Source: an uncultured bacterium | GTDB taxonomy: Bacteria; Bipolaricaulota; Bipolaricaulia; RBG-16-55-9; DRJF01 | Assembly (NCBI GenBank): GCA_913053845.1 | Contig: CAJXGD010000006.1 | Coordinates: 713 to 64,712, forward strand | Length of the DNA stretch: 64,000 nt | Direction of reading: 5' to 3' | Shown: piece by piece, positions 1 to 64,000 of the stretch | How positions within the stretch are numbered: the stretch's first letter is position 1 | Layout: each line of letters starts with the position of its first letter | Position numbers and translations under genes: made by a program | Notes under the pieces: generated by a model | The model's input: the letters and a program-made list of their open reading frames with translations, nothing else | The model's database searches: none | What the model was told of the DNA's origin: nothing

Positions 1-31
1 TCAGCCCCCAGTCGAGAAAGGAGTTCAAGCC

Positions 32-1030
32 ATGAGCAGAGTCAGGCAGCAAACCCATAGTCGTGGGGAAGAGTCGTTTCGGGTCACCCTGGAGCAGAGC
101 GGGCTCCGGTTGCACCTCGCCCACCTGGCCCCCAAGACGACCGGACCGGTCGAGCAGCACCGAACGGTTCTCTATATCCACGGAGCCACCTTTCCGATTG
201 CCCTATCCATCGGCTTTCGCTTCGACGGCCACTCTTGGATGGACGATCTAGCGGAGGCAGGTTTCGATGTCTGGGGATTGGATTTCTTGGGCTACGGTGG
301 ATCCGATCGCTATCCGGAGATGGAGGCCCCTCCAGAGACCAATCCTCCCCTGGGAAAGGCGGCGGGGGCCGCGCGGCAGATCACCAAAGCGGTGGAGTTC
401 ATCGGCGAGCATCAAGGCACCCGGCATGTCTCTCTCCTAGCCCACTCCAGGGGTACACTGCCCGCCGGCCTCTATGCAACGACGCACCCCGAACGACTTG
501 ACCGGTTGGTCCTCTTTGGACCTGTCGCCCTCCGACGCCAAGAGCAGCCCCCCAAAGGGCAGCCACCTGCATATAAAGACGTGACCGTTGAAGAGCAATG
601 GCAACGCTTCACGGGCTATCTGCCTCCCGGCGAATCTCCTGTACTGGAGAAGCGCCATTTTGATCTTTGGGGCTTAGCCTACCTGGCCAGTGACCCGACC
701 GGCGAGGCCCGCATGCCGCCAAGCGTTCGGGTGCCGAATGGATTTGAGGCAGACTTCGCCGAGGCTTGGAGTGGTCATTTGGCCTATGACCCCGGGAAGG
801 TCCGGACGCCGACGCTCATAGTTCGCGGCGAGTGGGACAGCATCACCACGGATGCCGATGCGCGTTGGCTGTGGAAGGCTCTGGGCTCCGTCCCGCTCAA
901 GCGGGAGGTGCTCATCAGCCGAGGCACCCACGTCTGTCATCTCGAAGCGAGCCGCTTCCAGCTCTATCGTGAAGTGGAAACCTTCTTGAAAGGGAACGAC
1001 TTAGCCCAACCGAAAGGAGTGGCCCAATGA
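32..1030 (+). CDS. alpha/beta-fold hydrolase
   Basis: 332-aa ORF; HGxxF oxyanion-like segment near the N-terminus and a GHSRG nucleophile-elbow-like motif (AHSRGT); stop overlaps the next gene start (ATGA). Confidence 0.55.
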   Translation: MSRVRQQTHSRGEESFRVTLEQSGLRLHLAHLAPKTTGPVEQHRTVLYIHGATFPIALSIGFRFDGHSWMDDLAEAGFDVWGLDFLGYGGSDRYPEMEAPPETNPPLGKAAGAARQITKAVEFIGEHQGTRHVSLLAHSRGTLPAGLYATTHPERLDRLVLFGPVALRRQEQPPKGQPPAYKDVTVEEQWQRFTGYLPPGESPVLEKRHFDLWGLAYLASDPTGEARMPPSVRVPNGFEADFAEAWSGHLAYDPGKVRTPTLIVRGEWDSITTDADARWLWKALGSVPLKREVLISRGTHVCHLEASRFQLYREVETFLKGNDLAQPKGVAQ

Positions 1031-1869
1031 ATCAATACGAGAAGGCCATCGCATTCCGCGATCTCCATCAGGGTCCGCACGTCTTCATCTTGCCCAACGC
1101 CTGGGATGTCGCCAGCGCGCTGATCTTCGCTCAGGCCGGCTTCCCGGCGATCGGCACGACCAGTGCCGGTGTCGCAGCCACCTTGGGCTATCCCGATGGC
1201 GAACAGATCCACCTCAGCGAGCTGCTTCCCATCCTCAAGCGGATGGCGGAACGAGTGAATTTGCCGATCACCGCCGACATCGAAGCGGGTTACGGCCGTA
1301 CGATCACCGCAGTGGCCGAGAACGTCCGTGCGGTGATCGCCACCGGGGTTGTGGGCATCAATCTTGAAGATGCCCCCGGAGAGGAAGGACAACCACTGGT
1401 CACCCTTGCCCGCCAGGCGCGGGTGATCCGAGCCATCCGCCTGGTCGCCAAGGAGGTGAAGGTTCCGCTGGTCATCAATGCACGCACCGACGTATTTTGG
1501 CGGAAGGTGGGCGATCCCGACAATCAACTCACTCAGGCGGTAGAACGAGCCAACGCCTATCGCGAGGCCGGGGCGGACTGCCTGTTCCTCCCCGGCGTCA
1601 GTGACCGGGAGACGATTGCAAAGCTTGTGGACCAAATTCGCGGTCCAGTCAACATATTAGCCGGCCCAGGCGCCCCATCCATACCGGAGCTAGAACGTTT
1701 GGGGGTAGCCAGGGTAAGCGTGGGTTCCGGCCCCATTCGGGCTGCCTTGGCCCTAATGCGCGGCATAGCTCAGGAACTCCTCACAAAAGGAACCTATACC
1801 AGGCTGACTGAGGAGACCATCCCCTATGAGGAACTGGGCGAGCTGCTCGCCAGAGCCGGGGAGCTATAA
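1027..1869 (+). CDS. PEP mutase / isocitrate lyase superfamily enzyme (2-methylisocitrate lyase or carboxyvinyl-carboxyphosphonate phosphorylmutase-like)
   Basis: 280 aa; N-terminus FRDLHQGP..FILPNAWDVASALIFAQAGFPAIGTTSAG is typical of the PrpB/ICL-like TIM-barrel family. Confidence 0.65.
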   Translation: MNQYEKAIAFRDLHQGPHVFILPNAWDVASALIFAQAGFPAIGTTSAGVAATLGYPDGEQIHLSELLPILKRMAERVNLPITADIEAGYGRTITAVAENVRAVIATGVVGINLEDAPGEEGQPLVTLARQARVIRAIRLVAKEVKVPLVINARTDVFWRKVGDPDNQLTQAVERANAYREAGADCLFLPGVSDRETIAKLVDQIRGPVNILAGPGAPSIPELERLGVARVSVGSGPIRAALALMRGIAQELLTKGTYTRLTEETIPYEELGELLARAGEL

Positions 1870-2024
1870 TGGGTCAAGAGATTGTTACCAGGGCCGAGCA
1901 GCCAATCGGTGGAGATGAGAACCGCTCTCAAGCTGGTGCGGCGCATTCGCTTGGTGCTCTATCGCCCACAGGATCTCGAGCTTCACCGGTGAGTCTTGCG
2001 AGAACTCTGGGAAAAGCAAACTCT

Positions 2025-4085
2025 TCACGACGATAGCCCACCCTCCGCGGGCTTTACCCTCTGCGCCACCAGCTCTTCCACCAAACCAGCTTCCGGCTCA
2101 TAGGGCAGGGTGATCTGACCCCGCTCGCCGTTGGCCCGGTTCCAGGCGGCGGCCACCTCGATGGCATTGGGATTCCTGGCCCAGGCGCGCCGCGCCACCC
2201 CGCCCAGCACATCCCAGCTCAGCGCCTCCTCGATGATTCGGTCAACCCGCTCGCTGCCATCGAGCACCAGACCAAAGCCACTGTGGATCGCCTTGCCGAT
2301 CCCCACCCCGCCGCCGTTGCTCATCACTACCATGGTCATCCCCCGCGCGGCGTTCCCGGCGAAATTGTGCGCGGCCATCTCGGCCATCACGTTGGAGCCA
2401 TCCTTGATGTTGGCCGTCTCCCGAAAGGGCGAATCGGCCGAGCCGCAGTCATGATGATCCCGACCGATCATGATCGGTCCCACCTCGCCCCGGCGAACCA
2501 GCTCGTTGAACTTGAGCGCGATCTTCACCCGCAGCTCCGCGTCGGCATAGAGGATCCGTGCCTGCGAGCCCACCACCAGCCGATGGGAGTCGGCTTGGCG
2601 AATCCACTCATAGTTGTCCCGATCCTGAGGGCGCCTAGTGGGGTCAATGCACTCCAGCGCCGCCCCATCGGTCTTGAGCAGGTCCTCATGGGCCCCGGAG
2701 AGACAGACCCAGCGAAACGGTCCATAGCCGTAGTCAAAGCTGAGCGGGCCGATCAGATCCTCCACGTAGGAGGGAAAGATGAAGCCCTGGTTAATATCCC
2801 GACCGTTCTTGGCGATCTCTCGCACTCCCGCATCGAAGACCGCCTTCATGAAACTGTTGCCGTAGTCCCAAAAATGCGTCCCCCGTCCCACCATGGTGCG
2901 GATCAGCTCAAACTGCCGCTGCAGGGAACGATCAACTTGCCCTCTGAAGGCCGCGCGATCTCGCTGGAGCAGTTCTCGGCCCTCGGCAAAGCTCAGCCCT
3001 TGGGGGGTATAGCCGCCGTCGTAGACCGCATGACAGGAGGTCTGATCGGAGGCCAGCTCCACCTCGATCTGCTGCCGGGCCAGATATTGCCATAGGTCCA
3101 CGATATTGCCCTGATAGCCGATCGAGAGTGCCTCGCCTCGTTGTTGGCTCTCCCTCATCCAAGCGACCACCTGGGCCAGATCGGCGGAGGCCTTGCTCAG
3201 CCAGCCCTGTTCCAGCCGCTGCCGGAGCCGTGAGGGGTCCACCTCGGCGATCAGTCCCACGCCGCCGGCGATCTCAACCGCCTTCGCCTGAGCGCCTGAC
3301 ATCCCACCCAGGCCGGAGCTGACGAAGTTATGCCCCCGCAGGTCCTGTCCCGGCGGGACGCCCAAAAACAAGCGCCCGGCATTGAGGATGGTCAGGTAGG
3401 TACCATGCACTATCCCCTGAGGACCGATATACATCCAGCCCCCGGCGGTCATCTGCCCGTAGTTGGCCACCCCCAAGGCCGCTGCCCGGCGAAACCCCTC
3501 CGGATTGTCGCCCAGACCGACCATCAGGCCGTTGGTATTGATCACCCGCGGGCTCTGGGGCCGGGAGGGGAAAAGCCCCAGCGGATGGCCGGAGGCGATC
3601 ACCAGCGTCTGCTCAAGCGAGATCGCTTGCAAATAGGCCTTGATCAGGCGATATTGCATCCAGTTCTGGAAGACCTGCCCGCTCTCGCCGTAGGTGACCA
3701 GCTCATAGGGGTAGAGGGCGACCTCAAAATCCAGGTTATTCTCGATCATCAGTTGCAGGGCTCGCCCCTCCAGAGTCCGGCCCTGATACTCCTCTATGGG
3801 CCGGGCCTTGATCCGGCCGGCCGGCCGATAACGATAGCCATAGATTCTTCCCCGTGTGAGCAGCTCTTCTAGGAACTCCGGCGCCAACTGCTCGTGAAGC
3901 TCATTGGGTATATACCGCAGGGCGTTCTTGAGGGCGATGATCGTCTCTGGGGCAGATAGCTCGAACCCGCGATGGGGCGCCCGGCGGATTCCCGGCTCGA
4001 ACTTTGGCTCAGGGGGAAGCTCAGCGGACAAACCGATGACCAACCTCCCCGCTGCATCGCTGCTCATTTGAGTGCTCATCTTCAA
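2025..4085 (-). CDS. hutU: urocanate hydratase (long form)
   Basis: 686 aa; urocanase hallmark blocks (GGMSGAQ NAD-binding segment, GDNPEGF, IMIGRDHHDCGS..DSPFRETANI) conserved along the full length. Confidence 0.85.
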   Translation of the reverse strand: MKMSTQMSSDAAGRLVIGLSAELPPEPKFEPGIRRAPHRGFELSAPETIIALKNALRYIPNELHEQLAPEFLEELLTRGRIYGYRYRPAGRIKARPIEEYQGRTLEGRALQLMIENNLDFEVALYPYELVTYGESGQVFQNWMQYRLIKAYLQAISLEQTLVIASGHPLGLFPSRPQSPRVINTNGLMVGLGDNPEGFRRAAALGVANYGQMTAGGWMYIGPQGIVHGTYLTILNAGRLFLGVPPGQDLRGHNFVSSGLGGMSGAQAKAVEIAGGVGLIAEVDPSRLRQRLEQGWLSKASADLAQVVAWMRESQQRGEALSIGYQGNIVDLWQYLARQQIEVELASDQTSCHAVYDGGYTPQGLSFAEGRELLQRDRAAFRGQVDRSLQRQFELIRTMVGRGTHFWDYGNSFMKAVFDAGVREIAKNGRDINQGFIFPSYVEDLIGPLSFDYGYGPFRWVCLSGAHEDLLKTDGAALECIDPTRRPQDRDNYEWIRQADSHRLVVGSQARILYADAELRVKIALKFNELVRRGEVGPIMIGRDHHDCGSADSPFRETANIKDGSNVMAEMAAHNFAGNAARGMTMVVMSNGGGVGIGKAIHSGFGLVLDGSERVDRIIEEALSWDVLGGVARRAWARNPNAIEVAAAWNRANGERGQITLPYEPEAGLVEELVAQRVKPAEGGLSS

Positions 4086-4129
4086 TACCCCCCCTGTGGC
4101 TCAGCGCGACTCGCACAATTTCGTCTTAC

Positions 4130-4158
4130 TTGATCGGCCCTGGACCGCGACCTATAAT
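4130..4158 (+). promoter_or_regulatory. sigma70-like promoter (TTGATC-17 nt-TATAAT) upstream of the ABC transporter operon
   Basis: -35 TTGATC at 4130-4135, 17-nt spacer, perfect -10 TATAAT at 4153-4158; leaves a ~210-nt leader before the 4373 start (RBS AGGAGGA at -10). Confidence 0.35.
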
Positions 4159-4372
4159 TGAGCTTACTTCCGCCGGGGGGGTGTGGTCAAATGGCCGGTG
4201 ATCGCCTTTGTTAGCGCCGTACGATACTATCGCTTAGCTTGCTGGGGCCACATCGTCTGCCCTTTCCCCCAACGGACCCTCCTCTACAAAGATTCGCGCT
4301 GTAGCCGGCCGTCTGTCCTAAGCTAGCGACCGAGTTCAAACGGCAAATTTAACTTACCAGGAGGATCAAGTC

Positions 4373-5890
4373 ATGGTTCAATCGCTCTCAAGACGCACCT
4401 TTCTCAAGGGTTTGGCTGTCGGAGCCACAACGCTCGCCCTACCGGGCAGCCTCTGGCAGACCGGCCTTTCCCAGCCCAGCTCGCTGCTGGCGGTGGTCAA
4501 AGCCGGACCGGACACGATGGAACCCACCAGGGATAATGACCCCAACCTGCAAGTAGTGGCCAATATCTTCGACGGCCTGCTGCGCCGCGACCCGACAGGC
4601 AAGCTGCTCCCGGCGTTGGCCACCTCATTTAAGCGCACCGACCTGGACAAATGGGAGTTTACCCTACGGCAAGGGGTCAAGTTCCACAATGGCAACCCCT
4701 TCGATGCCCAGGACGTCAAGTTCAGCCTGGAGCGGCTCAAGGGGGACTTCTCGGAGTTCCAGTCCTTCGGCGGCGCGATCAAGCAGGTCCAAATTCTGAC
4801 TCCCTTCAAGGTGCAGGTGATCACAGACGGTCCGGTACCCTTCTTCGCCAACAACCTGCACCAGATTTTCATCCTCGACCAGGAGTCCAGCGCGACCCGC
4901 TCCGAGGCGGAGATCGCGCAAAAACCCATCGGCACCGGTGCCTATCGTTTCGAGCAGTGGGTCCAGGGATCGTTTGTGGACCTGGAGGCCAACCCGGACT
5001 ACTGGGACGGCGCAGCGACGATCAAGCGTGTGCGCCATCAGGTAGTACAAGACGACTCGACCCGTCTGGCGGCCCTGGAGAGTGGGGATGCCCAACTGGT
5101 GCAGAGCCTGCCGGTGCAGTTCGCTGATCGGGTCCGCGCCAACTCGGCCTTGAAACTGGTGGTGCGTGCCGGGCGGCAGGCGATCTTCTTCTCCCCTAAG
5201 GTGGTAGACTCGCCGCTGGCCGATCTGCGCGTGCGCCAGGCGCTCTACTACGCCATTGACACTCAGGCGATCATCAAGACGGTGCTCGGCGGCTTCGGCG
5301 CGCCGGCGGCGCAGGTGCCGGACCCGCCGACGGTGGGCTTCAATCCCGACATCAAGCGTCTGTCCTTTGACCCAGCGCGGGCGCGCGGGCTGCTCAGCGA
5401 GGCCGGTTTCCCCAATGGCTTTGATCTGACCGTCGATGTCACCAATGACCAGTTCGCCAACGACGTCGAGGTTGGCCAAGCGGTGGCGCAGTTCCTCAGC
5501 CGGGTGGGCATCCATGCCCAGGTGCGGGCCCGGCCCAGCTCGCTCTTCTTCAGTGACGTTGATGCCCACAAGTTGGACTTCTTCATCGTGGGCTGGTTCG
5601 ACGGTGCCTTCGACTTTGGGCGCACGGCCAAAGTGCTTTTGGTGACGGATGCCTACTTCAACGGCTCGCTCTACAGCAACGCTCAGTTCGACGCGCTGAT
5701 CAAGCAGAGCGACGCTATCGTCAATGCCCAGGAGCGGGCCAAGCTGCTCCAGCGGGCCAACAAGCTGGTCATGGACGATGTGGCTCTGGTGCCCTTGTAT
5801 TACGAAGCTCAGGTGTGGGGCACCGCCAGCGGTCTCCAGTTCCAACCGCGCTCGGATAGCTGGACGGTCTATCACGACCTCAGCTTCTAG
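4373..5890 (+). CDS. ABC transporter substrate-binding protein, family 5 (peptide/nickel, DppA/OppA-like), Tat signal
   Basis: 505 aa; N-terminal SRRTFLKGLAVGATTLALPG twin-arginine signal; SBP_bac_5-like composition; RBS upstream. Confidence 0.8.
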   Translation: MVQSLSRRTFLKGLAVGATTLALPGSLWQTGLSQPSSLLAVVKAGPDTMEPTRDNDPNLQVVANIFDGLLRRDPTGKLLPALATSFKRTDLDKWEFTLRQGVKFHNGNPFDAQDVKFSLERLKGDFSEFQSFGGAIKQVQILTPFKVQVITDGPVPFFANNLHQIFILDQESSATRSEAEIAQKPIGTGAYRFEQWVQGSFVDLEANPDYWDGAATIKRVRHQVVQDDSTRLAALESGDAQLVQSLPVQFADRVRANSALKLVVRAGRQAIFFSPKVVDSPLADLRVRQALYYAIDTQAIIKTVLGGFGAPAAQVPDPPTVGFNPDIKRLSFDPARARGLLSEAGFPNGFDLTVDVTNDQFANDVEVGQAVAQFLSRVGIHAQVRARPSSLFFSDVDAHKLDFFIVGWFDGAFDFGRTAKVLLVTDAYFNGSLYSNAQFDALIKQSDAIVNAQERAKLLQRANKLVMDDVALVPLYYEAQVWGTASGLQFQPRSDSWTVYHDLSF

Positions 5891-5954
5891 CCGGAACCGG
5901 GTAGGGGCGAGTGCTCACTCGCCTCTACCCCTTTCTGGACAGCTAGTCCGATAG

Positions 5955-6923
5955 ATGGCCGGTTATCTGCTGCGGCGGTTGCTGCAAAGCGTGGTGGTGC
6001 TCTTCAGCGTCTCGCTGATCTCCTTTGTGATCTTCCAGTACCTGGGTGATCCCATTCGCACCAACTACAATCCCCAGGAGCTGACCAGGCAGCGTGTGGT
6101 GCAACTGCGCCGGGAGCTGGGCCTGGACCAACCTTTTTATCTGCAATACGCACACTGGCTGGAGCGCGCGCTGCACGGGGACTTCGGCCTGTCCTATCGC
6201 CAGCGCCTGCCGGTGATGCGGCTCATCTTAGCGCGCGCCCCGGCCACGCTGGAGTTGGCGACGCTGGCGCTCTTCAGCGGCACATTATTGGGACTGCTGT
6301 TGGGAATCTGGTCCGCGCTGCACCCTCGTTCTTTGTCGGCCAAGAGCGCGATAGTCACCTCGCTGCTGGGCATCTCCACCCCTACCTTTGTGGTGGGCTT
6401 GCTCTTGATCCTGCTTTTTTCGGTGAGTTGGCACTGGTTGCCCCCCTTCGGTCGCGGCACCACAGTCAGTTTGGGGGCGTGGAGGAGTGGCCTGCTCACC
6501 CTCAGCGGTTGGCAGCACCTGATCATGCCGGTGATCACTCTGGGGCTCTTTCAGGTGGGGGTGATGGCCCGGCTTACCCGCAGCGGGATGCTGGAGGTAC
6601 TGGCCCAAGATTACGTCCGCACCGCCTGGGCCAAGGGGCTGAGCAGCACGCAGGTGGTGGGCAAACATGCCTTGCGCAACGTGCTCATCCCGGTGATCAC
6701 CGTCTTGGGGATGAGCTACGGGGAGTTGATCGCCTTCTCCATTGTGACCGAGTCAATCTTCCAATGGCCTGGCCTGGGGAATCTGCTGCTGCACGCGGTC
6801 TTCTCCAGCGACCAACCCATTGTGGTCGCCTATATCGTGTTGACCTCTTTGCTCATCTTGAGCCTCAATCTTGTGGTTGACCTGCTCTACGTGGCGCTCA
6901 ATCCTCGCATCCGTTATGGCTAA
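5955..6923 (+). CDS. ABC transporter permease (DppB/OppB-like)
   Basis: 322 aa polytopic membrane protein with the binding-protein-dependent transport inner-membrane-component layout; follows the SBP gene. Confidence 0.8.
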   Translation: MAGYLLRRLLQSVVVLFSVSLISFVIFQYLGDPIRTNYNPQELTRQRVVQLRRELGLDQPFYLQYAHWLERALHGDFGLSYRQRLPVMRLILARAPATLELATLALFSGTLLGLLLGIWSALHPRSLSAKSAIVTSLLGISTPTFVVGLLLILLFSVSWHWLPPFGRGTTVSLGAWRSGLLTLSGWQHLIMPVITLGLFQVGVMARLTRSGMLEVLAQDYVRTAWAKGLSSTQVVGKHALRNVLIPVITVLGMSYGELIAFSIVTESIFQWPGLGNLLLHAVFSSDQPIVVAYIVLTSLLILSLNLVVDLLYVALNPRIRYG

Positions 6924-7791
6924 ATCCCGGCAACAGGGCTCAGAGTGGTGGCAGAGCTTGAGCCGCAGCCCCTTGGCCCTGATCAGCGCCATCTTGATCC
7001 TGCTCTTGGGCTTAGCGGCGCTCTTTGCCCCTTGGCTCTCACCCCAAAACCCCTACGACCTGGCTACGCTCAACCTGAGCGATGCCTTCCAGCCACCGCT
7101 CTGGCTGCCCGGAGGTCACTGGCCCTACCTGCTGGGCACGGACAACCTGGGTCGCGGCATTCTGAGCACGATACTCTATGGCTTGCGCATCTCGTTCGTC
7201 GTGGGCCTCAGCGTGGTCCTGCTGGCAGGAGGGATGGGCATCGTCACCGGGCTTTGGGCCGGCTATCGCGGCGGCTGGCTCGATGCGCTGCTGATGCGCT
7301 TGGCCGACACCGTCTTCTCCTTTTCTACCACTCTGATGGCCATCCTGATCATGGGCTTGCTCAAGGCGCGCGGCGTGGGTGCGGTGGTCTTCGCCATTGC
7401 CATCACCGACTGGGTGCGCTATGCCCGCACGGCGCGCGGCAGCACGCTGACGCTCAAACCGGAGGAGTTCGTCAGCGCCGCTCAGGCGCTGGGTGCCGGT
7501 AGCTGGCGCATCCTCACCCGGCATATCCTGCCCAATGCCCTGCCGCCCTTACTGGTGATCGCTGCGGTGGATTTTGCCGTGGTGGTCATCCTGGAGGCGA
7601 CGCTGAGCTTCTTGGGGATAGGGGTGCCCATCACCCAGCCGTCGCTGGGGATGATGATCGCCATCGGCAGCAAATATCTCTACGCCGGGTATTGGTGGAT
7701 GATCGTCTTCCCCTGTGCGGTCTTGATCTTGCTCACCATGGCGGTCAACCTGCTGGGCGACTGGTTGCGCACCGAGCTGGACCCTCATTGA
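6916..7791 (+). CDS. ABC transporter permease (DppC/OppC-like)
   Basis: Start chosen at MAKSRQQ (ATG overlapping the previous stop; the ORF track begins earlier at 6871); polytopic permease ending ..LLGDWLRTELDPH. Confidence 0.75.
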   Translation: MAKSRQQGSEWWQSLSRSPLALISAILILLLGLAALFAPWLSPQNPYDLATLNLSDAFQPPLWLPGGHWPYLLGTDNLGRGILSTILYGLRISFVVGLSVVLLAGGMGIVTGLWAGYRGGWLDALLMRLADTVFSFSTTLMAILIMGLLKARGVGAVVFAIAITDWVRYARTARGSTLTLKPEEFVSAAQALGAGSWRILTRHILPNALPPLLVIAAVDFAVVVILEATLSFLGIGVPITQPSLGMMIAIGSKYLYAGYWWMIVFPCAVLILLTMAVNLLGDWLRTELDPH

Positions 7792-7848
7792 TCCCTGTGC
7801 GCCTCGACTTGATCTGGCCCACTTGCCGGGGTACATTTACATAGATAT

Positions 7849-8970
7849 ATGGCTCAACCGACCAAGGAGACGATTAAGGACTGGCAAGCGCACTGGCAAG
7901 ATGAGGGCGAATCGGCCTATCGCTATCGCACCCTGGCCTCGCTGGAGGGCGATGAGGCCCGCAGGAAGCTCTATCTGCGCCTGGCCGAGGTGGAACTGCG
8001 CCACCGGGCAGTATATGAGCGGCTCCTGCGCGAGCAGGGCGTCACGCTGGGGTCATTCCGGCCTAGGCGTTGGACGCGGATTCAAGGTTGGTTGGCCCGG
8101 CACGGGGGTGCGCAGACCGTCCTAGCGATAGGCATTCAGGATGAGATCAATGAAGTCAAAAGTTATCTCAATCAACATCAGTCTCGGGATGACTCACCTG
8201 CTGACTCCGATAGCACCGCCAGGCAGATCGCCCGCGATGAGGCGGCGCATGTGGAGCTACTCAAGCAGCTCTCCGGTGGTCAGGGCGAGCCTTGGCATCG
8301 CACCGCCTCCGGTGGGATGCTGCGCGATGTCATCTATGGCTTCAATGACGGGCTGACGGCCAATTTCGGCCTGATCATGGGCATGATCGGCGCGGCAACG
8401 CAGCCGGAGCTGGTGCTGCTGGCTGGCTTGGCCGGCCTGGTGGCCGACGCGCTCTCTATGGCCGGCTCCGGCTATCTGGCGGCCAAGAGCGAGCAGGAGG
8501 TCTACCAGCATGAGCTCCATCTGGAGCGGGGCGAGCTGGAGCTGATGCCGGAGCTAGAGCTAGAGGAGCTGGCCCTGCTCTATGAGGCGAACGGCATGCC
8601 ACCGGAGACGGCGCGCCTGGCCGCCTCGCACGTGATCAAGGACCCCCAGTTGGCGCTCAAAGAGATGGCTCGCCAGGAGCTGGGCATCTCCGGCGTGGCC
8701 AGCTCACCCCTGCGTGAGGCGCTCACCACCGGGATCGCCACCGCCATCGGGGCGCTGATTCCCCTGTCCTCCTTCTTCTTTATCGGCGGAGCGGCAGCGG
8801 TCTGGAGTGCCTTCGCCATCAGTATGATCTCCCACTTTGCCGTAGGGTCGGCGCGCAGCCTCTTCACCGGGCGCGGCATCTTCCGTAGCGGGCTGGACAT
8901 GTTCTTGATCGGCCTGGGCGTGGCCGTATCCGGCTATCTGGTCGGCTCGCTGATCACCGGGAAGCTATAA
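7849..8970 (+). CDS. membrane-bound ferritin-like / VIT1-CCC1 family iron transporter (MbfA-like: N-terminal ferritin-like/rubrerythrin domain fused to a VIT domain)
   Basis: 373 aa; N-terminal four-helix ferritin-like region with E..H pairs (EVELRHR, DEAAHVELL), C-terminal VIT1 signature FNDGLTANFGLIMGMIGA plus TM helices. Confidence 0.65.
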   Translation: MAQPTKETIKDWQAHWQDEGESAYRYRTLASLEGDEARRKLYLRLAEVELRHRAVYERLLREQGVTLGSFRPRRWTRIQGWLARHGGAQTVLAIGIQDEINEVKSYLNQHQSRDDSPADSDSTARQIARDEAAHVELLKQLSGGQGEPWHRTASGGMLRDVIYGFNDGLTANFGLIMGMIGAATQPELVLLAGLAGLVADALSMAGSGYLAAKSEQEVYQHELHLERGELELMPELELEELALLYEANGMPPETARLAASHVIKDPQLALKEMARQELGISGVASSPLREALTTGIATAIGALIPLSSFFFIGGAAAVWSAFAISMISHFAVGSARSLFTGRGIFRSGLDMFLIGLGVAVSGYLVGSLITGKL

Positions 8971-10155
8971 GCCGGCCCGGCGCAGATAGCCGGTCAGTCG
9001 GCCGAGCCCCGCGGCAAACCGATCCGGCGGGGTGAGCAAGCTCAGCACCAGCAAGGGCTCCTGGCTGAAATCGAAAAAGTAGCCGGGATATATGTAAACT
9101 CCTTCGTCATCCAAAAGCCCTAGGACCAACTCCTCCTCATCGCGCCCCGGTGGCAGGCGTAGCACAGCATACCAGCCGCCTTGCACTGGCAGCAGCCTCC
9201 AAGGGGCCGGGCCGCTCCTGCCGGCCAACTCTTTCAGCTTGGCCAGATTGCTCCGGAGCCGCTCGCGAATGGACCCTTGAATCGGCAGGCGTAGCTCCAG
9301 CAGGCGAGGGAGCGCCAGTTGCACCGGCGTGTTCACCGACAAGAACGTATCGGCGATGATCTCTAAGCGCCCCAACGCGGCCTGCAGCAGCTCCGGCGGG
9401 CCGGAGGCATAGATCCAGGAGAGCTTGAGCTGGGGCAAGCCCAGCGTCTTGGAAAGGCCATTCAGCCGAAAGAGCAGAGTCGGCGGCTCGGCCGGCCAGC
9501 AGGGGGGCTCGATCCGCTCATCCAGCGAGTAATCGGCGAATACTTCGTCAACTATCAACGCCAGACCGCGCTCGGCGCAGAGTGCCAAGAGAAAGTCCCG
9601 ATCGGCTGATGCTAGAAACGAACCGGTAGGATTGTTGGGGCTGACAGCCAGAATCGCCCGCGTGCGCTCTCCTAGCCCTGCCAGCAGGCTGGAGCGCTCG
9701 ATCCGCCAGCCCCTGGTAGCAGCCAGGGCATAGCTCACCGGCTTGAGATCGCAGATCTGAGCCAGAAAGTCGAAGAGGGGATAACCCGGCCGGGGCACCA
9801 GCAGCTCATCGCCCGGCTCGGCCAGCAGCCGAAAGAGATACGCATAGGCCTCGGAGGTGCTGGCCGTGAGCAATAGCTGCTCTGGCTTCACCTCTTCGCC
9901 CTTGGCTCCATAGTAGGAGGCAGCTATGGACTGGCGGGCCGCCGCCAGGCCGCGCGGGTCAGGCGAATAACGCAAAAGGGCCGGCGAGTTTAGCGCGGCA
10001 CGTATCTGAGCCTCTGGATAGGCCAGCCGGCAGCGGGTGGGATTCGACTCGGTCAGGTCGAGCAGGGGCAGACCCGCAGCCCGGCGGGCGCTCAAACGGC
10101 GCGCCAGCTCGTTGGGCTGGAGTTGCCAATCGGTGCGGCGGGCAAAGCTTTTCAA
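8965..10155 (-). CDS. class I/II PLP-dependent aminotransferase
   Basis: 396 aa; aminotransferase class I/II fold blocks (..LLTASTSEAYAYLFRLLAEPGDELLVPRPGYP.., SKTLGLPQLKLSW lysine region). Confidence 0.7.
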   Translation of the reverse strand: MKSFARRTDWQLQPNELARRLSARRAAGLPLLDLTESNPTRCRLAYPEAQIRAALNSPALLRYSPDPRGLAAARQSIAASYYGAKGEEVKPEQLLLTASTSEAYAYLFRLLAEPGDELLVPRPGYPLFDFLAQICDLKPVSYALAATRGWRIERSSLLAGLGERTRAILAVSPNNPTGSFLASADRDFLLALCAERGLALIVDEVFADYSLDERIEPPCWPAEPPTLLFRLNGLSKTLGLPQLKLSWIYASGPPELLQAALGRLEIIADTFLSVNTPVQLALPRLLELRLPIQGSIRERLRSNLAKLKELAGRSGPAPWRLLPVQGGWYAVLRLPPGRDEEELVLGLLDDEGVYIYPGYFFDFSQEPLLVLSLLTPPDRFAAGLGRLTGYLRRAGL

Positions 10156-10228
10156 CTTCAGTCTCCTCGCTTGGCAGGGCCGCTTGACCTTGGGTTTTTC
10201 AGGCGTTAAAGTTAGGCTAGCTAGGCGG

Positions 10229-10305
10229 ACGCCCGTAGCTCAGCTGGATAGAGCAGCGGTTTCCTAAACCGCAGGTCGGAGGTTCGAGTCCTCTCGGGCG
10301 TACCA
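10229..10305 (+). tRNA. tRNA-Arg (anticodon CCT), CCA encoded
   Basis: Manually folded cloverleaf: acceptor ACGCCCG/CGGGCGT, D arm GCTC..GAGC, anticodon stem GCGGT/ACCGC with loop TTCCTAA (U33, CCU, A37), T arm GGAGGTTCGAGTCCTCT, 3' ACCA. Confidence 0.85.
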
Positions 10306-10349
10306 GTAGGGGCAAAGCATTCATAGCTAGAAGCGGAACGTGAATGCTT
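10306..10349. repeat. palindromic element GTAGGGGCAAAGCATTCA..TGAATGCTTCGCCCCTAC (REP-like; member of the GTAGGGGC/GCCCCTAC family)
   Basis: 18-bp inverted repeat (one mismatch) with 17-nt loop immediately 3' of tRNA-Arg and 3' of the convergent peroxiredoxin gene; the same arm sequence recurs at 41285-41356. Confidence 0.5.
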
Positions 10350-10363
10350 CGCCCCTACGTTAT

Positions 10364-10951
10364 TTATTTGTAATGCTGCTCGAAGTAGCTGTGTGAGGCT
10401 TGCGGATCACCCTTCATCGTATCCTCGCCCGGATGCCAGTTGGCCGGACAGACTTCGCCGGTACGCTTGACCGTTTGGATCGCCTCCAGCAGGCGCAGCG
10501 TCTCGTCAATGCTGCGCCCGATGCCCAGGTTATTGATCGTCACCTGCTGCACGATGCCCTCATCGTCTATGATGAATAGGCCGCGCAGTGCTACCCCCTT
10601 GTCTGCGATGAGCACATCGTAATCCCGGGCCATCGTCCTCCGGAGGTCCGATAGATGAGGGAAAGGCACCCGGCCTATCCCACCTTCTTTGCGAGGGGTG
10701 TTCTGCCAAGCGAGATGCACATATTGGCTGTCCACCGAGACGGCCAGCACCTCGGTATTGAGTCGCTTGAACTCCTGATGACGATCGGCGAAGGCGATGA
10801 TCTCCGTGGGACAGACGAAGGTGAAATCCATCGGATAAAAGAAGACGATCAGATATTGGCCCCGGTAGTCTGAGAGCTTCACCCGTTGAAACTGACTATC
10901 TACTACGGCGTCCAATTCAAAATCGGGCGCCTTTTGACCGACTAGACTCAT
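10364..10951 (-). CDS. 2-Cys peroxiredoxin (AhpC/Prx1 family)
   Basis: FTFVCPTEI peroxidatic-Cys motif and EVCP resolving-Cys region; start set at [11 protein letters not shown] (the ORF track extends to 10996). Confidence 0.85.
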
Positions 10952-11073
10952 GGGAACCCCCTTTAATCTGTCAGTTGATCGAGGTGGTCGGCCCAACTAG
11001 CGTCTACCACCGCTGGCCGATAAAATAGCACTCCGAAGCATATCTTGCAAGCTGCAGATCCTGAGCACCGCCC

Positions 11074-12489
11074 ATGAAGCTGATCAAGCAAGCCAGAGAG
11101 ACGATCGAGCGCTACCGGATGCTCCGGCGAGGCGACCGGGTCCTGATCGCCCTCTCCGGCGGAGTTGACTCGCTGAGCCTGCTGGAGGTGCTGAGCGAGT
11201 TGCGCGCTGAGCTGGGGCTTTGGCTGGCGATCGCCCATCTCGATCACCAACTGCGACCCGGCTCGGCCCATGATGCGGAGCTCGTGAGGCAGATCGCTCA
11301 GCAGCACGGCCTGCCAGCCATCATCGAGGCGCAAAACGTGCCGGAGTATATTAACAGCCGGCACTGCTCGCCGGAGGAGGGCGCCCGCCAGGTGCGCTAT
11401 CGCTTCTTAGAACGGGCCATGCGGCAACTGGGGGCCAACCGGATCGCCCTGGGCCACAATCGAGACGATCAGGTGGAGACCTTCTTGCTGCGCCTGATCC
11501 GCGGCGCCGGCCCGGCGGGGCTGGCCGGGATGCCGCCGGTGCGCGGTCCCTTCATCCGCCCCCTGATCACCTGCTCCCGCGCAGATATCCTGGCCTTCGC
11601 TCGGCAGCGTCACCTGTCTTACTGCCAGGATCCCACCAACCGCGAGCTGGGACCCCTGCGCAACCGGGTGCGCCAGCAACTGCTGCCCCTGCTGGCCGGC
11701 TATAACCCCCAGATCCGGGAGACGCTCTGGCGCACTCAGCAGCTGCTCGGCCAGCTCGATCGTGATCTGGAAGCGCTGGCCCGACCCTTGCTGGCACGGG
11801 CTACTCTGGTCACGCGACCGGGGGAACTGCTCTTGGACAAGCAGGCCTTGGCTGAACAACCGGATAGCCTGAAGCTACAGACGTTGCGCGCTGCCCTGCG
11901 GCAGGTCCGAGGCGACCTGCGCGGCATCGAAGCGGTCCATCTGGAAGCGCTGCTCGCCGAGTTCAAGCGGCGGCGCTCCGGCGCCCAGATCGAGCTGCCC
12001 GGCGGTTGGCTGGGGGTCAACCGGGGAGCTAAATTCCTGCTGACCCGCGCCGCGCCCAGCGCCCCGGAGCCGCCCGATAGCGGCGAATATTCCTTGCGTG
12101 TGCCCGGCGAGACGGTGTTGCCAAGCCTGGGTTGGCGCTTCCGGACGACGCTGGACCGCCTGGACCATTCGGCGGCAGCCCTGCGATTCAGCGAGCCGGA
12201 GCGGCGTTTGGAAATCGCTCTGGATTACGCTAAGATTAAAAAACCCCTGGCGGTGCGGCTGCGCCGCCAGGGAGATCGGTTTCACCCCTTGGGAATGCAA
12301 GGGACGAAGAAATTGCAGGATTTTTTCGTCGATGAGAAGCTGCCACGGAGCGAGCGGGATCGGACTCCGCTGTTGGTTGATCGCAGCGGGATCGTCTGGG
12401 TGGTCGGCTGGCGCCTGGACGAGGCTTACAAACTCGAGGCGACTACCAGACAGGTCCTGCACATCCGGGCTGCGCTCCTGAGCGCTTGA
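11074..12489 (+). CDS. tilS: tRNA(Ile)-lysidine synthetase
   Basis: 471 aa; PP-loop SGGVDS near the N-terminus (RVLIALSGGVDSLSLL), TilS-length C-terminal substrate-binding region. Confidence 0.8.
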   Translation: MKLIKQARETIERYRMLRRGDRVLIALSGGVDSLSLLEVLSELRAELGLWLAIAHLDHQLRPGSAHDAELVRQIAQQHGLPAIIEAQNVPEYINSRHCSPEEGARQVRYRFLERAMRQLGANRIALGHNRDDQVETFLLRLIRGAGPAGLAGMPPVRGPFIRPLITCSRADILAFARQRHLSYCQDPTNRELGPLRNRVRQQLLPLLAGYNPQIRETLWRTQQLLGQLDRDLEALARPLLARATLVTRPGELLLDKQALAEQPDSLKLQTLRAALRQVRGDLRGIEAVHLEALLAEFKRRRSGAQIELPGGWLGVNRGAKFLLTRAAPSAPEPPDSGEYSLRVPGETVLPSLGWRFRTTLDRLDHSAAALRFSEPERRLEIALDYAKIKKPLAVRLRRQGDRFHPLGMQGTKKLQDFFVDEKLPRSERDRTPLLVDRSGIVWVVGWRLDEAYKLEATTRQVLHIRAALLSA

Positions 12490-12514
12490 GCTAACTTAAG
12501 CTAAGAGGTTCATT

Positions 12515-14158
12515 ATGATGATACTACAGACGATTATCGCTTTTTTTGTCGCGATCAGCTTTCTGGTCTTCATCCACGAGGGAGGACACTTCCTGGTGGC
12601 CAAATGGGTCGGCGTTTGGGTCCATCAGTTCGCCATCGGCTTCGGGCCGGCTTTCCTCCGCTGGCGGGGCCGGGAGACCGAATACTCGTTGCGCATCTTC
12701 CCTGCGGGCGGCTTCGTGCGCATGGCCGGCGATGAGGAACCGGCCGCCGGAGCCAAGAAAGGCTCTGAGCAAGAGCCGGCAGAAGAGCCAGCAGAGCCCC
12801 AGGTGCCTCCGGACCGACTCTTCTCCGCCAAGTCGCCCTGGCAACGCATGGCGATCATCGCCGCCGGGCCGACGATGAATATCATCGGTGCGGTGGTGAT
12901 GATCATCCTGCTGGCCGGTCTGGCCGGGGTGCCTAGCGTGCAGGTCGCCGGCTTCTCCGAGAACTCGCCCGCGGCGGCCGCAGCGATGCAGCCGGGGGAT
13001 ATAATCGTAGCCATCAACGGGCAGCAGATCTATTTCAGTCAACAGGTCAGCCAATTGATCCAGAGCGCCCAAGGCCGTCCACTGACCATCCAGGTGGCGC
13101 GCGGCGCGGAGCGCCGGCAGTTGACGGTCACGCCCTACTGGGACAAGGACCGCGGGCGCTATCTGATTGGCATACTGTTCAACGGCATCCTACTGAACCA
13201 GATCGGGCAACTGGCGACCGACGCGCCCTTGGCCCGGCAGGGCTTGCAGCGCGGCGATGTGATCCTCTCGGTCAACGGGCAACCGATTGATGACTGGTTC
13301 GAGTTTGCCCAGGGTCTGCGCGTGGCCTTGCAAGCCGGAGCAGCCCAGGCCCACCTGCGACTGCTGCGGGGCTCCCAGCTAGTGAAGCAAAGTTTGGACC
13401 TTTCCGCCGGGCCTGCCGATCTGGCTGGCTGGCTGAAGGGCGCCAATCCGGCGCTGATCTCGGTCTATCCCTCGGACAACGTGGTTCAAGAGATAGGTGC
13501 CAAATCGTTTCTGGCCCAACAGGGGCTGCAAAAGGGCGATCGCCTGCTGTCGGCCAATGGGGAGCCCTTGCACAACTTTGTAGACCTGATCTATGCCTTC
13601 GAGCGCACCGGCCAAACCGGGGGGCGGCTGGCGCTGAAGCTCCAGCGTGCAGGCGGCGAGCGGACGCTCCAGTTTAATATCCCTGACCGCAATCCTCAGG
13701 CGATCCTCAAGCTGCTAGGCGGGATGCAGTTGCAGTTGGCGCTGCGCAAACCCTCCGGCCTCTGGCAGAGTCTGGTGGTGGGCTTCCGCGAGACCTGGGA
13801 CATTCTGGTAACTTTCTATCAGGGGATGCGCTCCATCATCGTGGGTAAGACGCCGGCCAGCAAGGCGCTGAGCGGCCCGGTAGGAATAGCCAATATTCTC
13901 GGCAAGAGCCTGCAGCAAGGGCTGGTGAGCTTCCTCTTCCTGATCGCGCTGCTCAGCCTCAATTTGGGCATCATCAACCTGGTGCCCTTTCCGGCACTCG
14001 ACGGCAGCCGGATTCTCTTCATCTTCTACGAGCTGGTGCGCGGCAAGCCCATCCCGGCGGAGAAGGAAGGGTGGATACATGCGATAGGCTTCTTCGTGCT
14101 GATTGGCCTATTGCTGCTGATCACCTATAACGACATTTTGCGCCTGTTGGGCCAGTGA
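12515..14158 (+). CDS. rseP: RIP zinc metalloprotease (site-2 protease, RseP family) with PDZ domains
   Basis: 547 aa; HEGGH zinc motif in the first TM helix, two or more PDZ-like repeats in the middle, C-terminal LDG motif (PFPALDGSRIL). Confidence 0.8.
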   Translation: MMILQTIIAFFVAISFLVFIHEGGHFLVAKWVGVWVHQFAIGFGPAFLRWRGRETEYSLRIFPAGGFVRMAGDEEPAAGAKKGSEQEPAEEPAEPQVPPDRLFSAKSPWQRMAIIAAGPTMNIIGAVVMIILLAGLAGVPSVQVAGFSENSPAAAAAMQPGDIIVAINGQQIYFSQQVSQLIQSAQGRPLTIQVARGAERRQLTVTPYWDKDRGRYLIGILFNGILLNQIGQLATDAPLARQGLQRGDVILSVNGQPIDDWFEFAQGLRVALQAGAAQAHLRLLRGSQLVKQSLDLSAGPADLAGWLKGANPALISVYPSDNVVQEIGAKSFLAQQGLQKGDRLLSANGEPLHNFVDLIYAFERTGQTGGRLALKLQRAGGERTLQFNIPDRNPQAILKLLGGMQLQLALRKPSGLWQSLVVGFRETWDILVTFYQGMRSIIVGKTPASKALSGPVGIANILGKSLQQGLVSFLFLIALLSLNLGIINLVPFPALDGSRILFIFYELVRGKPIPAEKEGWIHAIGFFVLIGLLLLITYNDILRLLGQ

Positions 14159-14261
14159 AGCAGAGATCTGGAAATATCGTACAAGTTTAGCGTTCATCAG
14201 TCACGGGAATTCAACCTCCAGGGGTGACTGCTGGAGTTGAAGCGGTGGTAGCCTACCGGCG

Positions 14262-14624
14262 GTGGTAAGCACCTGCATCTTCGAGTTCATTCGGCAGAAT
14301 GTCAACCAAGATGCCGTTGATGTGATCTACTCTGACGAATGGGGCGGTTACCGGATGCTGAAGCGCTATATGCCTCATAGGATGATCCACCACCGCATCA
14401 CCTTCGTTGACGGTCCAATCCACACTAACACTATCGAGAGCTTTTGGTCGCTCCTGGAGCGTGGGATTGTTGGGGTGTTTCATCATATCTCTATCAAACA
14501 TCTTGATCGCTACCTCGCTGAGTTCTCTTGGCGGTTTGATAACCGCAAGGCTGAGGACATTCTCGATGCTATCATGTGCAACGTCGAAAGAAAGCACTCG
14601 GGATATGCAGAGCTAATCGCGTGA
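14262..14624 (+). pseudogene. IS1595-family (ISXO2-like) transposase, C-terminal fragment only
   Basis: 120 aa matching the C-terminal DDE_Tnp_IS1595 region (..HTNTIESFWSLLERGIVGVFHHISIKHLDRYLAEFSWRFDNRK..); the N-terminal ~200 aa of a full transposase are absent. Confidence 0.6.
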
Positions 14625-14885
14625 CTTGCTTGCTGCCCTAATACTGATGACGCCGACTAACGCCCCAATGATCAGTTCTACTGCGTTGGTGAGAACGATG
14701 ATTAGAGTGTTCTGGTTGGGAGTGGGACCCTTCCACCACTCATCCAATATGACAAGAAGGACGACGAGACCAACGGCGAGCCATTGCAGAAATCTAATTA
14801 CACTCTTAGCTTCTGGGGGAAGTGTCGGCTCGATGTCGGGACTCATATTGCTCTTTTGTATAGACTGTCGCGTGCTCATGATCAA
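14613..14885 (-). CDS. hypothetical small membrane protein
   Basis: 90 aa with two clear hydrophobic helices (LQWLAVGLVVLLVIL; LIIVLTNAVELIIGALVGVISI); competes with overlapping plus-strand ORF 14626-15072, which looks less protein-like. Confidence 0.3.
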   Translation of the reverse strand: MIMSTRQSIQKSNMSPDIEPTLPPEAKSVIRFLQWLAVGLVVLLVILDEWWKGPTPNQNTLIIVLTNAVELIIGALVGVISIRAASKSRD

Positions 14886-15239
14886 TAATGCTCTCAGTAT
14901 GAGGATACCGGAAAGAATGCCACCATATAAGCCCCATCATTTTCAGCATCTTAGCTATGGATATGAAGGGCCTAGCAATCACGGTATCGCCCTCTTGTCC
15001 CCTTGGGGAAGGCTTGGGGATGGGGTTCTGCAAGAGCGTGACCCGTCCATTGTAAGATGGTGGAGACTTTGAGAGTCCAGTCTCAATCTGATCGTATATT
15101 CCCATGAATGACGAGGCTTCATAGCAGATCCCCGACAAACTTGGAGAATCCGAAGCTGTGGTTAGTCCATCTCTTAGCAATGCAGTCCCATTTTTCATCT
15201 TGGCGGCGGTGCAGGTGGTGGCCCGCTATCCAGCAACCG

Positions 15240-15590
15240 CTAATGCTCCTCTTGATATTGGTTCCAATAGCTCTGAAGCACATCCATAATCTCTCGCATC
15301 GTTTGAACAGACACGTGGATTCGCGCGACACACTTGGCATCCACAGTAACATTGGGGTTCTCTCGAAGTATCTTGCGCTCCTCTGCGGTGCTCGCAAGTG
15401 GAGGATACAGCTCGAAGAACGAGAGAATGAAATCGGCATCGCTTGACTGAATAGCAAAATGCGTCGCGTATTTCCCTTCAAGACCATCAGGAAACACGAA
15501 TTCAATAGGCCTCATCACTTGAACAGCCTTCTTTTTCTGAACAACTTGGGAAGCTGTCCTTTCCTCTGCTGATTCAGCCATCCTAATCAC
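15240..15590 (-). CDS. DUF3467-family protein (hypothetical)
   Basis: 116 aa; blocks EGKYATHFAIQSSDADFILSFFELYP and AKCVARIHVSVQTMREIMDVLQSYWNQYQ match my recollection of the DUF3467 pattern (G.Y.N.A.I.HS.SEF.LDF ... A.V.SRI.LTP.HAKRLL.AL..NI.KYE). Confidence 0.45.
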   Translation of the reverse strand: MIRMAESAEERTASQVVQKKKAVQVMRPIEFVFPDGLEGKYATHFAIQSSDADFILSFFELYPPLASTAEERKILRENPNVTVDAKCVARIHVSVQTMREIMDVLQSYWNQYQEEH

Positions 15591-15598
15591 CTATAATT

Positions 15599-15628
15599 AG
15601 TATACTGCAGGCTGCTAGGCGTTGTCAA
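15599..15628 (-). promoter_or_regulatory. sigma70-like promoter (minus strand TTGACA-18-TATACT) for the DUF3467 gene; would give a leaderless or very short leader mRNA
   Basis: Plus-strand TGTCAA at 15623-15628 and AGTATA at 15599-15604. Confidence 0.3.
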
Positions 15629-15763
15629 TACGTACAAAGTTATGCCTCCCCTTCATAAACCTGACTAGCCCGACAGACATTCATCACCTCGCGCCTAGCA
15701 CGCTTGCAATCGGCGCTCCCGTGCGTCAAAAAGAATTTCCAAATCTCTGCTAAAATTGGGGCG

Positions 15764-15792
15764 TTGACAACTGGCCGGCTCGCGATTATCAT
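15764..15792 (+). promoter_or_regulatory. sigma70-like promoter for tRNA-Gln (TTGACA-17-TATCAT)
   Basis: Perfect -35 TTGACA at 15764-15769, 17-nt spacer, -10 TATCAT at 15787-15792, ~13 nt before the tRNA 5' end. Confidence 0.45.
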
Positions 15793-15805
15793 AAGGGCAG
15801 TTCAG

Positions 15806-15879
15806 TGGGAGATCGTCTAATGGCAGGACGACGGGTTCTGGTCCCGTTAGTGGGGGTTCGAATCCTCCTCTCCCAGCCA
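15806..15879 (+). tRNA. tRNA-Gln (anticodon CTG), CCA encoded
   Basis: Acceptor TGGGAGA/TCTCCCA (U1-A72 as in bacterial tRNA-Gln), anticodon stem ACGGG/CCCGT loop TTCTGGT (U33, CUG, G37), T arm GGGGGTTCGAATCCTCC, GCCA 3' end. Confidence 0.8.
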
Positions 15880-15890
15880 GAGTGATACTG

Positions 15891-17645
15891 ATGACCCAGT
15901 TAATCCAAGGAGAAGTCTTCGTCGTCGGTGATGACGTCAACACCGATGAGATCATCCCTGCCCACTACTGTACCACCACCGATTTAGACAGCCTGGGCAC
16001 CCACGCCCTGGAAGACCTGCACCCGAGCAAAAACCCCTCAGGTGAGCCCTTTCGCCCCGGACGGTATCGGCTGCTGATCGCCGGGGAGAACTTCGGCTGC
16101 GGCAGCTCGCGCGAGGTGGCCCCCATCGCCTTGGCCAAGGCTGGCATCGAGGTGATCTTGGCCAAATCGTTCGGCCGGATCTTCTATAATAACGCGATCA
16201 ATTGGGGCCTAGCCATCTCCCGCGCCCGCCACTTGGTCCCGGACGACGTCCGGACCGGCCAAACGGTCGAGATAGACTTGGATGATGAGACTTTCTGGCA
16301 GGATATGGCCCCTCTCCACCGCCAGATCATCCAGGCCGGGGGACTGACCGCCTTTAATAAGCAGGGCAAAGAGATCCATCAGCCCAGCGCCCCGCCGCGC
16401 CCCATGACCCTGGCAGAAAAGATCCTGGCCCGAGCGGCCGGGGTCCAGTATGTCCAGCCCGGGATGCTTCTCTCCGCCGAGGTGGATCGGGTGATCACCC
16501 ATGAGCTGACCCTGCCGGTCGCCGCCGAGCAGCTCTACCAGGCTTACGGAGCAGATTTTCGCGTTAAAGATACGGAGAAAATCCTGTTCGTCGCCGATCA
16601 CACCCTCCAGATTCCCCTGGTCCGCGACGATTGGGAATCCCAGCAGATGGTGCAAAAAGCCTTGGTCTTCGTCAAGGAGCAAAAGCTGCCCCACGCCTTC
16701 CTGCCCCCGGCGCCCTTCATCAGCCAGGGTATTTGTCACGTGCTCTTTCCGGAAAAAGGGCTCATCAGACCGGACACGCTGGTAGTGGGGACCGACTCGC
16801 ATAGCTGCACCTACGGAGCCTTTGGCTGCTTCGCCTTTGGCATCGGCAACACTGATTTAACCGAGATCATGGTCTCCGGCAAGCTCTTGGTGAACGTGCC
16901 GCAGACGGTTCAAGTGGAGCTCAGCGGCCGTCTGCCGCGCGGGGTCTACGCCAAAGATGTAATTTTATATATCCTAAGCGAAGTGGGACAGAACGGTTTT
17001 ACCAACTCGGTGGTGGAGTTCAGCGGACCGGCCTTGGAGTTCCTCAGCAGCGACGATCGCTCGACCATCGCCAACATGACGGTGGAAGGTGGGGCAAGTT
17101 GTGGGATCTTTCCCGTAGGCCGGTTGCGCTCCGACCCCGATGCCGTATATCTGAAAAAGCTTTCCTTCGATCTCGCTGGGCTGGTACCCTACGTGGCCCC
17201 GCCCTACAAGCCGGATAACGGGATGCCGCTGAGTGAGCTGGACCATCCGGTGAAGATAGACACGGCCTGGGTGGGTAGCTGCACCGGAGGCAAGCTGGAG
17301 GATGTGGCGGCGGCGGCAGCTGTGATGAGCGGCCGGCGAGTTGCATCCGGAGTGCGTTTCATACTCTCGCCGGCGACGATGGGCATCTGGGAGGAGGCCG
17401 GCCGCCGGGGCTATTCGCGCGAGCTGCTGGCCGCCGGAGTGCAACTCTTCCCCTCCTCCTGCGGGGCCTGCATCGCCATGGGTCCGGGGGCGCTCAGCGA
17501 TGAGCAGCAGGTGGGCGTCTTCGCCTCCAATCGCAACTTCAAGGGGCGCGCGGGCAAGGGGCGAGTTTACCTGGCTTCACCGGCCACGGTGGCCGCTTCG
17601 GCGATCGCCGGTGAGATCGCTGACCCGCGGCAGTATTTGGCTTAG
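15891..17645 (+). CDS. aconitase-family hydro-lyase with fused small (LeuD-like swivel, N-terminal) and large (LeuC-like, C-terminal) domains
   Basis: N-terminus VVGDDVNTDEIIP..GENFGCGSSRE (LeuD/swivel signature); C-terminal part with VGTDSHSCTYGAFG, VGSCTGGKLED and ASNRNFKGRAG Fe-S cluster-binding motifs of the LeuC/aconitase catalytic domain. Start taken at the ATG (MTQLIQ); an upstream GTG at 15882 is possible. Confidence 0.7.
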   Translation: MTQLIQGEVFVVGDDVNTDEIIPAHYCTTTDLDSLGTHALEDLHPSKNPSGEPFRPGRYRLLIAGENFGCGSSREVAPIALAKAGIEVILAKSFGRIFYNNAINWGLAISRARHLVPDDVRTGQTVEIDLDDETFWQDMAPLHRQIIQAGGLTAFNKQGKEIHQPSAPPRPMTLAEKILARAAGVQYVQPGMLLSAEVDRVITHELTLPVAAEQLYQAYGADFRVKDTEKILFVADHTLQIPLVRDDWESQQMVQKALVFVKEQKLPHAFLPPAPFISQGICHVLFPEKGLIRPDTLVVGTDSHSCTYGAFGCFAFGIGNTDLTEIMVSGKLLVNVPQTVQVELSGRLPRGVYAKDVILYILSEVGQNGFTNSVVEFSGPALEFLSSDDRSTIANMTVEGGASCGIFPVGRLRSDPDAVYLKKLSFDLAGLVPYVAPPYKPDNGMPLSELDHPVKIDTAWVGSCTGGKLEDVAAAAAVMSGRRVASGVRFILSPATMGIWEEAGRRGYSRELLAAGVQLFPSSCGACIAMGPGALSDEQQVGVFASNRNFKGRAGKGRVYLASPATVAASAIAGEIADPRQYLA

Positions 17646-17651
17646 GGCACC

Positions 17652-18140
17652 ATGCGCCTGGCAATCTATCCCGGCAGTTTCGATCCGATCACCAACGGCC
17701 ACCTCGACATCATTCGGCGGGCCCAGCGGCTCTTCGACCGGCTGATCGTGGCGGTGATGGCCAACCCCAGCAAGCATCCTCTCTTTACGCTGGAGGAGCG
17801 TCGCCGGTTGGTGGAGCGCTCGCTCCAAGAGAGGAACATACACGAGGTGGAGGTGATCGCCCGCGACTGTCTGCTAATTGGCCTGGCGCGGGAGCTGGGA
17901 GCGGCGGCGATCATCCGCGGCCTGCGCATCACCTCTGACTTCGAGAACGAGTTCCAGACGGCGCTGACCAACCGGGATTTGGACTCGAGCATCGAGAGCG
18001 TCTATCTGATGACCAACCGGGATTATTCATTCATCAGCTCCAGCATCGTCAAGGAGGTTAAGCGCTACGGCGCAGAGGTCTCGCGCTTCGTGCCGCAGGT
18101 CGTCGAGCGGGCGCTGGGAGAGAAGTTCCAAAAAGTTTAA
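17652..18140 (+). CDS. coaD: phosphopantetheine adenylyltransferase
   Basis: 162 aa; YPGSFDPITNGHLDII nucleotidyltransferase HxGH-class motif at the N-terminus. Confidence 0.85.
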   Translation: MRLAIYPGSFDPITNGHLDIIRRAQRLFDRLIVAVMANPSKHPLFTLEERRRLVERSLQERNIHEVEVIARDCLLIGLARELGAAAIIRGLRITSDFENEFQTALTNRDLDSSIESVYLMTNRDYSFISSSIVKEVKRYGAEVSRFVPQVVERALGEKFQKV

Positions 18141-18182
18141 TAGAGCGTTTCCTCTCCCAGGTAGATCAGCTAACCGGTGCTA

Positions 18183-19184
18183 TTACCAGCGCAGCACGAC
18201 CGCCCCATAGGTCACTCCGGCGCCAAAGGCGTTGAGTACAATCAGGTCCCCCGGCTTGATCCGCCCGTCGGCGACGGCCTCGCTGAGCGCCAGTGGGATC
18301 GAAGCGGTGGAGGTGTTGGCGTAGCGGTCAATGTTGACGATGATTTTGGCCATCGGGAGGCCATAGCGCTTGGCAAAGGCTTTGATGATGCGCAAGTTAG
18401 CCTGATGCGGTACCACCCAGTCCACTTCATCTTTGGAGCAGCCGGCGGCCGCCAATGCTTGGGTGGTGCTCTGCTCCATCATCTCTACCGCACTTTTGAA
18501 GACCCCTCCGCCGCTCATCTTGAGATAGTGCATGCCCTTGGCCAGGGTCTCCGGGCTGGCGGGATATTTGATGCCCCCACCGGGCATGTGCAGCAGATCC
18601 CATTTGGAGCTGTCGGCCGCCAGTGCAGAGGCTAAGATCCCACGTCCCTCCGGCATGAGCTCCACCACCGCTGCACCGGCGGCGTCGCCGAACAGCACGC
18701 AAGTAGAGCGATCGCTCCAGTCGGTAAAGCGCGAGAGCGCCTCGAGACCCACGACCAGCACTCGGCGGTACTGGCCGGCGGAGATCAGCCCGGCAGCCAC
18801 GCTGAGAGCGTAGATGAAGCCGGTGCAACCGGCGATCAGATCGAAGAAGGGCACCTTGCGCTCCATTTGTAACCCCTGGCAGATAAAAGCAGAAGAGCCG
18901 GGCACCGGCATCTCCGCCAAGTTGGTCGCGGTGATCAGCAGCTCGATCTCTTCCAGGCCGACTCCGGCCCGAGCGATGGCCTGCCGAGCCGCTCCCACAC
19001 CCAACTGGGCCGGGTCCTCATCTTTTCTGAGAATATGGCGCTCATGGATGCCGGTGCGGCTGACGATCCATTGGTCGGTGGTAGCTACCCGCTTTTCCAG
19101 ATCGGCATTGGTCAGGACCAGCTCCGGGACGGCCGCGCCGATGCCGGCTATGCCGGGACGCAGTGAGGGAGCAGCACGGCTCAC
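18183..19184 (-). CDS. fabH: 3-oxoacyl-ACP synthase III
   Basis: 333 aa; active-site Cys in AGCTGFIYAL, His in VPHQANLRII, Asn in NTSTASIP; directly downstream of plsX on the same strand. Confidence 0.85.
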   Translation of the reverse strand: MSRAAPSLRPGIAGIGAAVPELVLTNADLEKRVATTDQWIVSRTGIHERHILRKDEDPAQLGVGAARQAIARAGVGLEEIELLITATNLAEMPVPGSSAFICQGLQMERKVPFFDLIAGCTGFIYALSVAAGLISAGQYRRVLVVGLEALSRFTDWSDRSTCVLFGDAAGAAVVELMPEGRGILASALAADSSKWDLLHMPGGGIKYPASPETLAKGMHYLKMSGGGVFKSAVEMMEQSTTQALAAAGCSKDEVDWVVPHQANLRIIKAFAKRYGLPMAKIIVNIDRYANTSTASIPLALSEAVADGRIKPGDLIVLNAFGAGVTYGAVVLRW

Positions 19185-20236
19185 GAAGGGAGCTCCTCGC
19201 TGAGGGCTAGGCCCGCCGCCGAGCTTGGTGCGCCGAGGCCGCGCTCGATCTTGGCGATCAGCTCTGAACGAACCGAGTTGGCCGCCACGCCGATGGCGCT
19301 GCGAATCGCCTCGGCATCGGAGTTGCCATGGGCGATGATCACCACGCCGCGCACTCCCAAAAGCGGCGCGCCGCCGAAGCGGGCCGCGCTCAAGGAACGG
19401 CGGAAGTTTTTTAGAGCCGGCACCAGGATGAAAGCCCCCAGCCGGGCGAAGAAGTCGTGGCTGATGGCCTGTTTGAGGAACTTGACCGTGGCCGCCGCGC
19501 CGCCTTCATAGGCTTTGAGCAGCACGTTGCCCACGAAGCCGTCGCAGACCACCACGTCCACCGCGCCTTCCAGTATCTGGTGACCCTCCACGTTGCCGGC
19601 GAAGTTGCCCAATTGCTCCAATAAGAAAAATGTCTTGAGCGCCAGGACATTGCCCTTGCGACGCTCGGAGCCGATGTTGAGCAGCCCCACCTTGGGCTGG
19701 GCCACTCCCAGGATCTGACGGGCGTAGACGCAGCCCATCAGGGCGAACTGCCGCAGGTTCTCCGGGGCGCAGTCCACGTTGGCACCCACGTCGATCACCA
19801 GCACCTTCTTGCCCGTGATCGTGGGGATGATCGCCCCGATGCCCGGCCGGTCAATGCCCTTGATCCGCCCCAGCTTGAGCAGGGCTGCGGCCATCACCGC
19901 CCCGGTGTTGGCCGGGCTGACGAAGGCCTGGGCCTCGCCGTGGCGCAGGTACTCGATACCTCGCACCAGCGAGCTCTCCGGTTTGTGGCGCACCGCTTCA
20001 ATAGGCGAGTCGGCCATAGTGATGATTTGCGGTGCGTGAATGATGATATGGCGTTGCTTGGCCCGCAGGTGCCGTTGCTTGGCTCGCCGGCTTATCTCGC
20101 CCTCGATCAGGGCCCGATCGCCGGCGAAGATGACCTCCAGGCCCAGCCCTTCGGCGGCCTGGAGCCCACCGGCAATCAACTCGCTGGCCGGCCGATCGCC
20201 GCCCTGCACATCCAGGATGATTCTCATTTTTTCCAC
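19181..20236 (-). CDS. plsX: phosphate acyltransferase
   Basis: 351 aa; MRIILDVQGGDRPASELIAGG PlsX N-terminus and overall PlsX layout; classic plsX-fabH order; contains a 7-aa in-frame tandem duplication (RAKQRHL RAKQRHI). Confidence 0.85.
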   Translation of the reverse strand: MEKMRIILDVQGGDRPASELIAGGLQAAEGLGLEVIFAGDRALIEGEISRRAKQRHLRAKQRHIIIHAPQIITMADSPIEAVRHKPESSLVRGIEYLRHGEAQAFVSPANTGAVMAAALLKLGRIKGIDRPGIGAIIPTITGKKVLVIDVGANVDCAPENLRQFALMGCVYARQILGVAQPKVGLLNIGSERRKGNVLALKTFFLLEQLGNFAGNVEGHQILEGAVDVVVCDGFVGNVLLKAYEGGAAATVKFLKQAISHDFFARLGAFILVPALKNFRRSLSAARFGGAPLLGVRGVVIIAHGNSDAEAIRSAIGVAANSVRSELIAKIERGLGAPSSAAGLALSEELPS

Positions 20237-20264
20237 TGAGGGTCACCTCTTGAACCCCTGCTGC

Positions 20265-20351
20265 TGGTGCCGAGGGGGGGACTCGAACCCCCACGAGCGC
20301 TTGCCCACACGCCCCTCAAGCGTGCGCGTCTGCCTATTCCGCCACCTCGGC
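20265..20351 (-). tRNA. tRNA-Leu (anticodon GAG), type II with long variable arm, CCA encoded
   Basis: Reverse complement folds as acceptor GCCGAGG/CCTCGGC, anticodon stem CACGC/GCGTG loop TTGAGGG (GAG, G37), long variable arm, T arm GGGGGTTCGAGTCCCCC, ACCA end. Confidence 0.8.
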
Positions 20352-20400
20352 CCATCGCTGGGGCCGGCAAGGACAATTGAGCAATCAGCCGGCCGTTTTT

Positions 20401-20429
20401 ATCTTAGTCGCACCTCCTTCACCTGTCAA
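20401..20429 (-). promoter_or_regulatory. sigma70-like promoter for tRNA-Leu (minus strand TTGACA-17-TAAGAT)
   Basis: Plus-strand TGTCAA at 20424-20429 and ATCTTA at 20401-20406; overlaps the 3' end of the upstream GNAT gene. Confidence 0.35.
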
Positions 20430-20970
20430 GGCAGGGTGATGATTGAAAGCACTTCCTCATCAGATAAGCGTCCTCCCCCTGCTGATAATAGTAGCGAGGC
20501 AAGCGGGCGACGATCTGAAAGCCGAAGTTGCGGTAGAGCCGGAGTGCCGCCTCGTTGTTCACCCGCACCTCCAACTCCACGCAGCCGGCCCGGCGCTGCC
20601 GCAAATATGCCAGCCCCGTGCGCAGCAACACCCCCGCGATGCCCCGCCGCCGATAGCGGGGAGCGACCGCCAGGTTCAGCACGTGGCCATAGGGCTCTGC
20701 CCGCTTGCCCGCTCGACCTAGCCAACTTTGCAGTTGCTGCCGGAGCTGCTCCCAGGGACGGGGAGGCCGAAGACCGATGATGATATACCCCCGGATGACC
20801 TGGGCCTCCTCGTAGACGAAGAAGCTGCCTTGCTCCAAGCGGCGTCCGAGCAACTCCGCCGGCCAAGGTTGGGCGAAGCAAGCGGCCTCAATGGCCAAGA
20901 TTGCCTCTAGGTCTTGCTCGTCTCCGTAGCGGATATGCTTCGTCTGCGGCCGCTGGCCCGGATGCCCCAT
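20419..20970 (-). CDS. GNAT family N-acetyltransferase (RimI-like)
   Basis: Acetyl-CoA binding motif region (..VAPRYRRRGIAGVLL.., NNEAALRLYRNFGF); start set at MGHPG (the ORF track extends to 20997). Confidence 0.7.
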   Translation of the reverse strand: MGHPGQRPQTKHIRYGDEQDLEAILAIEAACFAQPWPAELLGRRLEQGSFFVYEEAQVIRGYIIIGLRPPRPWEQLRQQLQSWLGRAGKRAEPYGHVLNLAVAPRYRRRGIAGVLLRTGLAYLRQRRAGCVELEVRVNNEAALRLYRNFGFQIVARLPRYYYQQGEDAYLMRKCFQSSPCLDR

Positions 20971-21072
20971 AGGGTTCTCGATACCGCTGCTGCGCATCTT
21001 GCGATTATAACTTGGAGATGAGTTTGACCCAACTCTTGACCTTTTGCCACGCTTATGCTATGATAGCTTACC

Positions 21073-21615
21073 TTGCCTATGGAGATCAAAGTCGTCGAGA
21101 GACATAGAGAATGGGGCGCTGAGCTACGGGATTATGCTATCGCTAAGGTGCAACATTTGAGCCACTACTACGACGGGATCATCAACGTGGACATCGTCTT
21201 CGATCTCGAAGGTGAGCGGCAGAGTTGCGAGTTGATAGCTAACTTGGCCCGTAAGAAGATCATCAAGGCCCACGAGGAAGCGGACGAGATTTACGCTGCC
21301 ATTGACGGCGCGACGGCCAAGCTCAAACGCCAGTTGCGGCGCTATAAGGGTCGGCTGCGCGAGAACAAGCGCGGCCGAGGCCCGGTGGCGCTGACCGCAG
21401 AGCTGGGGCCGGAAGATGGGGTCACTGAGGTGGCGCCGCGCATCCTGCGCACTCCCTTGAGCTTGAGCAAACCGATGACCCCCGAAGAGGCCATCCTCAA
21501 GCTGGACTCTTCCCCACGGGCCTTCCTACTCTTCCTGGACGCCGAGCGTCAAAAACTCAGCGTGCTCTGGCGCGTGGACGACGAGCACTATGAGTTGATC
21601 GAACCGGAATATTAG
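21073..21615 (+). CDS. hpf: ribosome hibernation promoting factor, long form (RaiA/HPF)
   Basis: 180 aa; N-terminal sigma-54-modulation/YfiA fold block (IKVVERHREWGAELRDYAIAKVQHLSHYYDGIINVDIVF..) plus C-terminal dimerisation extension typical of long HPF. Confidence 0.8.
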   Translation: MPMEIKVVERHREWGAELRDYAIAKVQHLSHYYDGIINVDIVFDLEGERQSCELIANLARKKIIKAHEEADEIYAAIDGATAKLKRQLRRYKGRLRENKRGRGPVALTAELGPEDGVTEVAPRILRTPLSLSKPMTPEEAILKLDSSPRAFLLFLDAERQKLSVLWRVDDEHYELIEPEY

Positions 21616-21632
21616 CCTTAGGGAGGGATGGA

Positions 21633-22658
21633 ATGAGCAAGGCGGTTGCTCTCATTTCCGGCAGCTTGGCCAGTTTGGTGGCCGCCCGGCTGGTGCTGAA
21701 TGAGCCGGAGGTTTCCGCGGTCAAACTACTGCATTTCCGTTCTCCCTTCTTCCGCGATTACGAGCAGAGCAAAGATCTGGCCCGACGCTTTTTCCGCGAT
21801 TCTTTCCGCAGTCAGAGCGTCAAGAAAGACTTCAAAGAGCTGACCAATATCCCCGAGCAGGGCAGTTATACCATCAAGCATTGTTGCACCGGCTGCCGGC
21901 AACTGATGCTGCGTAAGGCCTGGCGTCATATGAAAAAAGTCGGGGCCGACTTTATCGTCAGCGGTGAGATCGTGGGCATGCGTGGCCTGGAGACCGCCGA
22001 TATCACCCAACTAACCGAGCAAGTCGGCCTGGCAGAACGGGTGATTCGCCCCCTCTCGGCGCAGTACTTGCCACCGACGCTGCCCGAGCGACAGGGCTGG
22101 GTCGATCGGGCTCACCTGTTGGACCTCACCGCCGAGGATCGGCAGTCCCGCCTGCCGCAGCTGGCCCGGCAGCTGGGCATAGATTGCCAAGGCTTCCCGG
22201 CGGAGCAACGCTGCAAATTGACCCATCCTCATTTCGGCAAACGGCTAGAAGACCTGCTGAAAGAAGAGTGTTTTACCATGAATACTCTGGAGCTCCTGGA
22301 GTTCCCCCGTTATTATAAGCGACCTCCCGATGTCAAGATCGTCTTGGGCTGTGATGACGAGGAGAAGCGTCGCTTGCAGAACTTCTTTCTCCCCGAGGAC
22401 CTGCGGCTCTACGTGCCGGCCCATCGCGGCCCGATGGCGCTGGTGCGCGCCAACTGGAAGTCCAAGAGCGAACCGGAGATCGTGGAGATCATCGAGCTAG
22501 CCGCGCGGATCACCGTTACTTATAGCCAGGCGAGCCACGCGCAGCGCATCCAGACCAACTATCGCTTCGAGAACTCCCAGCAGACCCATCGCATCAACGT
22601 CTCCCCCTTCCGCTCGGAAAGCGAGTTGGAGCAACACTGCTCCAAGCCCGATTGCTGA
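21633..22658 (+). CDS. MnmA-like PP-loop ATP pyrophosphatase homolog with degenerate PP-loop (SGSLAS instead of SGGxDS)
   Basis: 341 aa; block-wise resemblance to tRNA 2-thiouridylase MnmA (VALISGSLASLVAARL vs MnmA VGMSGGVDSSVAA; KVGADFIVSGEIV vs LGADYIATGHY; RQLGIDCQGF..RCKL vs the ICF catalytic-Cys region), but the PP-loop Gly and Asp are replaced. Confidence 0.45.
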   Translation: MSKAVALISGSLASLVAARLVLNEPEVSAVKLLHFRSPFFRDYEQSKDLARRFFRDSFRSQSVKKDFKELTNIPEQGSYTIKHCCTGCRQLMLRKAWRHMKKVGADFIVSGEIVGMRGLETADITQLTEQVGLAERVIRPLSAQYLPPTLPERQGWVDRAHLLDLTAEDRQSRLPQLARQLGIDCQGFPAEQRCKLTHPHFGKRLEDLLKEECFTMNTLELLEFPRYYKRPPDVKIVLGCDDEEKRRLQNFFLPEDLRLYVPAHRGPMALVRANWKSKSEPEIVEIIELAARITVTYSQASHAQRIQTNYRFENSQQTHRINVSPFRSESELEQHCSKPDC

Positions 22659-22689
22659 GCCGGCGCAGCCTGGTTCTGCGAGACTAAAG

Positions 22690-24687
22690 ATGACCACCCA
22701 TGCAGCCGAGGAGCAACTGGTCCAGGCGATCCTTGCCCCCCTGAACGAGGCGCAGCGGGCGGCGGTCACCTACCTCGAAGGGCCCCTGCTGGTGCTGGCC
22801 GGACCCGGCTCAGGCAAGACCAAAGTGATCACCCACCGCATTGCCTATCTGCTACGCTCCACCGGCGTTGCTCCAGAGCAGATCCTGGGAGTGACCTTCA
22901 CCAATAAGGCGGCCGAGGAGATGCGCACCCGCCTTCGCCCGCTGCTGGACACCGGTAGCCCGCTGCCCTGGATTCGGACTTTTCACGCCAGCGGCGCCCG
23001 GATTTTAAGGGCGCACATCGGAAAATTATCGCCTAAGTACAACTCGAACTTTACTATTCTCGATCAGGCCGATCAGCGTGAGGCGCTAAGCCGGACGATC
23101 AAAGCGCTGGATCTGTCCAGCGAAGAGGTCAAGCCGGCTATACTGGCCGGGCTGATCAACCGCGCCAAGGACGAATTGATCGGTCCGGAGGAGTTTCGCG
23201 TCAGGCGCGCCGAGCAACTGGCCCCTTTCACCCTGGACATCGCCGCGCGGGTCTATCAAAAATATCAGCGCCTACTCGAAGAGAGCAATGCGCTGGACTT
23301 CGCCGACCTGATTCGCCTGACGGTGAAGCTTTTCCAGACTGACCTGCAGCTCTTGGCCCGCTACCGGGAGCAGTTTCGCTATCTGTTGGTGGACGAATAT
23401 CAGGATATCAATCAGGGGCAATATCTGCTGGTGCGCCTGCTGGCCGAGCGTGACGAGAACCTCTGCGTGGTGGGCGATGAGGATCAGGCCATCTTCAGTT
23501 GGCGCGGCTCCGATCCGGCCTATATCCTGCGCTTCAAGCGTGACTTTCCCCGCACCCGCCAGATCGAGCTGGTGCAACACTACCGCTGGCCACAAGGGCA
23601 GCGCATCCTGCGCGCCGCCTCCCGCTTGATCGAGCATAACCACGGTCGGGTCAAGGGTGTGCGCCGCGAGGAGAGCTTCGGGCGTTTGGGCCTGCCGATC
23701 CGGCTCTATCCTGCCAGAGATGAGCGGGATGAGGCCGAGTTCGTGGCCCGTCAGATCGAGCACCTCTGGCGCAGCGAGGGCACGGAGTTGGGGCAGATCG
23801 CCGTGCTCTACCGGGTGAATACCCTCTCGCGCGTGCTGGAAGAGGCGCTGATCCGCTGGGGTATTCCCTATGAGGTGGTGCGCGGCCTGCGCTTCTACGA
23901 GCGCCTGGAGATCAAAGACCTGCTGGCCTACCTGCGCCTGCTGGTCAACCCCGCCGATGATATTAGCCTGCTGCGGGTGATCAATCGCCCCCGCCGGGGG
24001 ATCGGCCGGCAAACTATCCAAGCGTTGCAACGTTGCGCGGTCCAGCACGGGATCGGCCTGCTGGAGGGCCTGCGGCTCTTGGTCGGCCAACCGGAGGCCG
24101 CGGGGCTCAAGGCCGGCCCGCAGAAGCGGTTGGCCGCTTTTCTGGACTTGATCGGCGGGCTGCAACAGCTCGCCCGGCAGGCCTCTCCCGCGGAGCTGGC
24201 TCAGGCGGTGTTGGAGCGCAGCGGCTACTGGCGCGAGTTGGGCGACCGTTCCGCCGAGGCGGAGGAGCGGCGGGGTAACCTGCGGGAGTTTCTGGCCCAG
24301 TTGCAGGACTACCAGCAGCGCCGGGAGGGGGAGGCTAGCCTGCGTGACCTGCTAGAAGAGATCGCCCTGGTCTCCGAGAGCGACCATGAGGCCGGCGAGT
24401 CGGGGCAGGCGCTGCTGATGACCCTGCATGCTTCCAAGGGCCTGGAGTTCGAGCAGGTCTTCATTATCGGCCTGGAGGAGAACCTGCTGCCGCACGCCCG
24501 CTCGCTGGCCGAGGGCACGATAGAGGAGGAGCGACGACTCTGCTACGTGGGGATGACCCGCGCCCGGATGGGGTTGACGCTCAGCTACGCCAATCAGCGC
24601 TCGCTCTATGGCCAGGTGCTGCTGGGCGGCCACTCCCGCTTTCTGGAGGAGCTGCCGCCGGAGGACCTGGAGATCCTCAGCGCCTAG
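22690..24687 (+). CDS. ATP-dependent DNA helicase, UvrD/PcrA family
   Basis: 665 aa; Walker A LVLAGPGSGKTKVITHRIAYLL, helicase motifs II (VDEYQD) and VI (VGMTRAR) in order. Confidence 0.85.
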   Translation: MTTHAAEEQLVQAILAPLNEAQRAAVTYLEGPLLVLAGPGSGKTKVITHRIAYLLRSTGVAPEQILGVTFTNKAAEEMRTRLRPLLDTGSPLPWIRTFHASGARILRAHIGKLSPKYNSNFTILDQADQREALSRTIKALDLSSEEVKPAILAGLINRAKDELIGPEEFRVRRAEQLAPFTLDIAARVYQKYQRLLEESNALDFADLIRLTVKLFQTDLQLLARYREQFRYLLVDEYQDINQGQYLLVRLLAERDENLCVVGDEDQAIFSWRGSDPAYILRFKRDFPRTRQIELVQHYRWPQGQRILRAASRLIEHNHGRVKGVRREESFGRLGLPIRLYPARDERDEAEFVARQIEHLWRSEGTELGQIAVLYRVNTLSRVLEEALIRWGIPYEVVRGLRFYERLEIKDLLAYLRLLVNPADDISLLRVINRPRRGIGRQTIQALQRCAVQHGIGLLEGLRLLVGQPEAAGLKAGPQKRLAAFLDLIGGLQQLARQASPAELAQAVLERSGYWRELGDRSAEAEERRGNLREFLAQLQDYQQRREGEASLRDLLEEIALVSESDHEAGESGQALLMTLHASKGLEFEQVFIIGLEENLLPHARSLAEGTIEEERRLCYVGMTRARMGLTLSYANQRSLYGQVLLGGHSRFLEELPPEDLEILSA

Positions 24688-24698
24688 GTGCTGCTTCA

Positions 24699-24727
24699 TT
24701 GCTCTACGGCTCCCCTTCCGCTATAAT
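24699..24727 (+). promoter_or_regulatory. candidate sigma70-like promoter upstream of tatC (TTGCTC-17-TATAAT)
   Basis: Perfect -10 TATAAT at 24722-24727 with a weak -35 17 nt upstream. Confidence 0.3.
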
Positions 24728-24763
24728 CCAAAGCATCTTGAGAGTGAGTAGCGCTCCATCGCT

Positions 24764-25663
24764 ATGGCAGACGTGCAAATGACCCTGATCGAGCATCTCG
24801 ACGATCTACGCAGTCGACTCATTCGTGCCATCGTGGTCATCGCTCTTTTGGCGGTAGGCGCCTACATCTTTCGCAACGAGATCATGGCCGTGCTCACCAG
24901 GCCGCTCGGTCTGGGACCGTTGCTCCCAACTGTCGAGCTGACCCAGTTGATGAGCAAGATTCGCCAAATGTTGGCCGGTACGACCTGCAATGGGCAGCCC
25001 TGCTTCACCCAGCCGGAGATCCAGGCGCTGATTCAGGTCTCGCGGCGGTCATTTAGCGCCGCAACCGGCCTGATCTTCATCCATCCTGCCGAGGCCTTCT
25101 TCGGATATATCAAGCTCTCGCTCTATACCAGTGTGCTGGTCGGCGCGCCCTTCTGGCTCTATCAGCTGTGGAAGTTCGTCGTCCCCGCCCTCTATGCCAA
25201 GGAGAAGCGCTATGCCTTCGGCGCCGTGATCTCCGGCAGCGCGCTCTTCTATGGTGGCGCGGCCTTCTGTTACTTCGTCGTCTTGCCGGTCGCGCTTCGC
25301 TTCTTGATCTCGGTTGGCCAACCTTATCTGGAGCCGACCTTCACCTTGAACAACTATATCTCGTTTACCATGCTCTTCCTGATCGGCTTTGGCGCCAGTT
25401 TCGAGTTGCCCTTGAGCATGTTCGTCATAGTCAAGCTGGGGTTGGTGCAACGGCAGACGCTGTTTAGCAAGTGGCGCTATGCGATCGCAGGCGCCTTTCT
25501 GCTGGCCACCATGCTGCCCTCACCCGACATTTTCAGCCAGGTGGCGATGGGCAGCGCTTTGACGGTATTATATCTCCTGGGCCTCTTAGTGACCCGCTTC
25601 GCGGTCGGGCCGGAAGCCGGAGAGCTCACCGAAGGCGGCGCGGCGGATAGCCCAGAGAACTAA
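24764..25663 (+). CDS. tatC: twin-arginine translocase subunit TatC (with an extra periplasmic-loop insertion)
   Basis: 299 aa; LIEHLDDLRSRLIRAIVV TatC N-terminus, six predicted TM helices; ~50 aa longer than typical TatC because of an insertion after TM1. Confidence 0.8.
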   Translation: MADVQMTLIEHLDDLRSRLIRAIVVIALLAVGAYIFRNEIMAVLTRPLGLGPLLPTVELTQLMSKIRQMLAGTTCNGQPCFTQPEIQALIQVSRRSFSAATGLIFIHPAEAFFGYIKLSLYTSVLVGAPFWLYQLWKFVVPALYAKEKRYAFGAVISGSALFYGGAAFCYFVVLPVALRFLISVGQPYLEPTFTLNNYISFTMLFLIGFGASFELPLSMFVIVKLGLVQRQTLFSKWRYAIAGAFLLATMLPSPDIFSQVAMGSALTVLYLLGLLVTRFAVGPEAGELTEGGAADSPEN

Positions 25664-25678
25664 ATCAATCAGGAGGAA

Positions 25679-26257
25679 TTGTCTGTGGGCGTCAACGAAT
25701 TGGGACGAGGAAAGACGATCGAATGGCAAGGTGAGCTCTATTTTATCGAAGCCTATTCGCACATGAAGAAGGCCAAGGGTCGGCCGGTGGCCCAGACCAA
25801 GCTGCGCCATCTCGCGAGCGGCCGGGTGCTCTTCCACAACTTTACCGGTGCCGAGCCGCTCAAGATCGTGCGTTTGGAAGAACGGCTGTTGCAGTTCCTC
25901 TATCGTGCCGGTGAGCAGTTTCACTTCATGGACCGGCAAAGTTACGATCAGTTTGCACTCAGTCGCCCGGAGCTGCACGGCGTGGAGAACTATCTGCCTG
26001 AAAACATGGAATTGACCGGGCTTTATTATCAAAACCGGCTGCTTAAGCTGGAGCCGCCCTTACAGGTGGAGCTGAAGGTGACCCAGACCGAGCCTGGCGC
26101 GCGGGGGGACACGGTGAGCGGTGGGGAGAAGCCGGCCGTCTTGGAAACCGGTCTGGAGCTGCGGGTCCCGCTCTTCATCCGGCAAGGAGATTACATCTTG
26201 GTGGATACGCGCAGCGGAGCGTATCTCTCCCGGGTAGTCGGCCGCTCGGCCGACTAA
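25679..26257 (+). CDS. efp: elongation factor P
   Basis: 192 aa; EF-P domain order (KOW-like N-terminal domain with the modification-loop Lys region HMKKAKG, then two OB domains). Confidence 0.8.
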   Translation: MSVGVNELGRGKTIEWQGELYFIEAYSHMKKAKGRPVAQTKLRHLASGRVLFHNFTGAEPLKIVRLEERLLQFLYRAGEQFHFMDRQSYDQFALSRPELHGVENYLPENMELTGLYYQNRLLKLEPPLQVELKVTQTEPGARGDTVSGGEKPAVLETGLELRVPLFIRQGDYILVDTRSGAYLSRVVGRSAD

Positions 26258-26275
26258 GACCAGCGAAAGGAGCCG

Positions 26276-26665
26276 ATGCAGATGACCGAAATGCAGGATG
26301 TACAACCGTTACCGGTGGCAGGAGGTCAGATGAGCATTACTGAGCAGGTGATCGCCTCGATTGCCGGGATTGCGGCCACGCAGGTGGAGGGGCTGGCCGG
26401 GATGCGGGGGGGCATGACCGATGACCTGGTGGCCATCTTGGGCGAAGATCGTCAGCGCAAGGGGGTGTTAACCCAGCGAGGGGACGGCTCGGTGCAGTTG
26501 GCACTGAATGTCGTCGTGCAGTATGGCTACCCCATCCACGAGGTGGCCCGCCAGCTCCAAGCCAGGGTCAAGACCGAGGTGGAGGAGATGACCGGCCTGA
26601 CGGTCAGCGCGGTGGATGTCTACGTGCAAGACCTGCAATTGCCGCCGGGAGAAGAGCTCAAGTGA
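26276..26665 (+). CDS. Asp23/Gls24 family envelope stress protein
   Basis: 129 aa; IASIAGIAATQVEGLAGM Asp23 family N-terminal signature; an alternative start at MSITEQ is possible. Confidence 0.7.
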   Translation: MQMTEMQDVQPLPVAGGQMSITEQVIASIAGIAATQVEGLAGMRGGMTDDLVAILGEDRQRKGVLTQRGDGSVQLALNVVVQYGYPIHEVARQLQARVKTEVEEMTGLTVSAVDVYVQDLQLPPGEELK

Positions 26666-27321
26666 GCCGCTGGAACGCGCTGCTGCGCGGTGGGGGCTAT
26701 TTGATATCGCTGTTATATCTGCTGCTCATCGCCGCGGGTCTGCTCGGCCTGCGCTTCGGGGCGATCAGCCCGGCCGAGCTGCTGGCCCTCCTGCAGCGCC
26801 GCTGGGGTGTACTGGCGCTCTATATTTTGGCCGCTCTGGCGCTGGTGGGGGCAATATACTGCGCGCTGCGCTTCATCGGGCTCTATCGCCAGCGACGGCG
26901 GCTGATCGAATACCAGAGCACCCGGGGGCTGATCCAGATAGCTCCGCTGGCCCTGCGCGACTTCGCCCAGCAGTTTTTGGAGCGCGAGTTAGGTTTGACC
27001 CGCTGCCGGGTGCAACTGGAGCAGAGTGCCCAGGGCGGCCTGCGGCTGCGGGTCCAGGCTCAACTGCCGGCCTCCGGCAACCTGATGGAGCTGGGCGAGC
27101 AGATTCAAGCGCGGCTCAAGGAGCGGGTCGAGCAGCAGATCGGCATCACGGTGGACGAGGTGGCGGTCTTCGCCCCGCGCATCGGAGCGCCGGCGACCCA
27201 GGCCGAGTCCGAAGCTGTCCCGGCTGAACCAGGTGCTGACCTATCGGAGATAGCGGCACCTCCAGCCCCGAAGGGTGAAGATCAGCCGGAGGAAAATCAG
27301 GAGGAAACAGAGCGTGATTAA
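26662..27321 (+). CDS. Asp23-family membrane anchor protein (AmaP-like)
   Basis: 219 aa; N-terminal TM helices followed by an Asp23-like soluble region; follows the Asp23 gene with a 4-nt overlap. Confidence 0.5.
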   Translation: MSRWNALLRGGGYLISLLYLLLIAAGLLGLRFGAISPAELLALLQRRWGVLALYILAALALVGAIYCALRFIGLYRQRRRLIEYQSTRGLIQIAPLALRDFAQQFLERELGLTRCRVQLEQSAQGGLRLRVQAQLPASGNLMELGEQIQARLKERVEQQIGITVDEVAVFAPRIGAPATQAESEAVPAEPGADLSEIAAPPAPKGEDQPEENQEETERD

Positions 27322-27505
27322 ACTCTCTCCGGCGGTGCTAGGCGGCCTGATCGCGATGGCATTGGGGCTGGTGGGCCTATTCCTCGGCTGGGGCAAGCTG
27401 TTCATCTTGCTGGCTCTGGGACTGCTGGGTTATGGCGTGGGCAAGCTGCTCGAATCGGGCGAGCTGCGCGATAAACTGCGCGAGATCTTCTCGCTGTTCC
27501 GCTAG
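27314..27505 (+). CDS. DUF2273-like small integral membrane protein
   Basis: GTG start after a GGAGGA RBS; two TM helices (LGGLIAMALGLVGLFLGW, LFILLALGLLGYGVG); this family is typically found with Asp23 genes. Confidence 0.4.
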   Translation: MIKLSPAVLGGLIAMALGLVGLFLGWGKLFILLALGLLGYGVGKLLESGELRDKLREIFSLFR

Positions 27506-27506
27506 C

Positions 27507-27893
27507 ATGCTCAGCCGGCGCCGGGCGCGCGAAGCCATCTTGAAAATACTCTTTCAGCAGGATTTCCGACCACTGGATTATCGAGAACTGCTGGCCGGTC
27601 GCAATCTGGATGACTACGTGCCTCAAGTCTTAGCCGGGATCACCGAGCATCGCGGTGAGCTGGATGCGCTGATCGTGGCCCATACGCGGGGTTGGCGGCT
27701 GGAGCGGCTGCATAGCGTGGACCGCAATCTGCTGCGCTTGGCCATCTATGAGCTGCGCTATCGTCCTGATGTGCCGCCGCAGGTGGTGATCGACGAGGCG
27801 GTCGAGCTGGCCAAGAAGTACGGGGGGGAGCATTCCGGCAGCTTCGTCAATGGGATGCTGGACCGCATCTGGAAGGAAATACCCTCCGGCTGA
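27507..27893 (+). CDS. nusB: transcription antitermination factor NusB
   Basis: ARREAILKILFQQDF..NLLRLAIYEL..VVIDEAVELAKKYG NusB family blocks; start at the ATG immediately after the previous stop. Confidence 0.8.
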   Translation: MLSRRRAREAILKILFQQDFRPLDYRELLAGRNLDDYVPQVLAGITEHRGELDALIVAHTRGWRLERLHSVDRNLLRLAIYELRYRPDVPPQVVIDEAVELAKKYGGEHSGSFVNGMLDRIWKEIPSG

Positions 27894-28007
27894 GCGACCG
27901 TTGTCCCTTGAGCCTCAGACAAAGCGGCTAGGCGGCTCCGACAGGCTTCCTTGGGCCGGGGCAGGCCCTAGCCTACTCTGAGCTTAATAGTCATCTATCA
28001 GCCAAGC

Positions 28008-29303
28008 ATGAGCCAGGGAGGGTGCATGAAGTTAATGAAACATACTATGAGACTGCTAAAGCTAGGGAGAAAGGCGAGCTTGACGCTGGGGCTAGGTCTG
28101 CTGGCTGTGGTGCTGGCCGGTTGTGCGGCCTTCTTCGCTCAGGCGCCGATCGCGATCATCTCGGCCACACCGACCAGCGGTGAAGCCCCTCTATTGGTCG
28201 GTTTTGACGGCTCCGGCTCCTTCGACCCCAATACCAACGGGGTGCTCACCAAATACCAATGGGATTTCGGTGATGGCAGCGCCCTGGCCCTGGGAGTGAC
28301 TCAGAGCCACTCTTATAAAGCCAATGGGACCTTCATCGCCACCCTCAAAGTGACCAATAATTTCGGGAAAGTTGGGGTTGATCTGCTGCCGCTCACCGTA
28401 GGCAAGCCGAGCATCTTCTTCAGCAGTGATCGCGGCGGGAACTACAACATCTTTCGCATGGATACCAACGGGGGCAACCAAGCTCAGGTTACCAACTACG
28501 CTTCAAGAGACGCCCTCTGGCCGGCTCTGCTGCCCAATACGCGCGACCGCCTGGCCTACTCCCACGAGGTGCAAAACCCTGATCTTACCACTCGTTTCCA
28601 GCTCTTCACCTCCCAGGTTGATGGCACCTTGCCGGCCCAACTCACGACCCAATCGAGCTCCAACAGCATTCAACCCTCCTGGTCACCCAATGGGAGCAAG
28701 ATCGCCTTCGCCTCCGACCGGGACAAGGCCAGTTGCGGCTGCTGGGGGATTTATCTCATGAACTCCGACGGCACAGGAACGGTGACCCTACGGGTGCAAT
28801 CGGGGAGCAACAACTTCGCCCCGGCCATCTCGCCCGATGGGAAGAAGATCGCCTTCGCTTCCAACAGCTCCGGCAATTATGAGATATATACCATGGATTT
28901 GGATGGCACGGGCGTGGTCAACATCACTAATAATACGCACAATGACGGTGGACCGCAGCTCACCGACTCCGACGGCCTGCCGGGCGCTCCCTCGGCGGTG
29001 CCCTTCTCCGGGCCGAGTTGGTCCCCCGATGGCACCCAGATCGCCTTCACTTCCAATCGCGACGGACCGGACCTGGACGTCTTCATCATGAACGCCGACG
29101 GCACTAACGTCATTCAACTGACCTCGAGCAGCGCGGACGATTACGATCCCTTCTGGCTACCCGGCGGCGGCGAGGTGGCCTTCGTCTCCACCCTCTCCGG
29201 CGGCTCGCCGCAGCTCTGGAAGATCAACACTACTAGCCATGCTCAGGTGCAATTGACCTCAACCGGCACCAATCTCAACGCTGCCGGTGCGAAGAATCCG
29301 TAG
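28008..29303 (+). CDS. secreted lipoprotein with a PKD domain and TolB-like beta-propeller repeats
   Basis: Lipobox VVLAGC; PKD signature (ATPTSGEAPLLVGFDGSGSFDPN..YQWDFGDGS); repeated IFFSSDRGGNYNIF / IAFASDRD / IAFASNSSGNYEIY / IAFTSNRDGPDLDVF blades. Confidence 0.65.
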   Translation: MSQGGCMKLMKHTMRLLKLGRKASLTLGLGLLAVVLAGCAAFFAQAPIAIISATPTSGEAPLLVGFDGSGSFDPNTNGVLTKYQWDFGDGSALALGVTQSHSYKANGTFIATLKVTNNFGKVGVDLLPLTVGKPSIFFSSDRGGNYNIFRMDTNGGNQAQVTNYASRDALWPALLPNTRDRLAYSHEVQNPDLTTRFQLFTSQVDGTLPAQLTTQSSSNSIQPSWSPNGSKIAFASDRDKASCGCWGIYLMNSDGTGTVTLRVQSGSNNFAPAISPDGKKIAFASNSSGNYEIYTMDLDGTGVVNITNNTHNDGGPQLTDSDGLPGAPSAVPFSGPSWSPDGTQIAFTSNRDGPDLDVFIMNADGTNVIQLTSSSADDYDPFWLPGGGEVAFVSTLSGGSPQLWKINTTSHAQVQLTSTGTNLNAAGAKNP

Positions 29304-30894
29304 ACGGGCGTGAAGGCTTATCAGGTAGGGGCACGGCATGCCGTGCCCCTACGGTCATGATCCAGAGCCCGGCCACGCCCAGCAACCCCAGCGCCAGATA
29401 GATGAACCAATCGCCGTAACGCACATAGGGTGTCAAGTCAGCCCTCAACTGCACCTGGCCGCGCAACAGAGCGGCCTGAGCGACCGCACTACGCCTCACG
29501 ATGCGCCCACGCGGGCCGACGATGGCTGAGAGGCCGGTATTGGCGGCCTGAAGAAAATAGCGATCGGTCTCAATGGCCCGGTAGACCCCGAAAGCCAAAT
29601 GCTGCGGCAAGGCCCAGCTGCGCTTGAACCAGGCATCGTTGGTGATGGTCACCAGCAGGCCGGCACCGCGGCGCACCAGCGCTCGGCCGATGCGGGGAAA
29701 GATTGACTCGAAGCAAATGTCCACCCCCAGGCGTCCCCAGGGGGCCTCCAGGGGGCGAAAGCCGGCACCGCGCTTCAGCTCACCCAATCGCCCGATGGGT
29801 AGCCAGCGAGAAAAACCCAGCCGGTTGAACAGGCCGATTCCCGGAAAGTACTCGGTGCTAAAGGGCACCAGTTGCACTTTATCGTAAGTTCCCAGCAGCG
29901 TACCCCCGGAGGAGAGCAACGCGGCGGTATTATAAAATCCTGTGGGCCTGGCATCTATCGTCCCCAGCAGCAGGGCAGTGCGCCGCTCGCGAGCGTAGCG
30001 CTCGAAGTAACCCAAGATCAGCCGGTCATGCAGCACGTAAGTAGGCAGAATAGACTCCGGCAAGATGACCAGATCGGTTGACCCTACTGGGATTCGCGCC
30101 AGCAATTTCTGATATTGCGCCAAGAAATCGCTCAAGTAGGCCCGGTCGCCCCGCAGGCGCTGGGGGATGTTCGGCTGGATCAGCGCCACCCGCAGCGCCG
30201 GCTCCTGGGACAAGGGCCGGCCGAGGCGCGCGGCTCCCCAGCCCCAGACCAGGCCCAGCACGATCAGGGCCAGCGCCGGATAGCGCCAGCGGTGCCGGCT
30301 CAAGCCCAGATAGAGCAGATAATTTATTAGCAATATCAAGAAGGAGATGATCCAGATGCCACCGAGCGCCGCGGCCTGAATCAGCGGCAGCTCCCGGTAG
30401 GTCGCTTGGGCCAGTTGGCCCCAGGTGAAGCCGAAAGGCCCCAGGGCGCGCAGGAACTCCAGTAGAGTCCAGAGGGCCGGTGCGATTAAGACCATCGCCC
30501 AAACGGGCAATCTCCGGTTAAACCAAGCATAAAAACTGCCGAAGGCACCCCAATAGAGGGCCAGATAGCCCACCAGCAGGAGATAGCCGGGGATGATCAG
30601 CAGGCCAGCCCAGTCCCAGAGGGTGTAGAGCCAGTATAGTAAGAAGGCGAAGAAGCAGGCTCCGGCGACGGCACCCAACTGAAGGCCGCGCCGCGGCCTC
30701 TGGCCCTGCAGGGCGAAGCAAAGCGGGACAAGCGCGACCCAGCTTAAGAAACCCAGCCCTGGGCCGGGCATGCTCAGCGCACCCAGCACCCCGGAGAGAC
30801 CGGCCAACAGCCAGGGCAGCACACTCATGCTGAAGGTCGCGGCTCTTCGGCCCGGTGGGGCGCTCGGCCGTGTGAGGGGGTCCTCAACGCTCAT
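29275..30894 (-). CDS. lnt: apolipoprotein N-acyltransferase
   Basis: 539 aa; N-terminal polytopic region plus C-terminal CN-hydrolase domain with catalytic E (ILPESI), K and C (VDICFESIF). Confidence 0.8.
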   Translation of the reverse strand: MSVEDPLTRPSAPPGRRAATFSMSVLPWLLAGLSGVLGALSMPGPGLGFLSWVALVPLCFALQGQRPRRGLQLGAVAGACFFAFLLYWLYTLWDWAGLLIIPGYLLLVGYLALYWGAFGSFYAWFNRRLPVWAMVLIAPALWTLLEFLRALGPFGFTWGQLAQATYRELPLIQAAALGGIWIISFLILLINYLLYLGLSRHRWRYPALALIVLGLVWGWGAARLGRPLSQEPALRVALIQPNIPQRLRGDRAYLSDFLAQYQKLLARIPVGSTDLVILPESILPTYVLHDRLILGYFERYARERRTALLLGTIDARPTGFYNTAALLSSGGTLLGTYDKVQLVPFSTEYFPGIGLFNRLGFSRWLPIGRLGELKRGAGFRPLEAPWGRLGVDICFESIFPRIGRALVRRGAGLLVTITNDAWFKRSWALPQHLAFGVYRAIETDRYFLQAANTGLSAIVGPRGRIVRRSAVAQAALLRGQVQLRADLTPYVRYGDWFIYLALGLLGVAGLWIMTVGARHAVPLPDKPSRPSTDSSHRQR

Positions 30895-30941
30895 GCGCCC
30901 ATGCTAGCGCAGCCGGGCCGGCGCAAGCAAGCAGGTGGGCT

Positions 30942-32267
30942 CTAACTCTGCCGGCTCAGCCAGATAATGCGCCGCAGCACTTCTAAGTGGTTGAGCAGAG
31001 CCAGGGTTACTAGGGTGAAAAACGGCAAATTGAGCAACGCGCCCAAGGAGAGCAGCAACAGGCGCAGGTCGCGACCCAATCTCAAGGGCCGTCGGCCTTG
31101 CTCTAGGCGTTTCTTGAGGAATTGATCGTACTTATCGGCCGTATAACTGTTGAGCAGCACCCCAGAGAGAGCGGCCAGCGCCCAGAGCCAGCTAGCGGCC
31201 GATGGTGCAATCAGCCAGAGATGATAGCTCAGGCCGCCGATGAGCAGGCCATCGGCGTAGCGGTCGAGCACCGCATCCAACCAGCCGCCGAACTCGCTGG
31301 CCTGGAACTTGAGCCGAGCGATCTCGCCGTCGCAGCCGTCGCTGATCGAGGCTATCTGGGCCAAGAGGCCGCCAGCGGCCAAGGCGGCGTAGCCCGGTAG
31401 GGCCATGAGCAGCGCACCCAACAGGGCCAGCCCGAAGGAGAGCAGCGAAAGATGATTGGGCCGCAGTCGTCTAGATCGAACCAGCCAGCGGCTCAGTTGC
31501 AGGGAGAACGGTCGATTGAGATAACGGGAGACCGGCCCATCGGTCGGCTTCTTGAGTTGATCCAGCAGCGCGGCTTCGGCGGCGCGCAAGGCCTGAGGCG
31601 TGTCCACATCGAGCCAGAAGCGGCCCTTGACCTCCAGGGCCTTGGCGCGTCCGGCCTGGGCCAAGCGTCGCACGCCGGCCGAGAGCGATCCATCCTCCGG
31701 CAGCGTTGCAGCCAGCGCCGGGAATATCCGGGGCGAACAGAGGAAGATGCCAGTATCAAAAGCATCATAGCTCGGCAACTCCTTGCCGATATCAACGATG
31801 CGGTCGCCCTGGAGTCGCACCTTGGTCGCGTCGTCCAGGTCGCAGTATCCTGCCGGCGCGCGGTCCACCGCCAGCAGCAGGTCCGCGCCGTCGAGCGAAG
31901 CGGCCTCGAGCTCGGTGATAATCTGGGGATCGAAGAGATGATCGCCCATCAGCAACAAGAAAGGCTCTTCCAGCAGGTCTTGGGCGGCCAAGACGGAGCT
32001 GCCGTTGCCCTGCTGCCAGTGGGGGTTTGCCAGATAATGCAGTTGCACGCCCCAGCGCCGGCCATCCCCCAAGGCCTGCCGGAGCCCGGCACCCTGGTAA
32101 CCGGTGACCAGGTAGAAGTCACGCAGACCCGCTTGCCTGGCCGTGCGGATCACTCGCTCGATCAGCGGCAGGCCCAGCAGGCGGGCCAGCGGTTTGCTCT
32201 GTGCTTTAGCCCGCAACCTCCGCCCGGCCCCAGCGGCTAGGACCAAGCACTTCGTCGCTCTCTTCAT
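30942..32267 (-). CDS. bifunctional CTP:inositol-1-phosphate cytidylyltransferase / di-myo-inositol-1,3'-phosphate-1'-phosphate synthase (IPCT/DIPPS)
   Basis: N-terminal sugar-phosphate nucleotidyltransferase fold (CLVLAAGAGRRL..KPLARLLGLPLIERVI); C-terminal membrane domain with CDP-alcohol phosphotransferase motif DGEIARx8GGWLDAVLD; adjacent to the MIPS gene. Confidence 0.75.
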   Translation of the reverse strand: MKRATKCLVLAAGAGRRLRAKAQSKPLARLLGLPLIERVIRTARQAGLRDFYLVTGYQGAGLRQALGDGRRWGVQLHYLANPHWQQGNGSSVLAAQDLLEEPFLLLMGDHLFDPQIITELEAASLDGADLLLAVDRAPAGYCDLDDATKVRLQGDRIVDIGKELPSYDAFDTGIFLCSPRIFPALAATLPEDGSLSAGVRRLAQAGRAKALEVKGRFWLDVDTPQALRAAEAALLDQLKKPTDGPVSRYLNRPFSLQLSRWLVRSRRLRPNHLSLLSFGLALLGALLMALPGYAALAAGGLLAQIASISDGCDGEIARLKFQASEFGGWLDAVLDRYADGLLIGGLSYHLWLIAPSAASWLWALAALSGVLLNSYTADKYDQFLKKRLEQGRRPLRLGRDLRLLLLSLGALLNLPFFTLVTLALLNHLEVLRRIIWLSRQS

Positions 32268-33366
32268 CGGCCAGTTCTCCCATGATGAAGCGCTCGACCA
32301 GCTCCTTGGCCCGGTGGTCCGGCAACTGGAGTGGCGGGTGCTTCATGAAATAGGCTGCAGGTCCCTCGAGGGCACCACCGATCCCCCGCTCCAGGGCCAG
32401 CTTGATCACCCGGATGGCGTCGATGACGATGCCCGCCGAGTTGGGCGAATCCTCCACGCTGAGCCGCAGCTCCAGGTTCATGGGGACGTCGCCGAAGAGC
32501 CGCCCTTCCATGCGGATGAAGGCGATCTTATTGTCCTTCTGCCACGGCACGTAGTCGCTGGGGCCGATGTGAATATCCTCGGCCGGCAGCTGCTGGGCCA
32601 GGACCGATTGCACCGCCTCGGTCTTGGAGATCTTCTTCGACTGCAGGCGCTGGCGGTCGAGCATATTGAGGAAATCGGTGTTTCCTCCGGTATTGAGCTG
32701 ATAGGTACGGTCGAGCTGCACCCCGCGATCGGCGAAGAGCTGACCGAGCAGCCGGTGGGTGATGGTCGCCCCCAGCTGGGACTTGACGTCGTCACCGATG
32801 ATCGGCAGACCGACTTGGCGGAAGCGTGCCTCCCAGGCGGGGTCGGAGGCGATGAAGACCGGCATGCAGTTGATGAAGGCCACCCCAGCTTTCAGGGCGC
32901 ATTCGGCGTAGAAGCGCACGGCCTTCTCCGAGCCCACCGGCAGGTAGTTCACCAAGATCTCGGCGCCGGAGCGCCGCAGCTCCCGGACGATCTGGGCCTG
33001 GCCGGGTTCCGGCTCGTCGGCCGGCAAGAAAGTTCGTGAGTCGTCATAGTCAGCCATGTGCGGAGAGACCCCGTCGAGCACCTGTCCCATCCGCACCGTC
33101 ACCCCGCTGGGGGGAAGATCAGGAGAAAAAACAGTAGTACAATTGGGCGGCGCAAAGACAGCTTCGCTCAGGTCCCGACCGACCTTGCGCGCGTCTATGT
33201 CGAAGGCGGCCAGCACCTCGATATCCGAGGGCAGATAGCCACCCAACTCCCAATGCATCAGGCCGATGGCCCCTTCGGGGTTCTTGTGGCGATAGTAATG
33301 GATGCCTTGGACTAAGGCACTGGCACAGTTGCCCACACCACAGAGGGCAATCTTGATCTTATCCAT
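32206..33366 (-). CDS. ino1: myo-inositol-1-phosphate synthase (archaeal/thermophile type)
   Basis: Rossmann N-terminus MDKIKIALCGVGNCASALVQG, conserved NAD/catalytic blocks (..TGGNTDFLNML.., SKKISKTEAV..); start set at MDKIK (the ORF track extends to 33399). Confidence 0.8.
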   Translation of the reverse strand: MDKIKIALCGVGNCASALVQGIHYYRHKNPEGAIGLMHWELGGYLPSDIEVLAAFDIDARKVGRDLSEAVFAPPNCTTVFSPDLPPSGVTVRMGQVLDGVSPHMADYDDSRTFLPADEPEPGQAQIVRELRRSGAEILVNYLPVGSEKAVRFYAECALKAGVAFINCMPVFIASDPAWEARFRQVGLPIIGDDVKSQLGATITHRLLGQLFADRGVQLDRTYQLNTGGNTDFLNMLDRQRLQSKKISKTEAVQSVLAQQLPAEDIHIGPSDYVPWQKDNKIAFIRMEGRLFGDVPMNLELRLSVEDSPNSAGIVIDAIRVIKLALERGIGGALEGPAAYFMKHPPLQLPDHRAKELVERFIMGELADEESDEVLGPSRWGRAEVAG

Positions 33367-33468
33367 TGATCTTCTCCTTTCGTCATTTGAGCAACACAAA
33401 TCTCCCCAGACACATTCCCTAGCGTCTGGGTATGCACCCAGCTTCCCGCGCGACCGTCTAAGGTTCAG

Positions 33469-33760
33469 GTGGTTGTGAGATTAACCAGAATGACACGGCC
33501 TAACTTCACTATAATACCTTGGCAGGAGCGTGTCAAGCCTGCCAAGCTGTCGTTGGGGAGCCGGGCGATCTACAAGCTGGTCAAGCACCTATTGGGCGAG
33601 CAGCGCTATGAGGGCAACCTCGCACAGCAATCCCTCAAGGGTAGGCCCATGCTTGACGGTTAATCATGACTTGCTATAATGACGCCGAGCGGCTTTCCGT
33701 GGACCCTGCCATGCGGCACGTGGTGGGCGGCAGGGCCAAGGAGCGGAATGGCGGAAAATT
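33469..33760 (+). pseudogene. possible IS5-family transposase N-terminal remnant (frameshifted, truncated)
   Basis: Two frames carry fragments resembling the IS5 transposase N-terminus (TIIPWQERVKP..GNL in one frame; AERLSVDPAMRH in the next), recalled from the IS5 pattern ILPWQ...ARLSLDSALPD; no DDE domain follows. Confidence 0.25.
33653..33680 (+). promoter_or_regulatory. candidate sigma70-like promoter (TTGACG-16-TATAAT) directed toward the DUF211 and VIT-like gene pair
   Basis: -35 at 33653-33658, -10 TATAAT at 33675-33680. Confidence 0.3.
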
Positions 33761-33837
33761 GGCGATAAAGCGCACTAAAACACAGGGAAACTATTAGGTA
33801 GCCACACTCTGAGATATTTAGTCAGGGGGTTAATCCT

Positions 33838-34176
33838 ATGCAATACGGCTTTAAAAAACAAAAAAGTGATCCTGAAACTGGGAACACCTCAATGAATATC
33901 CGTCGCCTTGTACTTGATGTGGACAAAAGCTTTTCTCTCCCCTCGCTTCTGGACATCGCCAGGAGTATAGACACGGTCGCCGGGGTAGAGGCCTTTAATA
34001 TCACGGTTGAGGAGATAGATATGGAGACGGTGGGCACCGTCATAACGGTCGAGGGCAACAACATCGATTATGCCGGTCTGGTAAAGGCCATCGATGCAAC
34101 TGGCGCGGTAGTGCATTCAGTTGATGAACTGGTAATTGGAAGTCACATGGTCGAATTTGTCAGGCGCCATCGGTGA
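33838..34176 (+). CDS. DUF211-family protein (hypothetical)
   Basis: 112 aa; IRRLVLDVDK..AGVEAFNITVEEIDMETVGTVITVEGNNIDYAGLVKAIDATGAVVHSVDELVIG fits my recollection of the DUF211 pattern (RRLVLDVLKPH..VEGV..V.V.EVD..TE...ITVEG..ID...I...IE..G..IHSIDEVV.G). Confidence 0.45.
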   Translation: MQYGFKKQKSDPETGNTSMNIRRLVLDVDKSFSLPSLLDIARSIDTVAGVEAFNITVEEIDMETVGTVITVEGNNIDYAGLVKAIDATGAVVHSVDELVIGSHMVEFVRRHR

Positions 34177-34700
34177 GAAACTACCTCTTATTCCCCCTGT
34201 CAGTCGGGCTCGCGGACGGAATCATTACTGCGCTGATACTTACGGCGGGAGAGATCCTGCATGTCGGGGGCCATATCGGTTTCGGTCTGGCCCTTCGCAT
34301 CGCTGTTGGAGTGGCTCTCCCGAGCGTCTTTACCTTCTTCGTTGCTAACTATGCCAGGCTCCGCCGGGAGTTGGTACATGCCTCGAGGGAGCTCAACTTG
34401 GACTCCCCCATGCACTTGATAGATAGCCACCTGGGCCGAATCATCGTCCGTAAAGCGCTTATAGTGACCTCGGTCGGAGCTGTCTCCGGCTTTGCCGGTG
34501 CCCTCTTACCACTCCTGGTCAGCGTTCTGATACCGAGTCCCGCGTGGCTCACGATCGCTGCAGCTATCCTGGCATTAGGCGTCTTCGGGGCGAGTCTTGC
34601 AATCTCCGTGCGTGGAAATCCTGTATATTGGATGGTTGCTCTAGTGCTTGCAGGGGCACTGGTCACGATTATTGGCAGTGTACTTCACATCGTGAGATAG
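34173..34700 (+). CDS. small polytopic membrane protein, VIT1/CCC1-like (putative Fe/Mn transporter)
   Basis: 175 aa, ~5 TM helices; N-terminal LSVGLADGIITALILTAG resembles the VIT motif FNDGLTANFGLIMG of the MbfA-like protein at 7849; 4-nt overlap with the DUF211 gene. Confidence 0.35.
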   Translation: MRNYLLFPLSVGLADGIITALILTAGEILHVGGHIGFGLALRIAVGVALPSVFTFFVANYARLRRELVHASRELNLDSPMHLIDSHLGRIIVRKALIVTSVGAVSGFAGALLPLLVSVLIPSPAWLTIAAAILALGVFGASLAISVRGNPVYWMVALVLAGALVTIIGSVLHIVR

Positions 34701-34743
34701 TGTCTGCAAGGTGATTGTAGAGAGGTTAAGAGGCGATCCGATC

Positions 34744-34999
34744 ATGCGCATCCGTGTTCAGCTTATAGCGCAACAACTGCCCTCTGAAGAAGTACGCGTT
34801 GCTGCATGGCGCCTGGCCTGCCTGCTCCGATTTGACATTGAGTCTCGACCAGGCCTATATTGCGCGTAGAGGGGGCAAGATCTACAAGCTGATCACGCTG
34901 GGTCATGAGGCAGGCTTGGGGAAGAAGAACTCGATGGGCTTTGGAATGGTGGAGGTGGTTTTAGCCCAGCAAGGAGGGAGAGCGAATGGCAAGCGCTAA
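34744..34999 (+). pseudogene. possible cas6 relic (N-terminal ~40 codons and C-terminal glycine-rich-loop fragment in different frames)
   Basis: Frame 1: MRIRVQLIAQQLPSEEV.. (Cas6-like N-terminus) ending at an in-frame stop; overlapping frame 2 ends ..ITLGHEAGLGKKNSMGFGMVEVV, matching the Cas6 G-rich loop consensus GhGxxxxxGhG near the C-terminus. No CRISPR array in the window. Confidence 0.3.
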
Positions 35000-36395
35000 A
35001 CAGGCCCGGATGGTCAAGGCGGTGGAACGAGCAATGCGCCGGGTGGGCCGCCAGGTGCTCCAGGGAGCGGCCTGGGAGGGCTGCATGAAGATGTGGCGGG
35101 ATTTCAGCGACCAGACCGACATCAGCCGCACGCGCAAACCCGAGGCCTGGGCCGCGGCGCTGGCCTATACCTACGAGCGGATGCGGCTGGGACTGACCAG
35201 TCAGGAGGAGGTGGCCCGCACCTTTAAGGTCTCAGCCATCACCGTAAGCCAGAAGTACCGTCAGATCACCGAGACGCTCAAGCTGCTGTTGCTCGATCCG
35301 CGCTACATCCCCGCGGCGATGCGCAGCCGGATTCGGCGTGAGGAGGGACCCGTACCGGAGGATCTGCCGCTCAGGGAAGCTCCACCCTGGGGCGGATGGG
35401 GCTGGCAACCGCCGATTGATTCTTTCGAGGAGTGGTTGGCAGAGCTAGAGACTGGACCATTGCGTCGAGCGCAGGACTGGGTCTATCAGGGGTGGGACTC
35501 CTGCGATGACCTGGAAGAGGCCGAGCGTTGCTTCCGCGAGGCGCTGCGGCTGGATCCTACTCTGGCCGATGCGCATAACGGCCTGGCCGAGGTGGCGCTG
35601 ACCGGCGATCATCTCGCTGCGGCTGAGGCCCATTTCCGGCGGGCTTATAGCCTGGCTCGCGAGGCGTTGGGGAGCGAATCCCCGCAAGCATGCCACTGGT
35701 GGGGGGAGTTGGAGACACGGCCCTATATGCGGGCACGGGAGGGGCTGGCCCGGGTCTACTGGAGCGAAGAGCGCTATCGGGAAGCGATCGCCGAATATGA
35801 AGCGCTCTTGCACCTGAACCCCAATGATAATCAGGGAGCGCGCTATCTCATCGGTAGCCTGTATCAGCTTGCCGGCGATCTGGAGGGCGCTTTGTGCGCC
35901 TATCAACAGTATGAGCAGGACTACCCTGATGACACGGGCGATCCGCAGCAGACCTTTTGTTGGGGTCTGGCGCTCCATGAAGCGGAGCGCTACGCAGAAG
36001 CGATCAGCCGCTGGCGTCAGGCGATCTTCCAGAATATCTACATTGCGCCGCTGCTGCTGGCAGAACAGCCGCCGCAGGAGGATATTTGGCTGTTCACCGA
36101 TCTGGCTTGGCCGGCTTACGCGGAGGACTATCTCGCAAATTATGGCGAGTTGTGGGAGCGGGCACCACGAGCGCTGGAGCGTTTACGCCGCCTGTGGCAT
36201 GATAAAGAGCTGCAAGCGGAGCTGAAGCGCTGGTTGGCCTTGGGAGAGCGATTGCAGGAATTGTCGGATGCTGTGCGGCAGTCAGACGATGAGAATTCTC
36301 CTCGCAGGCAAGAGTGGAAACGCCTGAGTGCCGAGCAGCGTAAGATCGAAGAACGCGCTGCCAGTAAGGAATTACTGCGGCGGGTAGGGAGATGA
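34986..36395 (+). CDS. TPR-repeat protein with N-terminal HTH-like segment
   Basis: 469 aa; HTH-like TSQEEVARTFKVSAITVSQKYRQI, then several TPR-like helical repeats (..AEAHFRRAYSLA.., ..YREAIAEYEALLHLNPNDNQGARYLIGSLYQLAGDLEGAL..). Confidence 0.55.
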   Translation: MASAKQARMVKAVERAMRRVGRQVLQGAAWEGCMKMWRDFSDQTDISRTRKPEAWAAALAYTYERMRLGLTSQEEVARTFKVSAITVSQKYRQITETLKLLLLDPRYIPAAMRSRIRREEGPVPEDLPLREAPPWGGWGWQPPIDSFEEWLAELETGPLRRAQDWVYQGWDSCDDLEEAERCFREALRLDPTLADAHNGLAEVALTGDHLAAAEAHFRRAYSLAREALGSESPQACHWWGELETRPYMRAREGLARVYWSEERYREAIAEYEALLHLNPNDNQGARYLIGSLYQLAGDLEGALCAYQQYEQDYPDDTGDPQQTFCWGLALHEAERYAEAISRWRQAIFQNIYIAPLLLAEQPPQEDIWLFTDLAWPAYAEDYLANYGELWERAPRALERLRRLWHDKELQAELKRWLALGERLQELSDAVRQSDDENSPRRQEWKRLSAEQRKIEERAASKELLRRVGR

Positions 36396-36405
36396 ACCCG
36401 GTCTA

Positions 36406-36461
36406 GGTCCTGATTTGACATCAGGGTTGAGCTGAAGGACCATATCCTATAAGGTTGCACT
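36406..36461. repeat. direct repeat DR-L flanking the HEPN/MNT cassette
   Basis: ~56 bp; core TCAGGGTTGAGCTGAAGGACCATATCCTAT is 31/32 identical to the copy at 37363-37392; ends 1 nt before the MNT start codon. Confidence 0.6.
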
Positions 36462-36926
36462 ATGGACATCGAAGCCCTCGCAGCCAAATTACACCCCGTC
36501 CTATCTACCCGGCCGGAAGTGCGACTGGCCTATCTATTCGGCTCGGCTGCCCAGGGCCGCACAAAAAATAAGCTCAGCGATCTTGATATCGCCGTGCTGG
36601 TGGACGAGGACTATTACGAAGCTCACAAGGGAGGCTTTGCCTATGAAGCGGATTTGATCAACGATCTAGTCCAGGCACTGCGAATGAACAGGATAGACCT
36701 CGTCCTGCTGCACAAATCTCCACCCCTGCTGGCTCACGAGGTCATCCGCAAGGGCCGGTTGCTCTTCTGTCGCGACGCTCACGAGCGTGTCATCTTTGAG
36801 GTGGAGGTTATGAAGCGCTACTTGGATACCCAGCCGCTACGTCAGATCAAGCGCCAGTATCTCTACGAACGCATCGAGCGCGGCGCATTCAGCGAGGTGA
36901 AGCTACCATTGTCAACCGAGAGGTAA
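36462..36926 (+). CDS. minimal nucleotidyltransferase (MNT/MntA-like antitoxin of a HepT/MntA-type TA pair)
   Basis: 154 aa; GS..x9-13..DxD pol-beta NTase motif (LFGSAAQG..LSDLDIAVLVD). Confidence 0.75.
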   Translation: MDIEALAAKLHPVLSTRPEVRLAYLFGSAAQGRTKNKLSDLDIAVLVDEDYYEAHKGGFAYEADLINDLVQALRMNRIDLVLLHKSPPLLAHEVIRKGRLLFCRDAHERVIFEVEVMKRYLDTQPLRQIKRQYLYERIERGAFSEVKLPLSTER

Positions 36927-36958
36927 TCGAGGCGCACCTGGGGAACATAGCGCTTCAT

Positions 36959-37336
36959 GTGGCCCATCTGAAGTCCTTGCGTACTCGTTCTCTGGTGGAA
37001 TTCTCGCGGGATTGGCTAGCCTTTTACGCTGCCGAACGAGGCATCCAAATTGCCGTGCAGAATCTGTTGGACATTGGTGCGCATATCCTGGCCGATTTTG
37101 GGGATTCACAATGGGACGAATACAAGCAAATCCCGGTGGAGCTGGCCCGCTATGGCGTGGTTCCTCAGGAGTACGTAGAACGAGCTCAGCGGATGGCCGG
37201 AATGCGTAACCTGTTGGTCCATCAGTACACCGAAATTGACGTAGATCAAGTCTATGAGGTGCTCAAGAACCATCTGGATGACTTCGACCGCTTTGCTGCT
37301 TATGTTAAGGCCTACTTGGATCGGTCACCACCTTGA
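36959..37336 (+). CDS. HEPN-domain protein (HepT/DUF86-like toxin)
   Basis: 125 aa from a GTG start (the reading frame is open from 36902, so the true start may overlap the MNT stop); Rx4-6H motif RNLLVHQY near the C-terminus. Confidence 0.75.
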   Translation: MAHLKSLRTRSLVEFSRDWLAFYAAERGIQIAVQNLLDIGAHILADFGDSQWDEYKQIPVELARYGVVPQEYVERAQRMAGMRNLLVHQYTEIDVDQVYEVLKNHLDDFDRFAAYVKAYLDRSPP

Positions 37337-37346
37337 GCCTACCCTG

Positions 37347-37404
37347 GGTTCCGATTTCGATCTCAGGGTTGAGCTGAAGGATCATATCCTATGAGAGTTG
37401 CAGT
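37347..37404. repeat. direct repeat DR-R flanking the HEPN/MNT cassette
   Basis: Second copy (~85% identical over ~56 bp) beginning 11 nt after the HEPN stop and abutting the stop codon of the convergent FG-GAP gene. Confidence 0.6.
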
Positions 37405-39060
37405 TCAAAGATCGTTGGTAAACAGGGTGATCTCATCCGTGCCGAAGCCGATGACCGCCAAGTCCGGGAAACCCTCGCGGTCGAAATCTCCCAGCGCAAT
37501 GCCCGCCGGAGTGCCTCCGGCATGAAGCAGCTTGCGCCCACCGGCCAGAAATTCCCCGCTCGCATCGCCTAGCAGCACCGCCAGCGTGTCGTTGCCCCCG
37601 TTGGCCGTCACCAGGTCAAGCTGCCCATCACCGTTCAGATCGGCACTGGCCACCGCACGGACCTGTGAGCCCACCGGGATGATCACCCGCTGGTTAAAAT
37701 GGCCGCCGGGAGCACCGTGCAAGATGGTCAGATCGCCATCGGCAGAGTCGGCCACCGCCAAGTCCAGCCACCCATCGTGGTTGAAGTCGCCGGCAGCCAA
37801 CGCGGCCGGCCCACGGCCCACCGCCGTCTCCAGCGGCGCGGCAAAGTCGCCCCGACCGTCACCGATCAAGATGGCTACCGTATCGCCGAAGAAGTCGGCC
37901 ACGGCCAAATCCAGTCGCCCATCACCGTTGAAGTCGCCTGAGAGCAGCGCACTGGGCCAGCGGCCGGCCGGGGCATAGCGGGCCGGGGCGAAGCCACCTT
38001 GCCCATCTCCCAGCAGCAACCCGATGCGATTCTGCGGGGCATCGGCCACGGCCAGATCGAGATGGCCATCGTCGTTGAAGTCCCCCCAGCTCAGCGCCGA
38101 GACCGCTCCGGCCACCGGGAAATAGCGCAGTGGCTGAAAGCGCCCGGCCCCGCTGCCTAGCGCCAGGGAAATTTCTCCGGTCTCGAAGCTGCCGCTGGCC
38201 AGGTCCGGCAAACCGTCCTCATTGAAATCGGCCACTACCAGCGAAGAGGGCGCGTGGCGCACCGGGATATTGCCGATCTGGCTGAAGCGGCCATCGGGTT
38301 GCTGGATCAGCACCGAGATGTCGTTGCTGGCGATATTGGCCACTGCCAGGTCGAGTCGCCCGTCGCCGTCCAGATCGGCGCTGACCACTGCCACCGGCGA
38401 GCGACCCACCGGCTGGACCAGTTTCTCGCTGAAGCCGAGCGCCTGAATCTCCACCACGGCGCGATCGCTCAGGTCGGCCGCGCCGGTGACCGTCAGTGTG
38501 GCCCGGTAGCGCCCCCCACGGGCGTAACGGTGGCTCACTCGCATACCGTCGGCTCCACTGCCATCGCCAAACCCCCAATGATAGCCGATGATAACCCCGG
38601 CGTTGGGGCCGTCGGCCGGCCCCAGGGAACCGGAGCCGTCGAAGGTGACCGTCAGGGGCGCCCAGCCCCCGGTGGGACTGGCGATCAGCAGCGCCCGGGG
38701 CACCAGGTCTCCCACGGTGATGGTCAGCGCGGCCGCCCCGCTGCGCCCCCGATCGTCGCTGACCAGCAGGCGCACCCGATAGCGGCCCTTGCGGTTATAA
38801 CTGTGGATCACCTGGGAGCCTTGCGCTTGGCTACCATCGCCCAAACTCCATTGATAGCGCACCAGGGTTGCTCCGGCCGTGCCGCTCACCGAGGCTGAGC
38901 CGTCCAGATGCACCACCAGCGGCGGGGGCCCGCTGATCGGCGAGGCCTTGATCACCGCCAGCGGTGCCCCTGGCGGGCCCATCAGGCCACAGCCGCTCAA
39001 TACCAGCACCAGGCTGGCGCAGATGAGCATCAGTTTGAGCCAATTGGCAGCTTGTTTCAC
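37405..39060 (-). CDS. secreted lipoprotein with two PKD domains and FG-GAP/VCBS (integrin-alpha-like) repeats
   Basis: Lipobox LVLSGC; two PKD signatures (PLVVHLDGSASV..YQWSLGDGS; PLTVTFDGSGS..YHWGFGDGS); seven or more repeats of DFNxDGxLDLAVA. Confidence 0.7.
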   Translation of the reverse strand: MKQAANWLKLMLICASLVLVLSGCGLMGPPGAPLAVIKASPISGPPPLVVHLDGSASVSGTAGATLVRYQWSLGDGSQAQGSQVIHSYNRKGRYRVRLLVSDDRGRSGAAALTITVGDLVPRALLIASPTGGWAPLTVTFDGSGSLGPADGPNAGVIIGYHWGFGDGSGADGMRVSHRYARGGRYRATLTVTGAADLSDRAVVEIQALGFSEKLVQPVGRSPVAVVSADLDGDGRLDLAVANIASNDISVLIQQPDGRFSQIGNIPVRHAPSSLVVADFNEDGLPDLASGSFETGEISLALGSGAGRFQPLRYFPVAGAVSALSWGDFNDDGHLDLAVADAPQNRIGLLLGDGQGGFAPARYAPAGRWPSALLSGDFNGDGRLDLAVADFFGDTVAILIGDGRGDFAAPLETAVGRGPAALAAGDFNHDGWLDLAVADSADGDLTILHGAPGGHFNQRVIIPVGSQVRAVASADLNGDGQLDLVTANGGNDTLAVLLGDASGEFLAGGRKLLHAGGTPAGIALGDFDREGFPDLAVIGFGTDEITLFTNDL

Positions 39061-39128
39061 CGCTCACTCCCCGTGACTCGATTATGCCTATGATAATGAT
39101 TGATCGTCCCGGTGGCAATTCAACCCTC

Positions 39129-41339
39129 TCAGCGCCTGACTGCCAGCTTCTGCACCCCGCTGCTGACCGTCTGCCCCTGGGCGGTGTCAACCGTGACCAG
39201 ATAGAGATAGACCCCCGTGGCCACCGGGGCGCCCAGCCGATCCTGCTCTGACCAGACCAGCGCTCGCCTGATCGTGGCGCTGAAGCTGAAGACCACCCGC
39301 CCGGCCAGGTCGAATACCTGCAAGTGCCAGCCCCTCCCAGCCGCGCCGGGGGCCATAAGCGCCGACCAGAGATATCCTGAGGCCCGGCGCTGCGGTCTGA
39401 GCGCGGCCAGCTCGGCCCGCAGGGTTCGGCCCTGGCCGACCACTATCAGGCTGTCCCCCTCGACCGGCCGGCCATTGATCGTGCCCTTTAAGCGGTAGCG
39501 TCCTGGCTTGATCTCCGAGGAGAGCACCAGCGCGTAACGCAGCCAGATCGTCCGGCCCGGCGCGGCGGCCGGCCAACTCCAGGCCGAGCTTCCGGGGTCA
39601 AACTCTCCCCCGCCATTGTCCAGCGGCACGATGCGAAAACCCGCAGGCGGCTTCTCCTGCAGTCGCAGGCCGCCGAAGCGCCCCAGTGGCATTTGCAAAT
39701 TGATCGAGACGACCAGTCGCTCGCCAGGTCGGACAGCGGAGCCCGTATGCTGAACGTGACGTGCGGCGCTGGGCCAACCTAGGATCAAGTCTAGCTCGCC
39801 GGCCCCATAGGTGACGTCGGGACCGGGCGGGCCCAGATCGGTGGCGTCCCCGCGCAGAGCGGCCTTCAGTTGGGCGGTGCTCCAGCCGGGATGCTGCGAG
39901 AGCAGCAGTGCGGCCGCTCCGGCCACGTGCGGCGCGGCCGCCGAGGTCCCCAAGAAACCGCCGAATCTATTAGAGAAGAAAAGATTGTCTACCCCATCGG
40001 GTCCGACTAAATCCGGCTTGATGCGCCCATCGAAGGTGGGCCCCAGGGCGCTGAAGCTCTCCTGAGGGCCGCTGGACCAGCGCTCGCGATTGACCGCTCC
40101 CACGGCCAGCGTGCAGCTGCAGTCGGCCGGAGCGACGAGGCTGCCGTGGGGTATGGGCTTCTCAAAATATGCTCCCGACTCGATCTGAAAGAGCCGCAGC
40201 CACATCGGCCGCGTGGCCCAGTGGGCGCGGACCCGCACGAAATAGACACCGGGATGGTCAGCCACATATTGCAGCTCCTCGCGTGGTGGCTGGGTCCCCG
40301 TCTGGCGATTCTGAGAGCTGGCCAGCACCTTGCCACGGGCATCGGTGAGATAGAGATCGTAATCCTGATCGGTCGTCGGCCAGTCGTTCCAGACCAGCAC
40401 CAGGTCAATCAGGCCGCCAAGCGGCACTTTCAGCGCTAGCGACTGCTTCCCCAGGGCGAACTCGGCCCAACCGTCGTGGTTGCTGTCGCGGAAGCGGCCT
40501 ATCCAGTGCGCCTGTGCTTGATTGCCCGCCGCGTTGACCCAAAGGATCCCCGCGGCACGAGCTCGACGCGCTATCTCATTGATCAAACCCGTCCCGTCGT
40601 CGAAATCGGTATCGAACCAACCGAGCGAGCAATTGATCACCCGAACACCTAGCCGAATCGCATCATCCACGGCGTTCTCTAAGTCAACCTCATCGCCGAT
40701 CTTCATCAGATATAGCTGAGCACGCGGGGCCATCTCATGGACGATCTCGGCCACGGCGCTGCCATGCTCGCCGCCGGTCAGCAGTCCTTTGCCGGTATAG
40801 TCTTTTTTGAAGACGATCGCGCCGGCCGCCAGCACCCGGTGCTTCACCGCCCAGTAGAGCCCGGAGAAGCCGGCATCTATGATGGCTACCTTGACCCCTT
40901 GACCTTGGAAACCCTGGCTCTGGAAGAGCAGGCCACCGGTGGGCAGCAGCCCTTGGCTGAGCTGCAACTGACCCAGCGGCGCCCAGCGGTAGGGCCGACG
41001 GATATATCTGATGCCGGGGACACGGGTGGCGATCTCATTCAAGCGATCCAGCGGCAGGCGGGCGCGCAGCAGGTCGGATGAGCGCGCCTCGATCTGGGCG
41101 CCCAACTCTCGCAAGGCCGCTTGATCTATCGCGCCGCTCGCGCCTCCCAGGGGTTCGATGATCGCCGTGACAGAAGCACCCGGCCGGCTTGTGGCAGCCA
41201 GCCGGGCCAGCGAGCTCTCCAATTTGCCGCTCGGCGGAGGAGGGCCGGCTAAAGCGATGAAGGAGAGCGCAGCAAAGAGCAGCAGTAGGGGCGAAGCATT
41301 CGCAAGCCAAGAACGGCGTATCTTCTTGAATGCTTGCAC
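39129..41339 (-). CDS. subtilisin-like serine peptidase (S8) with T9SS-type C-terminal sorting-domain-like tail
   Basis: 736 aa; catalytic D (VAIIDAGF), H (HGSAVAEIV), S (GTSAAAPHVAGAAALL); C-terminal ~80 aa LQVFDLAGRVV..GVYLYLVTV..GQTVSSGVQKLAVRR shared with the three downstream paralogs; GTG start. Confidence 0.8.
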   Translation of the reverse strand: MQAFKKIRRSWLANASPLLLLFAALSFIALAGPPPPSGKLESSLARLAATSRPGASVTAIIEPLGGASGAIDQAALRELGAQIEARSSDLLRARLPLDRLNEIATRVPGIRYIRRPYRWAPLGQLQLSQGLLPTGGLLFQSQGFQGQGVKVAIIDAGFSGLYWAVKHRVLAAGAIVFKKDYTGKGLLTGGEHGSAVAEIVHEMAPRAQLYLMKIGDEVDLENAVDDAIRLGVRVINCSLGWFDTDFDDGTGLINEIARRARAAGILWVNAAGNQAQAHWIGRFRDSNHDGWAEFALGKQSLALKVPLGGLIDLVLVWNDWPTTDQDYDLYLTDARGKVLASSQNRQTGTQPPREELQYVADHPGVYFVRVRAHWATRPMWLRLFQIESGAYFEKPIPHGSLVAPADCSCTLAVGAVNRERWSSGPQESFSALGPTFDGRIKPDLVGPDGVDNLFFSNRFGGFLGTSAAAPHVAGAAALLLSQHPGWSTAQLKAALRGDATDLGPPGPDVTYGAGELDLILGWPSAARHVQHTGSAVRPGERLVVSINLQMPLGRFGGLRLQEKPPAGFRIVPLDNGGGEFDPGSSAWSWPAAAPGRTIWLRYALVLSSEIKPGRYRLKGTINGRPVEGDSLIVVGQGRTLRAELAALRPQRRASGYLWSALMAPGAAGRGWHLQVFDLAGRVVFSFSATIRRALVWSEQDRLGAPVATGVYLYLVTVDTAQGQTVSSGVQKLAVRR

Positions 41340-41356
41340 GAATGCTTCGCCCCTAC
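41285..41356. repeat. perfect 19-bp inverted repeat (AGTAGGGGCGAAGCATTCG / CGAATGCTTCGCCCCTACT) spanning the S8 gene start
   Basis: Arms at 41285-41303 (inside the signal-peptide codons) and 41338-41356 (start codon, RBS region and 3' end of the upstream gene), with a ~34-nt loop; same arm sequence as the element at 10306-10349. Confidence 0.5.
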
Positions 41357-41358
41357 TC

Positions 41359-43113
41359 TTATCTGAGGACGACCAGCTTTTTGACCCGACTGCTGAAGCT
41401 CTGTCCGTCCGCGCCCCGGACCGTCACGATATAGAGATAAACCCCGTTGGCCAGCGGCCGACCGGAGCGATCCAGCGGCCGGAAACGCAACCGGTTGCCG
41501 CTCCCTTGTAGGTCTGCGAGGGGACGGCCGTTCAGGCTGAAGAGCTGTAGCCTGACGTCGGCGATCCCCGCTCCTCGGACCTGCAATTCCGCCCGGCCAC
41601 CTGACAGCGAGCGCAGGCCGATGGAGCTTATCGCTAGAGGTGCCGCTGCCGCTGTGGGCTCTCTCATCATGCTCTGGCTGACTCCCAGGAAGCGGAGCAG
41701 GTCGCCCCAGAGGCCACCTACTGCCAGACTGGGCGGGCCGGGGGGCAGAAGCGAATTGTCCCAGCGGTTACGGTCCAGACCGGCGCTGAATAGCTTGCAA
41801 CTACCGGCCACTTTGACCCAGTAGCCCTTAAAATCATTGAGCGGCTCGCTGGGATCAATCGGCGCGTACTTGCTGCCATCGTACCACCAGGGCCCCGATT
41901 GCAGTTGACAGCCGCGAAAGATCGAGCCAATACGATTCCAGCTCTTGGAGGAGGAGATCAGATTCCAACCCTGATGCAACTCCAGATCCTGACGGACATT
42001 GGTGCCGGTCGCCTGCAGGGTGCAGGCGTTATCCACCTTGAGCCAATAACCCTTGGCCGGCTCCAGCTTGTTGGCCTGGATATAGCGGCTGCCGGTCCAC
42101 TCCCAAGGGCCGCTGGCGAACTGACAGGTGCCCTTCAGATCAGCCGGTGCAATGGTGCCCACCGGTGAGGAGATCATGTTCCAGCCGGCGTCGAGCCGCA
42201 AGATCAAGCCGGAGATCGGCACTGGAGGAGGCGGCGGCGCACCGGAGGTGGGCGGGCCGGACTCGCTGATGATGCTAAAACTGTCGGTGAGTGGGCGGTC
42301 ACTCAGGAAATTCGAGCCACAGTTGATCGGGATATCCCGTTGGCAAGGGCCGTTCTCTTTCAAAGGCGTATCGTCGGCCACCGCCAGCCGCAGCGAGACG
42401 TTAATCCGGCCGGCTGGAGCGTTGGAGCCGATGTCCACAGTGAAGTAGAGCAGCAGCGGCGTCGTCTCGCCACCCAGGCCGGCGGCGTAGACCGGCTGTA
42501 GGTTTTGGCTGGTCATGATCCAATCTTGCTGGCGCCCGAAGCGGGCGACGGCCTGCCCATTGCTGTTGGTAAATTGAACCGGCACCCGGGCTATCAGCTC
42601 GTTGGCCTGGAAGAGGATGCCATCTCCACCTCCACTAAAAGGAGGGAGAGGGAAGCCATCGGTGTAGACACGCAAAGTCTTGAGTGCCTTGGCGCCCGGT
42701 CCGCTAAAGGTGATCACCCCGCCCTTGATGCCGGTGGCCAGGCCATCGGCTCCGCCGGTCTTGGCCGGCTTGGGCGTGCAGCCTAAGATCGCCAAGCCGC
42801 CGGAGATGGCCATCGGCGTGCCCGGCAGAGAAGGGACGATCTTAGCGGTAGTATTATTCAGCACTCCGCCGTCACAGATGCCCACCACAATGGCCAGCGC
42901 CTCATCGGTGCCCGGGTTGATCTGTCGCGCTTGATCCCGTGTCAGCAGGTTGGTCAGGTGAATCACCTGGATGTCGCTCTCCGCTAGGCCGCTGCCGGCC
43001 AGATAGCCTGGTAAAGGCGCCGCTGAGGCCCTCCCGCCGCCGGTCCCAAATCCCACCAGCAGCAGGACGGACGACAGCAGCGCCACCAGAACAGTCCGCA
43101 TGCTATACTTCAT
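41359..43113 (-). CDS. secreted repeat protein, paralog 1 (shared N-terminal domain, 2 Trp/Cys-rich modules, T9SS-type CTD-like tail)
   Basis: 584 aa; signal peptide; N-terminal domain ~65% similar to paralog 2; two modules of the form GWNMISSPV..C..GPWEW.G..Y..A..LEPAKGYWLKV..C; CTD ..GVYLYIVTVRGADGQSFSSRVKKLVVLR. Confidence 0.6.
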   Translation of the reverse strand: MKYSMRTVLVALLSSVLLLVGFGTGGGRASAAPLPGYLAGSGLAESDIQVIHLTNLLTRDQARQINPGTDEALAIVVGICDGGVLNNTTAKIVPSLPGTPMAISGGLAILGCTPKPAKTGGADGLATGIKGGVITFSGPGAKALKTLRVYTDGFPLPPFSGGGDGILFQANELIARVPVQFTNSNGQAVARFGRQQDWIMTSQNLQPVYAAGLGGETTPLLLYFTVDIGSNAPAGRINVSLRLAVADDTPLKENGPCQRDIPINCGSNFLSDRPLTDSFSIISESGPPTSGAPPPPPVPISGLILRLDAGWNMISSPVGTIAPADLKGTCQFASGPWEWTGSRYIQANKLEPAKGYWLKVDNACTLQATGTNVRQDLELHQGWNLISSSKSWNRIGSIFRGCQLQSGPWWYDGSKYAPIDPSEPLNDFKGYWVKVAGSCKLFSAGLDRNRWDNSLLPPGPPSLAVGGLWGDLLRFLGVSQSMMREPTAAAAPLAISSIGLRSLSGGRAELQVRGAGIADVRLQLFSLNGRPLADLQGSGNRLRFRPLDRSGRPLANGVYLYIVTVRGADGQSFSSRVKKLVVLR

Positions 43114-43199
43114 GTTGACCTCCCCTTGGATTCATGTTGAGGGATAAATGCCTCGCAGCTTCTTTATACCTCAACCGGATAAGGGGAGGCACGACGGTC

Positions 43200-45425
43200 C
43201 TAACGTAATAGTAGGAGTTTCCGCACCTCGCTGCTGGTCGCCTGTCCGTCCGCGCCCTTGACCGTCACGATATAGAGATAGACCCCGTTGGCCAAGGGTC
43301 GCCCCTGCCGGCCGAGGGTGGCCAGATGCAACCGGTTGCCTCTCCCGCGCGCCTGGGCGACCAACGTGCCGGCCAGATCATAGAGGCGCAGCTCACTGTG
43401 CCCGATGCCTCTGCCAAGCACCTGCAGCTCAAGGCCTGACCCTACCTGACTGAGCCGAACGCCTTCCAGACGCAAGGGCACAGCCTGCTGTGCTATAGAG
43501 CTGAATTCAGAGGCCGGTGCTGCGCCCTTGCCGGACAGTCCTTGGCTGTTCACGTTGCAGCCCTGGCTCACCTTGGCCCAGTAGCCCTTAAAGCCGTTTA
43601 GCGGCGTGCCAGGGGCGATCTGCTTATACTGCTTGCCATTCCACCACCAGGGACCGGAGAGCAGCGTGCAGCCGCCGGTATTGAGCTGGTTCCAGCTCCC
43701 GGAAGATGAGATCAGATTCCAGCCGGGGCTCAGGGCCAGGCTCTGGGGAAAGCTCCCTGACGAAGGTGGAGTTTGCAGGGTGCAAGGCACTCCAACCTTG
43801 ACCCAATAGCCCTTAGCCGACTCCAGGGTAGATGCTTGCTCGTAACGGGTTCCGGTCCACCACCAGGGGCCGCTGCTGAAGAGACAGTCGCCCTGCACTG
43901 CCGAGAGGGGCACCGAGCGGATCGGAGAGGAGATCATGTTCCAGCCGACATGTAATTTGAGCGTGGGGCTCAAGCCGCCGGGAGGGGCGGGGGGTTGCGA
44001 TTGTAGGGGCGAAGCATTTTCAACTGGCAGCCGGGGTATGGGGTTGAGCTCAGGGACCCATGCTGCGCCCTTATCTTGCCCCTGCGCGCTCTGGCTGCTG
44101 ACGCTGCAACCGGCCCCGACCTTGACCCAATAGCCCTTGAAATCCTCCATGGAGGTGCCGGAAGCCACCTGCTGGTACCGGGTGCCGTCGTACCACCAGG
44201 GACCGGAGAGCAGCGTGCAGCCACCGGTATTAAGCTGGTTCCAACTCCCAGATGACGAGATCAAATTCCAGCCGCCGACCAAGCTTAGACTCTGCGGGGC
44301 GTTGCTGCCTGAGGCCTGCATGGTGCAAGCTCCGGCCACTTGGACCCAATAGCCCTTGGCCGGCTCGATGGTGCCCGCCTGCTGGTAGCTGGAGCCGCTC
44401 CACCACCAGGGGCCACCGGTGACGCTGCAGTTGCCTTGCAGCGAGCTGAGCGGCACCGAGCCCACCGGCGAGGAGATCATGTTCCAGCCGGCGTGCAGAC
44501 TCAATGAGAGCCCTCCGCCTGGCGGCGCCGGCGGCGGGGTTCCGCCACCTGGAGCGGCCCCGCCGACGATCTCGAAGCTGTTCATCTCCGGGCCGCTCTT
44601 CATGAAGTTCGAGCCACAGTTGATTCCTAACAACAGGAACCGAGCACAGATGCCGCCGGCTCCTTGCGCGGTATCATCGCCGGCGCCAACTCCCAAGGCG
44701 ACGTTGACACGGCCGCTGGTGGCATCTTGCCCGATGTCCACGGTGAAGTAAAGTAACTCCGGTCGCGTCTGACCGTTTACCCCAAATGCAACGACGGGTG
44801 CGCCGTTGCGGGCGGAGAGGATCTGCTCTTGAGTGCGACCGAACTGGGCGATCGCCTCGCCGGTGCCCGTATTGAACCGGGCGGTCACCTGTTGGATCAG
44901 CTCCGCCGGCTCAAAGAGCCGCCCATTGCCGCCGCCCTTGTAGGGACCTACCGGTGGCAGGACCGGGGCATCCACATACATACGCACGGTGCGAATGAAC
45001 CTGGCTCCCGGTCCGCTGAAGACGAGAATCGCGCTGTTGACTCCGGTGGCTAGCCCGTCCGAGCCACCTGTCAAGGCGCCTCCTGAGGGTATGCAGGGAA
45101 TGGCTGCCAGGCCGCCGGCGATGGTCGCGGTGGCTCCGGCGACCGGCACCAGCAGGGTGGCGCTGGTGTTGGCCAGTACGCCCCCGTCGCAGATGCCGAC
45201 CATGATGGCCAGCACCCCGCTGGTGCCAGGTGTGATCTGGGTACCGCGATTTCGGGTGAGCAGTCCGGAGATATGAATCGTCTGAATGTCGGACTCGGCG
45301 TTGCCGCTGCCGTTGGAGAGATTCGGAATGGGTGAGGCCCCGGCAGTTGCAGCCGGACCGAATGAGGTAATGATTAGTGCCAATACTACGAAGGCTAAGC
45401 TGAACGCCTTGAGTTTGAGATTCAT
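43200..45425 (-). CDS. secreted repeat protein, paralog 2 (4 Trp/Cys-rich modules, T9SS-type CTD-like tail)
   Basis: 741 aa; signal peptide; the same N-terminal domain as paralog 1; four modules (two near-identical pairs separated by Pro/Gly linkers); CTD ..GVYLYIVTVKGADGQATSSEVRKLLLLR. Confidence 0.6.
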   Translation of the reverse strand: MNLKLKAFSLAFVVLALIITSFGPAATAGASPIPNLSNGSGNAESDIQTIHISGLLTRNRGTQITPGTSGVLAIMVGICDGGVLANTSATLLVPVAGATATIAGGLAAIPCIPSGGALTGGSDGLATGVNSAILVFSGPGARFIRTVRMYVDAPVLPPVGPYKGGGNGRLFEPAELIQQVTARFNTGTGEAIAQFGRTQEQILSARNGAPVVAFGVNGQTRPELLYFTVDIGQDATSGRVNVALGVGAGDDTAQGAGGICARFLLLGINCGSNFMKSGPEMNSFEIVGGAAPGGGTPPPAPPGGGLSLSLHAGWNMISSPVGSVPLSSLQGNCSVTGGPWWWSGSSYQQAGTIEPAKGYWVQVAGACTMQASGSNAPQSLSLVGGWNLISSSGSWNQLNTGGCTLLSGPWWYDGTRYQQVASGTSMEDFKGYWVKVGAGCSVSSQSAQGQDKGAAWVPELNPIPRLPVENASPLQSQPPAPPGGLSPTLKLHVGWNMISSPIRSVPLSAVQGDCLFSSGPWWWTGTRYEQASTLESAKGYWVKVGVPCTLQTPPSSGSFPQSLALSPGWNLISSSGSWNQLNTGGCTLLSGPWWWNGKQYKQIAPGTPLNGFKGYWAKVSQGCNVNSQGLSGKGAAPASEFSSIAQQAVPLRLEGVRLSQVGSGLELQVLGRGIGHSELRLYDLAGTLVAQARGRGNRLHLATLGRQGRPLANGVYLYIVTVKGADGQATSSEVRKLLLLR

Positions 45426-45448
45426 CTATGTTCCCCCTTGATTATACG

Positions 45449-45565
45449 CCGGGGATTGAAATCCCCGGCTACGGTGAGGCATAAAACCCCTACGGGGTTC
45501 CAGGTCGTGAACCCTCGTGAGAGGGTTTCCCTGACGTCACGTAGCCGGGAAATTCATTTCCCGGT
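45449..45565. repeat. structured intergenic element, copy A (four hairpins plus a closing long-range helix)
   Basis: Hairpins CCGGGGA-TTGAAA-TCCCCGG, CCCC-TA-GGGG, AACCCTC-GTGA-GAGGGTT, CCGGGAAA-TTCA-TTTCCCGG; CCGGCTACG pairs with the distal CGTAGCCGG; ~80% identical to copy B at 61361-61474 with compensatory changes. Confidence 0.45.
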
Positions 45566-45568
45566 CTC

Positions 45569-47197
45569 CTATCGCAGCACGACCAGCTTCTTGACCTCAC
45601 TGGTGATCATTTGTCCGTCCGCGCTCTTGACAGTCACGATGTAGAGATAGACACCATTGGCCAGCGGTCGTCCCTCGCGACTCAAAGCCATCAGGCGCAG
45701 CCGGTTCCCTGTCCCTTGGGCCTGCACGATCAACCGGCCGGCCAGAGTGTAGAGACGCAGCTCGGTGCTCTCGATGGCGCTGCCAGCCACTTGCAAGCGG
45801 ATGCTGGAACCCTGAGCGCTCAAGCGCACGCTTTGCAATTGCAAGGGTGCGGCGCCGGCTGAGGGAGGCCTGGGGAACCCTCCAAATGCAGGGGGCATGC
45901 CGTTACTCCTCTCCTGAACCACCGCCGACTGGCTGCTCACGGTACAACCGCCGCCCACTTTCGCCCAATAACCCTTGAAGCCCTCCATCGGCGTGGCAGG
46001 AGGCACCTGCTGATACCGCGTGCCATCGTACCACCAGGGGCCGGAGAGCAAGGTGCAGCCTCCAGTGTTCATCTGGTTCCAGCTCCCGGATGAAGATATC
46101 AGGTTCCAGCCGCTCACCAAGCTCAGGCTCTGCGGAGATGAGCTGCCGCCCGCCTGCATGGTGCAAGGGCTACCCACTTTGACCCAGTAGCCTTTGGCCG
46201 GCTCCAATACAGAAGCCAACTGATAGGCGGTACCATTCCACTCCCAGGGGCCGCCGCTGAAGGAGCAGTTGCCCTGCAGTGAAGAGATAGGTGAGGAGCT
46301 GACCGGGGTGGAGATCATGTTCCAACCGGCGTGCAAGCTCAGTGAGAGTCCACCTGCGCCCGGCGGAGGTGGCGGAGCCCCGCCACCCGATCCACCACCA
46401 GGCGCGGTTCCACCGATGATGTGCAGCGTGATATTACTCCCTTGCGGATTGGCCGAGGCGCCGAAGCTGTCGCTCACCCGCGCCCCGCCTACCGGTCCGC
46501 CTCCGGCCAGCGCTCCGGGGATGTCGCCGGCCACCGCTTCCAGTTGTAGGGCAAAGTCCGAGCCGCTCACCGGGTTGGGTCCAATCTTGACCACGGCCAA
46601 CAGCGAGACGGCACAGAAGTTAGCCCCTGCCACCCCCACCGTCCTGCACAATGTTCCTCCTCCCACCGAAGTGAGCGTAAAGACTGGACTGGCCCCACCG
46701 TTGGAGAAGAGCGCCTTGCCGGCGTCCAAATCGGCACCGGTGTAGGTTCTGCCCACCGGCAGGTCAATGCCGGGGTCGAAGCGTCCGTTGAAGTTGCTGT
46801 CCTGATAGATGGTCATCTCTTGGATATCGGCATCGCGGGCGTTGGTAATGGTCGTGGTGATCAGCGCGCCCATCACGTTGAGCGGCCACATACTCCCTGG
46901 GGTACAGTTGCCTGATGCCACGACGCCGGTGTGGGCCACGTAGTCATTGGCCAGCACCCAGGCGCCGGCCACCGCCGTGCTATTGGGACTGACGGTGAGC
47001 GAAGAGGGTATGCCGGTGGTGGTGAACTGATCGGTGGCCAGCACTGCGCCGGTGGGACAGCCGCTGGCGGGGACGAGCCCCGGCAAGCTGAGGTAGGCCG
47101 AGCCGTTCACCCCCAACAGGAAGGTCGCCAGCAGTCCAACCAGCAAAGCAGCCATCGGCCATCTCAGTCGGGAACGGTCTATCATCTTGAGCCTCAT
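45569..47197 (-). CDS. secreted repeat protein, paralog 3 (distinct N-terminal domain, 2 Trp/Cys-rich modules, T9SS-type CTD-like tail)
   Basis: Start set at MRLKMIDRSRLRWPMAALLVGLL (signal peptide; the ORF track extends to 47290); different N-terminal domain but the same module pair and CTD ..GVYLYIVTVKSADGQMITSEVKKLVVLR. Confidence 0.6.
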   Translation of the reverse strand: MRLKMIDRSRLRWPMAALLVGLLATFLLGVNGSAYLSLPGLVPASGCPTGAVLATDQFTTTGIPSSLTVSPNSTAVAGAWVLANDYVAHTGVVASGNCTPGSMWPLNVMGALITTTITNARDADIQEMTIYQDSNFNGRFDPGIDLPVGRTYTGADLDAGKALFSNGGASPVFTLTSVGGGTLCRTVGVAGANFCAVSLLAVVKIGPNPVSGSDFALQLEAVAGDIPGALAGGGPVGGARVSDSFGASANPQGSNITLHIIGGTAPGGGSGGGAPPPPPGAGGLSLSLHAGWNMISTPVSSSPISSLQGNCSFSGGPWEWNGTAYQLASVLEPAKGYWVKVGSPCTMQAGGSSSPQSLSLVSGWNLISSSGSWNQMNTGGCTLLSGPWWYDGTRYQQVPPATPMEGFKGYWAKVGGGCTVSSQSAVVQERSNGMPPAFGGFPRPPSAGAAPLQLQSVRLSAQGSSIRLQVAGSAIESTELRLYTLAGRLIVQAQGTGNRLRLMALSREGRPLANGVYLYIVTVKSADGQMITSEVKKLVVLR

Positions 47198-47319
47198 ATC
47201 TGCCTCCTTTGCGTAGAGTTGATGATCACGAGATTCGGCATGGAGCATTCTAGCAGAGAGATGGGGAGAGGACCAAATAGCTAAAATCAAGAGCAGAGGC
47301 TACCTATGCGGTGCCCCGC

Positions 47320-47349
47320 TTGACCCTGCTCCGGGATTTCCACTATACT
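47320..47349 (+). promoter_or_regulatory. candidate sigma70-like promoter (TTGACC-18-TATACT) for the tRNA-binding protein gene
   Basis: -35 at 47320-47325, -10 at 47344-47349. Confidence 0.3.
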
Positions 47350-47421
47350 GCGCTTGTCCCGCCGCCGCCCGGCGGCGCGCGAAGGAGGTCCGGTCAAAGT
47401 CAAATACCTTGGCAATTCCTC

Positions 47422-47769
47422 ATGGATGAACCAGAGACAGCGCCGCAGATAAGCTACGCAGAGTTCGCTAGGCTGGATATTCGCATGGGCCAGATACTCG
47501 CTGCCGAGCAGGTCCCCAACACCGACCGACTCCTGAGGCTGGAGGTCAAGATCGGCGACCAAACCCGCCAACTGGTCGCGGGGATCGCCGCGGCATACCG
47601 ACCGGAAGAGGTGATCGGCCAGACTATACCGATATTGGCAAATTTAGCACCCCGGGTGATCCGGGGCATAGAGAGCCAGGGGATGATCCTCTGCCCCCGC
47701 GACGAGAACGATCTGCCGGTGCTGCTCATCCCCGAGCGCCCGGTGCCTGCCGGCGCGGCGGTCAAATAG
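47422..47769 (+). CDS. tRNA-binding domain protein (CsaA / MetG-C-terminal / EMAP-like)
   Basis: 115 aa from MDEPE; F..LDIRVG.I-like block FARLDIRMGQILAAE and ..KIGDQTRQLVAGIA.. typical of the tRNA_bind OB fold. Confidence 0.6.
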   Translation: MDEPETAPQISYAEFARLDIRMGQILAAEQVPNTDRLLRLEVKIGDQTRQLVAGIAAAYRPEEVIGQTIPILANLAPRVIRGIESQGMILCPRDENDLPVLLIPERPVPAGAAVK

Positions 47770-47795
47770 CAGCCTTCGTCCCCTAGCCCCCGCCT

Positions 47796-48710
47796 ATGAA
47801 GCGCCGAGATCTTTTCCGCCTAGCTGCCGGATCGTTGCTGCTCTGGCCCGCTTGGCTCCTGTCTGGCTGCTCAGACCAACGGAGCCGGCTGGAGTTGCTC
47901 TATGCCGCCAGTCTGATCCGCCTGATCGAGCAGGAGTTGGGTCCGGCTTTCGCGCGTCAGACCGGGATAAAGCTTGAGGGCGAGGCGCGCGGCTCGCTGG
48001 CCGCTGCCCGGTTGGTTCAAGACGGCTCCCGCCGCCCTGACCTGCTGATCGTGGCCGATCCCCGGGTGCTGCAGACGGTCTTGACTGCCGCCCAGGTCCC
48101 GCGGTACGCTCTCTTCGCCGCCAACTCCATGGTCATCACCTATCGGCCGGGCTCGGCCTATGCACTGGCCATAAAAGCGGGACGCAGTTGGTATCAGGCC
48201 CTCCAAGCGCCAGGGCTGAGGCTGGGGCGCTCCGACCCGGAGCTGGATCCTTTGGGCTATCGAGCGCTGCTGGTGCTGCAGTTGGCCCAGCGCTACTATC
48301 GGCAGCCGGGGCTGCTGCGCAAGATTATCAAGCCGGATCAGCTCTATCCGGAAGCACAGTTGATGGCCCAACTGGAGAGCGGCCAACTGGATGCGGCTTT
48401 TGTCTATCGCAACATGAGCAGCGATCATCACCTGCCCTTCAGCGCCTTGCCCCCGGAGATAGATCTCTCCGACCCGGCCCGGCAGGCCGAATATCGCCAG
48501 GCAGCTTATACCGACCGGCAGGGCGTGATCCATCGCGGCGCGCCGATCATCTATGCCGCCGCGCCACTGGCCAAAGCACCCCACCCGCAGGCCGCCAGGC
48601 GCTTCACCGACTTCTTGGGCTCGGAGCCGGCGCAAAAGATCATGACCCAGAATGGCTTTCTCGTCTGGCCGGACTTCCCACTTTGGCGGAGCTGGGGCGA
48701 GTTCTCCTGA
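47796..48710 (+). CDS. molybdate/tungstate ABC transporter substrate-binding lipoprotein (ModA/WtpA-like)
   Basis: 304 aa; lipobox LLSGCS; type-1 periplasmic binding-protein fold; followed by a matching permease and ATPase. Confidence 0.65.
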   Translation: MKRRDLFRLAAGSLLLWPAWLLSGCSDQRSRLELLYAASLIRLIEQELGPAFARQTGIKLEGEARGSLAAARLVQDGSRRPDLLIVADPRVLQTVLTAAQVPRYALFAANSMVITYRPGSAYALAIKAGRSWYQALQAPGLRLGRSDPELDPLGYRALLVLQLAQRYYRQPGLLRKIIKPDQLYPEAQLMAQLESGQLDAAFVYRNMSSDHHLPFSALPPEIDLSDPARQAEYRQAAYTDRQGVIHRGAPIIYAAAPLAKAPHPQAARRFTDFLGSEPAQKIMTQNGFLVWPDFPLWRSWGEFS

Positions 48711-49501
48711 TGAGAGTCTTTTTCCACGAGCGCTGGCCCGCTCTGGCCCTGGGTGCATTGCTCCTGGGCTACTATCTCTACCCCTTGGCGGCCATGCTGG
48801 CTGCCACCTCTCCTGCAGAAATTCTAGCCGCGCTGGGCGATCCCCAGACCCTGAGCGCCCTGTGGGTCTCTTTGGCCACGGCCACGGTGACCACGCTTTT
48901 GGCTCTGCTCTTGGGTGTGCCGCTCGCCTGGTGGCTGGCGCGGGCGCCGCTGCCGGGCAGGCGCCTGCTGGAGGCGCTGATCCTCCTGCCGCTGGTCTTG
49001 CCGCCCACCGTGGGAGGTGTAGCCCTCTTGCAGGTCTTCGGGGCTAGCAGCAGCTTGGGTCGGGCCGGGGCCTCGTTGGGCCTGCCGCTGACCCGCTCCT
49101 ATCTGGCAATAGTGCTGGCGCAGCTCTTCGTCGCCTCGCCCCTGCTGATCATCACCGCTCAGGCAGCTTTTTCCCAAGTAGATCGCCGCTTGGAGCAGGC
49201 CTCGCGCACGCTGGGAGTGGGCCCCTGGCAGACCTTTTTTCGGGTGACGCTGCCGCTGGCGCGCGCAGGGATACTGGCCGGCGCGCTGCTCACCTGGGCA
49301 CGGGCGCTGGGCGAGTTCGGCGCGACCCTGATGATGGCCTACAACCCACGCACCATGCCGGTCCAGACCTGGGTGGATTACTTGAGCCGGGGCCTGAGCA
49401 GCGCTCTGCCCCTGGCAGTGATCATTCTGGCCATCGCCCTGATCGCCGTCCTGAGCCTGCGTGCGCTGGCCGGCAAGGAAGCGCGTCAACATGAGCGCTG
49501 A
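48710..49501 (+). CDS. molybdate/tungstate ABC transporter permease
   Basis: ATG overlaps the SBP stop; EAA-loop region ..ASRTLGVGPWQTFFRVTLPLARAG.. typical of ModB/CysTW-type permeases. The 48188 start in the ORF track is an out-of-frame overlap with the SBP gene. Confidence 0.75.
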   Translation: MRVFFHERWPALALGALLLGYYLYPLAAMLAATSPAEILAALGDPQTLSALWVSLATATVTTLLALLLGVPLAWWLARAPLPGRRLLEALILLPLVLPPTVGGVALLQVFGASSSLGRAGASLGLPLTRSYLAIVLAQLFVASPLLIITAQAAFSQVDRRLEQASRTLGVGPWQTFFRVTLPLARAGILAGALLTWARALGEFGATLMMAYNPRTMPVQTWVDYLSRGLSSALPLAVIILAIALIAVLSLRALAGKEARQHER

Positions 49502-50534
49502 GCTGGAAATCTGCAGCTTGACCAAGCGCTTCCCCAGCTTTGTCCTCGGTCCGCTTGACCTGAGCCTGGGAGCTGGGATCAGCGTCCTGTTGGGACCTTC
49601 AGGCGCGGGGAAGAGCACGCTGATTCAACTGATCGCCGGTCTGCTCGCGTCTGACGCCGGGCAAATCAGCTTGGGAGGACGGGCAATCGAGAAACTACCA
49701 CCGGAGCGGCGGCAGGTGGGGTTGGTTTTTCAGGATGGGGCGCTCTTTCCCCATCTGTCGGTGCGGGATAATATCGCGTATGGTGCGCGCACCCCATACG
49801 CTCCTATCGTCGAGCTCCTGGATATCGAGCAGCTATTGGCGCGACGGGTGCAGGGGCTGAGCGGCGGCGAGCGCCGTTTGGTGGCTCTGGCCCGCGCGCT
49901 GGTCACCCAGCCGCAGGTATTGCTGCTCGATGAGCCCTTCTCCAGCTTGGACACGCCGGCCAAGCGACGGCTGGCCGGCCGGCTGCGCCGCACGCTCGTC
50001 GCCCTCGACATCCCGATCATCTACGTCACGCACGACCACGAGGAGGCGCGCCGCATGGCCGACCGGCTGATCATCCTGCGTCAGGGCCAGGTGGTACAAT
50101 CTGGCGCCTTCCCAGAGGTTTTCGCCCATCCGGCCACCGCGTTTGTCGCCGAGTTCGTGGGCATCGAGAATGTGCTGAGTGGCCGGGTGCGCTTCGTCGA
50201 GGCCGGGCTGTTGCATGTCGAAGTAGGTCAGGTGTTGGTGCAGATCGCCGGCGAGGCTCGACCGGGCCAAGGGGTGGCGCTGGTGCTTCATCCGGAAGAG
50301 GTAACTTTGCACTTGGAGAGAGGTGCGCCTTCCAGCGCGCGTAACCTGCTGGCCGGGGTGATCCGCGAGCTGCTCCCTTCAGGCCGCTCCACCTGGCTGG
50401 TCCAACTGGACTGCGGCTTCGAGCTGGCGGCTCAGGTGACCGAGCGCTCGCGCCAGGAGCTCAACTTGACGGTCGGCAAGCGCGTCTATGCGGCCTTCAA
50501 GGCCACCGCGCCGCTGGTGGTGCCGCGCGACTGA
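49491..50534 (+). CDS. molybdate/tungstate ABC transporter ATP-binding protein with C-terminal TOBE/Mop domain
   Basis: Walker A GPSGAGKST, signature LSGGERR, Walker B LLLDEPFS; C-terminal ~120 aa regulatory TOBE-like domain. Confidence 0.8.
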   Translation: MSAELEICSLTKRFPSFVLGPLDLSLGAGISVLLGPSGAGKSTLIQLIAGLLASDAGQISLGGRAIEKLPPERRQVGLVFQDGALFPHLSVRDNIAYGARTPYAPIVELLDIEQLLARRVQGLSGGERRLVALARALVTQPQVLLLDEPFSSLDTPAKRRLAGRLRRTLVALDIPIIYVTHDHEEARRMADRLIILRQGQVVQSGAFPEVFAHPATAFVAEFVGIENVLSGRVRFVEAGLLHVEVGQVLVQIAGEARPGQGVALVLHPEEVTLHLERGAPSSARNLLAGVIRELLPSGRSTWLVQLDCGFELAAQVTERSRQELNLTVGKRVYAAFKATAPLVVPRD

Positions 50535-50536
50535 GA

Positions 50537-51148
50537 CTAGATCAGCTCCAACTCTTTGAGCACCTGGAGCAGCGGGGGCAAGGGCTGCTGCCACAGCCAG
50601 TCCAAGCACAGCTCCAGTCCGGTCAGCACCGACGAGCTATACCGGCCTTGCTCCGTCTTCCGGCGATCATAGCGCCCATCGTCCCCCAAAAGATAGAAGT
50701 CGGCACGGTGCTCTTCAGGATCGAGCAGCCAATATTCGCGCACCCCTCCCGCCTCATACTCGGCGAACTTGGCCCCGCGGTCGCGCAGGCGGCTTTCAGG
50801 AGAGACGATCTCGACCGCCAGATCCGCCGGACCCTCCAGATAAGTGGGCTGGAGCCGCTCCAGGTGCTCTTGAGCAATAAAGAGCAGATCGGGCTCGCGG
50901 CCGCGTCGCTGCTCACCCAGGTGCATCTGGAAGGGCGCTGAACGCACCGCCCCCAACTGTCGTATCTCGGCGTAGAGCCGCAGTATAACGGCCAGAAAAC
51001 CGGACAGATCTTGATGCCGATCGGATGCCGGCGTCAATACGACCACCTCCCCATCTACCCATTCGGCCCAGCTGTCCTCGCTGCAGCGCTCGAGAAACTG
51101 GGCGTAGCTCAGTTGTGTTTGTGTTCTAATCTGGGTACTTTGCGTCAT
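50537..51148 (-). CDS. Uma2 (DUF820) family putative endonuclease
   Basis: 203 aa; Uma2-typical blocks (..PDLLFIAQEHLERL.., ADLAVEIVSPES.., KFAEYEAGGVREYWLLDP..). Confidence 0.7.
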   Translation of the reverse strand: MTQSTQIRTQTQLSYAQFLERCSEDSWAEWVDGEVVVLTPASDRHQDLSGFLAVILRLYAEIRQLGAVRSAPFQMHLGEQRRGREPDLLFIAQEHLERLQPTYLEGPADLAVEIVSPESRLRDRGAKFAEYEAGGVREYWLLDPEEHRADFYLLGDDGRYDRRKTEQGRYSSSVLTGLELCLDWLWQQPLPPLLQVLKELELI

Positions 51149-51166
51149 ATATGCTCACCTCCTAAC

Positions 51167-53029
51167 TCAAGCTGGCCGGCGACGGACCCACTCGAAAGCC
51201 GTCCAGCCGACCAGGAGGAGCAGCACCACCAGCAGAACGGTCAGCGAGTCGCGGCTGCCCAGTGGCTGCCCTGCCTCGGAGCTCTGGCCGGTACTCTGGA
51301 GCGTTTTGACCTGCTGGCTGAGCGCAGTTAATTGGGTCTTGGAGCGCTTTTGCTCCTGAGTCAGTTGGCCGGAGAGTGCCTGCACTTGCCGTTGCAGCGC
51401 GGCCAGTTGGCCAGAGAGCACCTCCACTTGCCGTTGCAGCGGTTGCAGCGCGGCCAGTTGACTAGAGAGCGCCTGCTGGGTTTGCAGTTGCTCTTGCAAG
51501 CTCTCTTCGAGCTGTGTCAGCCGCTCCGGCAGCTTTTGCTCAGCCAGACCCTGTAAGGCGGCCAACTGTCGGCGCATGACCTGCAGTGCGATGCTGTCGC
51601 TTTGGGGAAAGCCCCAACTAGGCCTGGAAAACTCCTGGCCCTGCCAGCGGCCGATCCAGTTCAGCCGGGCGGCCAGATAGAGCGCGCCGCCGCTGACAAA
51701 GCGCCGGTTGACCGGTTGCCAACGGCCGCTTGTGGGGTCAAACCGCACCGAGGCCGTGAAGACCGGCGCGCGACCGAACTTGCTGACGATGGCCCCCGAG
51801 GGGCTCTGAGGACGGGCGGCCTGCAGGGCGCCGTTGAAGAATTTGGCATACTGGCTCTGAACCTTGGCTCTGTCCTGCTTATTCAGTTCTGCCAGATGGA
51901 TGATCGCGTTGAAGGCGCCGACCGCATCGCCCAGCTCTTGGACCGAATAGAGATAAACGGGTGCATCGCCCGCGCGGGAGGCGAATAGCTCAGCTTGGGG
52001 GTCCCAGAGCTTTTGCAGCCCCTTCCACTGCCGCAGCGCCTCCAGGAGCACCGTCCGCTCACCGCTAAGCCGATAAACGCTGAGCAGCGCGGTCACCGCC
52101 TCGGCCTGCGCTGACCAGTCGCCCTGAGCCGAGCTGAGCCGGGGCAGCATCTCGCGGATGAGCTGCAATACCGGCCTGATCTCCTGGGGGCTGCTCAGCG
52201 TGGCGGCATAGGAGACCAGCGCCTCGACCCCCAGGCCGGCCTCGCGGGGGCTTAGCTCAGAGGCCCGGCGCAGCAGCCCCTGGCCGCCGCTCAGAGCGCT
52301 AAAGAGCTGCCGGGCCATTTGCCGGGCTTGCTCAGGCGAGACCAGGATGTTCCCACCCGGCGGGCTGGCGGTGGCCAGCTTGGACCAGGCCCAGAGCAGG
52401 GTGATCTGATCCAGCGGCAGAAAAGCACGATCCACGATGGCCCCGCCGCGCCAGCCGTGAAAATACAGGCCAGTCTGGGGATCGCGCAGGTTGGTCTGAG
52501 CGAAGAGCGTCCCCAGTAGGGCCAGCCGCCCCAAGAGCCGGCCCTCCCAGCTTTGTACTGCCCGGCGCTGGACGTCCGGTGCGGGCTCTCGCTCGAAACG
52601 CTTGACCCAAGCCAGCTCGTTGATGATGGCCCAGGCCAGCGCTTGCGGGCTGACCGTGCGGTCCATCTTCGCCGGGTCCCAATGTAGGGTCTGGGCATTG
52701 ACTGGCTCAGGCTGTTGAACGTAAGCGGGATCCCCCGAAGCGTAAGGTGCCTGCACCAGAAAGGCGTTGCGCCACGGTGGTCTGTTCAAGCCGGCCTGGC
52801 GCAGCAGCGCGGCAGCCGCCGGGGCGGGCAGGCGAAAAGCCACGCCCATACCGGACTGCAGCGTCAAGGCCAGGAGGTTATCCAGTGCCGCTTGGGCCGA
52901 ATCCTCTTGAGCGCTCTGCCAGGAGCTCTGCTGCGACTCTAGGGAGAGCGCCGGCAGGGCCGATGAGCTTAACAGTGCTATCAGCACCGTCACCATCACC
53001 AATGAGCGCACGGCTATCTTGGCTCGCAC
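51167..53029 (-). CDS. membrane-anchored protein with large N-terminal domain, coiled-coil heptad repeats and C-terminal TM anchor (hypothetical)
   Basis: 620 aa; signal-like N-terminus; ~100 aa of LAALQ..LSGQLAALQRQVQALSGQL repeats; C-terminal LTVLLVVLLLLVGWTAFEWVRRRPA. Confidence 0.5.
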   Translation of the reverse strand: MRAKIAVRSLVMVTVLIALLSSSALPALSLESQQSSWQSAQEDSAQAALDNLLALTLQSGMGVAFRLPAPAAAALLRQAGLNRPPWRNAFLVQAPYASGDPAYVQQPEPVNAQTLHWDPAKMDRTVSPQALAWAIINELAWVKRFEREPAPDVQRRAVQSWEGRLLGRLALLGTLFAQTNLRDPQTGLYFHGWRGGAIVDRAFLPLDQITLLWAWSKLATASPPGGNILVSPEQARQMARQLFSALSGGQGLLRRASELSPREAGLGVEALVSYAATLSSPQEIRPVLQLIREMLPRLSSAQGDWSAQAEAVTALLSVYRLSGERTVLLEALRQWKGLQKLWDPQAELFASRAGDAPVYLYSVQELGDAVGAFNAIIHLAELNKQDRAKVQSQYAKFFNGALQAARPQSPSGAIVSKFGRAPVFTASVRFDPTSGRWQPVNRRFVSGGALYLAARLNWIGRWQGQEFSRPSWGFPQSDSIALQVMRRQLAALQGLAEQKLPERLTQLEESLQEQLQTQQALSSQLAALQPLQRQVEVLSGQLAALQRQVQALSGQLTQEQKRSKTQLTALSQQVKTLQSTGQSSEAGQPLGSRDSLTVLLVVLLLLVGWTAFEWVRRRPA

Positions 53030-53131
53030 AACTGACCAGCCCCCTTAGCTGAATGCTCTTGATCAGAGTAATAACTTAAACTCCCCTTGTCAATCGGGCG
53101 CAGCCCGCCGGCCCCTGCCGGTCCTCTGGGG

Positions 53132-53161
53132 TTGACAGGGGACTCGCCCCTCAGTTATGAT
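53132..53161 (+). promoter_or_regulatory. sigma70-like promoter for tRNA-Lys (TTGACA-18-TATGAT)
   Basis: Perfect -35 at 53132-53137, -10 at 53156-53161, ~10 nt before the tRNA 5' end. Confidence 0.4.
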
Positions 53162-53171
53162 AGGGTCGCTG

Positions 53172-53248
53172 GGGTCGCTAGCTCAATTTGGTAGAGCATC
53201 CGGCTCTTAACCGGAGGGTTGTAGGTTCAAGTCCTACGCGACCCACCA
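53172..53248 (+). tRNA. tRNA-Lys (anticodon CTT), CCA encoded
   Basis: Acceptor GGGTCGC/GCGACCC, D arm GCTC..GAGC, anticodon stem TCCGG/CCGGA loop CTCTTAA (CUU, A37), T arm GTAGGTTCAAGTCCTAC, ACCA end. Confidence 0.85.
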
Positions 53249-53252
53249 CCGC

Positions 53253-53471
53253 TCAGTGACGATAGACGATGCGACCGCGGCTGAGGTCATGAGGCGAGAG
53301 CTCGACGGTGACGCGATCCCCTACCAAAATACGAATGCGATAACGGCGGACCTTCCCTGAAGAATAACACAAGATCTCTGGGCCTTCGTCCAACTGCACC
53401 CGATACATCAGGTGATTCAGCGCGTTGACCACCTTTCCCTGACGGATGACCAGCTCTTCCTGTTTGGGCAC
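53253..53471 (-). CDS. infA: translation initiation factor IF-1
   Basis: 72 aa; S1-like OB fold sequence VIRQGKVVNALNHLMYRVQLDEGPEILCYSSGKVRRYRIRILVGDRVTVELSPHDLSRGRIVYR. Confidence 0.85.
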   Translation of the reverse strand: MPKQEELVIRQGKVVNALNHLMYRVQLDEGPEILCYSSGKVRRYRIRILVGDRVTVELSPHDLSRGRIVYRH

Positions 53472-53578
53472 TATGCTATCACCTCCTCCTCTATTGATAA
53501 ATCGGTTGAAAATAGCTTTATCTCAGCGGGATACTCCCTATGGTAATGATCTGGCAAGGGCGCGTCAAGCAAGCAAGA

Positions 53579-54319
53579 TCACTTCTGCAGTATCTGGGAG
53601 AGAAACAGCTTGGTGCGATCGTGCTGGGGGTCGGTGAAGAAGTGCTCTGGCGTGCCGATCTCCACGATCTGTCCCTCATCGAAGAAGATCATCCGATCGG
53701 CCGCCTGGCGGGCGAAGCCCATCTCATGGGTGACCACCACCATGGTCATGCCGCTCTCGGCCAGCTCGACGATCACATCCAGCACCTCTTTGATCATCTC
53801 CGGATCGAGCGCGCTGGTCGGCTCATCGAAGAGCATGATCTTGGGCTGCATCGCCAGGGCGCGGGCGATGGCCACCCGCTGCTGCTGGCCTCCGGAGAGC
53901 TGGCCGGGGAATTTATCGGCCTGTTCAGGTATGCCCACCCGCTCCAGCAGGGCGCGGGCGATCTTCTCCGCCTTGGACTTCTTCCACTTACGCACCCAGA
54001 TCGGGGCTAAGGTGACATTTTGCAGCACGCTCAGATGGGGGAAGAGATTGAACTGTTGGAAGACCATCCCGATCTCGCGGCGAATGGCTTCGATATTCTT
54101 CAGATCGTGGGAGAGCTCGATGCCATCAACCACTATGCGCCCGCGCTGGTGTTCTTCCAAGCGATTGATCGTACGGATGAAAGTAGATTTGCCGGAGCCT
54201 GAGGGCCCGCAGATGACCACCACTTCGCCGTGCTCAACCGTCATATTGATCCCCCGTAGCGCGTGGAAATCCCCAAACCATTTATGGACATCTTCCGCGA
54301 TGATCATCGGTTCACCCAT
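53579..54319 (-). CDS. amino-acid ABC transporter ATP-binding protein (GlnQ/AapP-like)
   Basis: Walker [11 protein letters not shown]-loop, signature [15 protein letters not shown], Walker [13 protein letters not shown]-loop. Confidence 0.85.
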
Positions 54320-54373
54320 CAGCCTACCTCACTTTCAGTTGCTCCCGATTTTAGCGGCTTATCCGGCAAAGGT

Positions 54374-55591
54374 CTAGCGCTCCCCCACGCCCAAGTTCTT
54401 CTCGATTCTGCGGCTGATATAGGAGAGCGAATAACAAAAGATCCAAAAGATAAAGCCAATAAAGATGTAGAGCTCAAAGATCGTTCCCCGCCACTGCAAG
54501 TTGCCCAGCACGCTATCTACCATGCCTAATAGCTCTAAGATGGCGATGAAGCCAAAGAGAGTGGTGTCCTTAAAGAGCGAGATGAGCTGCCCCACGATCG
54601 CCGGGATGACCGCCCGCAAGGCTTGGGGCAGGACGATCAACAGGGTGGTGAGCATCCTACCCAGGCCCACGGCATAGGCCGCTTCGAATTGACCCTGGGG
54701 AATGGCCTGCAAGCCACCGCGCACGTTTTCAGCCATGTAAGCCGCGGAGAAGGCGGTGATGGTCATCATGGCCCGGATCACGATGTCCGGCCTAAAGGTA
54801 GTGGGCACCAATAAGGGCAGCATATTGCTGGCCATGAAGAGTAGGGTGATCAGAGGCACACCGCGAATCAGCTCGATATAAAGTGTGCTGACCAGCCGCA
54901 CCGCCGGCAGGCTGCTGCGCCGGCCCAGGGCCAAGAGGATGCCAATGGGCAGCGAAAGGGTGATTCCCACCACCGCGCCCAGCAGGTTGAGCATGAAACC
55001 CCATTTGTTCCATCCTCCCACATTGTGCGCTTCTCCCACGACGGGCAAGAAGAGACCTCCCTTGAGTAGGACGAGGGTGAGGGGGAAAGAGAGCAGCCAA
55101 AGGCTGATCTCCAGCCACCTGCTCGTGCGGCTCTGCCGGGTCAGCCGTCCCAAACCGAAGCCGACCAGAGTGGAGAGCGCTGTGGCGAGAATCCAAAGAC
55201 GGGTGGCCCATGCGAACGGCAAGAGGGCCAGCAGCACCGTCGCCGCAGCCACCATCAGCGCAATCTGCAAAATAAGACCCCGGTGCAGTCCACCGCTGAA
55301 GCCCAGAAACAAGGCAACCATGTATAACGTCGCCCAAATGCGCCAGAGTTGGTCCAGAGGATATGTGCCTACGAAGAGCAGTTTCAGGTTGGCCGGGATG
55401 ACCGCCCAATGCGCTTCAGTCAACGCCCAATGGCCGAACAAAACGGCGAGCAAGAGGGCGATGGCCAAGCTCCCCACCGTCAAGAGCGTGTTGTACCAGG
55501 TGCTAAATAGGTTTTCCTTCAACCAACGAAGCGGACCGCTGCGGATCACCGGGGGGCGATCTATCTCTATCGTTGTAGCCGAACGGCTCAT
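54374..55591 (-). CDS. amino-acid ABC transporter permease (long AapM-like)
   Basis: 405 aa polytopic; polar-amino-acid permease (HisM/GlnP) C-terminal core with EAA-like loop (..AYMAENVRGGLQAIPQGQFEAAYAVGL..). Confidence 0.75.
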   Translation of the reverse strand: MSRSATTIEIDRPPVIRSGPLRWLKENLFSTWYNTLLTVGSLAIALLLAVLFGHWALTEAHWAVIPANLKLLFVGTYPLDQLWRIWATLYMVALFLGFSGGLHRGLILQIALMVAAATVLLALLPFAWATRLWILATALSTLVGFGLGRLTRQSRTSRWLEISLWLLSFPLTLVLLKGGLFLPVVGEAHNVGGWNKWGFMLNLLGAVVGITLSLPIGILLALGRRSSLPAVRLVSTLYIELIRGVPLITLLFMASNMLPLLVPTTFRPDIVIRAMMTITAFSAAYMAENVRGGLQAIPQGQFEAAYAVGLGRMLTTLLIVLPQALRAVIPAIVGQLISLFKDTTLFGFIAILELLGMVDSVLGNLQWRGTIFELYIFIGFIFWIFCYSLSYISRRIEKNLGVGER

Positions 55592-55592
55592 C

Positions 55593-56750
55593 TCAATGCT
55601 CCACCAAGCTGATGCGCCGGTTATAGTAGTTCATGAACAAGGAGGTGAGCAGGCTCATGATCAGATAGCTTCCCATGATCATCAGGAGCACCTCCACCAC
55701 GCGTCCCGTCTGATTGAAAATCGTCTCCCCGATGTTGACCAGGTCGTAGTAGCCGATCAAGATGGCCAAACTGGAGTTCTTGGTCAGATTTAGGTACTGG
55801 CTGGTGAGTGGGGGAATAATCACCCGCAGCGCCTGGGGCAGGATGACCAGGCGCAGGATCATGCCGGAGCTGAAACCGGCCGCTTTGGCCGCTTCGGTTT
55901 GGCCCTTGTCCACCGACTGGATGCCTGCCCGCACGATCTCGGCGATGAAGGCACCTGTATAGGTGACCAAGCCTACGAAGAGGGCGAAGAAAGAGGCGGA
56001 AAACTCAATCCCTCCTGAGAAATTATATCTGCCGAGCAGCGGAATATCCCAGCGCAGGGGAGCCGCTGAGCTGAGAAACCAACCGAGGGTCGCGATGGCG
56101 ATAAAGCTTGCCAGTGCCCAACCGAGGGGGAATCCTGGCCGACCCACCCGTTTGAGTTGCATGCGCCGGAAAAGGTAGCTGGCGCTGGCGACGATTAGCC
56201 CCACGATCAGAAACCATCCCCAGCGCTGGAACGAAGCGGTGGGGAGCAGCCAGGGCAGGTCGAGGCCGCGCTTGTTGATATAGATGAACCCCGGTAAGGC
56301 GATGCTGTTTTTGACCAGCGGGAAGGCAGAGAGGAAGACCGCAAAATACCAGAAGAACAGTTGCACCAAGAGGGGAATGTTGCGAATCGTCTCGACGTAG
56401 AAGCCGGCCAGCTTGCGGATCAGCCAGTTGCCGGACAGTCTGGAGATCCCAATGACCGTTCCCACCAGGGTGGCAAAGACGATGCCCACCAGCACCACCC
56501 GCAGGGTATTGACCACTCCGACCAAGAAGGCGTAGCCATTGGTGTCGGTGGAGGTATATTTGATCCCTTCTGAGATGGGAAATCCCGCGGTATTATTGAG
56601 GAAGCCAAACCCGATCTTCAGCCCGATGGCCTGTAAATTGCTCTCAAGGTTGTGGTAGAGCCACCCCAGGCCGGCGGCGACCAGTGCCAAAAAGACCACT
56701 TGACCAATGACCCTCAGCACCCGCACATCACGCAGGAAGGCGGGGATCAA
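55593..56750 (-). CDS. amino-acid ABC transporter permease (AapQ-like)
   Basis: 385 aa polytopic; EAA-like loop ..AFIAEIVRAGIQSVDKGQTEAAKAAGF.. Confidence 0.75.
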   Translation of the reverse strand: MIPAFLRDVRVLRVIGQVVFLALVAAGLGWLYHNLESNLQAIGLKIGFGFLNNTAGFPISEGIKYTSTDTNGYAFLVGVVNTLRVVLVGIVFATLVGTVIGISRLSGNWLIRKLAGFYVETIRNIPLLVQLFFWYFAVFLSAFPLVKNSIALPGFIYINKRGLDLPWLLPTASFQRWGWFLIVGLIVASASYLFRRMQLKRVGRPGFPLGWALASFIAIATLGWFLSSAAPLRWDIPLLGRYNFSGGIEFSASFFALFVGLVTYTGAFIAEIVRAGIQSVDKGQTEAAKAAGFSSGMILRLVILPQALRVIIPPLTSQYLNLTKNSSLAILIGYYDLVNIGETIFNQTGRVVEVLLMIMGSYLIMSLLTSLFMNYYNRRISLVEH

Positions 56751-57205
56751 GGTTTGTCCTTTCCCGGATTATTCCACTGATCCACGGAGATGGGCTCAAA
56801 TTGAGCGTTCAGCAGTTCGCCGGGGTCGGGGCTGCAATTACGGTTGCGATCGTACCAATAGCCTAAGAGATGCTTGGCCTTGACAAACGACCCGCTGGTG
56901 GCGAGGCCTTCTCTGATGTTGCCAAAGCTGGCGACCAGGTAGCGGACGCGTAGCAGCGGGCACTTTTCCTGACCGTACCAAGCCTCTAGGAAGGTCCGCG
57001 ACTGATCGGAAGCCGGTGAGAGGATCACCAGGCGGTATTGAGCGAGCTGAGAATAATCCAAGGCGGGGAGTTTGCCGCTGGAGTTGAAAGTGGAGCGAGA
57101 CAGGTTATAATAGAACCACCCTGCACCTAGTACAACCAGCAACAAGAGGAGCAACAAGCCGATAGCTCTCAAGCCATGCGCATTCTGAAAGCGGGCAAAC
57201 ATCAA
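56747..57205 (-). CDS. hypothetical membrane-anchored protein inserted in the amino-acid ABC operon
   Basis: 152 aa; N-terminal TM anchor (AIGLLLLLLLVVLGAGWFYY) then a soluble ~110-aa region with no family I recognise; 4-nt overlap with the downstream permease. Confidence 0.4.
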   Translation of the reverse strand: MMFARFQNAHGLRAIGLLLLLLLVVLGAGWFYYNLSRSTFNSSGKLPALDYSQLAQYRLVILSPASDQSRTFLEAWYGQEKCPLLRVRYLVASFGNIREGLATSGSFVKAKHLLGYWYDRNRNCSPDPGELLNAQFEPISVDQWNNPGKDKP

Positions 57206-57306
57206 GATATCTCCTTGGCTAGCAGCGATGAAAAAGGAGCACAGCCTGAATCAACCAGGCTGTGCTCCCCTGTTCATTGGTCAGCTGACTAATGCGGCTG
57301 TGGCTA

Positions 57307-58338
57307 CTATCTCCAAGCGGGAGCGTAGAGCAAGCCGCCGTTCTTGAAGCTGGCGTTCAAGCTGCCGGCGCGAGGGATCGCTAGCCCGTTGGGTCCCAGG
57401 TTTCGCGTGTAGATCTCGCCGTAATTCCCTACCGCTTCGATGGCCTTAACCGCCCAATCCTCATTGAGGCCCAGCTTGGCGCCCAGGCCGCCTTCCTTCC
57501 CCAGGAAGCGCAGGATCGAGGGATTATCGCTCTGGAAGCTGGAGACGTTGGCTTGGGTGATCCCCTTCTCCTCAGCGAAGAAGGTGGCGAAGACGGTCCA
57601 CTTGACGACGTCGAACCACTTGTCGTCACCTTGGCGGGTCAAGGGCCCCAAGGGCTCCTTGGAGATCGTCTCCGGCAGGATGGTCAGGTTGCTGGGATCT
57701 TTGGAGATGGTGCGCAGCGAGGCCAGCTGAGACTTATCGCTGGTGTAGGCATCGCAGCCCCCATCGTCGAAGGTGCCGAAGGCTGCCTCAGTCTTGGCGA
57801 AGACCTTGGTCTTCAGGGTGAGACCGGCCTCGCGAAAGGCATCGGCCAGGTTGCCCTCGGTGGTCGTCCCGGAGGTCACACAGATGGTCGCGCCGTTCAA
57901 ATCCTTGAGGGATTTGATATTGTCGCTCTTGCGGACCAGGAAGCCTTGCCCGTCGTAAAAGGTCGTCGGCGCAAAGATGGCCCCGAGCGCTTGAGAGTCG
58001 CGGGTGAGCGTCCAGGTGGTATTGCGGATCAAAACGTCAATCTGACTGGTCTGCAGGGCGGTGAAGCGCTCACCGGCGGTCAGGGGAACGAAGTCAATGT
58101 CATTCCCAGGATCCAGGCCGATGGCGGCCGCCAACGCCTTGCAATAGTCGACGTCGAATCCACTGAATTGCCCAGTGGCCGAATCAAGGAAACCGAAGCC
58201 GGGAAGCGTAGAATTGACCCCACAGATCAGCTTACCTCGGGTCTGGACGTCAGAGAGGGTGTCGGCACTGGCAATGAGCGGCAGCACTACCGCCACAACC
58301 AATAGAACAACACCGAGGACCTTCAAGATGCTACGCAT
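57307..58338 (-). CDS. general amino-acid ABC transporter substrate-binding protein (AapJ-like)
   Basis: 343 aa; signal peptide; type-2 SBP (family 3) fold blocks (..LICGVNSTLPGFGFLD.., ..DVLIRNTTWTLTRD..). Confidence 0.8.
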   Translation of the reverse strand: MRSILKVLGVVLLVVAVVLPLIASADTLSDVQTRGKLICGVNSTLPGFGFLDSATGQFSGFDVDYCKALAAAIGLDPGNDIDFVPLTAGERFTALQTSQIDVLIRNTTWTLTRDSQALGAIFAPTTFYDGQGFLVRKSDNIKSLKDLNGATICVTSGTTTEGNLADAFREAGLTLKTKVFAKTEAAFGTFDDGGCDAYTSDKSQLASLRTISKDPSNLTILPETISKEPLGPLTRQGDDKWFDVVKWTVFATFFAEEKGITQANVSSFQSDNPSILRFLGKEGGLGAKLGLNEDWAVKAIEAVGNYGEIYTRNLGPNGLAIPRAGSLNASFKNGGLLYAPAWR

Positions 58339-58461
58339 GTCTCTACCTCCTGTTTTCTGATTCTTCTAATATACCAGAAGAATCTATGCTTGTCAAACCC
58401 AAAGGAGTTGGCACGCCAAGAGATCGTTACCAGGGGGAGACTGTAGGGGCGTATGGCCATA

Positions 58462-58685
58462 CCACTGGTCACAACTTAAGGCATTAAATGGTGATTTCAA
58501 GGCGTTTTCCCCACAGCTCCTTCTCCCTCAGGGAGAAGGTTGGGATGAGGGTGTGCAAGCCGTTTGCTTCACCCAACAGGACCAACCCTCACCCCGACCC
58601 TCTCCCAAACATGGGAGAGGGAGCAAGCACACGCCGCTAAAATGATGTTCCCAACGGGATAAACACCCTTAAGTTGTGACCAGTG
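58462..58685. repeat. MITE-like element: ~185-bp structured core bounded by 19-20-bp terminal inverted repeats (CCACTGGTCACAACTTAAGG .. CCTTAAGTTGTGACCAGTG)
   Basis: Terminal inverted repeats at 58462-58481 and 58667-58685; internal hairpins CCCTCAGGGAGAAGG and CCCTCTCCCAAACATGGGAGAGGG; no coding capacity. Confidence 0.4.
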
Positions 58686-58699
58686 CTCAGGGCGTCCAG

Positions 58700-58933
58700 C
58701 TAAAATCCTGGGGTTATTTTCTCTAATCGTTCGGCAATCCATACTTTAATGATTGATTGGCGGGTGACTCCTAGGCGTTTTGCTTCTCTATCCAGTGATT
58801 GGATCATCCAAAGGGGGAAGTCTACATTGACCCGCTTTTGTTCCTGGGCGGGTCGGCGTGCCTTGGAAAGATCCAAATGCTTGGAGATATCCTGTCCTTC
58901 ATCGAATGCACGATCGAACTCTTCAGCCTTCAT
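58700..58933 (-). CDS. CopG/ribbon-helix-helix DNA-binding protein (BrnA-like antitoxin; no cognate toxin found)
   Basis: 77 aa from MKAEEFDRAF (the ORF track extends upstream to 59191); C-terminal block VNVDFPLWMIQSLDREAKRLGVTRQSIIKVWIAERLE is the BrnA/CopG RHH signature. Confidence 0.55.
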   Translation of the reverse strand: MKAEEFDRAFDEGQDISKHLDLSKARRPAQEQKRVNVDFPLWMIQSLDREAKRLGVTRQSIIKVWIAERLEKITPGF

Positions 58934-59022
58934 AAAGATAGACCTCCTCCCTACGAGATCGCCTGACGGAGATGATGCGCACCCCTCTCTGTTTCGCGGA
59001 AGGGACGAGGGAGGGGTCTTCT

Positions 59023-59517
59023 CTACCCCCCCGGCGCGCAGGGCACCACCGCGCTCAAGTGCCACCCTGCCCCATACTCGAAGCGATTGGCCAGATTGCC
59101 TTTGGCATCGTAGAGATAGGCCGAATCGCCGTTGGAGTCGCACCAGACGTACCTGAGCGTCCAAAAGAGGTCGGGCGTCTTGCCTTGGCATTTGGTGCTC
59201 GAATGGCCCAGCGCCTCCGGCCCGGAATGCACTCGAATCATCTGCTGGCTCTTGAGCACACAGTCCTGCGGGAACCGATAGGCGATGCCTATCGTCTTAT
59301 TCGGCCGATGCGCCCAGAGCGTCCAGCCGGAGATATCCACCGGCTTGTCGCCCTGGTTGGCGATCGAGACCATCTCGTCTCGGCTGTACTGGCGAATGGT
59401 CACCACGCGCACCGCGTAGTGAGGCGCGTTCTTCTCCTGCGGCTTGGGTCCCAGCAGGAACCAACTGCCCAGGGTGATGGCCAGCAGCACAAGGGCGAGA
59501 ACTAATATTTTGGTCAT
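59023..59517 (-). CDS. secreted lamin-tail-domain (LTD) protein
   Basis: 164 aa; signal/TM N-terminus; LTD-like block EMVSIANQGDKPVDISGWTLWA..YRFPQDCVLKSQQMIRVHSG. Confidence 0.5.
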   Translation of the reverse strand: MTKILVLALVLLAITLGSWFLLGPKPQEKNAPHYAVRVVTIRQYSRDEMVSIANQGDKPVDISGWTLWAHRPNKTIGIAYRFPQDCVLKSQQMIRVHSGPEALGHSSTKCQGKTPDLFWTLRYVWCDSNGDSAYLYDAKGNLANRFEYGAGWHLSAVVPCAPGG

Positions 59518-59533
59518 AGACCCTCCTTAAGCC

Positions 59534-61147
59534 TTACGGCCCCTTGGTGATCGTGGCCGTATATATATTCTGGTTGCGGCAGCCTTGGGTGAGCGTCTCC
59601 AGCTTCTTCGGATCGCAAGGCGGATTGGTCACCGGCTGCGGCTTGACGTCCCGATTGTCCGTCCAGATGACATGGGTCTTCCCTCCAGCCGAAGCGATCG
59701 AGATGTAGTCGCCGATGAAGGGCACCCGGCCCCCGCCAAACATCTTCAAGTTAGGGTCGAAAGAGCGATCTGTGACCCGGATGCTCTCAGATGCCGGGAA
59801 GTGGACCGGGCAGCCGACGGGCGCCTCGGCATAATAAACGTCCAAACGCCTCATCAAGGGGTTCTTGGGCGAGAATTGCGGATCGTTGCGGCTGTCATAC
59901 CAGGCGACCTTGACCAGGCCGTCGGCCACGGTCACCGTGGGCATGACCTGGTAGCCGGTCGTTGCCGGAGCCACCACTGCCGGCTTGCTCCAGCGCAGGC
60001 CCTGATCGGCCGAGCAGGAGATGACTATCTGGGAACCCTGGTCGGTCAGCTTCTCATCCCAGACGATATAAACGTTCTGGCCATCGGAGGCGGCGCTGGG
60101 GAAGCTGCGATGACGAAAACCCGGCGGCACGGTGGCATCCTCGAACACCTGATCGAAGGGCCGGATCTTCTGAATGGGAAAGACCGCCAAGAATGACCGT
60201 CCTGCGTCATTGGAAACGGACATGCTGATGCTCTCCCGCTGGTCGCCGGCCAGCTCCTGGCAGCCCTTAAAGCTGCGTACGAAATCGCAGATATTCTGGT
60301 CGCGCCAGAAGAGATAAACGTTGCCCTTGGCGTCGGTGGTAATGGTGCAACCTCGCGCCTCGGCGGGGAAACCGGCCAGGCTGGTCTTGGGAGCCAGGAC
60401 CACCTGAGGGGGTGAAAAGGTCTTGCCGTGATCGGTGGAGCGACTGAAGAGGATGACCGCCGGACTGCGTGTCCAGCCAACATAGATGTTCCCGTCGCTC
60501 GGGCCGCCGGAGTTGTCAATGGCCATACAGGGCTTGTCGCTGAAGGCGGTGGTCGGCTCGAGGGTCACCAGAGCAGTCCCCATATATTTGGCGCCATGAT
60601 CGGCGTAGCGGGCGACGATCACCCCTTCTTTGGAGGAGTTGCCGTAGCCGAAATTGGCCGGGATGATCAGGCCCAGATAGAAAGCGTTGCCCTGACTGTC
60701 GAAGGCCAGGACGGGATCACTCATGCCCTGGAAGCCATGAGCCGGCGAGTCGCGGCCTTCAGATGAGATGTCTCCCGGGTAGCCGGGGACGAAGCTGTTG
60801 TTCCAAGTCTTGCCTCCGTCGGTCGAGCGATAGTAGCCCATCCAGACGGTGTATTTGAAGGACCGTGATAATTCCAAGCGATAGTCATTGGCACCGGCAA
60901 CCAAGATATTGGGGTTGGTGGGATCAACGGCGATGGTGGGCTCGTTCTGCGGAAGATTATTGCAATCGAAATTGGGGCCGAAACCGGTATGACAAGGCTG
61001 ATCGTTGTTGTCATGGATAACCTTGATATTGGGACCTACGATCAAAGCACTGCTGCCACCATATAGAGGGGCACTGCCGAGCCCCAGGCTAACGGCAGTG
61101 ATCAAGAGGACCAGCGTCAGCCAGCGCCAACTGGAGATATGTTGCAT
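59534..61147 (-). CDS. secreted BNR/Asp-box repeat protein (sialidase-like beta-propeller)
   Basis: 537 aa; signal peptide; Asp-box motifs STDGGKTW, STDHGKTF, SNDAGRSF, SADQGLRWS spaced ~60-100 aa apart. Confidence 0.7.
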   Translation of the reverse strand: MQHISSWRWLTLVLLITAVSLGLGSAPLYGGSSALIVGPNIKVIHDNNDQPCHTGFGPNFDCNNLPQNEPTIAVDPTNPNILVAGANDYRLELSRSFKYTVWMGYYRSTDGGKTWNNSFVPGYPGDISSEGRDSPAHGFQGMSDPVLAFDSQGNAFYLGLIIPANFGYGNSSKEGVIVARYADHGAKYMGTALVTLEPTTAFSDKPCMAIDNSGGPSDGNIYVGWTRSPAVILFSRSTDHGKTFSPPQVVLAPKTSLAGFPAEARGCTITTDAKGNVYLFWRDQNICDFVRSFKGCQELAGDQRESISMSVSNDAGRSFLAVFPIQKIRPFDQVFEDATVPPGFRHRSFPSAASDGQNVYIVWDEKLTDQGSQIVISCSADQGLRWSKPAVVAPATTGYQVMPTVTVADGLVKVAWYDSRNDPQFSPKNPLMRRLDVYYAEAPVGCPVHFPASESIRVTDRSFDPNLKMFGGGRVPFIGDYISIASAGGKTHVIWTDNRDVKPQPVTNPPCDPKKLETLTQGCRNQNIYTATITKGP

Positions 61148-61232
61148 AGCAGGATGCCTCCTTTGCTCTTCTGCGTGATGCTATACCGATGTACATTGAT
61201 CATATCGCATGTTTTTTGTAGGGGCAACCCCC

Positions 61233-61303
61233 CGTGGTTGCCCTGAATCCTGGGCGAGCGCCCTGGGCAGGCACAGGGGCCTGCCCCTACAAATTGGGTT
61301 CAC
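61233..61303. repeat. composite palindromic element bounded by GTAGGGGC .. GCCCCTAC with internal hairpins
   Basis: GGGCAACC-CCCCGT-GGTTGCCC and GGCAGG..CCTGCC hairpins; GCCCTGAATCCTGGGC occurs twice within 100 bp; related copies at 63880-63962 show compensatory changes (CAGCC/GGCTG vs CAACC/GGTTG). Confidence 0.4.
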
Positions 61304-61360
61304 CATGTCCCATTCGTTGTGGGGGCGAATCTTGTATTCGCCCTGAATCCTGGGCTAACA

Positions 61361-61474
61361 CCGGGGATTAAAATCCCCGGCTACGGTAAGGCAGAAAACC
61401 CCTACGGGGTTCCGGCCGTTAACCCTCAAAGAGGGTTTCCCAGCTTTTCGGTAGCCGGGAGATTTATCTCCCGG
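61361..61474. repeat. structured intergenic element, copy B (same four-hairpin architecture as 45449-45565)
   Basis: CCGGGGA-TTAAAA-TCCCCGG, CCCC-TA-GGGG, AACCCTC-AAA-GAGGGTT, CCGGGAGAT-TTA-TCTCCCGG; the fourth stem differs from copy A by compensatory pairs (GAAA/TTTC vs GAGAT/ATCTC). Confidence 0.45.
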
Positions 61475-61493
61475 TTCATTTAACCGTCCCTCA

Positions 61494-61533
61494 CACAAAA
61501 ACAAAAGCCCCGGATCGTACCCGATCCGGGGCT
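61494..61533 (-). terminator. Rho-independent terminator of the 61554-62897 gene
   Basis: Minus-strand stem AGCCCCGGATCG-GGTA-CGATCCGGGGCT followed by TTTGTTTTTGTG, 20 nt after the stop codon. Confidence 0.6.
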
Positions 61534-61553
61534 TGTCATGCACGTTTGAATGG

Positions 61554-62897
61554 TTAGAAGTTGATGCCGGCGCCGAAGACACCCTCCCACGCTGGGACGG
61601 CCGTCACGTCAGCAGTAAGGTTGACCGCGCCCGCCGTGGCGGTGACGATGAACTCCAAGCCACTTAGGGTAACGGTGCCAGACCCTGACAAGGTAGTCAC
61701 CGTCTCGAAGGTCACGCCGGAGCGCTGTACCGATAGATCGGCTGACAAGCTGGTCAGGCCGGTACCACGAGCGGCATTAGCTGTAAGCGTCAGCGAAGCC
61801 GGATTGCTATCCGGATTGAGCGTAGTAGCCAACGTGACGCTTGTGGTGGTCGGCGTCAACGTCGAGTTGAAGTTCTGGACGATGGTCAAGCCACCACTGG
61901 AGAGCGTCAGGCTGACACCGCTGAAGAGCTGCTCCGTGATGTTGGTGGACGTCAGAGTTGCGCTCACTGCGCCCAGTGCCGTGTTGAAGCTCAGGCTGGT
62001 CATTGAGGAGAACGGGCTAGCCGCTAGACCCGTGCAAGCGTCGGGGTTGAAGCGGAATTCCAGGTACTCGTTCACGTTGACCGGACCGACCGGGATGCCC
62101 TCGACCTGGATCTTCTCTACCGCGAAGGTCAGTGGTACACCAGCTGCACCAGCCTCAGCGCAGACCACGCCTGGGAAGGTGTGATGCTTGATGATGTTGT
62201 ACCCCTGCGGATCCATGCCGATGCCGGTGATGTTGCGCACGGTGATCCCGCTGACCGTCTGGCCTTCAATCGTGATGGTGTCGCCGAAGTTGAAGGTCTG
62301 TGAGGCAGCCAGGTAGATTGCCGGTTGCGCTGCTGACGGGCTGGGGAAGCTCGTGTCCTCCAAGATCGCCAGGTTGGTCAAGGTGATTCCGGCGATGGAG
62401 ATGGAGGCCGAGACCCGCTTCTTGACGAAGAGCAGGCTAGAACTGCCGTCGCTGTTCGTAGGAATGAGGGTGTAGACCGTCTGCGAGTGGGTCTGGGTAC
62501 CGGCAGTATTATGGATTAGCAGTGTATCGCTGCCGAAGGGCATCGCGAAGACGAACTGGTCGGTGATGTTCAGCGCGCCCAGGGTCGCCTGCAGGTTGGT
62601 GATGACATCTTCCAGACCGGTGAAGCCGGCATGAGCGTGGAACCCCAGCGTCAGACCGCTGATCGTCCAGTTGATGTTCATCTCGGTCACGAAGTCGGTC
62701 TTGGTCATCGTCTTCTCACAGTTAAAAGTTGTGTTTTCTGAGCCGGGGAAGCTTACGAACGGTAGAGCACCACAAGCGATGGGCTCGACGGTGACGCTAG
62801 CGTTGAAGTTTCCGGTGACGTCGGCCCTGGTCACGAAGGACGCAAAGCCTACAGCAAGAATGAGCGCGAGTGCGACTGAGAGAATCTTCCTAGACAT
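61554..62897 (-). CDS. beta-rich secreted protein with outer-membrane-protein-type C-terminal signature (Omp-beta/porin-like, hypothetical)
   Basis: 447 aa; signal peptide; Thr/Ser/Gly-rich alternating pattern; C-terminus ..VFGAGINF (terminal Phe, hydrophobics at -1,-3,-5,-7); AAGGAGG RBS; downstream of the SLH gene on the same strand. Confidence 0.45.
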   Translation of the reverse strand: MSRKILSVALALILAVGFASFVTRADVTGNFNASVTVEPIACGALPFVSFPGSENTTFNCEKTMTKTDFVTEMNINWTISGLTLGFHAHAGFTGLEDVITNLQATLGALNITDQFVFAMPFGSDTLLIHNTAGTQTHSQTVYTLIPTNSDGSSSLLFVKKRVSASISIAGITLTNLAILEDTSFPSPSAAQPAIYLAASQTFNFGDTITIEGQTVSGITVRNITGIGMDPQGYNIIKHHTFPGVVCAEAGAAGVPLTFAVEKIQVEGIPVGPVNVNEYLEFRFNPDACTGLAASPFSSMTSLSFNTALGAVSATLTSTNITEQLFSGVSLTLSSGGLTIVQNFNSTLTPTTTSVTLATTLNPDSNPASLTLTANAARGTGLTSLSADLSVQRSGVTFETVTTLSGSGTVTLSGLEFIVTATAGAVNLTADVTAVPAWEGVFGAGINF

Positions 62898-63023
62898 TGA
62901 GGAGAACCTCCTTTAGAGTTTTGGATCTAGGTGTTGCCGCCTGTGCACAGAGAACGCTTTAGACCCTTATGTAATACCCATCACCTCCGTTTCCGTAGTC
63001 TTGCTGACCAGCATTATAACACA

Positions 63024-63755
63024 TTACCGCATCGTTGCCAAGGCTATGCCGATGATCCCGAAGATCAGTCCCACGATCGAGATGATGAAATTCCCGTTGG
63101 CTTGCCGCTTAACCCCTTCGAGCTGCTGCTCGGAGGTCGTAGAGGATCGCACCTGGAACTTGCTGATCTTGCTCTGCATCTGGCGGATGGTTTGCTCTTG
63201 CTGGTCCAGCCGCCGCTGCATGGCCTGGATCAGGCCCGACTGGCTCTGCAAGTTCTTGATCTGACTGACCAGCTCGGGGTTGGTGCCCGTCTTGGCCTGG
63301 ATGGCCGCCACCGTGCCCTTGAGCTGATCGAGCTGGCCGTTGCTCTTCTGCTGTTGGTCCGAGACCTGGAAGAGCAGGTTCTGCAGGGCCTTGATGTCCT
63401 GCGGCGAGACCTGACTGGGAGCGGGGGCAGAGGCCTTTTGACTCACCTGACCGCCGGTGTTTTTGAAGATATAACGAACGGTGCGGGCGACCATGGTGGC
63501 CGCCTGATAGCGGGTGAGCGGTTTATTGCCATTGAAGCGTCCGCCGGGCAGGCCGGTGATGATCCCGCGCTCGACCAGATATTTGATGTCGGCGGCAGCC
63601 CAATGGCCGGCCGGCAGGTCCACGAAGAGTGTGCTCGATTTGGCGGCAGATGTGTTCTGCGGCTGATGCACCGGTCCGTCGGCGACGCCGATCGCGCCCA
63701 GCCCCCAGACCAACAGCCCCCCTACGAGGATGATGGCAAAGATTCTGGCCTTCAT
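63024..63755 (-). CDS. SLH-domain / coiled-coil / C-terminal TM anchor protein (Omp-alpha-like envelope tether)
   Basis: 243 aa; signal peptide; SLH motif FVDLPAGHWAAADIKYLVERGIITG..RYQAATMVAR; ~100 aa Gln-rich coiled coil; C-terminal IISIVGLIFGIIGIALATM helix. Confidence 0.7.
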   Translation of the reverse strand: MKARIFAIILVGGLLVWGLGAIGVADGPVHQPQNTSAAKSSTLFVDLPAGHWAAADIKYLVERGIITGLPGGRFNGNKPLTRYQAATMVARTVRYIFKNTGGQVSQKASAPAPSQVSPQDIKALQNLLFQVSDQQQKSNGQLDQLKGTVAAIQAKTGTNPELVSQIKNLQSQSGLIQAMQRRLDQQEQTIRQMQSKISKFQVRSSTTSEQQLEGVKRQANGNFIISIVGLIFGIIGIALATMR

Positions 63756-63879
63756 AACTTATCAATCTCCCTTCCCGCGTGATGGGTATTACCTTCGGAA
63801 TGGTAGGTGCGGAGGGCGGGCAGGGTCAAGGGCGGTTGTCCCTTGGAGGGTTGACACGTGTACGGGTTGACCCGGTCCT

Positions 63880-63962
63880 CAGGGCGACCACGTAGGGTCG
63901 CCCCTACATTGTTTACGGTGGTTGTGTTTTTCTGTAGGGGCAGCCCTATGTGGCTGCCCTGC
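63880..63962. repeat. palindromic elements of the GTAGGGGC/GCCCCTAC family upstream of the SLH gene
   Basis: GGGCGACC-ACGTAG-GGTCGCCC followed by CCCTACA, then TGTAGGGGCAGCC-CTATGT-GGCTGCCCTG; co-varies with the 61233-61262 copy. Confidence 0.35.
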
Positions 63963-64000
63963 CATCTAGCGTCGTCACGGCACACTCCCCAAATACCCGT

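Follow-up and report, generated by a model that had tools for sequence, protein, structure and literature searches.

A ThiI-type PP-loop protein with a degenerate nucleotide site, encoded beside hpf in Bipolaricaulota

PP-loop thiolases are generally regarded as depending on ATP without exception. In this superfamily the Asp of the PP-loop coordinates Mg2+, Asp189 of E. coli ThiI is critical for adenylation (PMC5372745), and the residues that contact ATP are described for T. maritima ThiI (PMC4041423). The closest described relatives of the gene studied here are proteins that join a ThiI domain to an NFACT-R domain (DUF814), which were predicted to be THUMP-less tRNA 4-thiouridine synthases (Burroughs & Aravind 2014, PMC4075521). 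That study stressed that the family retains the ATP/adenylation residues and a CxxC with an internal Cys; it also described a GRxRxxQ/TxxE loop, two near-invariant NFACT-R arginines, and a genomic association with sulfur relays (TusA, IscS-like, IscU/NifU). Our literature search found no experimental study of this canonical family or of the variant clade described below. Two further systems are relevant: in M. maripaludis TtuI the homologous Cys triad binds an essential [4Fe-4S] cluster (PMC9825150), and the NFACT-R domain of RqcH directly contacts 23S rRNA at the A-site finger and is required for 50S binding (bioRxiv 10.1101/2020.09.03.281279).

Here we describe a gene, X, found in a 64,000-nucleotide stretch of DNA from an uncultured bacterium (the window, to which all positions refer; the features of X, hpf and the downstream helicase are all on the plus strand). 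X (21633..22658) encodes 341 aa and, by its ORF, Pfam, phmmer and hhalign, combines a variant ThiI-type PP-loop domain with NFACT-R. Its ATG lies 5 nt after a strong Shine-Dalgarno, GGGAGGG (21621-21627), the identical protein is a gene call in two public MAG assemblies (GCA_011052375.1 and GCA_006240775.1), and its AF2 model has a pLDDT of 92.9. The N-terminus consists at once of beta1 and the loop (residues 2-14), and the Rossmann-like alpha/beta fold of PP-loop ATP pyrophosphatases is present.

By fold and domain architecture X is a member of the ThiI+NFACT-R family, aligning end to end with 43 canonical ThiI+NFACT-R proteins in hhalign (probability 100, E=1e-67, 31% identity). Pfam recognises the RNA-binding domain NFACT-R_2 (PF18297) at residues 228-330 (22314..22622; E=5e-13) and, below threshold, ThiI (PF02568) at residues 3-141; NCBIfam gives weak, exclusively ThiI-type matches, and that scan found no curated model capturing the variant clade. 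The initial annotation had assigned X to MnmA, and this assignment does not hold: a Pfam scan at E<=1 yields NFACT-R_2 and ThiI only, with no PF03054 match, the C-terminal domains of MnmA are missing, and ThiI, LarE, QueC and NAD synthetase all rank above MnmA for X. The names given to the clade in public databases ("tRNA-specific 2-thiouridylase", "tRNA-uridine 2-sulfurtransferase", "thiamine biosynthesis protein") are probably wrong; other members are called "hypothetical protein".

The most conspicuous feature of X is its PP-loop. Residues 9-14 (21657..21674) read S-G-S-L-A-S, where canonical relatives have SGGLDS. A phmmer comparison with PDB sequences pairs LISGSLASLVAA of X with LLSGGIDSPVAA of B. 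anthracis ThiI (2c5s) at the PP-loop, and hhalign against the 43 canonical proteins places SGSLAS exactly on SGGLDS. In a MAFFT alignment of 169 sequences, G11 and D13 are present in all 110 canonical members, whereas the 59 variant ones have S11 (58/59) and A13 (54/59). X contains no second PP-loop and no intact SGGxDS elsewhere, which had been named as the observation that would overturn the reading of a degenerate loop. The window also encodes a TilS (tRNA-Ile lysidine synthetase, 11074..12489) with a normal SGGVDS, an in-genome control indicating that normal PP-loops are maintained in the source organism. Since SGSLAS sits on the canonical loop, is the sole PP-loop of X and coexists with a normal TilS, the degenerate loop seen in the initial annotation, with its second Gly and its Asp replaced (G11 to S, D13 to A), is confirmed by phmmer, hhalign and MAFFT alike. 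Two other blocks noticed at that stage are equally real, namely a GADYIATGHY-like stretch (GADFIVSGEIVG, residues 104-115) and a Cys in an R-C context (R193-C194). The alignment of orthologs then proposed as a check shows a stable loop: across 75 full-length species-level copies it reads SGSLAS in 71, SGSRAS in 2, SGSLPS in 1 and SGSLSS in 1, and none has the Asp.

The rest of the nucleotide site has changed selectively. We mapped X onto the T. maritima ThiI-ATP contacts (PMC4041423) through the phmmer and hhalign alignments. Adenine and ribose contacts are kept (L180-L181-S182 of ThiI correspond to L7-I8-S9 of X, V204-T/H205-F206 to L33-H34-F35, and G286-E287 to G111-E112), while phosphate and Mg2+ contacts are lost (G184 is S11, D186 is A13, N288 is I113, and the positions of Q291 and Q295 are variable). 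Two segments illustrate this in X. In L33-H34-F35-R36-S37-P38-F39-F40 (21729..21752) the H-F adenine contacts at the end of beta2 are followed by R36, S37, P38 and F40, which are invariant in and specific to the clade, and in S110-G111-E112-I-V-G115-M-R-G-L-E-T121 (21960..21995) the ribose-contacting G-E survives and the phosphate-contacting Gln positions (canonical GEVLGQRPMSQ) do not. Variant and canonical proteins have in common S9, G10, L12 and S14 of the loop, T110-G111-E112, and R139-P-L-S-A. Several canonical near-invariants are not kept in the variant, including D87 and R117 (each 109/110 in canonical sequences) and Q121 (110/110): NPCxDC has lost its N-P and its D, the equivalents of Q116 and Q121 are variable, G167, R168, R170 and Q174 (each at least 95% in canonical sequences) are no longer conserved, with L174 in 86% of variant members, and the G192-G193 pair ahead of the third Cys is lost, with Arg at 193. 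New clade-specific invariants in this half of the protein are R36-S37-P38, F40, R59, Q61, K64, R89, R193 and N217. The pocket has therewith lost two acidic residues (D13, D87) and gained three basic ones (R36, K64, R193). Judging by the strand topology of the model and the alignment to the ThiI contacts, these residues would lie at the C-terminal ends of beta1-beta3, beside the Cys ligands and around the pocket. From these motifs we infer that the clade does not adenylate its substrate; it is possible that an acidic residue elsewhere in the three-dimensional pocket compensates.

The cysteines show the opposite behaviour to the lost phosphate and Mg2+ contacts. C85-x-x-C88-R89 (21885..21899) is the CxxC half of a CxxC+C triad, aligned without the flanking N, P and D of canonical NPCxDC, and R193-C194 (22209..22214) supplies the third Cys, with the preceding canonical Gly-Gly replaced. 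C85 and C88 occur in 59/59 variant and 110/110 canonical sequences, C194 is invariant in the 59 variant sequences and common to canonical ones too, and all 75 full-length variant copies carry both the CxxC and the third Cys. By homology with TtuI, the three Cys of X are probably [4Fe-4S] ligands. The NFACT-R half has changed as well: the canonical G225-R226-H227-F-R229 is not kept, R226 (109/110 in canonical sequences) is mostly Leu and R240 (105/110) is variable, and a 7-residue insertion at 278-284 is specific to the clade. Its own invariants are Y227-Y228-K229, D233, K245, F252-L-P-x-D256-x-R258-x-Y260, R272, W275, K278, R311-F-E313 and T318. The contact that RqcH makes with 23S rRNA through its NFACT-R domain provides a precedent for an association of X with the ribosome.

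The variant is a coherent clade of limited distribution. A word-indexed search yielded 120 clusters at >=50% identity, essentially all with [FI]SGSLAS, and a profile search run exhaustively over 1.84 billion representatives found 1501 relatives. The nearest of these (E<1e-53), where full-length, have SGS-x-[A/S/E]-S or close variants such as SGSPES, AGTLES and SGSLAN; from about E~1e-49 outward the loop is canonical SGGLDS, which accounts for 112 of the best 150 relatives of the 1501. Among GTDB genomes, taken as one per species, the variant is present in 77, nearly all labelled Fraserbacteria, Acetothermia or Bipolaricaulota, or carrying the generic labels of bulk MAG projects. The clade is monophyletic in a neighbour-joining tree, and no internal branch of that tree is longer than the one leading to it (0.172; median 0.012); this long stem attracts the midpoint root, and the distances of the clade to all canonical groups are similar (0.77-0.81). 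Mean pairwise identity is 0.50 within the variant clade, 0.39 within canonical sequences and 0.27 between the two, and about 50 invariant columns are kept across variant sequences down to about 40% identity. The canonical sequences that rank closest to the profile of the variant form the P0142 group, every member of which has SGGLDS and CxxC; they come from MAGs labelled Bipolaricaulota, so that the phylum contains both forms. These canonical genes are not linked to hpf and are flanked by PALP, Beta_elim_lyase and hut genes. The three canonical-copy assemblies that we looked up (JAOACA, JAIPHJ and JAGXLP) are not among the variant-locus assemblies, and the 64-kb window holds no canonical thiI, mnmA, iscS or tusA, the search for them turning up TilS only. 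A Bipolaricaulota MAG, K9M78, apparently has two canonical SGGLDS ThiI+NFACT-R copies (P0391 and P0409; K9M78_03270 and K9M78_08070), suggesting a tendency of the family to duplicate in Bipolaricaulota.

X is under strong purifying selection and shows no gene decay. Comparison with a 94%-identical relative (L162) gives Nei-Gojobori dN/dS values of 0.104 over the full gene, 0.095 over residues 1-225 and 0.142 over the NFACT-R part, and the 21 amino-acid differences cluster in residues 120-170, a loop without canonical motifs. With the PP-loop conserved across 75 species and dN/dS at 0.10, a pseudogene, a chance substitution or a sequencing artefact could be ruled out.

The second line of evidence is genomic. 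The part of the window around X runs plsX, tRNA-Leu and a GNAT gene (minus strand), then a promoter-like site, hpf, X and a UvrD/PcrA-type helicase (22690..24687, by Pfam). The hpf gene (21073..21615) encodes a long-form hibernation promoting factor with S30AE and C-terminal dimerisation domains (PF02482, E=8e-19; PF16321, E=6.5e-11); the coordinates given start at a TTG, whereas public annotations start it at ATG 21079 (178 aa). Just 5' of it is a sigma-70-like TTGACC-17-TG-TATGAT (21036..21064), a 10/12 consensus match with an extended -10 TG and, as far as such a match can tell, the probable promoter of an hpf-X unit. This -10 ends at 21064, leaving a 5' UTR of only a few nt with either start, so the hpf mRNA may be leaderless or nearly so. 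X starts 17 nt after the hpf stop, and this spacer contains the Shine-Dalgarno of X and no terminator-like site.

This arrangement recurs throughout the clade. By tblastn, hpf lies directly upstream of X on the same strand in 74 of 76 variant loci; with phmmer, among loci of at least 6 kb, it is in the locus in 71/71 variant and 0/49 canonical cases; and with an HPF profile HMM over all loci it is found in 82/83 variant loci against 0/88 canonical ones (641 kb of canonical sequence), the sole miss being a 2.9-kb contig that ends inside X. The distance from hpf stop to X start has a median of 26 nt (range 0-143). The outer flanks vary by lineage (GNAT followed by hpf-X-pcrA in some, CCA-adding enzyme, DUF87 ATPase, hpf, X, Zn-ribbon and rpoC in others, and further arrangements besides). 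The hpf-X pair is the only constant part, holds in the early-branching SGSPES and AGTLES forms and survives at least three outer-flank rearrangements. As the hpf-linked genomes all belong to one phylum, part of the synteny could nevertheless be inherited gene order, though the outer flanks vary. The initial annotation had placed X in a translation-related neighbourhood with hpf upstream and a helicase downstream; the hpf half of this generalises, but the helicase is a lineage-specific neighbour, found in 31/71 variant loci, with a Zn-ribbon gene and rpoC taking its place in other lineages. We considered it as a functional partner of X and rejected it because it is present in fewer than half of the loci. 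In a large Bipolaricaulota sub-lineage (L035, L040, L055, L064, L165, L166 and about 25 other loci) a CCA-adding enzyme, a DUF87 (HerA-like) ATPase, hpf, X, a small Zn-ribbon and rpoC form a same-strand array. Over the variant loci as a whole these genes occur in 28/71 (CCA-adding enzyme), 31/71 (DUF87), 28/71 (Zn-ribbon) and 48/71 (RpoC), compared with 0/54 canonical loci for each.

Canonical loci look entirely different, with ThiS, ThiF, TusA, PALP, NIL, HcyBio, Rrf2, Thi4, NifU and cysteine-desulfurase-like genes as neighbours. ThiF, ThiS, TusA, PALP, NIL and HcyBio were found in 0/71 variant loci (NifU in 2/71), against 4-15 of 49 canonical loci. The genomic context has switched, from loci of sulfur genes in canonical members to linkage with hpf in the variant, and the adjacency to hpf across the variant genomes suggests a new role in translation shutdown.

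Taking these observations together, we see about an even chance that X is a neofunctionalised, adenylation-incompetent, RNA-binding and probably Fe-S protein that acts with HPF. To judge by its lost motifs, X would no longer adenylate uridine and, in the absence of Mg-ATP-dependent adenylation, would not be a conventional thiouridine synthase. It could instead act as an RNA-binding protein through its respecified NFACT-R domain, most plausibly on the ribosome or on tRNA, and probably carries an Fe-S cluster or metal on the CxxC+C triad. It would be co-expressed with HPF and may contribute to ribosome hibernation or to its reversal, and the electropositive, metal-free remnant of the nucleotide pocket may directly bind a phosphate-bearing ligand, be it the RNA backbone or a nucleotide. 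The initial annotation had offered a pseudo-enzyme or RNA-binding paralog, or else a family with a different adenylation chemistry; our data partly support this interpretation. We can also formulate a bolder model, which is speculative and, taken as a whole, unlikely: X may be a new accessory factor of ribosome hibernation that evolved from a tRNA-thiolating enzyme, in which NFACT-R and the basic, metal-free pocket bind rRNA, tRNA or an adenine nucleotide and the three-Cys Fe-S site senses redox, oxygen or Fe-S status, thereby coupling the energy or redox state of the cell to HPF-mediated ribosome dimerisation or reactivation in anaerobic Bipolaricaulota. Our search of the literature found no relevant description linking hpf or hibernation with ThiI-like or PP-loop proteins, or with Bipolaricaulota.

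An important caveat is that retention of the Cys triad and the adenine pocket is equally expected of a still-active enzyme. X could remain a synthase of s4U8 or another tRNA thiouridine that uses ATP non-canonically, for instance with a different residue or the RNA substrate coordinating Mg2+, and its adjacency to hpf would then reflect a translation-related operon arrangement only. The invariant triad, the preserved adenine and ribose contacts and the strong purifying selection on the PP-loop domain all fit such an enzyme, as do the two early-branching relatives with an acidic loop residue (SGSPES and AGTLES). We nonetheless consider it improbable, given that the equivalents of Gly184, Asp186, Gln291 and Gln295 have all been lost, as have D87, R117, the NFACT-R arginines and the GRxRxxQ loop, and that Asp189 is critical for adenylation in E. 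coli ThiI (PMC5372745). Moreover, sulfur-donor genes are not near X in the 71 loci, and the canonical SGGLDS copies in MAGs of the same phylum mean that canonical chemistry was available to it.

The same pattern, in which the ATP machinery is lost and a three-Cys site is kept that resembles those of [4Fe-4S] enzymes whose fourth iron is free, could alternatively describe an ATP-independent Fe-S enzyme acting on RNA. Candidates would be a thionucleoside desulfidase, which runs in the reverse direction, or an enzyme of another non-redox cluster reaction on tRNA or rRNA during entry into or exit from dormancy. RudS and TudS, the functional parallels, remove s4U by a three-Cys [4Fe-4S] cluster in an account that never mentions ATP (PMC11417400), and the new invariant polar residues Q61, K64, D233, D256 and E313 could serve in acid/base catalysis. 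However, X has no homology to TudS, s4U in the variant-bearing organisms is hypothetical, most clade-specific residues are basic or aromatic, as expected for RNA binding, and the linkage to hpf is not explained by a desulfidase as such; we therefore regard this as quite unlikely. The loss of catalytic motifs and the confinement of all occurrences to a single phylum might also be taken to mean that X is a catalytically dead structural relic or a decaying gene, which merely inherited its place beside hpf. This we hold to be very improbable indeed: dN/dS is 0.10, about 50 columns are invariant, identity within the clade (0.50) exceeds that among canonical sequences (0.39), and the hpf-X pair outlasts at least three rearrangements of its outer flanks.

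To our knowledge, only a handful of factors are known in bacterial ribosome hibernation. If the link between X and HPF is true, it would add a new protein partner to this process and illustrate how an enzyme of RNA modification can be turned into a pseudoenzyme or sensor. More generally, the variant clade offers a clean natural case of a PP-loop thiolase without its adenylation machinery, in which the Cys triad and an RNA-binding module stay under strong selection and the gene has moved from sulfur-metabolism operons to one with a ribosome hibernation factor. The scope of this significance is a clade limited to one uncultured phylum, with function read from sequence and genomic context.

The window also contains features beyond the hpf-X locus that merit mention. 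A 1.6-kb stretch at 14160-15880 has low GC (0.505 compared with about 0.62 elsewhere) and no long ORF; it lies directly upstream of tRNA-Gln (15806..15879) and includes an ORF (14262..14624) encoding a fragment like the C-terminal part of an IS1595-type transposase (...HTNTIESFWSLLERG...). A mobile element probably inserted here at a tRNA gene and left this scar. On the minus strand, 41359-47290 holds three consecutive large ORFs (584, 741 and 573 aa), none of them matched by Pfam at E<=1e-6. Their neighbours are a subtilase (39129..41339) and an FG-GAP/PKD repeat protein (37405..39060), and the three ORFs may represent a gene cluster for uncharacterised proteins that are secreted or lie at the surface. 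The aconitase-family protein at 15882-17645 carries its swivel (Aconitase_C) at residues 64-110, ahead of the main aconitase domain, which covers 193-412 and continues from there; relative to classical AcnA/IRP-type aconitases this domain order is permuted. Finally, 50537-51148 and 36462-36926 encode a Uma2-family putative endonuclease and a stand-alone Pol-beta-type nucleotidyltransferase, both unrelated to X, the latter being a typical component of toxin-antitoxin or defence-type modules.

How, then, does X compare with the systems already described? The central and C-terminal beta-barrel domains of MnmA are missing from X, and NFACT-R takes the C-terminal place. Universal stress proteins and PAPS/APS reductases, of the non-hydrolytic adenine-nucleotide alpha-hydrolase superfold, show no specific sequence relationship to X, which derives from within the thiolase branch and has an RNA-binding domain. 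X shares NFACT-R with RqcH/NEMF and lacks their NFACT-N, HhH and coiled-coil domains; the PP-loop-fused version is not characterised by the DWH/DxxxH motif of NFACT proteins (PMC4075521). Classical ThiI and TtuI (NFLD-THUMP-PPase), among them the archaeal subclass that depends on [4Fe-4S], differ from X in domain content: NFLD, THUMP and rhodanese domains are all missing from X, THUMP being without a match in both the domain scan and the model, and the PP-loop of X lacks the Gly and the Asp, with the phosphate-contacting Gln also missing. The closest likeness is to the ThiI+NFACT-R family, with which X shares the two-domain architecture, a length of about 330-345 aa, the CxxC+C triad and the TGE and RPLSA motifs. 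It differs from that family in having lost the ATP residues, the GRxRxxQ/TxxE loop, the two NFACT-R arginines and the linkage to sulfur relays, in place of which it is linked to hpf.

What the first reader, a model, noticed from the sequence alone, without database searches (positions are those of the whole stretch)
30942..33760. Di-myo-inositol phosphate (DIP) biosynthesis pair next to an IS5-like scar
An archaeal-type myo-inositol-1-phosphate synthase lies next to a fused nucleotidyltransferase plus CDP-alcohol phosphotransferase (motif DGx2ARx8Gx3Dx3D present). This is the signature gene pair for DIP, a compatible solute essentially restricted to (hyper)thermophiles, and it points to a thermophilic or at least DIP-osmoadapting lifestyle. 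Immediately beyond the MIPS gene is a lower-GC junction carrying frameshifted fragments resembling an IS5-family transposase N-terminus, so the pair may have been acquired horizontally. No inositol-monophosphatase gene lies adjacent; the DIPP phosphatase step is presumably encoded elsewhere.
Basis: partly seen in the sequence, partly recalled or inferred. Interest (0 to 1): 0.5.

Follow-up and report, generated by a model that had tools for sequence, protein, structure and literature searches.

The report
Inositol-phosphate solute gene pair, non-classical clade
Two overlapping genes in a Fraserbacteria/Bipolaricaulota genome encode an inositol-phosphate synthase and a fused enzyme that most likely make the stress solute di-myo-inositol phosphate, but this enzyme variant is common in cold deep-sea microbes and so does not mark a heat-loving lifestyle.

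Summary
The gene pair is real. MIPS lies at 32206-33366 (-). A fused nucleotidyltransferase plus CDP-alcohol phosphotransferase lies at 30942-32267 (-), overlaps MIPS by 62 nt, and carries the complete DGx2ARx8Gx3Dx3D motif. The fused protein aligns end to end with A. fulgidus IPCT/DIPPS in sequence and in predicted structure. A DIP-type pathway is therefore the best reading.

- The MIPS is the M. tuberculosis Ino1 type, not the archaeal type.
- The fused enzyme misses NCBI's IPCT/DIPPS equivalog cut-off (271 vs 580 bits; true members score 640-735). It sits in a separate, very large clade that includes the uncharacterised AF2299. That clade occurs in at least 577 species, mostly deep-sea, cold-seep, trench and vent MAGs, so it does not show thermophily.
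- The "IS5 scar" is a single 22-codon relic of an IS1380-family transposase inside a divergent promoter region.
- Horizontal acquisition is not supported. The pair has the host's GC and GC3. Its nearest relatives (98% bootstrap) include a Bipolaricaulota MAG, the lineage to which a housekeeping gene also assigns the host.

No IMPase-family gene lies in the 64 kb window.

Verdict: an ordinary new member of a known kind, with modest interest.

The parts
32206..33366 (-). myo-inositol-1-phosphate (inositol-3-phosphate) synthase, 386 aa, M. tuberculosis Ino1 type. The mechanical ORF extends to a TTG at 33399.
   Evidence: PF01658, E 1e-36. TIGR03450 gives 450 bits over the full length but is below its 638 cut-off. 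PDB 1gr0 scores 426.8 bits and 1u1i scores 42 bits. An AAGGAG Shine-Dalgarno sequence lies 7 nt before ATG 33366.
30942..32267 (-). Fused IPCT-like cytidylyltransferase plus DIPPS-like CDP-alcohol phosphotransferase, 441 aa.
   Evidence: Pfam domains. NF041135 gives 271.5 bits over aa 6-438. PDB 4mnd has E 2.6e-50 over the full length. The AlphaFold model has pLDDT 92.8, and the top Foldseek hit is 4mnd with TM 0.76/0.82.
31554..32267 (-). N-terminal cytoplasmic nucleotidyltransferase domain (aa 1-238), predicted to be a CTP:inositol-1-phosphate cytidylyltransferase.
   Evidence: The best PDB matches are the two solved IPCTs, 2xme (87.8 bits) and 4jd0 (69.2 bits). GxGxR...K, GNGxS, MxDH, DTGxF and WxDxD are invariant with AF0263 and the Thermococcales enzymes.
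30945..31547 (-). C-terminal membrane domain (aa 241-441): a juxtamembrane helix plus six transmembrane helices.
   Evidence: The model has helices at 245-262, 270-288, 293-319, 325-353, 357-389, 399-411 and 415-439. The domain aligns end to end with six-TM AF2299 at 134 bits and with AF0263 at 75 bits.
31263..31340 (-). CDP-alcohol phosphotransferase signature D1xxD2G1xxAR...G2xxxD3xxxD4.
   Evidence: It translates to DGCDGEIARLKFQASEFGGWLDAVLD. The same motif is tabulated for AF2299 and AF0263 in PMC8727905.
32206..32267 (-). 62-nt overlap between the 3' end of MIPS and the 5' end of the fused gene; translational coupling is likely.
   Evidence: Coordinates. Overlaps of 53-56 nt recur in relatives from other phyla (L001, L025, L061, L064, L066, L067).
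33508..33536 (-). Sigma-70-like promoter candidate for the MIPS/IPCT-DIPPS operon (TTGACA-17-TATAGT).
   Evidence: Matches 11 of 12 consensus positions. This is a consensus match only.
33678..33743 (+). 22-codon relic of the N-terminal region of an IS1380-family transposase.
   Evidence: 77% identity to aa 88-109 of the Phaeobacter IS1380 transposase, E 2.4e-5 in the window. The 43-aa ORF containing it matched 199 plasmid records, and the listed annotated hits are IS1380-family transposases. It is present once in the window.
29275..30894 (-). Apolipoprotein N-acyltransferase (Lnt), 47 nt downstream on the same strand. It may be co-transcribed, but it is not a conserved partner.
   Evidence: TIGR00546 gives 308 bits, above its cut-off. 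No Lnt lies next to the pair in any of the 83 related loci.

Best explanation
This is a two-gene cassette for an inositol-phosphodiester compatible solute, most probably di-myo-inositol phosphate (DIP).

Proposed steps:
1. MIPS converts glucose-6-phosphate to L-myo-inositol-1-phosphate.
2. The N-terminal domain of the fused protein activates that product with CTP to give CDP-inositol.
3. The six-helix membrane domain transfers inositol-phosphate from CDP-inositol to a second, soluble inositol-1-phosphate, giving DIPP.
4. An IMPase-family phosphatase encoded outside this window would remove the phosphate to give DIP.

Shown here: the domain architecture, the catalytic motifs, the fold, and conserved linkage to MIPS. 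Inferred: the identity of the acceptor, and therefore of the product, and the phosphatase step.

The enzyme belongs to a large sister clade of the classical hyperthermophile enzymes. The pair was probably inherited within the Fraserbacteria/Bipolaricaulota lineage. It indicates general stress-solute capacity (osmotic, pressure or heat) and is not a marker of thermophily.
For: Homology:
- The protein is homologous over its full length to the A. fulgidus IPCT/DIPPS structure 4mnd, in sequence (E 2.6e-50) and in structure (pLDDT 92.8; TM 0.76/0.82).
- 48 columns are invariant across 42 sequences from both clades. They include residues outside the generic motifs: NRxxS at 251-255 and RDxR at 399-402. 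The RDxR motif has the RxxR form that PMC4634129 links to inositol-phosphate recognition in PIP synthases; this is my reading of the sequences, not a tested alignment.
- The N domain's best solved relatives are the two known IPCTs.

Architecture:
- The membrane domain has only six TM helices. PMC4634129 associates that architecture with soluble acceptors.

Genomic linkage:
- MIPS lies directly upstream on the same strand in 30 of 66 related loci that have enough upstream DNA, and within 2.4 kb in 6 more.
- The two proteins co-evolve (Spearman 0.74; 0 of 999 Mantel permutations reach this value).
- In 8 loci from 5 phyla an IMPase-family gene (PF00459) lies directly upstream of the fused gene. 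This fits a soluble phosphorylated intermediate.

Inheritance:
- The pair's GC3 equals the window norm.
- The pair falls in a clade with 98% bootstrap that contains the Bipolaricaulota MAG L038 and P0002-P0008.
- The host's UvrD best matches Fraserbacteria RBG_16_55_9 (61%) and Bipolaricaulota (46-57%).
Against: - The protein fails the curated equivalog cut-off: NF041135 gives 271.5 against 580, while AF0263 scores 642, Geoglobus 640 and Thermococcus 735.
- Its membrane domain is nearer to AF2299, whose substrates are unknown or disputed (PMC4634129 against PMC8633023), than to the proven DIPPS domain. A split with 100% bootstrap separates it from the classical clade.
- I could not place any biochemically characterised enzyme inside this clade. 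The Aquifex and Rubrobacter sequences could not be retrieved.
- There is no phosphatase gene in the 64 kb window.
- In the papers read here, carriers of such genes are known only from gene, transcript or proteome data. None reports DIP itself in a non-thermophile.
Confidence: 0.65

Rival explanations
1. The chemistry is the same, but the acceptor or donor differs. The membrane domain would be an AF2299-type enzyme that makes another phosphodiester solute, for example glycero-phospho-inositol from CDP-inositol plus glycerol or glycerol-3-phosphate, and not DIP.
For: The membrane domain scores 134 bits (39% identity) against AF2299 and 75 bits (36%) against the AF0263 DIPPS domain. AF2299 falls on the same side of the 100% split. 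AF2299 was crystallised with CDP-glycerol. A. fulgidus keeps both paralogues, which suggests they have different roles (inference).
Against: Unlike AF2299, this protein keeps a complete IPCT domain with all catalytic motifs. It is coupled to MIPS, so both substrates for DIPP are made on the spot. No glycerol-phosphate cytidylyltransferase or glycerol-phosphate gene recurs nearby. The residues invariant with proven DIPPS enzymes include the RDxR and NRxxS motifs.
Confidence: 0.17
2. Inositol phospholipid synthesis by a Kennedy-like route. CDP-inositol made by the N domain would be transferred to diacylglycerol to give phosphatidylinositol, as proposed but not confirmed for the alternative Bacteroides/Prevotella cluster.
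For: Heaver et al. 2022 (PMC9246714) propose exactly MIPS + NTP transferase + CDP-alcohol phosphotransferase for PI synthesis. The clade is frequent in mesophilic lineages, including Bacteroidetes MAGs. The membrane-lipid enzyme Lnt lies 47 nt downstream here.
Against: The protein has only six TM helices, and PMC4634129 reports that enzymes with lipid acceptors carry 3-4 extra helices. No HAD hydrolase partner is present. The Lnt adjacency is unique to this genome among 83 loci. A soluble IMPase-type phosphatase is coupled to the gene in 8 loci. The PIP synthase models score far below their cut-offs.
Confidence: 0.08
3. The pair is a recently acquired mobile island, delivered by or next to an insertion sequence.
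For: An IS1380-type relic lies 312 nt upstream of MIPS. The flanks differ from those of the closest relatives L001 and L085, which share synteny with each other. Across phyla, the family's distribution does not follow organism taxonomy.
Against: The pair has GC 0.62-0.64 and GC3 0.78-0.79, the same as the window's housekeeping genes. The genes with atypical composition are on the far side of the junction: DUF211 at GC 0.49 and a MNT/HepT pair at 0.53-0.56. The relic is 66 nt with no terminal repeats or second copy. The nearest relatives include a MAG of the host's own lineage, at identities (62-67%) similar to those of UvrD (53-63%). No fused homologue is plasmid-borne in PLSDB.
Confidence: 0.1

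Closest known systems
A. fulgidus AF0263 bifunctional IPCT/DIPPS (PDB 4mnd), together with the Thermococcales enzymes covered by NCBIfam NF041135
   Same: The two-domain order, the fold and the six-TM membrane domain are the same. All catalytic motifs of both domains are shared, as are the NRxxS and RDxR motifs.
   Different: Identity is only 31-34%. The protein scores 271 bits against a 580 cut-off and sits in a separate clade with 100% bootstrap. The classical clade is found in hyperthermophilic archaea. This clade is spread over dozens of mostly bacterial phyla.
A. fulgidus AF2299 CDP-alcohol phosphotransferase (PDB 4o6m/4o6n/4q7c)
   Same: It is the closest solved relative of the membrane domain (134 bits, 39% identity), and the motif context ARLKF...WLD.VLDRY is nearly identical.
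   Different: The N-terminal domain of AF2299 does not match this protein's cytidylyltransferase domain in sequence (0.4 bits). Its physiological substrates are unknown.
Putative MIPS + IPCT/DIPPS genes reported in hadal and sediment Thaumarchaeota and in Atribacteria (PMC7265257, PMC8397731, PMC10773090, bioRxiv 10.1101/536078)
   Same: Thaumarchaeota (L045) and Atribacterota (L083) MAGs are among the 80 closest genome hits to this protein. The Thaumarchaeota MAG groups with the non-classical sequences in the tree. The IMPase gene next to the fused gene in the Thaumarchaeota locus matches what those papers describe.
   Different: The host here is a Fraserbacteria/Bipolaricaulota MAG, a lineage in which I found no report of the pair. 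No phosphatase lies nearby.
Thermotoga maritima DIP pathway with split genes (IPCT structure 4jd0)
   Same: The IPCT fold is the same (TM 0.82 to 4jd0), and the predicted chemistry is the same.
   Different: The Thermotoga genes are separate. Its IPCT has GNAYS and CGDS where both fused clades have GNGxS and MxDH, and it is roughly equidistant from both fused clades.
Alternative inositol-lipid cluster of Bacteroides vulgatus/Prevotella (Heaver et al. 2022)
   Same: It also combines MIPS with an NTP transferase and a CDP-alcohol phosphotransferase.
   Different: In that cluster the genes are separate and accompanied by a HAD hydrolase, and the proposed acceptor is a lipid. Here the genes are fused, there is no HAD partner, and the architecture is the six-TM type linked to soluble acceptors.

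Membership tests
Bifunctional IPCT/DIPPS (DIP synthesis) | N-terminal nucleotidyltransferase fused to a C-terminal CDP-alcohol phosphotransferase | tested here: met
   Pfam PF12804/PF00483 at aa 7-236 and PF01066 at aa 269-377.
Bifunctional IPCT/DIPPS (DIP synthesis) | IPCT catalytic motifs and the CAPT motif D1xxD2G1xxAR...G2xxxD3xxxD4 | tested here: met
   G13, R17, K25, N88, S91, M107, D109, H110, D171, G173, F175, W218, D220 and D222 are invariant, as are D310...D335.
Bifunctional IPCT/DIPPS (DIP synthesis) | Fold: a cytoplasmic Rossmann-like domain on a six-TM domain, as in 4mnd | tested here: met
   Model pLDDT 92.8. Foldseek rank 1 is 4mnd, E 2e-27, TM 0.76/0.82.
Bifunctional IPCT/DIPPS (DIP synthesis) | Score above the curated equivalog cut-off (NCBIfam NF041135, 580 bits) | tested here: not met
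   The protein scores 271.5 bits. The controls AF0263 (642), Geoglobus (640) and Thermococcus (735) pass. The clade-mates Microbulbifer (255) and Bipolaricaulota (250) fail.
Bifunctional IPCT/DIPPS (DIP synthesis) | Membrane domain groups with biochemically characterised DIPPS enzymes | tested here: not met
   A split with 100% bootstrap separates the AF0263/Thermococcales clade from all others. The domain is closer to AF2299. The Aquifex and Rubrobacter enzymes could not be included.
Bifunctional IPCT/DIPPS (DIP synthesis) | Genomic linkage to MIPS | tested here: met
   The genes overlap in the window. MIPS is adjacent in 30 of 66 informative related loci.
Bifunctional IPCT/DIPPS (DIP synthesis) | A DIPP phosphatase (IMPase family) is available | tested here: inconclusive
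   There is none in the 64 kb window. One lies next to the fused gene in 8 related loci. The rest of this genome was not available.
Bifunctional IPCT/DIPPS (DIP synthesis) | Product is DIPP/DIP | not testable with these tools
   This needs an enzyme assay or solute NMR.
Phosphatidylinositol-phosphate / archaetidylinositol-phosphate synthases | Score above the NF045883 (170) or NF040950 (180) cut-offs, and a stand-alone membrane protein of about 200 aa | tested here: not met
   The protein scores 49.8 and 79.8 bits. It is fused to a cytidylyltransferase. PDB PIP synthases score only 21-28 bits against the membrane domain.
Kennedy-type CDP-inositol:diacylglycerol route (Heaver alternative cluster) | Separate NTP transferase, phosphotransferase and HAD hydrolase genes, with extra C-terminal helices for a lipid acceptor | tested here: not met
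   The gene is fused. No HAD gene lies within 4 kb on either side. The protein has six TM helices and ends at residue 441. The extra-helix criterion comes from PMC4634129. No direct comparison with the B. vulgatus proteins was made.
Archaeal-type MIPS (A. fulgidus 1u1i type) | Closest similarity is to archaeal MIPS | tested here: not met
   1u1i scores 42 bits against 426.8 bits for M. tuberculosis Ino1 (1gr0). The best NCBIfam model is TIGR03450, at 450 bits against a cut-off of 638.
IS5-family transposase remnant | Similarity to IS5 (DDE_Tnp_1) transposases | tested here: not met
   No Pfam or NCBIfam hit. Every listed tblastn hit that falls in an annotated gene is an IS1380-family transposase.

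The most novel reading that the evidence does not exclude
The fused enzymes outside the classical Archaeoglobales/Thermococcales clade form a very large clade: at least 577 GTDB species, and 1756 clusters at 50% identity with E<1e-10. It includes AF2299. It may have no biochemically proven member. It may make something other than DIP, such as glycero-phospho-inositol or another inositol phosphodiester. Alternatively it may make DIP as a pressure, cold or energy-limitation solute in non-thermophiles. Either outcome would change the textbook view of DIP as a marker of thermophily. A cultured carrier, Microbulbifer thermotolerans DSM 19189, makes the question directly testable.
Probability: 0.25. 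Interest if true: 0.55.

Novelty: new member of a known kind. Interest (0 to 1): 0.3.

Why it matters
For this genome, the result adds a probable compatible-solute pathway to a poorly known candidate lineage (Fraserbacteria/Bipolaricaulota).

More generally, the case shows that annotating any MIPS + IPCT/DIPPS-like pair as a sign of thermophily is unsafe. The variant found here belongs to a clade that dominates in deep-sea, seep, trench and subsurface MAGs, and its product has never been measured. If DIP, or a relative of it, is a widespread pressure or starvation solute, that bears on how subsurface microbes survive. One enzyme assay, or NMR on one cultured carrier, would settle it.

Tried and rejected
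- Profile searches of the junction ORFs and of a stitched translation against Pfam and NCBIfam at E<=10 found nothing. tblastn of the upstream 34-aa piece found only chance hits.
- A search for more of the IS1380 transposase around the relic found only one non-significant collinear 9-aa piece (E 35). The relic is therefore treated as 66 nt.
- A self-BLAST of the junction found no second copy in the window.
- The primary papers on AF2299, AfDIPPS and IPCT/DIPPS (Sciara 2014, Nogly 2014, Rodrigues 2007, Brito 2011) are not held. Statements about them come from citing papers or from memory.
- I could not retrieve the characterised bacterial enzymes (Aquifex aeolicus, Rubrobacter xylanophilus), so they are not placed in the tree.
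- Lnt as a functional partner is rejected, because the adjacency is unique to this genome.
- Plasmid carriage is rejected, because PLSDB holds no fused homologue.
- Temperature class from composition is indeterminate. IVYWREL gives 48-80 degrees C depending on how the many surface proteins are weighted. (E+K)/(Q+H) = 1.3 points to a mesophile (threshold recalled from memory). tRNA GC is 0.56-0.71.
- The tree is neighbour-joining on about 200 columns. Its deep internal nodes are unresolved (bootstraps of 2-40%), so I rely on only two splits, those with 98% and 100% support.


Full report
**Observation**

The minus strand carries two overlapping genes.

ORF 30942-32267 (441 aa) has an N-terminal nucleotidyltransferase domain (PF12804/PF00483, aa 7-236) and a C-terminal CDP-alcohol phosphotransferase domain (PF01066, aa 269-377). 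The signature DGCDGEIARLKFQASEFGGWLDAVLD lies at 31263-31340.

Directly upstream is a myo-inositol-1-phosphate synthase (PF01658, E 1e-36). Its mechanical ORF begins at a TTG at 33399. An ATG at 33366 preceded by AAGGAG is the likely start, giving 386 aa.

The two genes overlap by 62 nt. GC falls from 0.62-0.67 in the pair to 0.49-0.56 between 33.2 and 34.2 kb. The core observation is therefore confirmed.

**Identity of the fused protein**

Its best NCBIfam model is the IPCT/DIPPS equivalog NF041135, at 271.5 bits over aa 6-438. Models for archaetidylinositol-phosphate and PIP synthases score 79.8 and 49.8 bits, well below their cut-offs.

Among solved structures the best match is A. fulgidus IPCT/DIPPS (4mnd), with E 2.6e-50 over the full length.

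An AlphaFold model built on 42 sequences has pLDDT 92.8. Foldseek ranks 4mnd first (TM 0.76/0.82), followed by AF2299 and the two IPCT structures 4jd0 and 2xme. The model shows a juxtamembrane helix and six TM helices, and the protein ends at residue 441.

Across 42 sequences that span both this protein's relatives and the Archaeoglobales/Thermococcales enzymes, 48 columns are invariant. They include the catalytic motifs of both domains, NRxxS at 251-255 and RDxR at 399-402.

**It is not a member of the characterised group**

The NF041135 cut-off is 580 bits. AF0263 scores 642, Geoglobus 640 and Thermococcus 735. This protein scores 271.5, and its clade-mates score 250-255.

Taken alone, the membrane domain scores 134 bits (39% identity) against AF2299 and 75 bits (36%) against the DIPPS domain of AF0263.

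In a neighbour-joining tree of the membrane domain (72 sequences, 200 columns, 200 bootstraps), the AF0263/Thermococcales clade is split from everything else with 100% support. AF2299 falls on this protein's side.

The substrates of AF2299 are unsettled. PMC4634129 treats it as a non-lipid enzyme that uses CDP-glycerol. PMC8633023 says it is probably involved in PI-phosphate synthesis.

T. maritima IPCT (4jd0) is roughly equidistant from both fused clades. If the root lies between split and fused genes, as I recall Goncalves et al. 2012 concluding, then DIP synthesis is the ancestral function of all fused enzymes. That is an inference, not a test.

**Size and distribution of the clade**

The membrane domain finds 5772 representatives at 50% identity with E<1e-3, and 1756 with E<1e-10.

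The best 80 cover Thermoplasmata, Methanophagales, Helarchaeota, Thaumarchaeota, Bathyarchaeota, Planctomycetota, Zixibacteria, Nitrospinota, Acidobacteriota, Desulfobacterota, Gammaproteobacteria, Bacteroidota, Atribacterota, WOR-3 and others.

Most are MAGs whose names indicate cold seeps, trenches, vents and marine sediments. One cultured organism appears, Microbulbifer thermotolerans DSM 19189 (L061, 50% identity).

Published work already reports such genes in organisms living at about 2 degrees C and in cold hydrate sediments (PMC7265257, PMC8397731, PMC10773090, bioRxiv 10.1101/536078). The pair therefore does not indicate thermophily.

Composition indices for this window disagree with each other:
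- IVYWREL gives 48-80 degrees C, depending on how an unusual block of surface proteins is weighted.
- (E+K)/(Q+H) is 1.3, which is mesophile-like (threshold from memory).
- tRNA GC is 0.56-0.71.

**Genomic context in relatives**

Across 81 distinct loci the only recurrent neighbours are MIPS and an IMPase-family gene.

MIPS lies immediately upstream on the same strand in 30 of 66 loci that have enough upstream DNA, and within 2.4 kb in 6 more. In several loci from different phyla the two genes overlap by 53-56 nt, as they do here.

Distances between MIPS proteins and between fused proteins are correlated (Spearman 0.74; 0 of 999 Mantel permutations reach this value). The pair therefore evolves as a unit.

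In 8 loci (Thaumarchaeota, Zixibacteria, Bryobacterales, Brocadiales, Gammaproteobacteria) an IMPase-family gene (PF00459) sits directly upstream of the fused gene. A soluble phosphatase fits DIPP dephosphorylation and argues against a lipid product.

The six-TM architecture points the same way. PMC4634129 notes that enzymes with lipid acceptors carry three or four extra helices.

In this window there is no IMPase-family gene at all.

**MIPS type**

The MIPS scores 426.8 bits against M. tuberculosis Ino1 (1gr0) and only 42 bits against A. fulgidus MIPS (1u1i). "Archaeal-type" is wrong.

**The junction and the IS claim**

The 471-bp spacer between MIPS and the divergent DUF211 gene holds two near-consensus sigma-70-like promoters that face outward: 33536-33508 on the minus strand and 33653-33680 on the plus strand.

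The only transposase-like sequence is 33678-33743 (+), NDAERLSVDPAMRHVVGGRAKE. It is 77% identical to residues 88-109 of a Phaeobacter IS1380 transposase (E 2.4e-5 in the window). The 43-aa ORF that contains it matched 199 plasmid records by tblastn, and the listed hits under an annotated gene are all IS1380-family transposases.

No profile model matches it. It occurs once in the window. It is a small IS1380 relic, not IS5.

**Horizontal transfer**

The pair has GC 0.62-0.64 and GC3 0.78-0.79, the same as the neighbouring housekeeping genes (UvrD, TatC, EF-P, NusB, Lnt).

The compositionally odd genes lie on the other side of the junction: DUF211 at GC 0.49, a membrane protein at 0.56, and a MNT/HepT pair at 0.53-0.56.

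The protein's closest relatives are P0002-P0008 at 62-67% identity and the Bipolaricaulota MAG L038 at 62%. Together they form a clade with 98% bootstrap.

The host's UvrD best matches Fraserbacteria RBG_16_55_9 (61%) and Bipolaricaulota/Acetothermia (46-57%). At least part of the pair's nearest kin therefore lies in the host's own lineage, at identities similar to a housekeeping gene's.

The flanks do differ. Relatives L001 and L085 share the order FUR, ABC transporter, MIPS, fused gene, then LplA, CdsA, UppS and ValRS, and this window does not. That points to rearrangement, but it does not show recent acquisition.

Across phyla the family is clearly mobile. In this genome recent transfer is not supported. 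No fused homologue is plasmid-borne in PLSDB.

**Conclusion**

The most likely function is a MIPS, CDP-inositol, DIPP (DIP) pathway, with confidence about 0.65.

The rivals are a different soluble acceptor of the AF2299 type (0.17), a Kennedy-like inositol lipid route (0.08), and, separately, recent IS-linked acquisition (0.10).

The finding is a new member of a known kind. The residual interest is that this very widespread clade has, as far as I could establish, no biochemically proven member, and that a cultured carrier exists for a direct test.

Noticed in passing
window 14262-15505: This stretch has low GC (0.49-0.50) and holds a truncated IS1595-family transposase fragment (14262-14624; PF12762, E 3.6e-22; only the last 89 positions of the domain) and two small ORFs with no Pfam hit. 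It lies just upstream of tRNA-Gln at 15806. It may be a decayed insertion at a tRNA.
   Followed up: partly
window 36462-37336: A MNT-type nucleotidyltransferase (PF18765) is followed by a HepT-like RNase (PF01934), which is a toxin-antitoxin pair. Its GC (0.53-0.56) is lower than that of its surroundings.
   Followed up: partly
window 33838-34700: A DUF211 gene (PF02680, E 1e-27; GC 0.49, the lowest in the neighbourhood) overlaps a 175-aa membrane protein that weakly resembles TIGR00267. This gene pair, and not the inositol pair, is the compositionally foreign side of the junction.
   Followed up: partly
window 37405-47290: Five consecutive large minus-strand ORFs (551-741 aa) have a very low IVYWREL fraction (0.32-0.39). 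The first is a PKD + FG-GAP protein and the second a subtilase. The other three (41359-43113, 43200-45425, 45569-47290) have no Pfam match. They are probably a block of surface or secreted proteins.
   Followed up: partly
L061 (Microbulbifer thermotolerans DSM 19189, NZ_FOKT01000008.1), MIPS 4899-6056 and fused gene 6004-7317: A cultured marine gammaproteobacterium carries the same overlapping MIPS + fused-gene cassette (50% identity). No paper in the library links Microbulbifer to DIP. It is a ready experimental system.
   Followed up: partly
L019 9478-10656, L048 165-1289 and similar loci: GH130 (mannoside phosphorylase-like) genes occur near the fused gene in 6 loci, and family-1 glycosyltransferases in 5 loci. 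This may hint at glycosylated inositol-phosphate solutes such as mannosyl-DIP.
   Followed up: no
L030 8791-9449: A second, stand-alone CDP-alcohol phosphotransferase gene (PF01066) lies about 1.5 kb downstream of the fused gene in a Nitrospinota MAG.
   Followed up: no
AF2299 (PDB 4o6m) versus P0210, P0145, P0134: Apart from the 345-aa homologue P0210, AF2299's nearest relatives in my set are full fused proteins of the large clade. AF2299 therefore looks like a derivative of that clade in which the N-terminal domain has degenerated. That would help explain why its function has been hard to assign.
   Followed up: partly
window 10229-10305, 15806-15879, 20265-20351, 53172-53248: All four tRNA genes encode their 3' CCA.
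   Followed up: no

Follow-up and report, generated by a model that had tools for sequence, protein, structure and literature searches.

The two long direct repeats that bracket an MntA/HepT toxin-antitoxin (TA) pair in the stretch analysed here (64,000 nucleotides, the window) are what is left of type I cas3 3′ ends, each comprising 19 terminal codons, the stop codon and a 9-10 nt spacer. From the gene remnants that it holds, the stretch around them reads as a decayed CRISPR-Cas locus of a Candidatus Fraserbacteria genome. Thus, the pair appears to be a survivor in such a locus, not a cassette with recombination sites of its own. On balance, we favour an account that joins the cas3 origin of the repeats, the decay of the surrounding locus, the use of the left relic as the 5′ region of the TA operon, and 3′-end displacement as the event that left two copies. 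The pair consists of the following genes:

36462 to 36926, forward strand: MntA-type minimal nucleotidyltransferase antitoxin, 154 aa (Pfam Polbeta, 7.9e-19)
36923 to 37336, forward strand: HepT-type HEPN RNase toxin (Pfam HepT-like, E=1.2e-27; PDB 7AE9_A, 1.8e-11)

An earlier note on this DNA had assigned the two genes to a HEPN/MNT TA pair, and the Pfam matches and both motifs bear this out. The MntA reading frame also matched NTP_transf_2 (2.8e-07) and the PDB chains 7AE2_B (4.7e-08) and 5YEP_A (1.7e-06), and its translation contains LFGSAAQG...SDLDIAV, the GS...DxD motif. HepT contains MRNLLVHQY, in which R100, N101 and Y107 are near-invariant among 16 homologs. Both hallmarks of type VII TA systems are therefore present, the MNT nucleotidyltransferase fold with GS...DxD and the HEPN domain with Rx4-6H and an AMPylatable Tyr. 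If it works as a standard type VII module, the Rx4HxY RNase HepT would be neutralised by MntA through AMPylation. The antitoxin-first gene order and the overlap of the two reading frames are retained in the window. Alignment with 15 homologs showed that the conserved HepT N-terminus begins at 36923/36926, where the ancestral overlapping GTG start is GTA in the window; in the DNA alignment the junction reads GTGATCGA in the relatives L005-L007 and GTAATCGA in the window. Translation from the first canonical start, GTG 36959, would give 125 aa and lose about 12 conserved residues. Because the ancestral start codon has gone, the module may by now have lost part of its activity.

The pair resembles two solved systems, the HEPN/MNT pair of Aphanizomenon flos-aquae (PDB 7AE2, 7AE6, 7AE9) and SO_3166/SO_3165 of Shewanella oneidensis (PDB 5YEP, 6M6U), in its antitoxin-first operon of two genes, its GS...DxD MNT and its RNLLVHQY (Rx4HxY) HEPN. 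Its sequence matches to both are significant but distant (36-48 bits to the solved proteins). It differs from them in the GTG to GTA change at the overlapping HepT start and in belonging to a clade embedded in cas operons.

The direct repeats run from 36394 to 36461 and from 37335 to 37404. They lie where the earlier note had placed them, but their similarity reaches further back, to 36394/37335, into the stop codons of TPR (left copy) and HepT (right copy), so that the unit is about 68-70 nt and not about 56 bp. For the right copy, a start 11 nt after the HepT stop had been given; it in fact begins inside that stop codon. A 30-nt core occurs twice in the window, at 36421-36450 and 37363-37392, with one mismatch (29/30), and was matched in 0/100 shuffles; identity across the cas3-coding part is 47/59. 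Both copies begin TGA[A/G]CC, with the TPR stop (left) or the HepT stop (right) overlapping the cas3 Glu codon. The left copy terminates exactly at the MntA ATG, and the right one exactly at the stop codon of a convergent FG-GAP/PKD gene (37405). The whole layout equals 1.07 copies of one 941-nt unit, with an insert of 885 nt and two genes. A search for spread copies of the core, which the earlier note had proposed, returned these two alone: short-word BLAST found no third copy in the 64 kb, and the genome and viral contig collections gave 0 matches. The TPR protein had no match in the genome collection either, which indicates that the species is not represented there. The whole cassette (36397-37404) had no blastn match in the plasmid collection.

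We identified the repeats as cas3 ends from their translation, from the position of their stop codons and from matches to actual cas3 ends. The parts are as follows:

36394 to 36452, forward strand: left cas3 3′-end relic, last 19 codons and TAA, EPGLGPD[F]DIRVELKDHIL then stop, with a 1-nt deletion in codon 8
36453 to 36461, forward strand: spacer from the cas3 stop to MntA, GGTTGCACT, read from the sequence
37335 to 37394, forward strand: right cas3 3′-end relic, last 19 codons and TGA, EPTLGSDFDLRVELKDHIL then stop, frame intact, first codon overlapping the HepT stop codon
37395 to 37404, forward strand: spacer after the right relic stop, GAGTTGCAGT, abutting the convergent FG-GAP/PKD stop codon

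The repeat translation aligns, to the same stop, with the Cas3 C-terminus of L010 (ESGIGPHFDIRVDLEANIL) and with that of P0127 from L016 (EPNIGPNFDGRVELKANII). These two cas3 ends come from unrelated contigs; the L010 protein has Cas3_HD, DEAD, Helicase_C and Cas3-like_C_2 domains, and its C-terminal 230 aa served as the protein-database query for Cas3 relatives. When the last 30 aa of P0127 were compared with the window by tblastn, the right copy was the top match (E=1.4e-4). In an ungapped scan of both strands with the terminal 60 nt of the L016 and L010 genes, position 37335 came first with 39/60 for each (z about 7, against a window background of mean 14-15 and sd 3.4), and the left copy (36393) was second for L010 (35/60) and tied second for L016 (30/60). 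The left relic agrees with the L010 end at 41/59 positions and with the L016 end at 39/59, and its length from YE to the stop equals that of all five Cas3 C-termini of the subfamily examined, which are identical in this respect. The intact L016 junction, cas3-TAA-GGAG..-ATG cas4 (TAA GGAGCAAGTGA ATG), is arranged like the left copy, except that cas4 stands where the window has MntA. Each site keeps 19 codons; the window holds no intact cas3 frame, and tblastn with full Cas3 was otherwise empty there.

The divergence between the two relics looks like that of coding sequence, although the bias comes from 12 differences only. Of these substitutions, seven fall at third positions; among the differing codons, six keep the amino acid or the stop and three change the amino acid (simulation P=0.015 and 0.044). 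It is the right copy in which the non-synonymous changes leave the family consensus: Pro has become Ser at a position that is Pro in 5/5 relatives, and Gly has become Thr at a more variable position (Gly in 3/5 relatives). The left copy holds the family consensus but has a late 1-nt deletion.

Other identities for the repeats were tried and set aside. An RNA motif found no support, with no Rfam match over the repeats even at E<=10 and with folding energies that, for both copies and both strands, did not stand out from shuffles (z −1.6 to +0.95). For an attC/integron cassette, there were no paired RYYYAAC...GTTRRRY core sites, no stable hairpin, and no integrase or cassette array nearby. A relic of CRISPR repeats was considered because solo CRISPR repeats, confirmed as real by the L010 array, adjoin MntA in L005 and L006. 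Comparison with the lineage repeat (CTTTTAATCGAACCAATATGGTATTGAAAC in L010) and the solo repeats did not place the window repeats among the top local matches and gave no significant similarity, the 941-nt spacing of the window repeats is not array-like, and the cas3 match explains their sequence far better, so this reading was dropped. A C-terminal extension of HepT by frameshift was rejected on finding that 15/15 homologs end where the window HepT ends. For a dispersed REP/MITE-like repeat the case differs: there are two copies in the 64 kb, the genome collection scanned apparently lacks this species, and further copies may exist elsewhere in this genome. The repeats do resemble the attL/attR sites of islands in gene 3′ ends, being imperfect repeats that comprise the end of a target gene through its stop plus a few bases. 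They differ from such islands in the lack of an integrase, of an intact upstream target gene (no cas3 body) and of a clean, single-copy empty site in L009, and in an insert of 885 nt.

The genes around the pair point to the same origin. The cas1 and cas6 genes are left as fragments at the locus, where a CRISPR-linked TPR gene, the TA pair and both cas3 ends also remain; beyond these lies a convergent gene outside the system:

33568 to 33624, forward strand: cas1 C-terminal fragment, IYKLVKHLLGEQRYEGNLA (tblastn with Cas1 of L007, E=0.015, and of L011, E=0.028, two independent proteins)
34799 to 34999, forward strand: cas6 C-terminal fragment, pseudogene remnant (Pfam Cas_Cas6_C, E=8.1e-07, 30.3 bits, cutoff 23)
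34986 to 36395, forward strand: TPR protein, 469 aa (Pfam TPR families), with its TGA stop overlapping the first codon of the left relic
37405 to 39060, reverse strand: FG-GAP/PKD protein gene, convergent flank outside the system (Pfam FG-GAP_3 1e-61, PKD_4 3e-31)

Cas6 was also flagged on L003. Homologs of the TPR gene lie between type III RAMP genes and cas5/cas3 with an array in L010, where the array is a real CRISPR array, and between cas1-cas2 and I-D genes in L011-L013. The window itself contains no CRISPR array and no intact cas gene, and tblastn found no second set of cas debris downstream of HepT. The large open reading frames from 19 to 57 kb encode housekeeping, transport or surface proteins, with no integrase or transposase among them. 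The earlier proposal of a discrete mobile cassette with recombination sites fails on this absence and on the identity of the repeats as two diverged cas3 3′ ends.

The relatives of the pair also reside at cas genes. All four MntA/HepT relatives with known context adjoin them (L005, L006, L007 and L008), with the pair before cas4 in L005-L007 and after it in L008; cas4 of L006 is a pseudogene, as read from its sequence. The window pair thus belongs to a clade that is located inside cas operons, beside cas4, in its relatives. In L005-L007, cas4 follows HepT directly, and there is no downstream repeat or cas3 copy. The nearest HepT elsewhere is 73% identical, giving no sign of recent spread, and a metagenome scan with MntA found one locus only, L008. 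A contig about 95% identical to the window, L009, lacks the TA pair; at the site it has 86 nt of unrelated filler, whose similarity to the repeat is not significant (P=0.44 and 0.04), followed by the last 15 nt of the right copy. The single hybrid repeat expected at an empty site after excision between the repeats is therefore not what this allele carries. The earlier note was nevertheless probably right to see a signature of acquisition, in that the repeats appear to be the footprint of how the pair, present or absent between relatives about 95% identical, reached its present site. A second insert of two genes (81 aa and HNH) was found in L005, flanked by a duplication of about 105 nt of the cas4 3′ end through the stop, and in both the window and L005 the last inserted gene has its stop codon within a CTTGAG with which the duplicated segment begins. 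Two other contigs were discarded: L014 as a junction outgroup, with a flank not significantly similar and a different neighbouring gene, and L015 as a relative, being an unrelated AT-rich contig clustered via a 54-aa fragment.

We then considered what the left copy does in front of MntA. Its putative start signals are:

36409 to 36425, forward strand: candidate operator, a perfect 6-bp inverted repeat CCTGAT-TTGAC-ATCAGG (centroid hairpin and sequence)
36427 to 36455, forward strand: promoter-like geometry TTGAGC/17 nt/TAAGGT/6 nt/ATG, 7/12 consensus positions

The candidate operator sits just upstream of the −35-like hexamer. A consensus scan made no call at 36427-36455. It did call a similar geometry in L006 (TTGAAA/17/TAAAGT/6/ATG) and L007 (TTGAAT/18/TAAAAT/6/ATG), and L005, where TTGAGC/17/TAAAGT/6/ATG is seen by eye, was not called either. 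The stop and spacer read TAAGG, so that a Shine-Dalgarno-like AAGG precedes the MntA ATG by 7 nt. The left cas3 relic would thus now be the 5′ region of the operon, with stop and AAGG arranged as at the intact cas3-cas4 junction and with the −35/−10-like pair and the 6-bp palindrome falling within former cas3 codons. The MntA transcript could possibly start leaderless from the promoter-like site; alternatively, transcription may run into the operon from the TPR gene. In S. oneidensis, MntA binds palindromic sites within its own promoter (PMC4621449), and by analogy the window MntA may bind the candidate operator. In the right copy, both the palindrome (TCCGAT..ATCTCAGG) and the −10-like hexamer (TGAGAG) are degraded. 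These comparisons suggest that the left copy carries the start signals of the operon and that the right copy is a displaced relic with no evident function. The alternative in the earlier note, a duplicated operator or 5′ region, therefore holds in part: the left copy has start signals and a perfect 6-bp palindrome, but the repeat as such stems from cas3.

As to how two copies arose, we propose that MntA/HepT recombined in directly behind a cas3 gene that was still functional. The insertion would have left a cas3 3′ end on either side, a 3′-end displacement comparable to homology-facilitated illegitimate recombination. The left copy would then have remained part of a working cas3 for some time while the right copy drifted, and later deletions would have taken the cas3 body, the downstream cas genes and the array, with the addictive TA pair surviving. 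Displacement is the most likely route to the repeats, and, being deduced from the footprint, it is also the least certain part of our account. In its favour are the excess of synonymous differences, the departures from consensus in the right copy, and the parallel insert with a duplicated cas4 end in L005. Against it stand the absence of a cas3 body upstream of the left copy, the lack of a cas3 copy after HepT in the relatives L005-L007, the small number of differences behind the synonymous bias, and the start of both copies at the same nucleotide, so that under displacement a later deletion must have stopped at precisely this point. A guess is that microhomology at the TAT-GAR (Tyr-Glu) site set that end.

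The shared left boundary could also come from a local tandem duplication of the 941-nt unit (cas3 relic, MntA and HepT) after cas3 had shrunk to 70 nt, with the second MntA-HepT then deleted and the extra relic left against the FG-GAP gene. This would account for exactly 1.07 copies of the unit and for both relics starting at the same nucleotide after TGA, and it agrees with the lack of a recombinase nearby and of a second repeat copy in relatives. We regard it as unlikely, because its breakpoint must coincide with the older TPR/cas3 junction and the second deletion must span exactly the interval between the ATG position and the FG-GAP stop. Moreover, it predicts non-coding drift in both copies, yet the differences favour synonymous sites (P=0.015) and the non-synonymous changes are confined to one copy. 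Identical left boundaries despite different upstream neighbours would likewise be expected of a permuted circular unit, that is, of an excisable cassette in which the relic, MntA and HepT form a circle by recombination between the repeats and re-enter, by homologous or site-specific recombination, at a resident cas3 3′ end or relic. The presence or absence of the pair between relatives about 95% identical and its varying position in cas operons (after cas4 in L008, before it in L005-L007) fit such movement. We consider it quite improbable, given that the TA-less L009 holds dissimilar filler and 15 nt of the right copy, that neither the genome nor the viral collection contains the core and the plasmid collection has no match to the cassette, that the nearest HepT is too distant for recent spread, that 19-57 kb lacks an integrase or transposase, and that no attC-like structure is present.

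The coding-type divergence between the copies would also follow from two independent cas3 genes, belonging to two type I modules, in which separate deletions fused an upstream TGA to the conserved Tyr-Glu codons. Relatives do carry adjacent CRISPR-Cas modules, for example type III and type I in L010, and TGA[A/G] is common to both junctions. Unrelated deletions would, however, have to end at the same nucleotide of both genes, there is no evident selection keeping the right relic, and a second set of cas debris is missing downstream of HepT, all of which makes this very improbable. Scarcely credible, in our judgement, is a functional duplicated operator in which both copies bind MntA or the HepT-MntA complex and the downstream copy serves as a decoy or roadblock. 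The palindrome binding of S. oneidensis MntA and the perfect palindrome beside the −35-like hexamer of the left copy speak for it; the decay of both elements in the right copy, the cas3 ancestry that already accounts for the repeat, and the missing downstream copy in relatives speak against it.

The displacement origin that we prefer has counterparts in Rhs, CDI and T6SS effector-immunity loci, where homology-facilitated illegitimate recombination displaces 3′ ends: a module that is anchored in the conserved gene upstream arrives with a 3′ end of its own, and the resident one is shifted further downstream (PMC5361080). As in those loci, the inserted genes here lie between two diverged copies of a gene 3′ terminus. 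Unlike them, the gene is cas3 and not a polymorphic toxin, 19 codons are duplicated, the upstream body is lost, and the mechanism is read from the footprint only. Toxin and TA modules in CRISPR-Cas and other immunity loci have been discussed under the hypothesis of a coupling between immunity and dormancy (PMC3632139; review PMC12737573). The HEPN module inside or beside cas genes in L005-L008 is of this kind, whereas in the window the TA pair has outlasted the cas genes, which have decayed. Immunity loci mostly lack recognisable antitoxins (PMC3632139); the window pair, in contrast, has its cognate MNT antitoxin.

What looked like a mobile cassette thus becomes a dated footprint, that of a TA pair wired behind cas3 in a type I cas operon and outliving its CRISPR-Cas system. 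For annotation, the case cautions that long direct repeats bracketing a pair of genes may not be att sites but displaced 3′ ends of a neighbour that has been lost. The case in the window is ordinary biology with a neat footprint. The duplicated cas4 end in L005 hints that insertion with 3′-end duplication may commonly bring accessory genes into cas operons. We think it rather improbable that small two-gene modules (MntA-HepT, or the 81-aa gene and HNH of L005) use a recurring, 3′-end-targeted way into cas operons, in which the final 70-105 nt of the cas gene upstream, stop codon included, are duplicated. If these were not two accidents but one specific mechanism, accessory or addiction modules would have a dedicated means of colonising CRISPR-Cas loci, and the 941-nt unit of cas3 end, MntA and HepT could be a true recombining cassette. 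Collectively, the finding is in line with the idea that TA modules ride in defence loci as addictive passengers.

The open reading frame at 36462-36926 encodes an MNT-type nucleotidyltransferase (MntA; Pfam Polbeta, E=7.9e-19), and the one after it encodes a HepT-like HEPN RNase (Pfam, E=1.2e-27) that contains RNLLVHQY. Both proteins have matches among HEPN/MNT systems of solved structure (7AE2/7AE9 and 5YEP), which bears out the earlier reading of the genes as a HEPN/MNT toxin-antitoxin (TA) pair. The two direct repeats reported around the pair are also real: a 30-nt core occurs exactly twice in the window, with no match in 100 shuffles, and short-word BLAST found no third copy in the 64-kb window. 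They are longer than the ~56 bp first described. In the alignment the similarity begins further upstream, at 36394 and 37335, inside the stop codons of the TPR gene and HepT, and the unit is therefore ~68-70 nt (left copy, 36394-36461; right copy, 37335-37404). Elsewhere, a 56-nt direct repeat pair (45446-45501 and 61358-61413; 93% identical, with two small hairpins) and GC-rich palindromic elements of the TGTAGGGGCA...TGCCCCTACA type (61215-61293 and 63933-63959) are REP-like intergenic repeats, unrelated to those flanking the TA pair. The minus strand at 39129-47290 carries four large paralogous genes (736, 584, 741 and 573 aa) with repeated segments in common (families D1-D4 and D6); the first is an S8 peptidase, and Pfam gave no match for the 584- and 573-aa proteins.

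We found that the TA-flanking repeats are very probably relics of a cas3 3' end. The right copy reads EPTLGSDFDLRVELKDHIL-stop in one frame, and the left copy encodes this peptide but with a 1-nt deletion. Among all fetched loci, the best six-frame match to the peptide was the extreme C-terminus of Cas3 in L010, a Candidatus Bipolaricaulia contig; this protein ends ESGIGPHFDIRVDLEANIL-stop, sharing its stop with the repeat peptide. It has Cas3_HD, DEAD, Helicase_C and Cas3-like_C_2 domains, and its C-terminal 230 aa retrieved Cas3 proteins. In the closest Cas3 subfamily the C-terminus reads YE..[IV]GP.F... and invariably extends 18 residues beyond YE. The Cas3 protein P0127 ends YEPNIGPNFDGRVELKANII, and the right copy was the top match in the window to its last 30 residues (E=1.4e-4). 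When both strands of the window were scanned without gaps for the terminal 60 nt of cas3 from L010 and from L016, a locus with an intact cas3-cas4 junction, 37335 came out best with 39/60 matches over a background of 14-15 (sd 3.4); the left copy was second for L010 and tied second for L016. The relics match each real cas3 end at 39-41 of 59-60 positions and the L016 and L010 ends match at 35/60; by sequence, both relics are as near to each real end as those ends are to one another. The intact L016 junction reads cas3...ATC ATT TAA GGAGCAAGTGA ATG-cas4 and the left copy ...ATC CTA TAA GGTTGCACT ATG-mntA, and MntA therefore starts at the cas4 start position of the intact operon. Rfam families gave no match to the repeat, and its folding energy was no better than that of shuffles on both strands. 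An attC-type site was rejected, the core sites being absent from the repeat, as was a frameshifted HepT tail, because all HepT homologs end where this HepT does.

The locus, from an organism annotated as Candidatus Fraserbacteria, is a CRISPR-Cas wreck with the following features:

upstream of the TA pair, cas6 C-terminal fragment (Pfam Cas_Cas6_C, 8.1e-07)
33568-33624, upstream of the TA pair, cas1 C-terminal fragment
34986-36395, directly upstream, TPR gene of 469 aa (homologs at L010 8001-9398 and L011 8001-9422)

The window contains no CRISPR array and no cas remnants beyond the cas1 and cas6 fragments and the cas3 ends. Its large ORFs between 19 and 57 kb included no integrase or transposase. 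At 33545-33800 a short ORF with the sequence DAERLSVDPAMRHVVGGRA comes after the cas1 fragment; we take it to resemble an IS transposase N-terminus, and Pfam gave no match to it.

We infer that the left copy is the 5' region of the MntA-HepT operon. Its TAAGG places AAGG 7 nt upstream of the MntA ATG, and TTGAGC/17 nt/TAAGGT lies 6 nt upstream of that ATG. A consensus scan did not call this promoter-like site; it called sites of matching geometry in L006 and L007, loci with relatives of the pair, and left uncalled the one in L005, visible there by eye. A perfect 6-bp palindrome lies upstream of the -35-like hexamer, and S. oneidensis MntA binds palindromes in its own promoter (PMC4621449). Neither the palindrome nor the -10-like hexamer is intact in the right copy, which we take to be functionless. 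The idea of a duplicated operator or 5' region suits the left copy, with its start signals and palindrome, but not the right. A minus-strand promoter-like TTGAAC/16/TATGAT (37381-37408) spans the right relic/FG-GAP gene junction, antisense into the HepT 3' end; with one site against 0.7 expected by chance, it is probably noise.

The TA locus is identical in four contigs. The presence of the pair is polymorphic: in the contig L009, ~95% identical on both flanks, 36397-37389 is missing, and with it the left copy, MntA and HepT, and most of the right copy. L009 has instead 86 nt not significantly similar to the repeat, and homology restarts at TATGAGAGTTGC, the final 15 nt of the right copy. L009 was rejected as a clean empty site, having this filler plus 15 nt rather than one repeat copy. 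At its end (7505-7575) the L009 contig repeats sequence from between the TPR and FG-GAP genes behind an inverted 16-mer; this fold-back resembles an assembly artefact and calls for caution in comparisons with L009. In L014, a ~90%-identical relative, a different gene lies past the FG-GAP stop, which makes this junction a hot spot of rearrangement. The decayed locus has another indel, between 33546-34783 and L009 4898-5315: there L009 has no DUF211 gene, no gene for the 175-aa membrane protein and only part of the cas6 fragment, and it carries a tandem duplication of flanking sequence instead. Furthermore, 114 nt (33760-33873) are missing from L002 and L003, contigs elsewhere 99.9-100% identical.

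The copies differ by 12 substitutions, seven at third codon positions; of the codons that differ, three are non-synonymous and six are either synonymous or exchange one stop for another (simulated P, 0.015 and 0.044). The right copy carries the departures from the family consensus (Pro to Ser at a site that is Pro in 5/5 relatives, and Gly to Thr at one that is Gly in 3/5), and the left copy retains the consensus residues. This fits duplication while cas3 was still alive. By what we infer to be the simplest route, recombination anchored in cas3 would have imported MntA-HepT and left the resident cas3 3' end downstream as a displaced relic, the right copy; the left copy would have stayed the working 3' end, and the cas3 body would have been deleted later. 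Displacement of 3' ends via homology-facilitated illegitimate recombination was put forward for Rhs and T6SS loci (PMC5361080), where a resident 3' end is likewise left downstream of incoming genes. L005 offers a parallel: a cas4 3' end of ~105 nt, stop codon included, is duplicated around an 81-aa gene and an HNH endonuclease gene (5818-5920 and 6655-6757, ~88% identical), and the HNH stop codon is part of a TCTTGAG where the second copy starts, resembling CCTTGAG at the HepT/right-relic junction.

The history is uncertain, and duplicative insertion as its specific course is put forward only tentatively. Both relics start at the same nucleotide, directly after or within TGA (AGATGAACC and CCTTGAGCC). 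The weak point of displacement is that the cas3-body deletion must end exactly at the duplication boundary, an unexplained coincidence that keeps alive both a tandem duplication as the source of the two relics and a cassette excisable by recombination between them, as the earlier note had proposed. Such excision should have left a single hybrid repeat, which the TA-less L009 allele does not have.

The closest HepT relatives (57-73% identity) adjoin cas genes wherever context was available:

L005, cas6-cas8-like-MntA-HepT-cas4-...-cas1 fragment
L006, MntA-HepT-cas4 pseudogene
L007, MntA-HepT-cas4-cas1
L008, cas3-cas4-MntA

Solo CRISPR repeats that belong, like those of the L010 array, to the family CTTTTAATCGAACCA..GG.ATTGAAAC lie at L005 4484-4513 and 7014-7043 and L006 1380-1409 and 2863-2878, exactly at the truncation points of the cas8-like gene and cas1; in both loci a repeat 3' end supplies the -35-like hexamer upstream of MntA. 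In L005-L007 this junction is GTGATCGA, with the GTG start of HepT overlapping the TGA that ends MntA; in the window it is GTAATCGA (36918-36930). The ancestral GTG is now GTA, and translation of the toxin may therefore be reduced. From the first canonical start (GTG 36959) ~12 conserved N-terminal residues would be lost; for the same locus, NCBI annotates a start at ATT 36887.

The TPR protein homologs, ~63-64% identical, lie inside CRISPR-Cas loci of two types: between type III RAMP genes and cas5/cas3 with a CRISPR array in L010 (types III and I), and between cas1-cas2 and type I-D genes in L011-L013 (type I-D). The TPR gene may thus far have gone unrecognised as a CRISPR-linked accessory gene. 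As for the TA pair, both its family and the kind of neighbourhood it sits in are known, and it is an ordinary member of that family.
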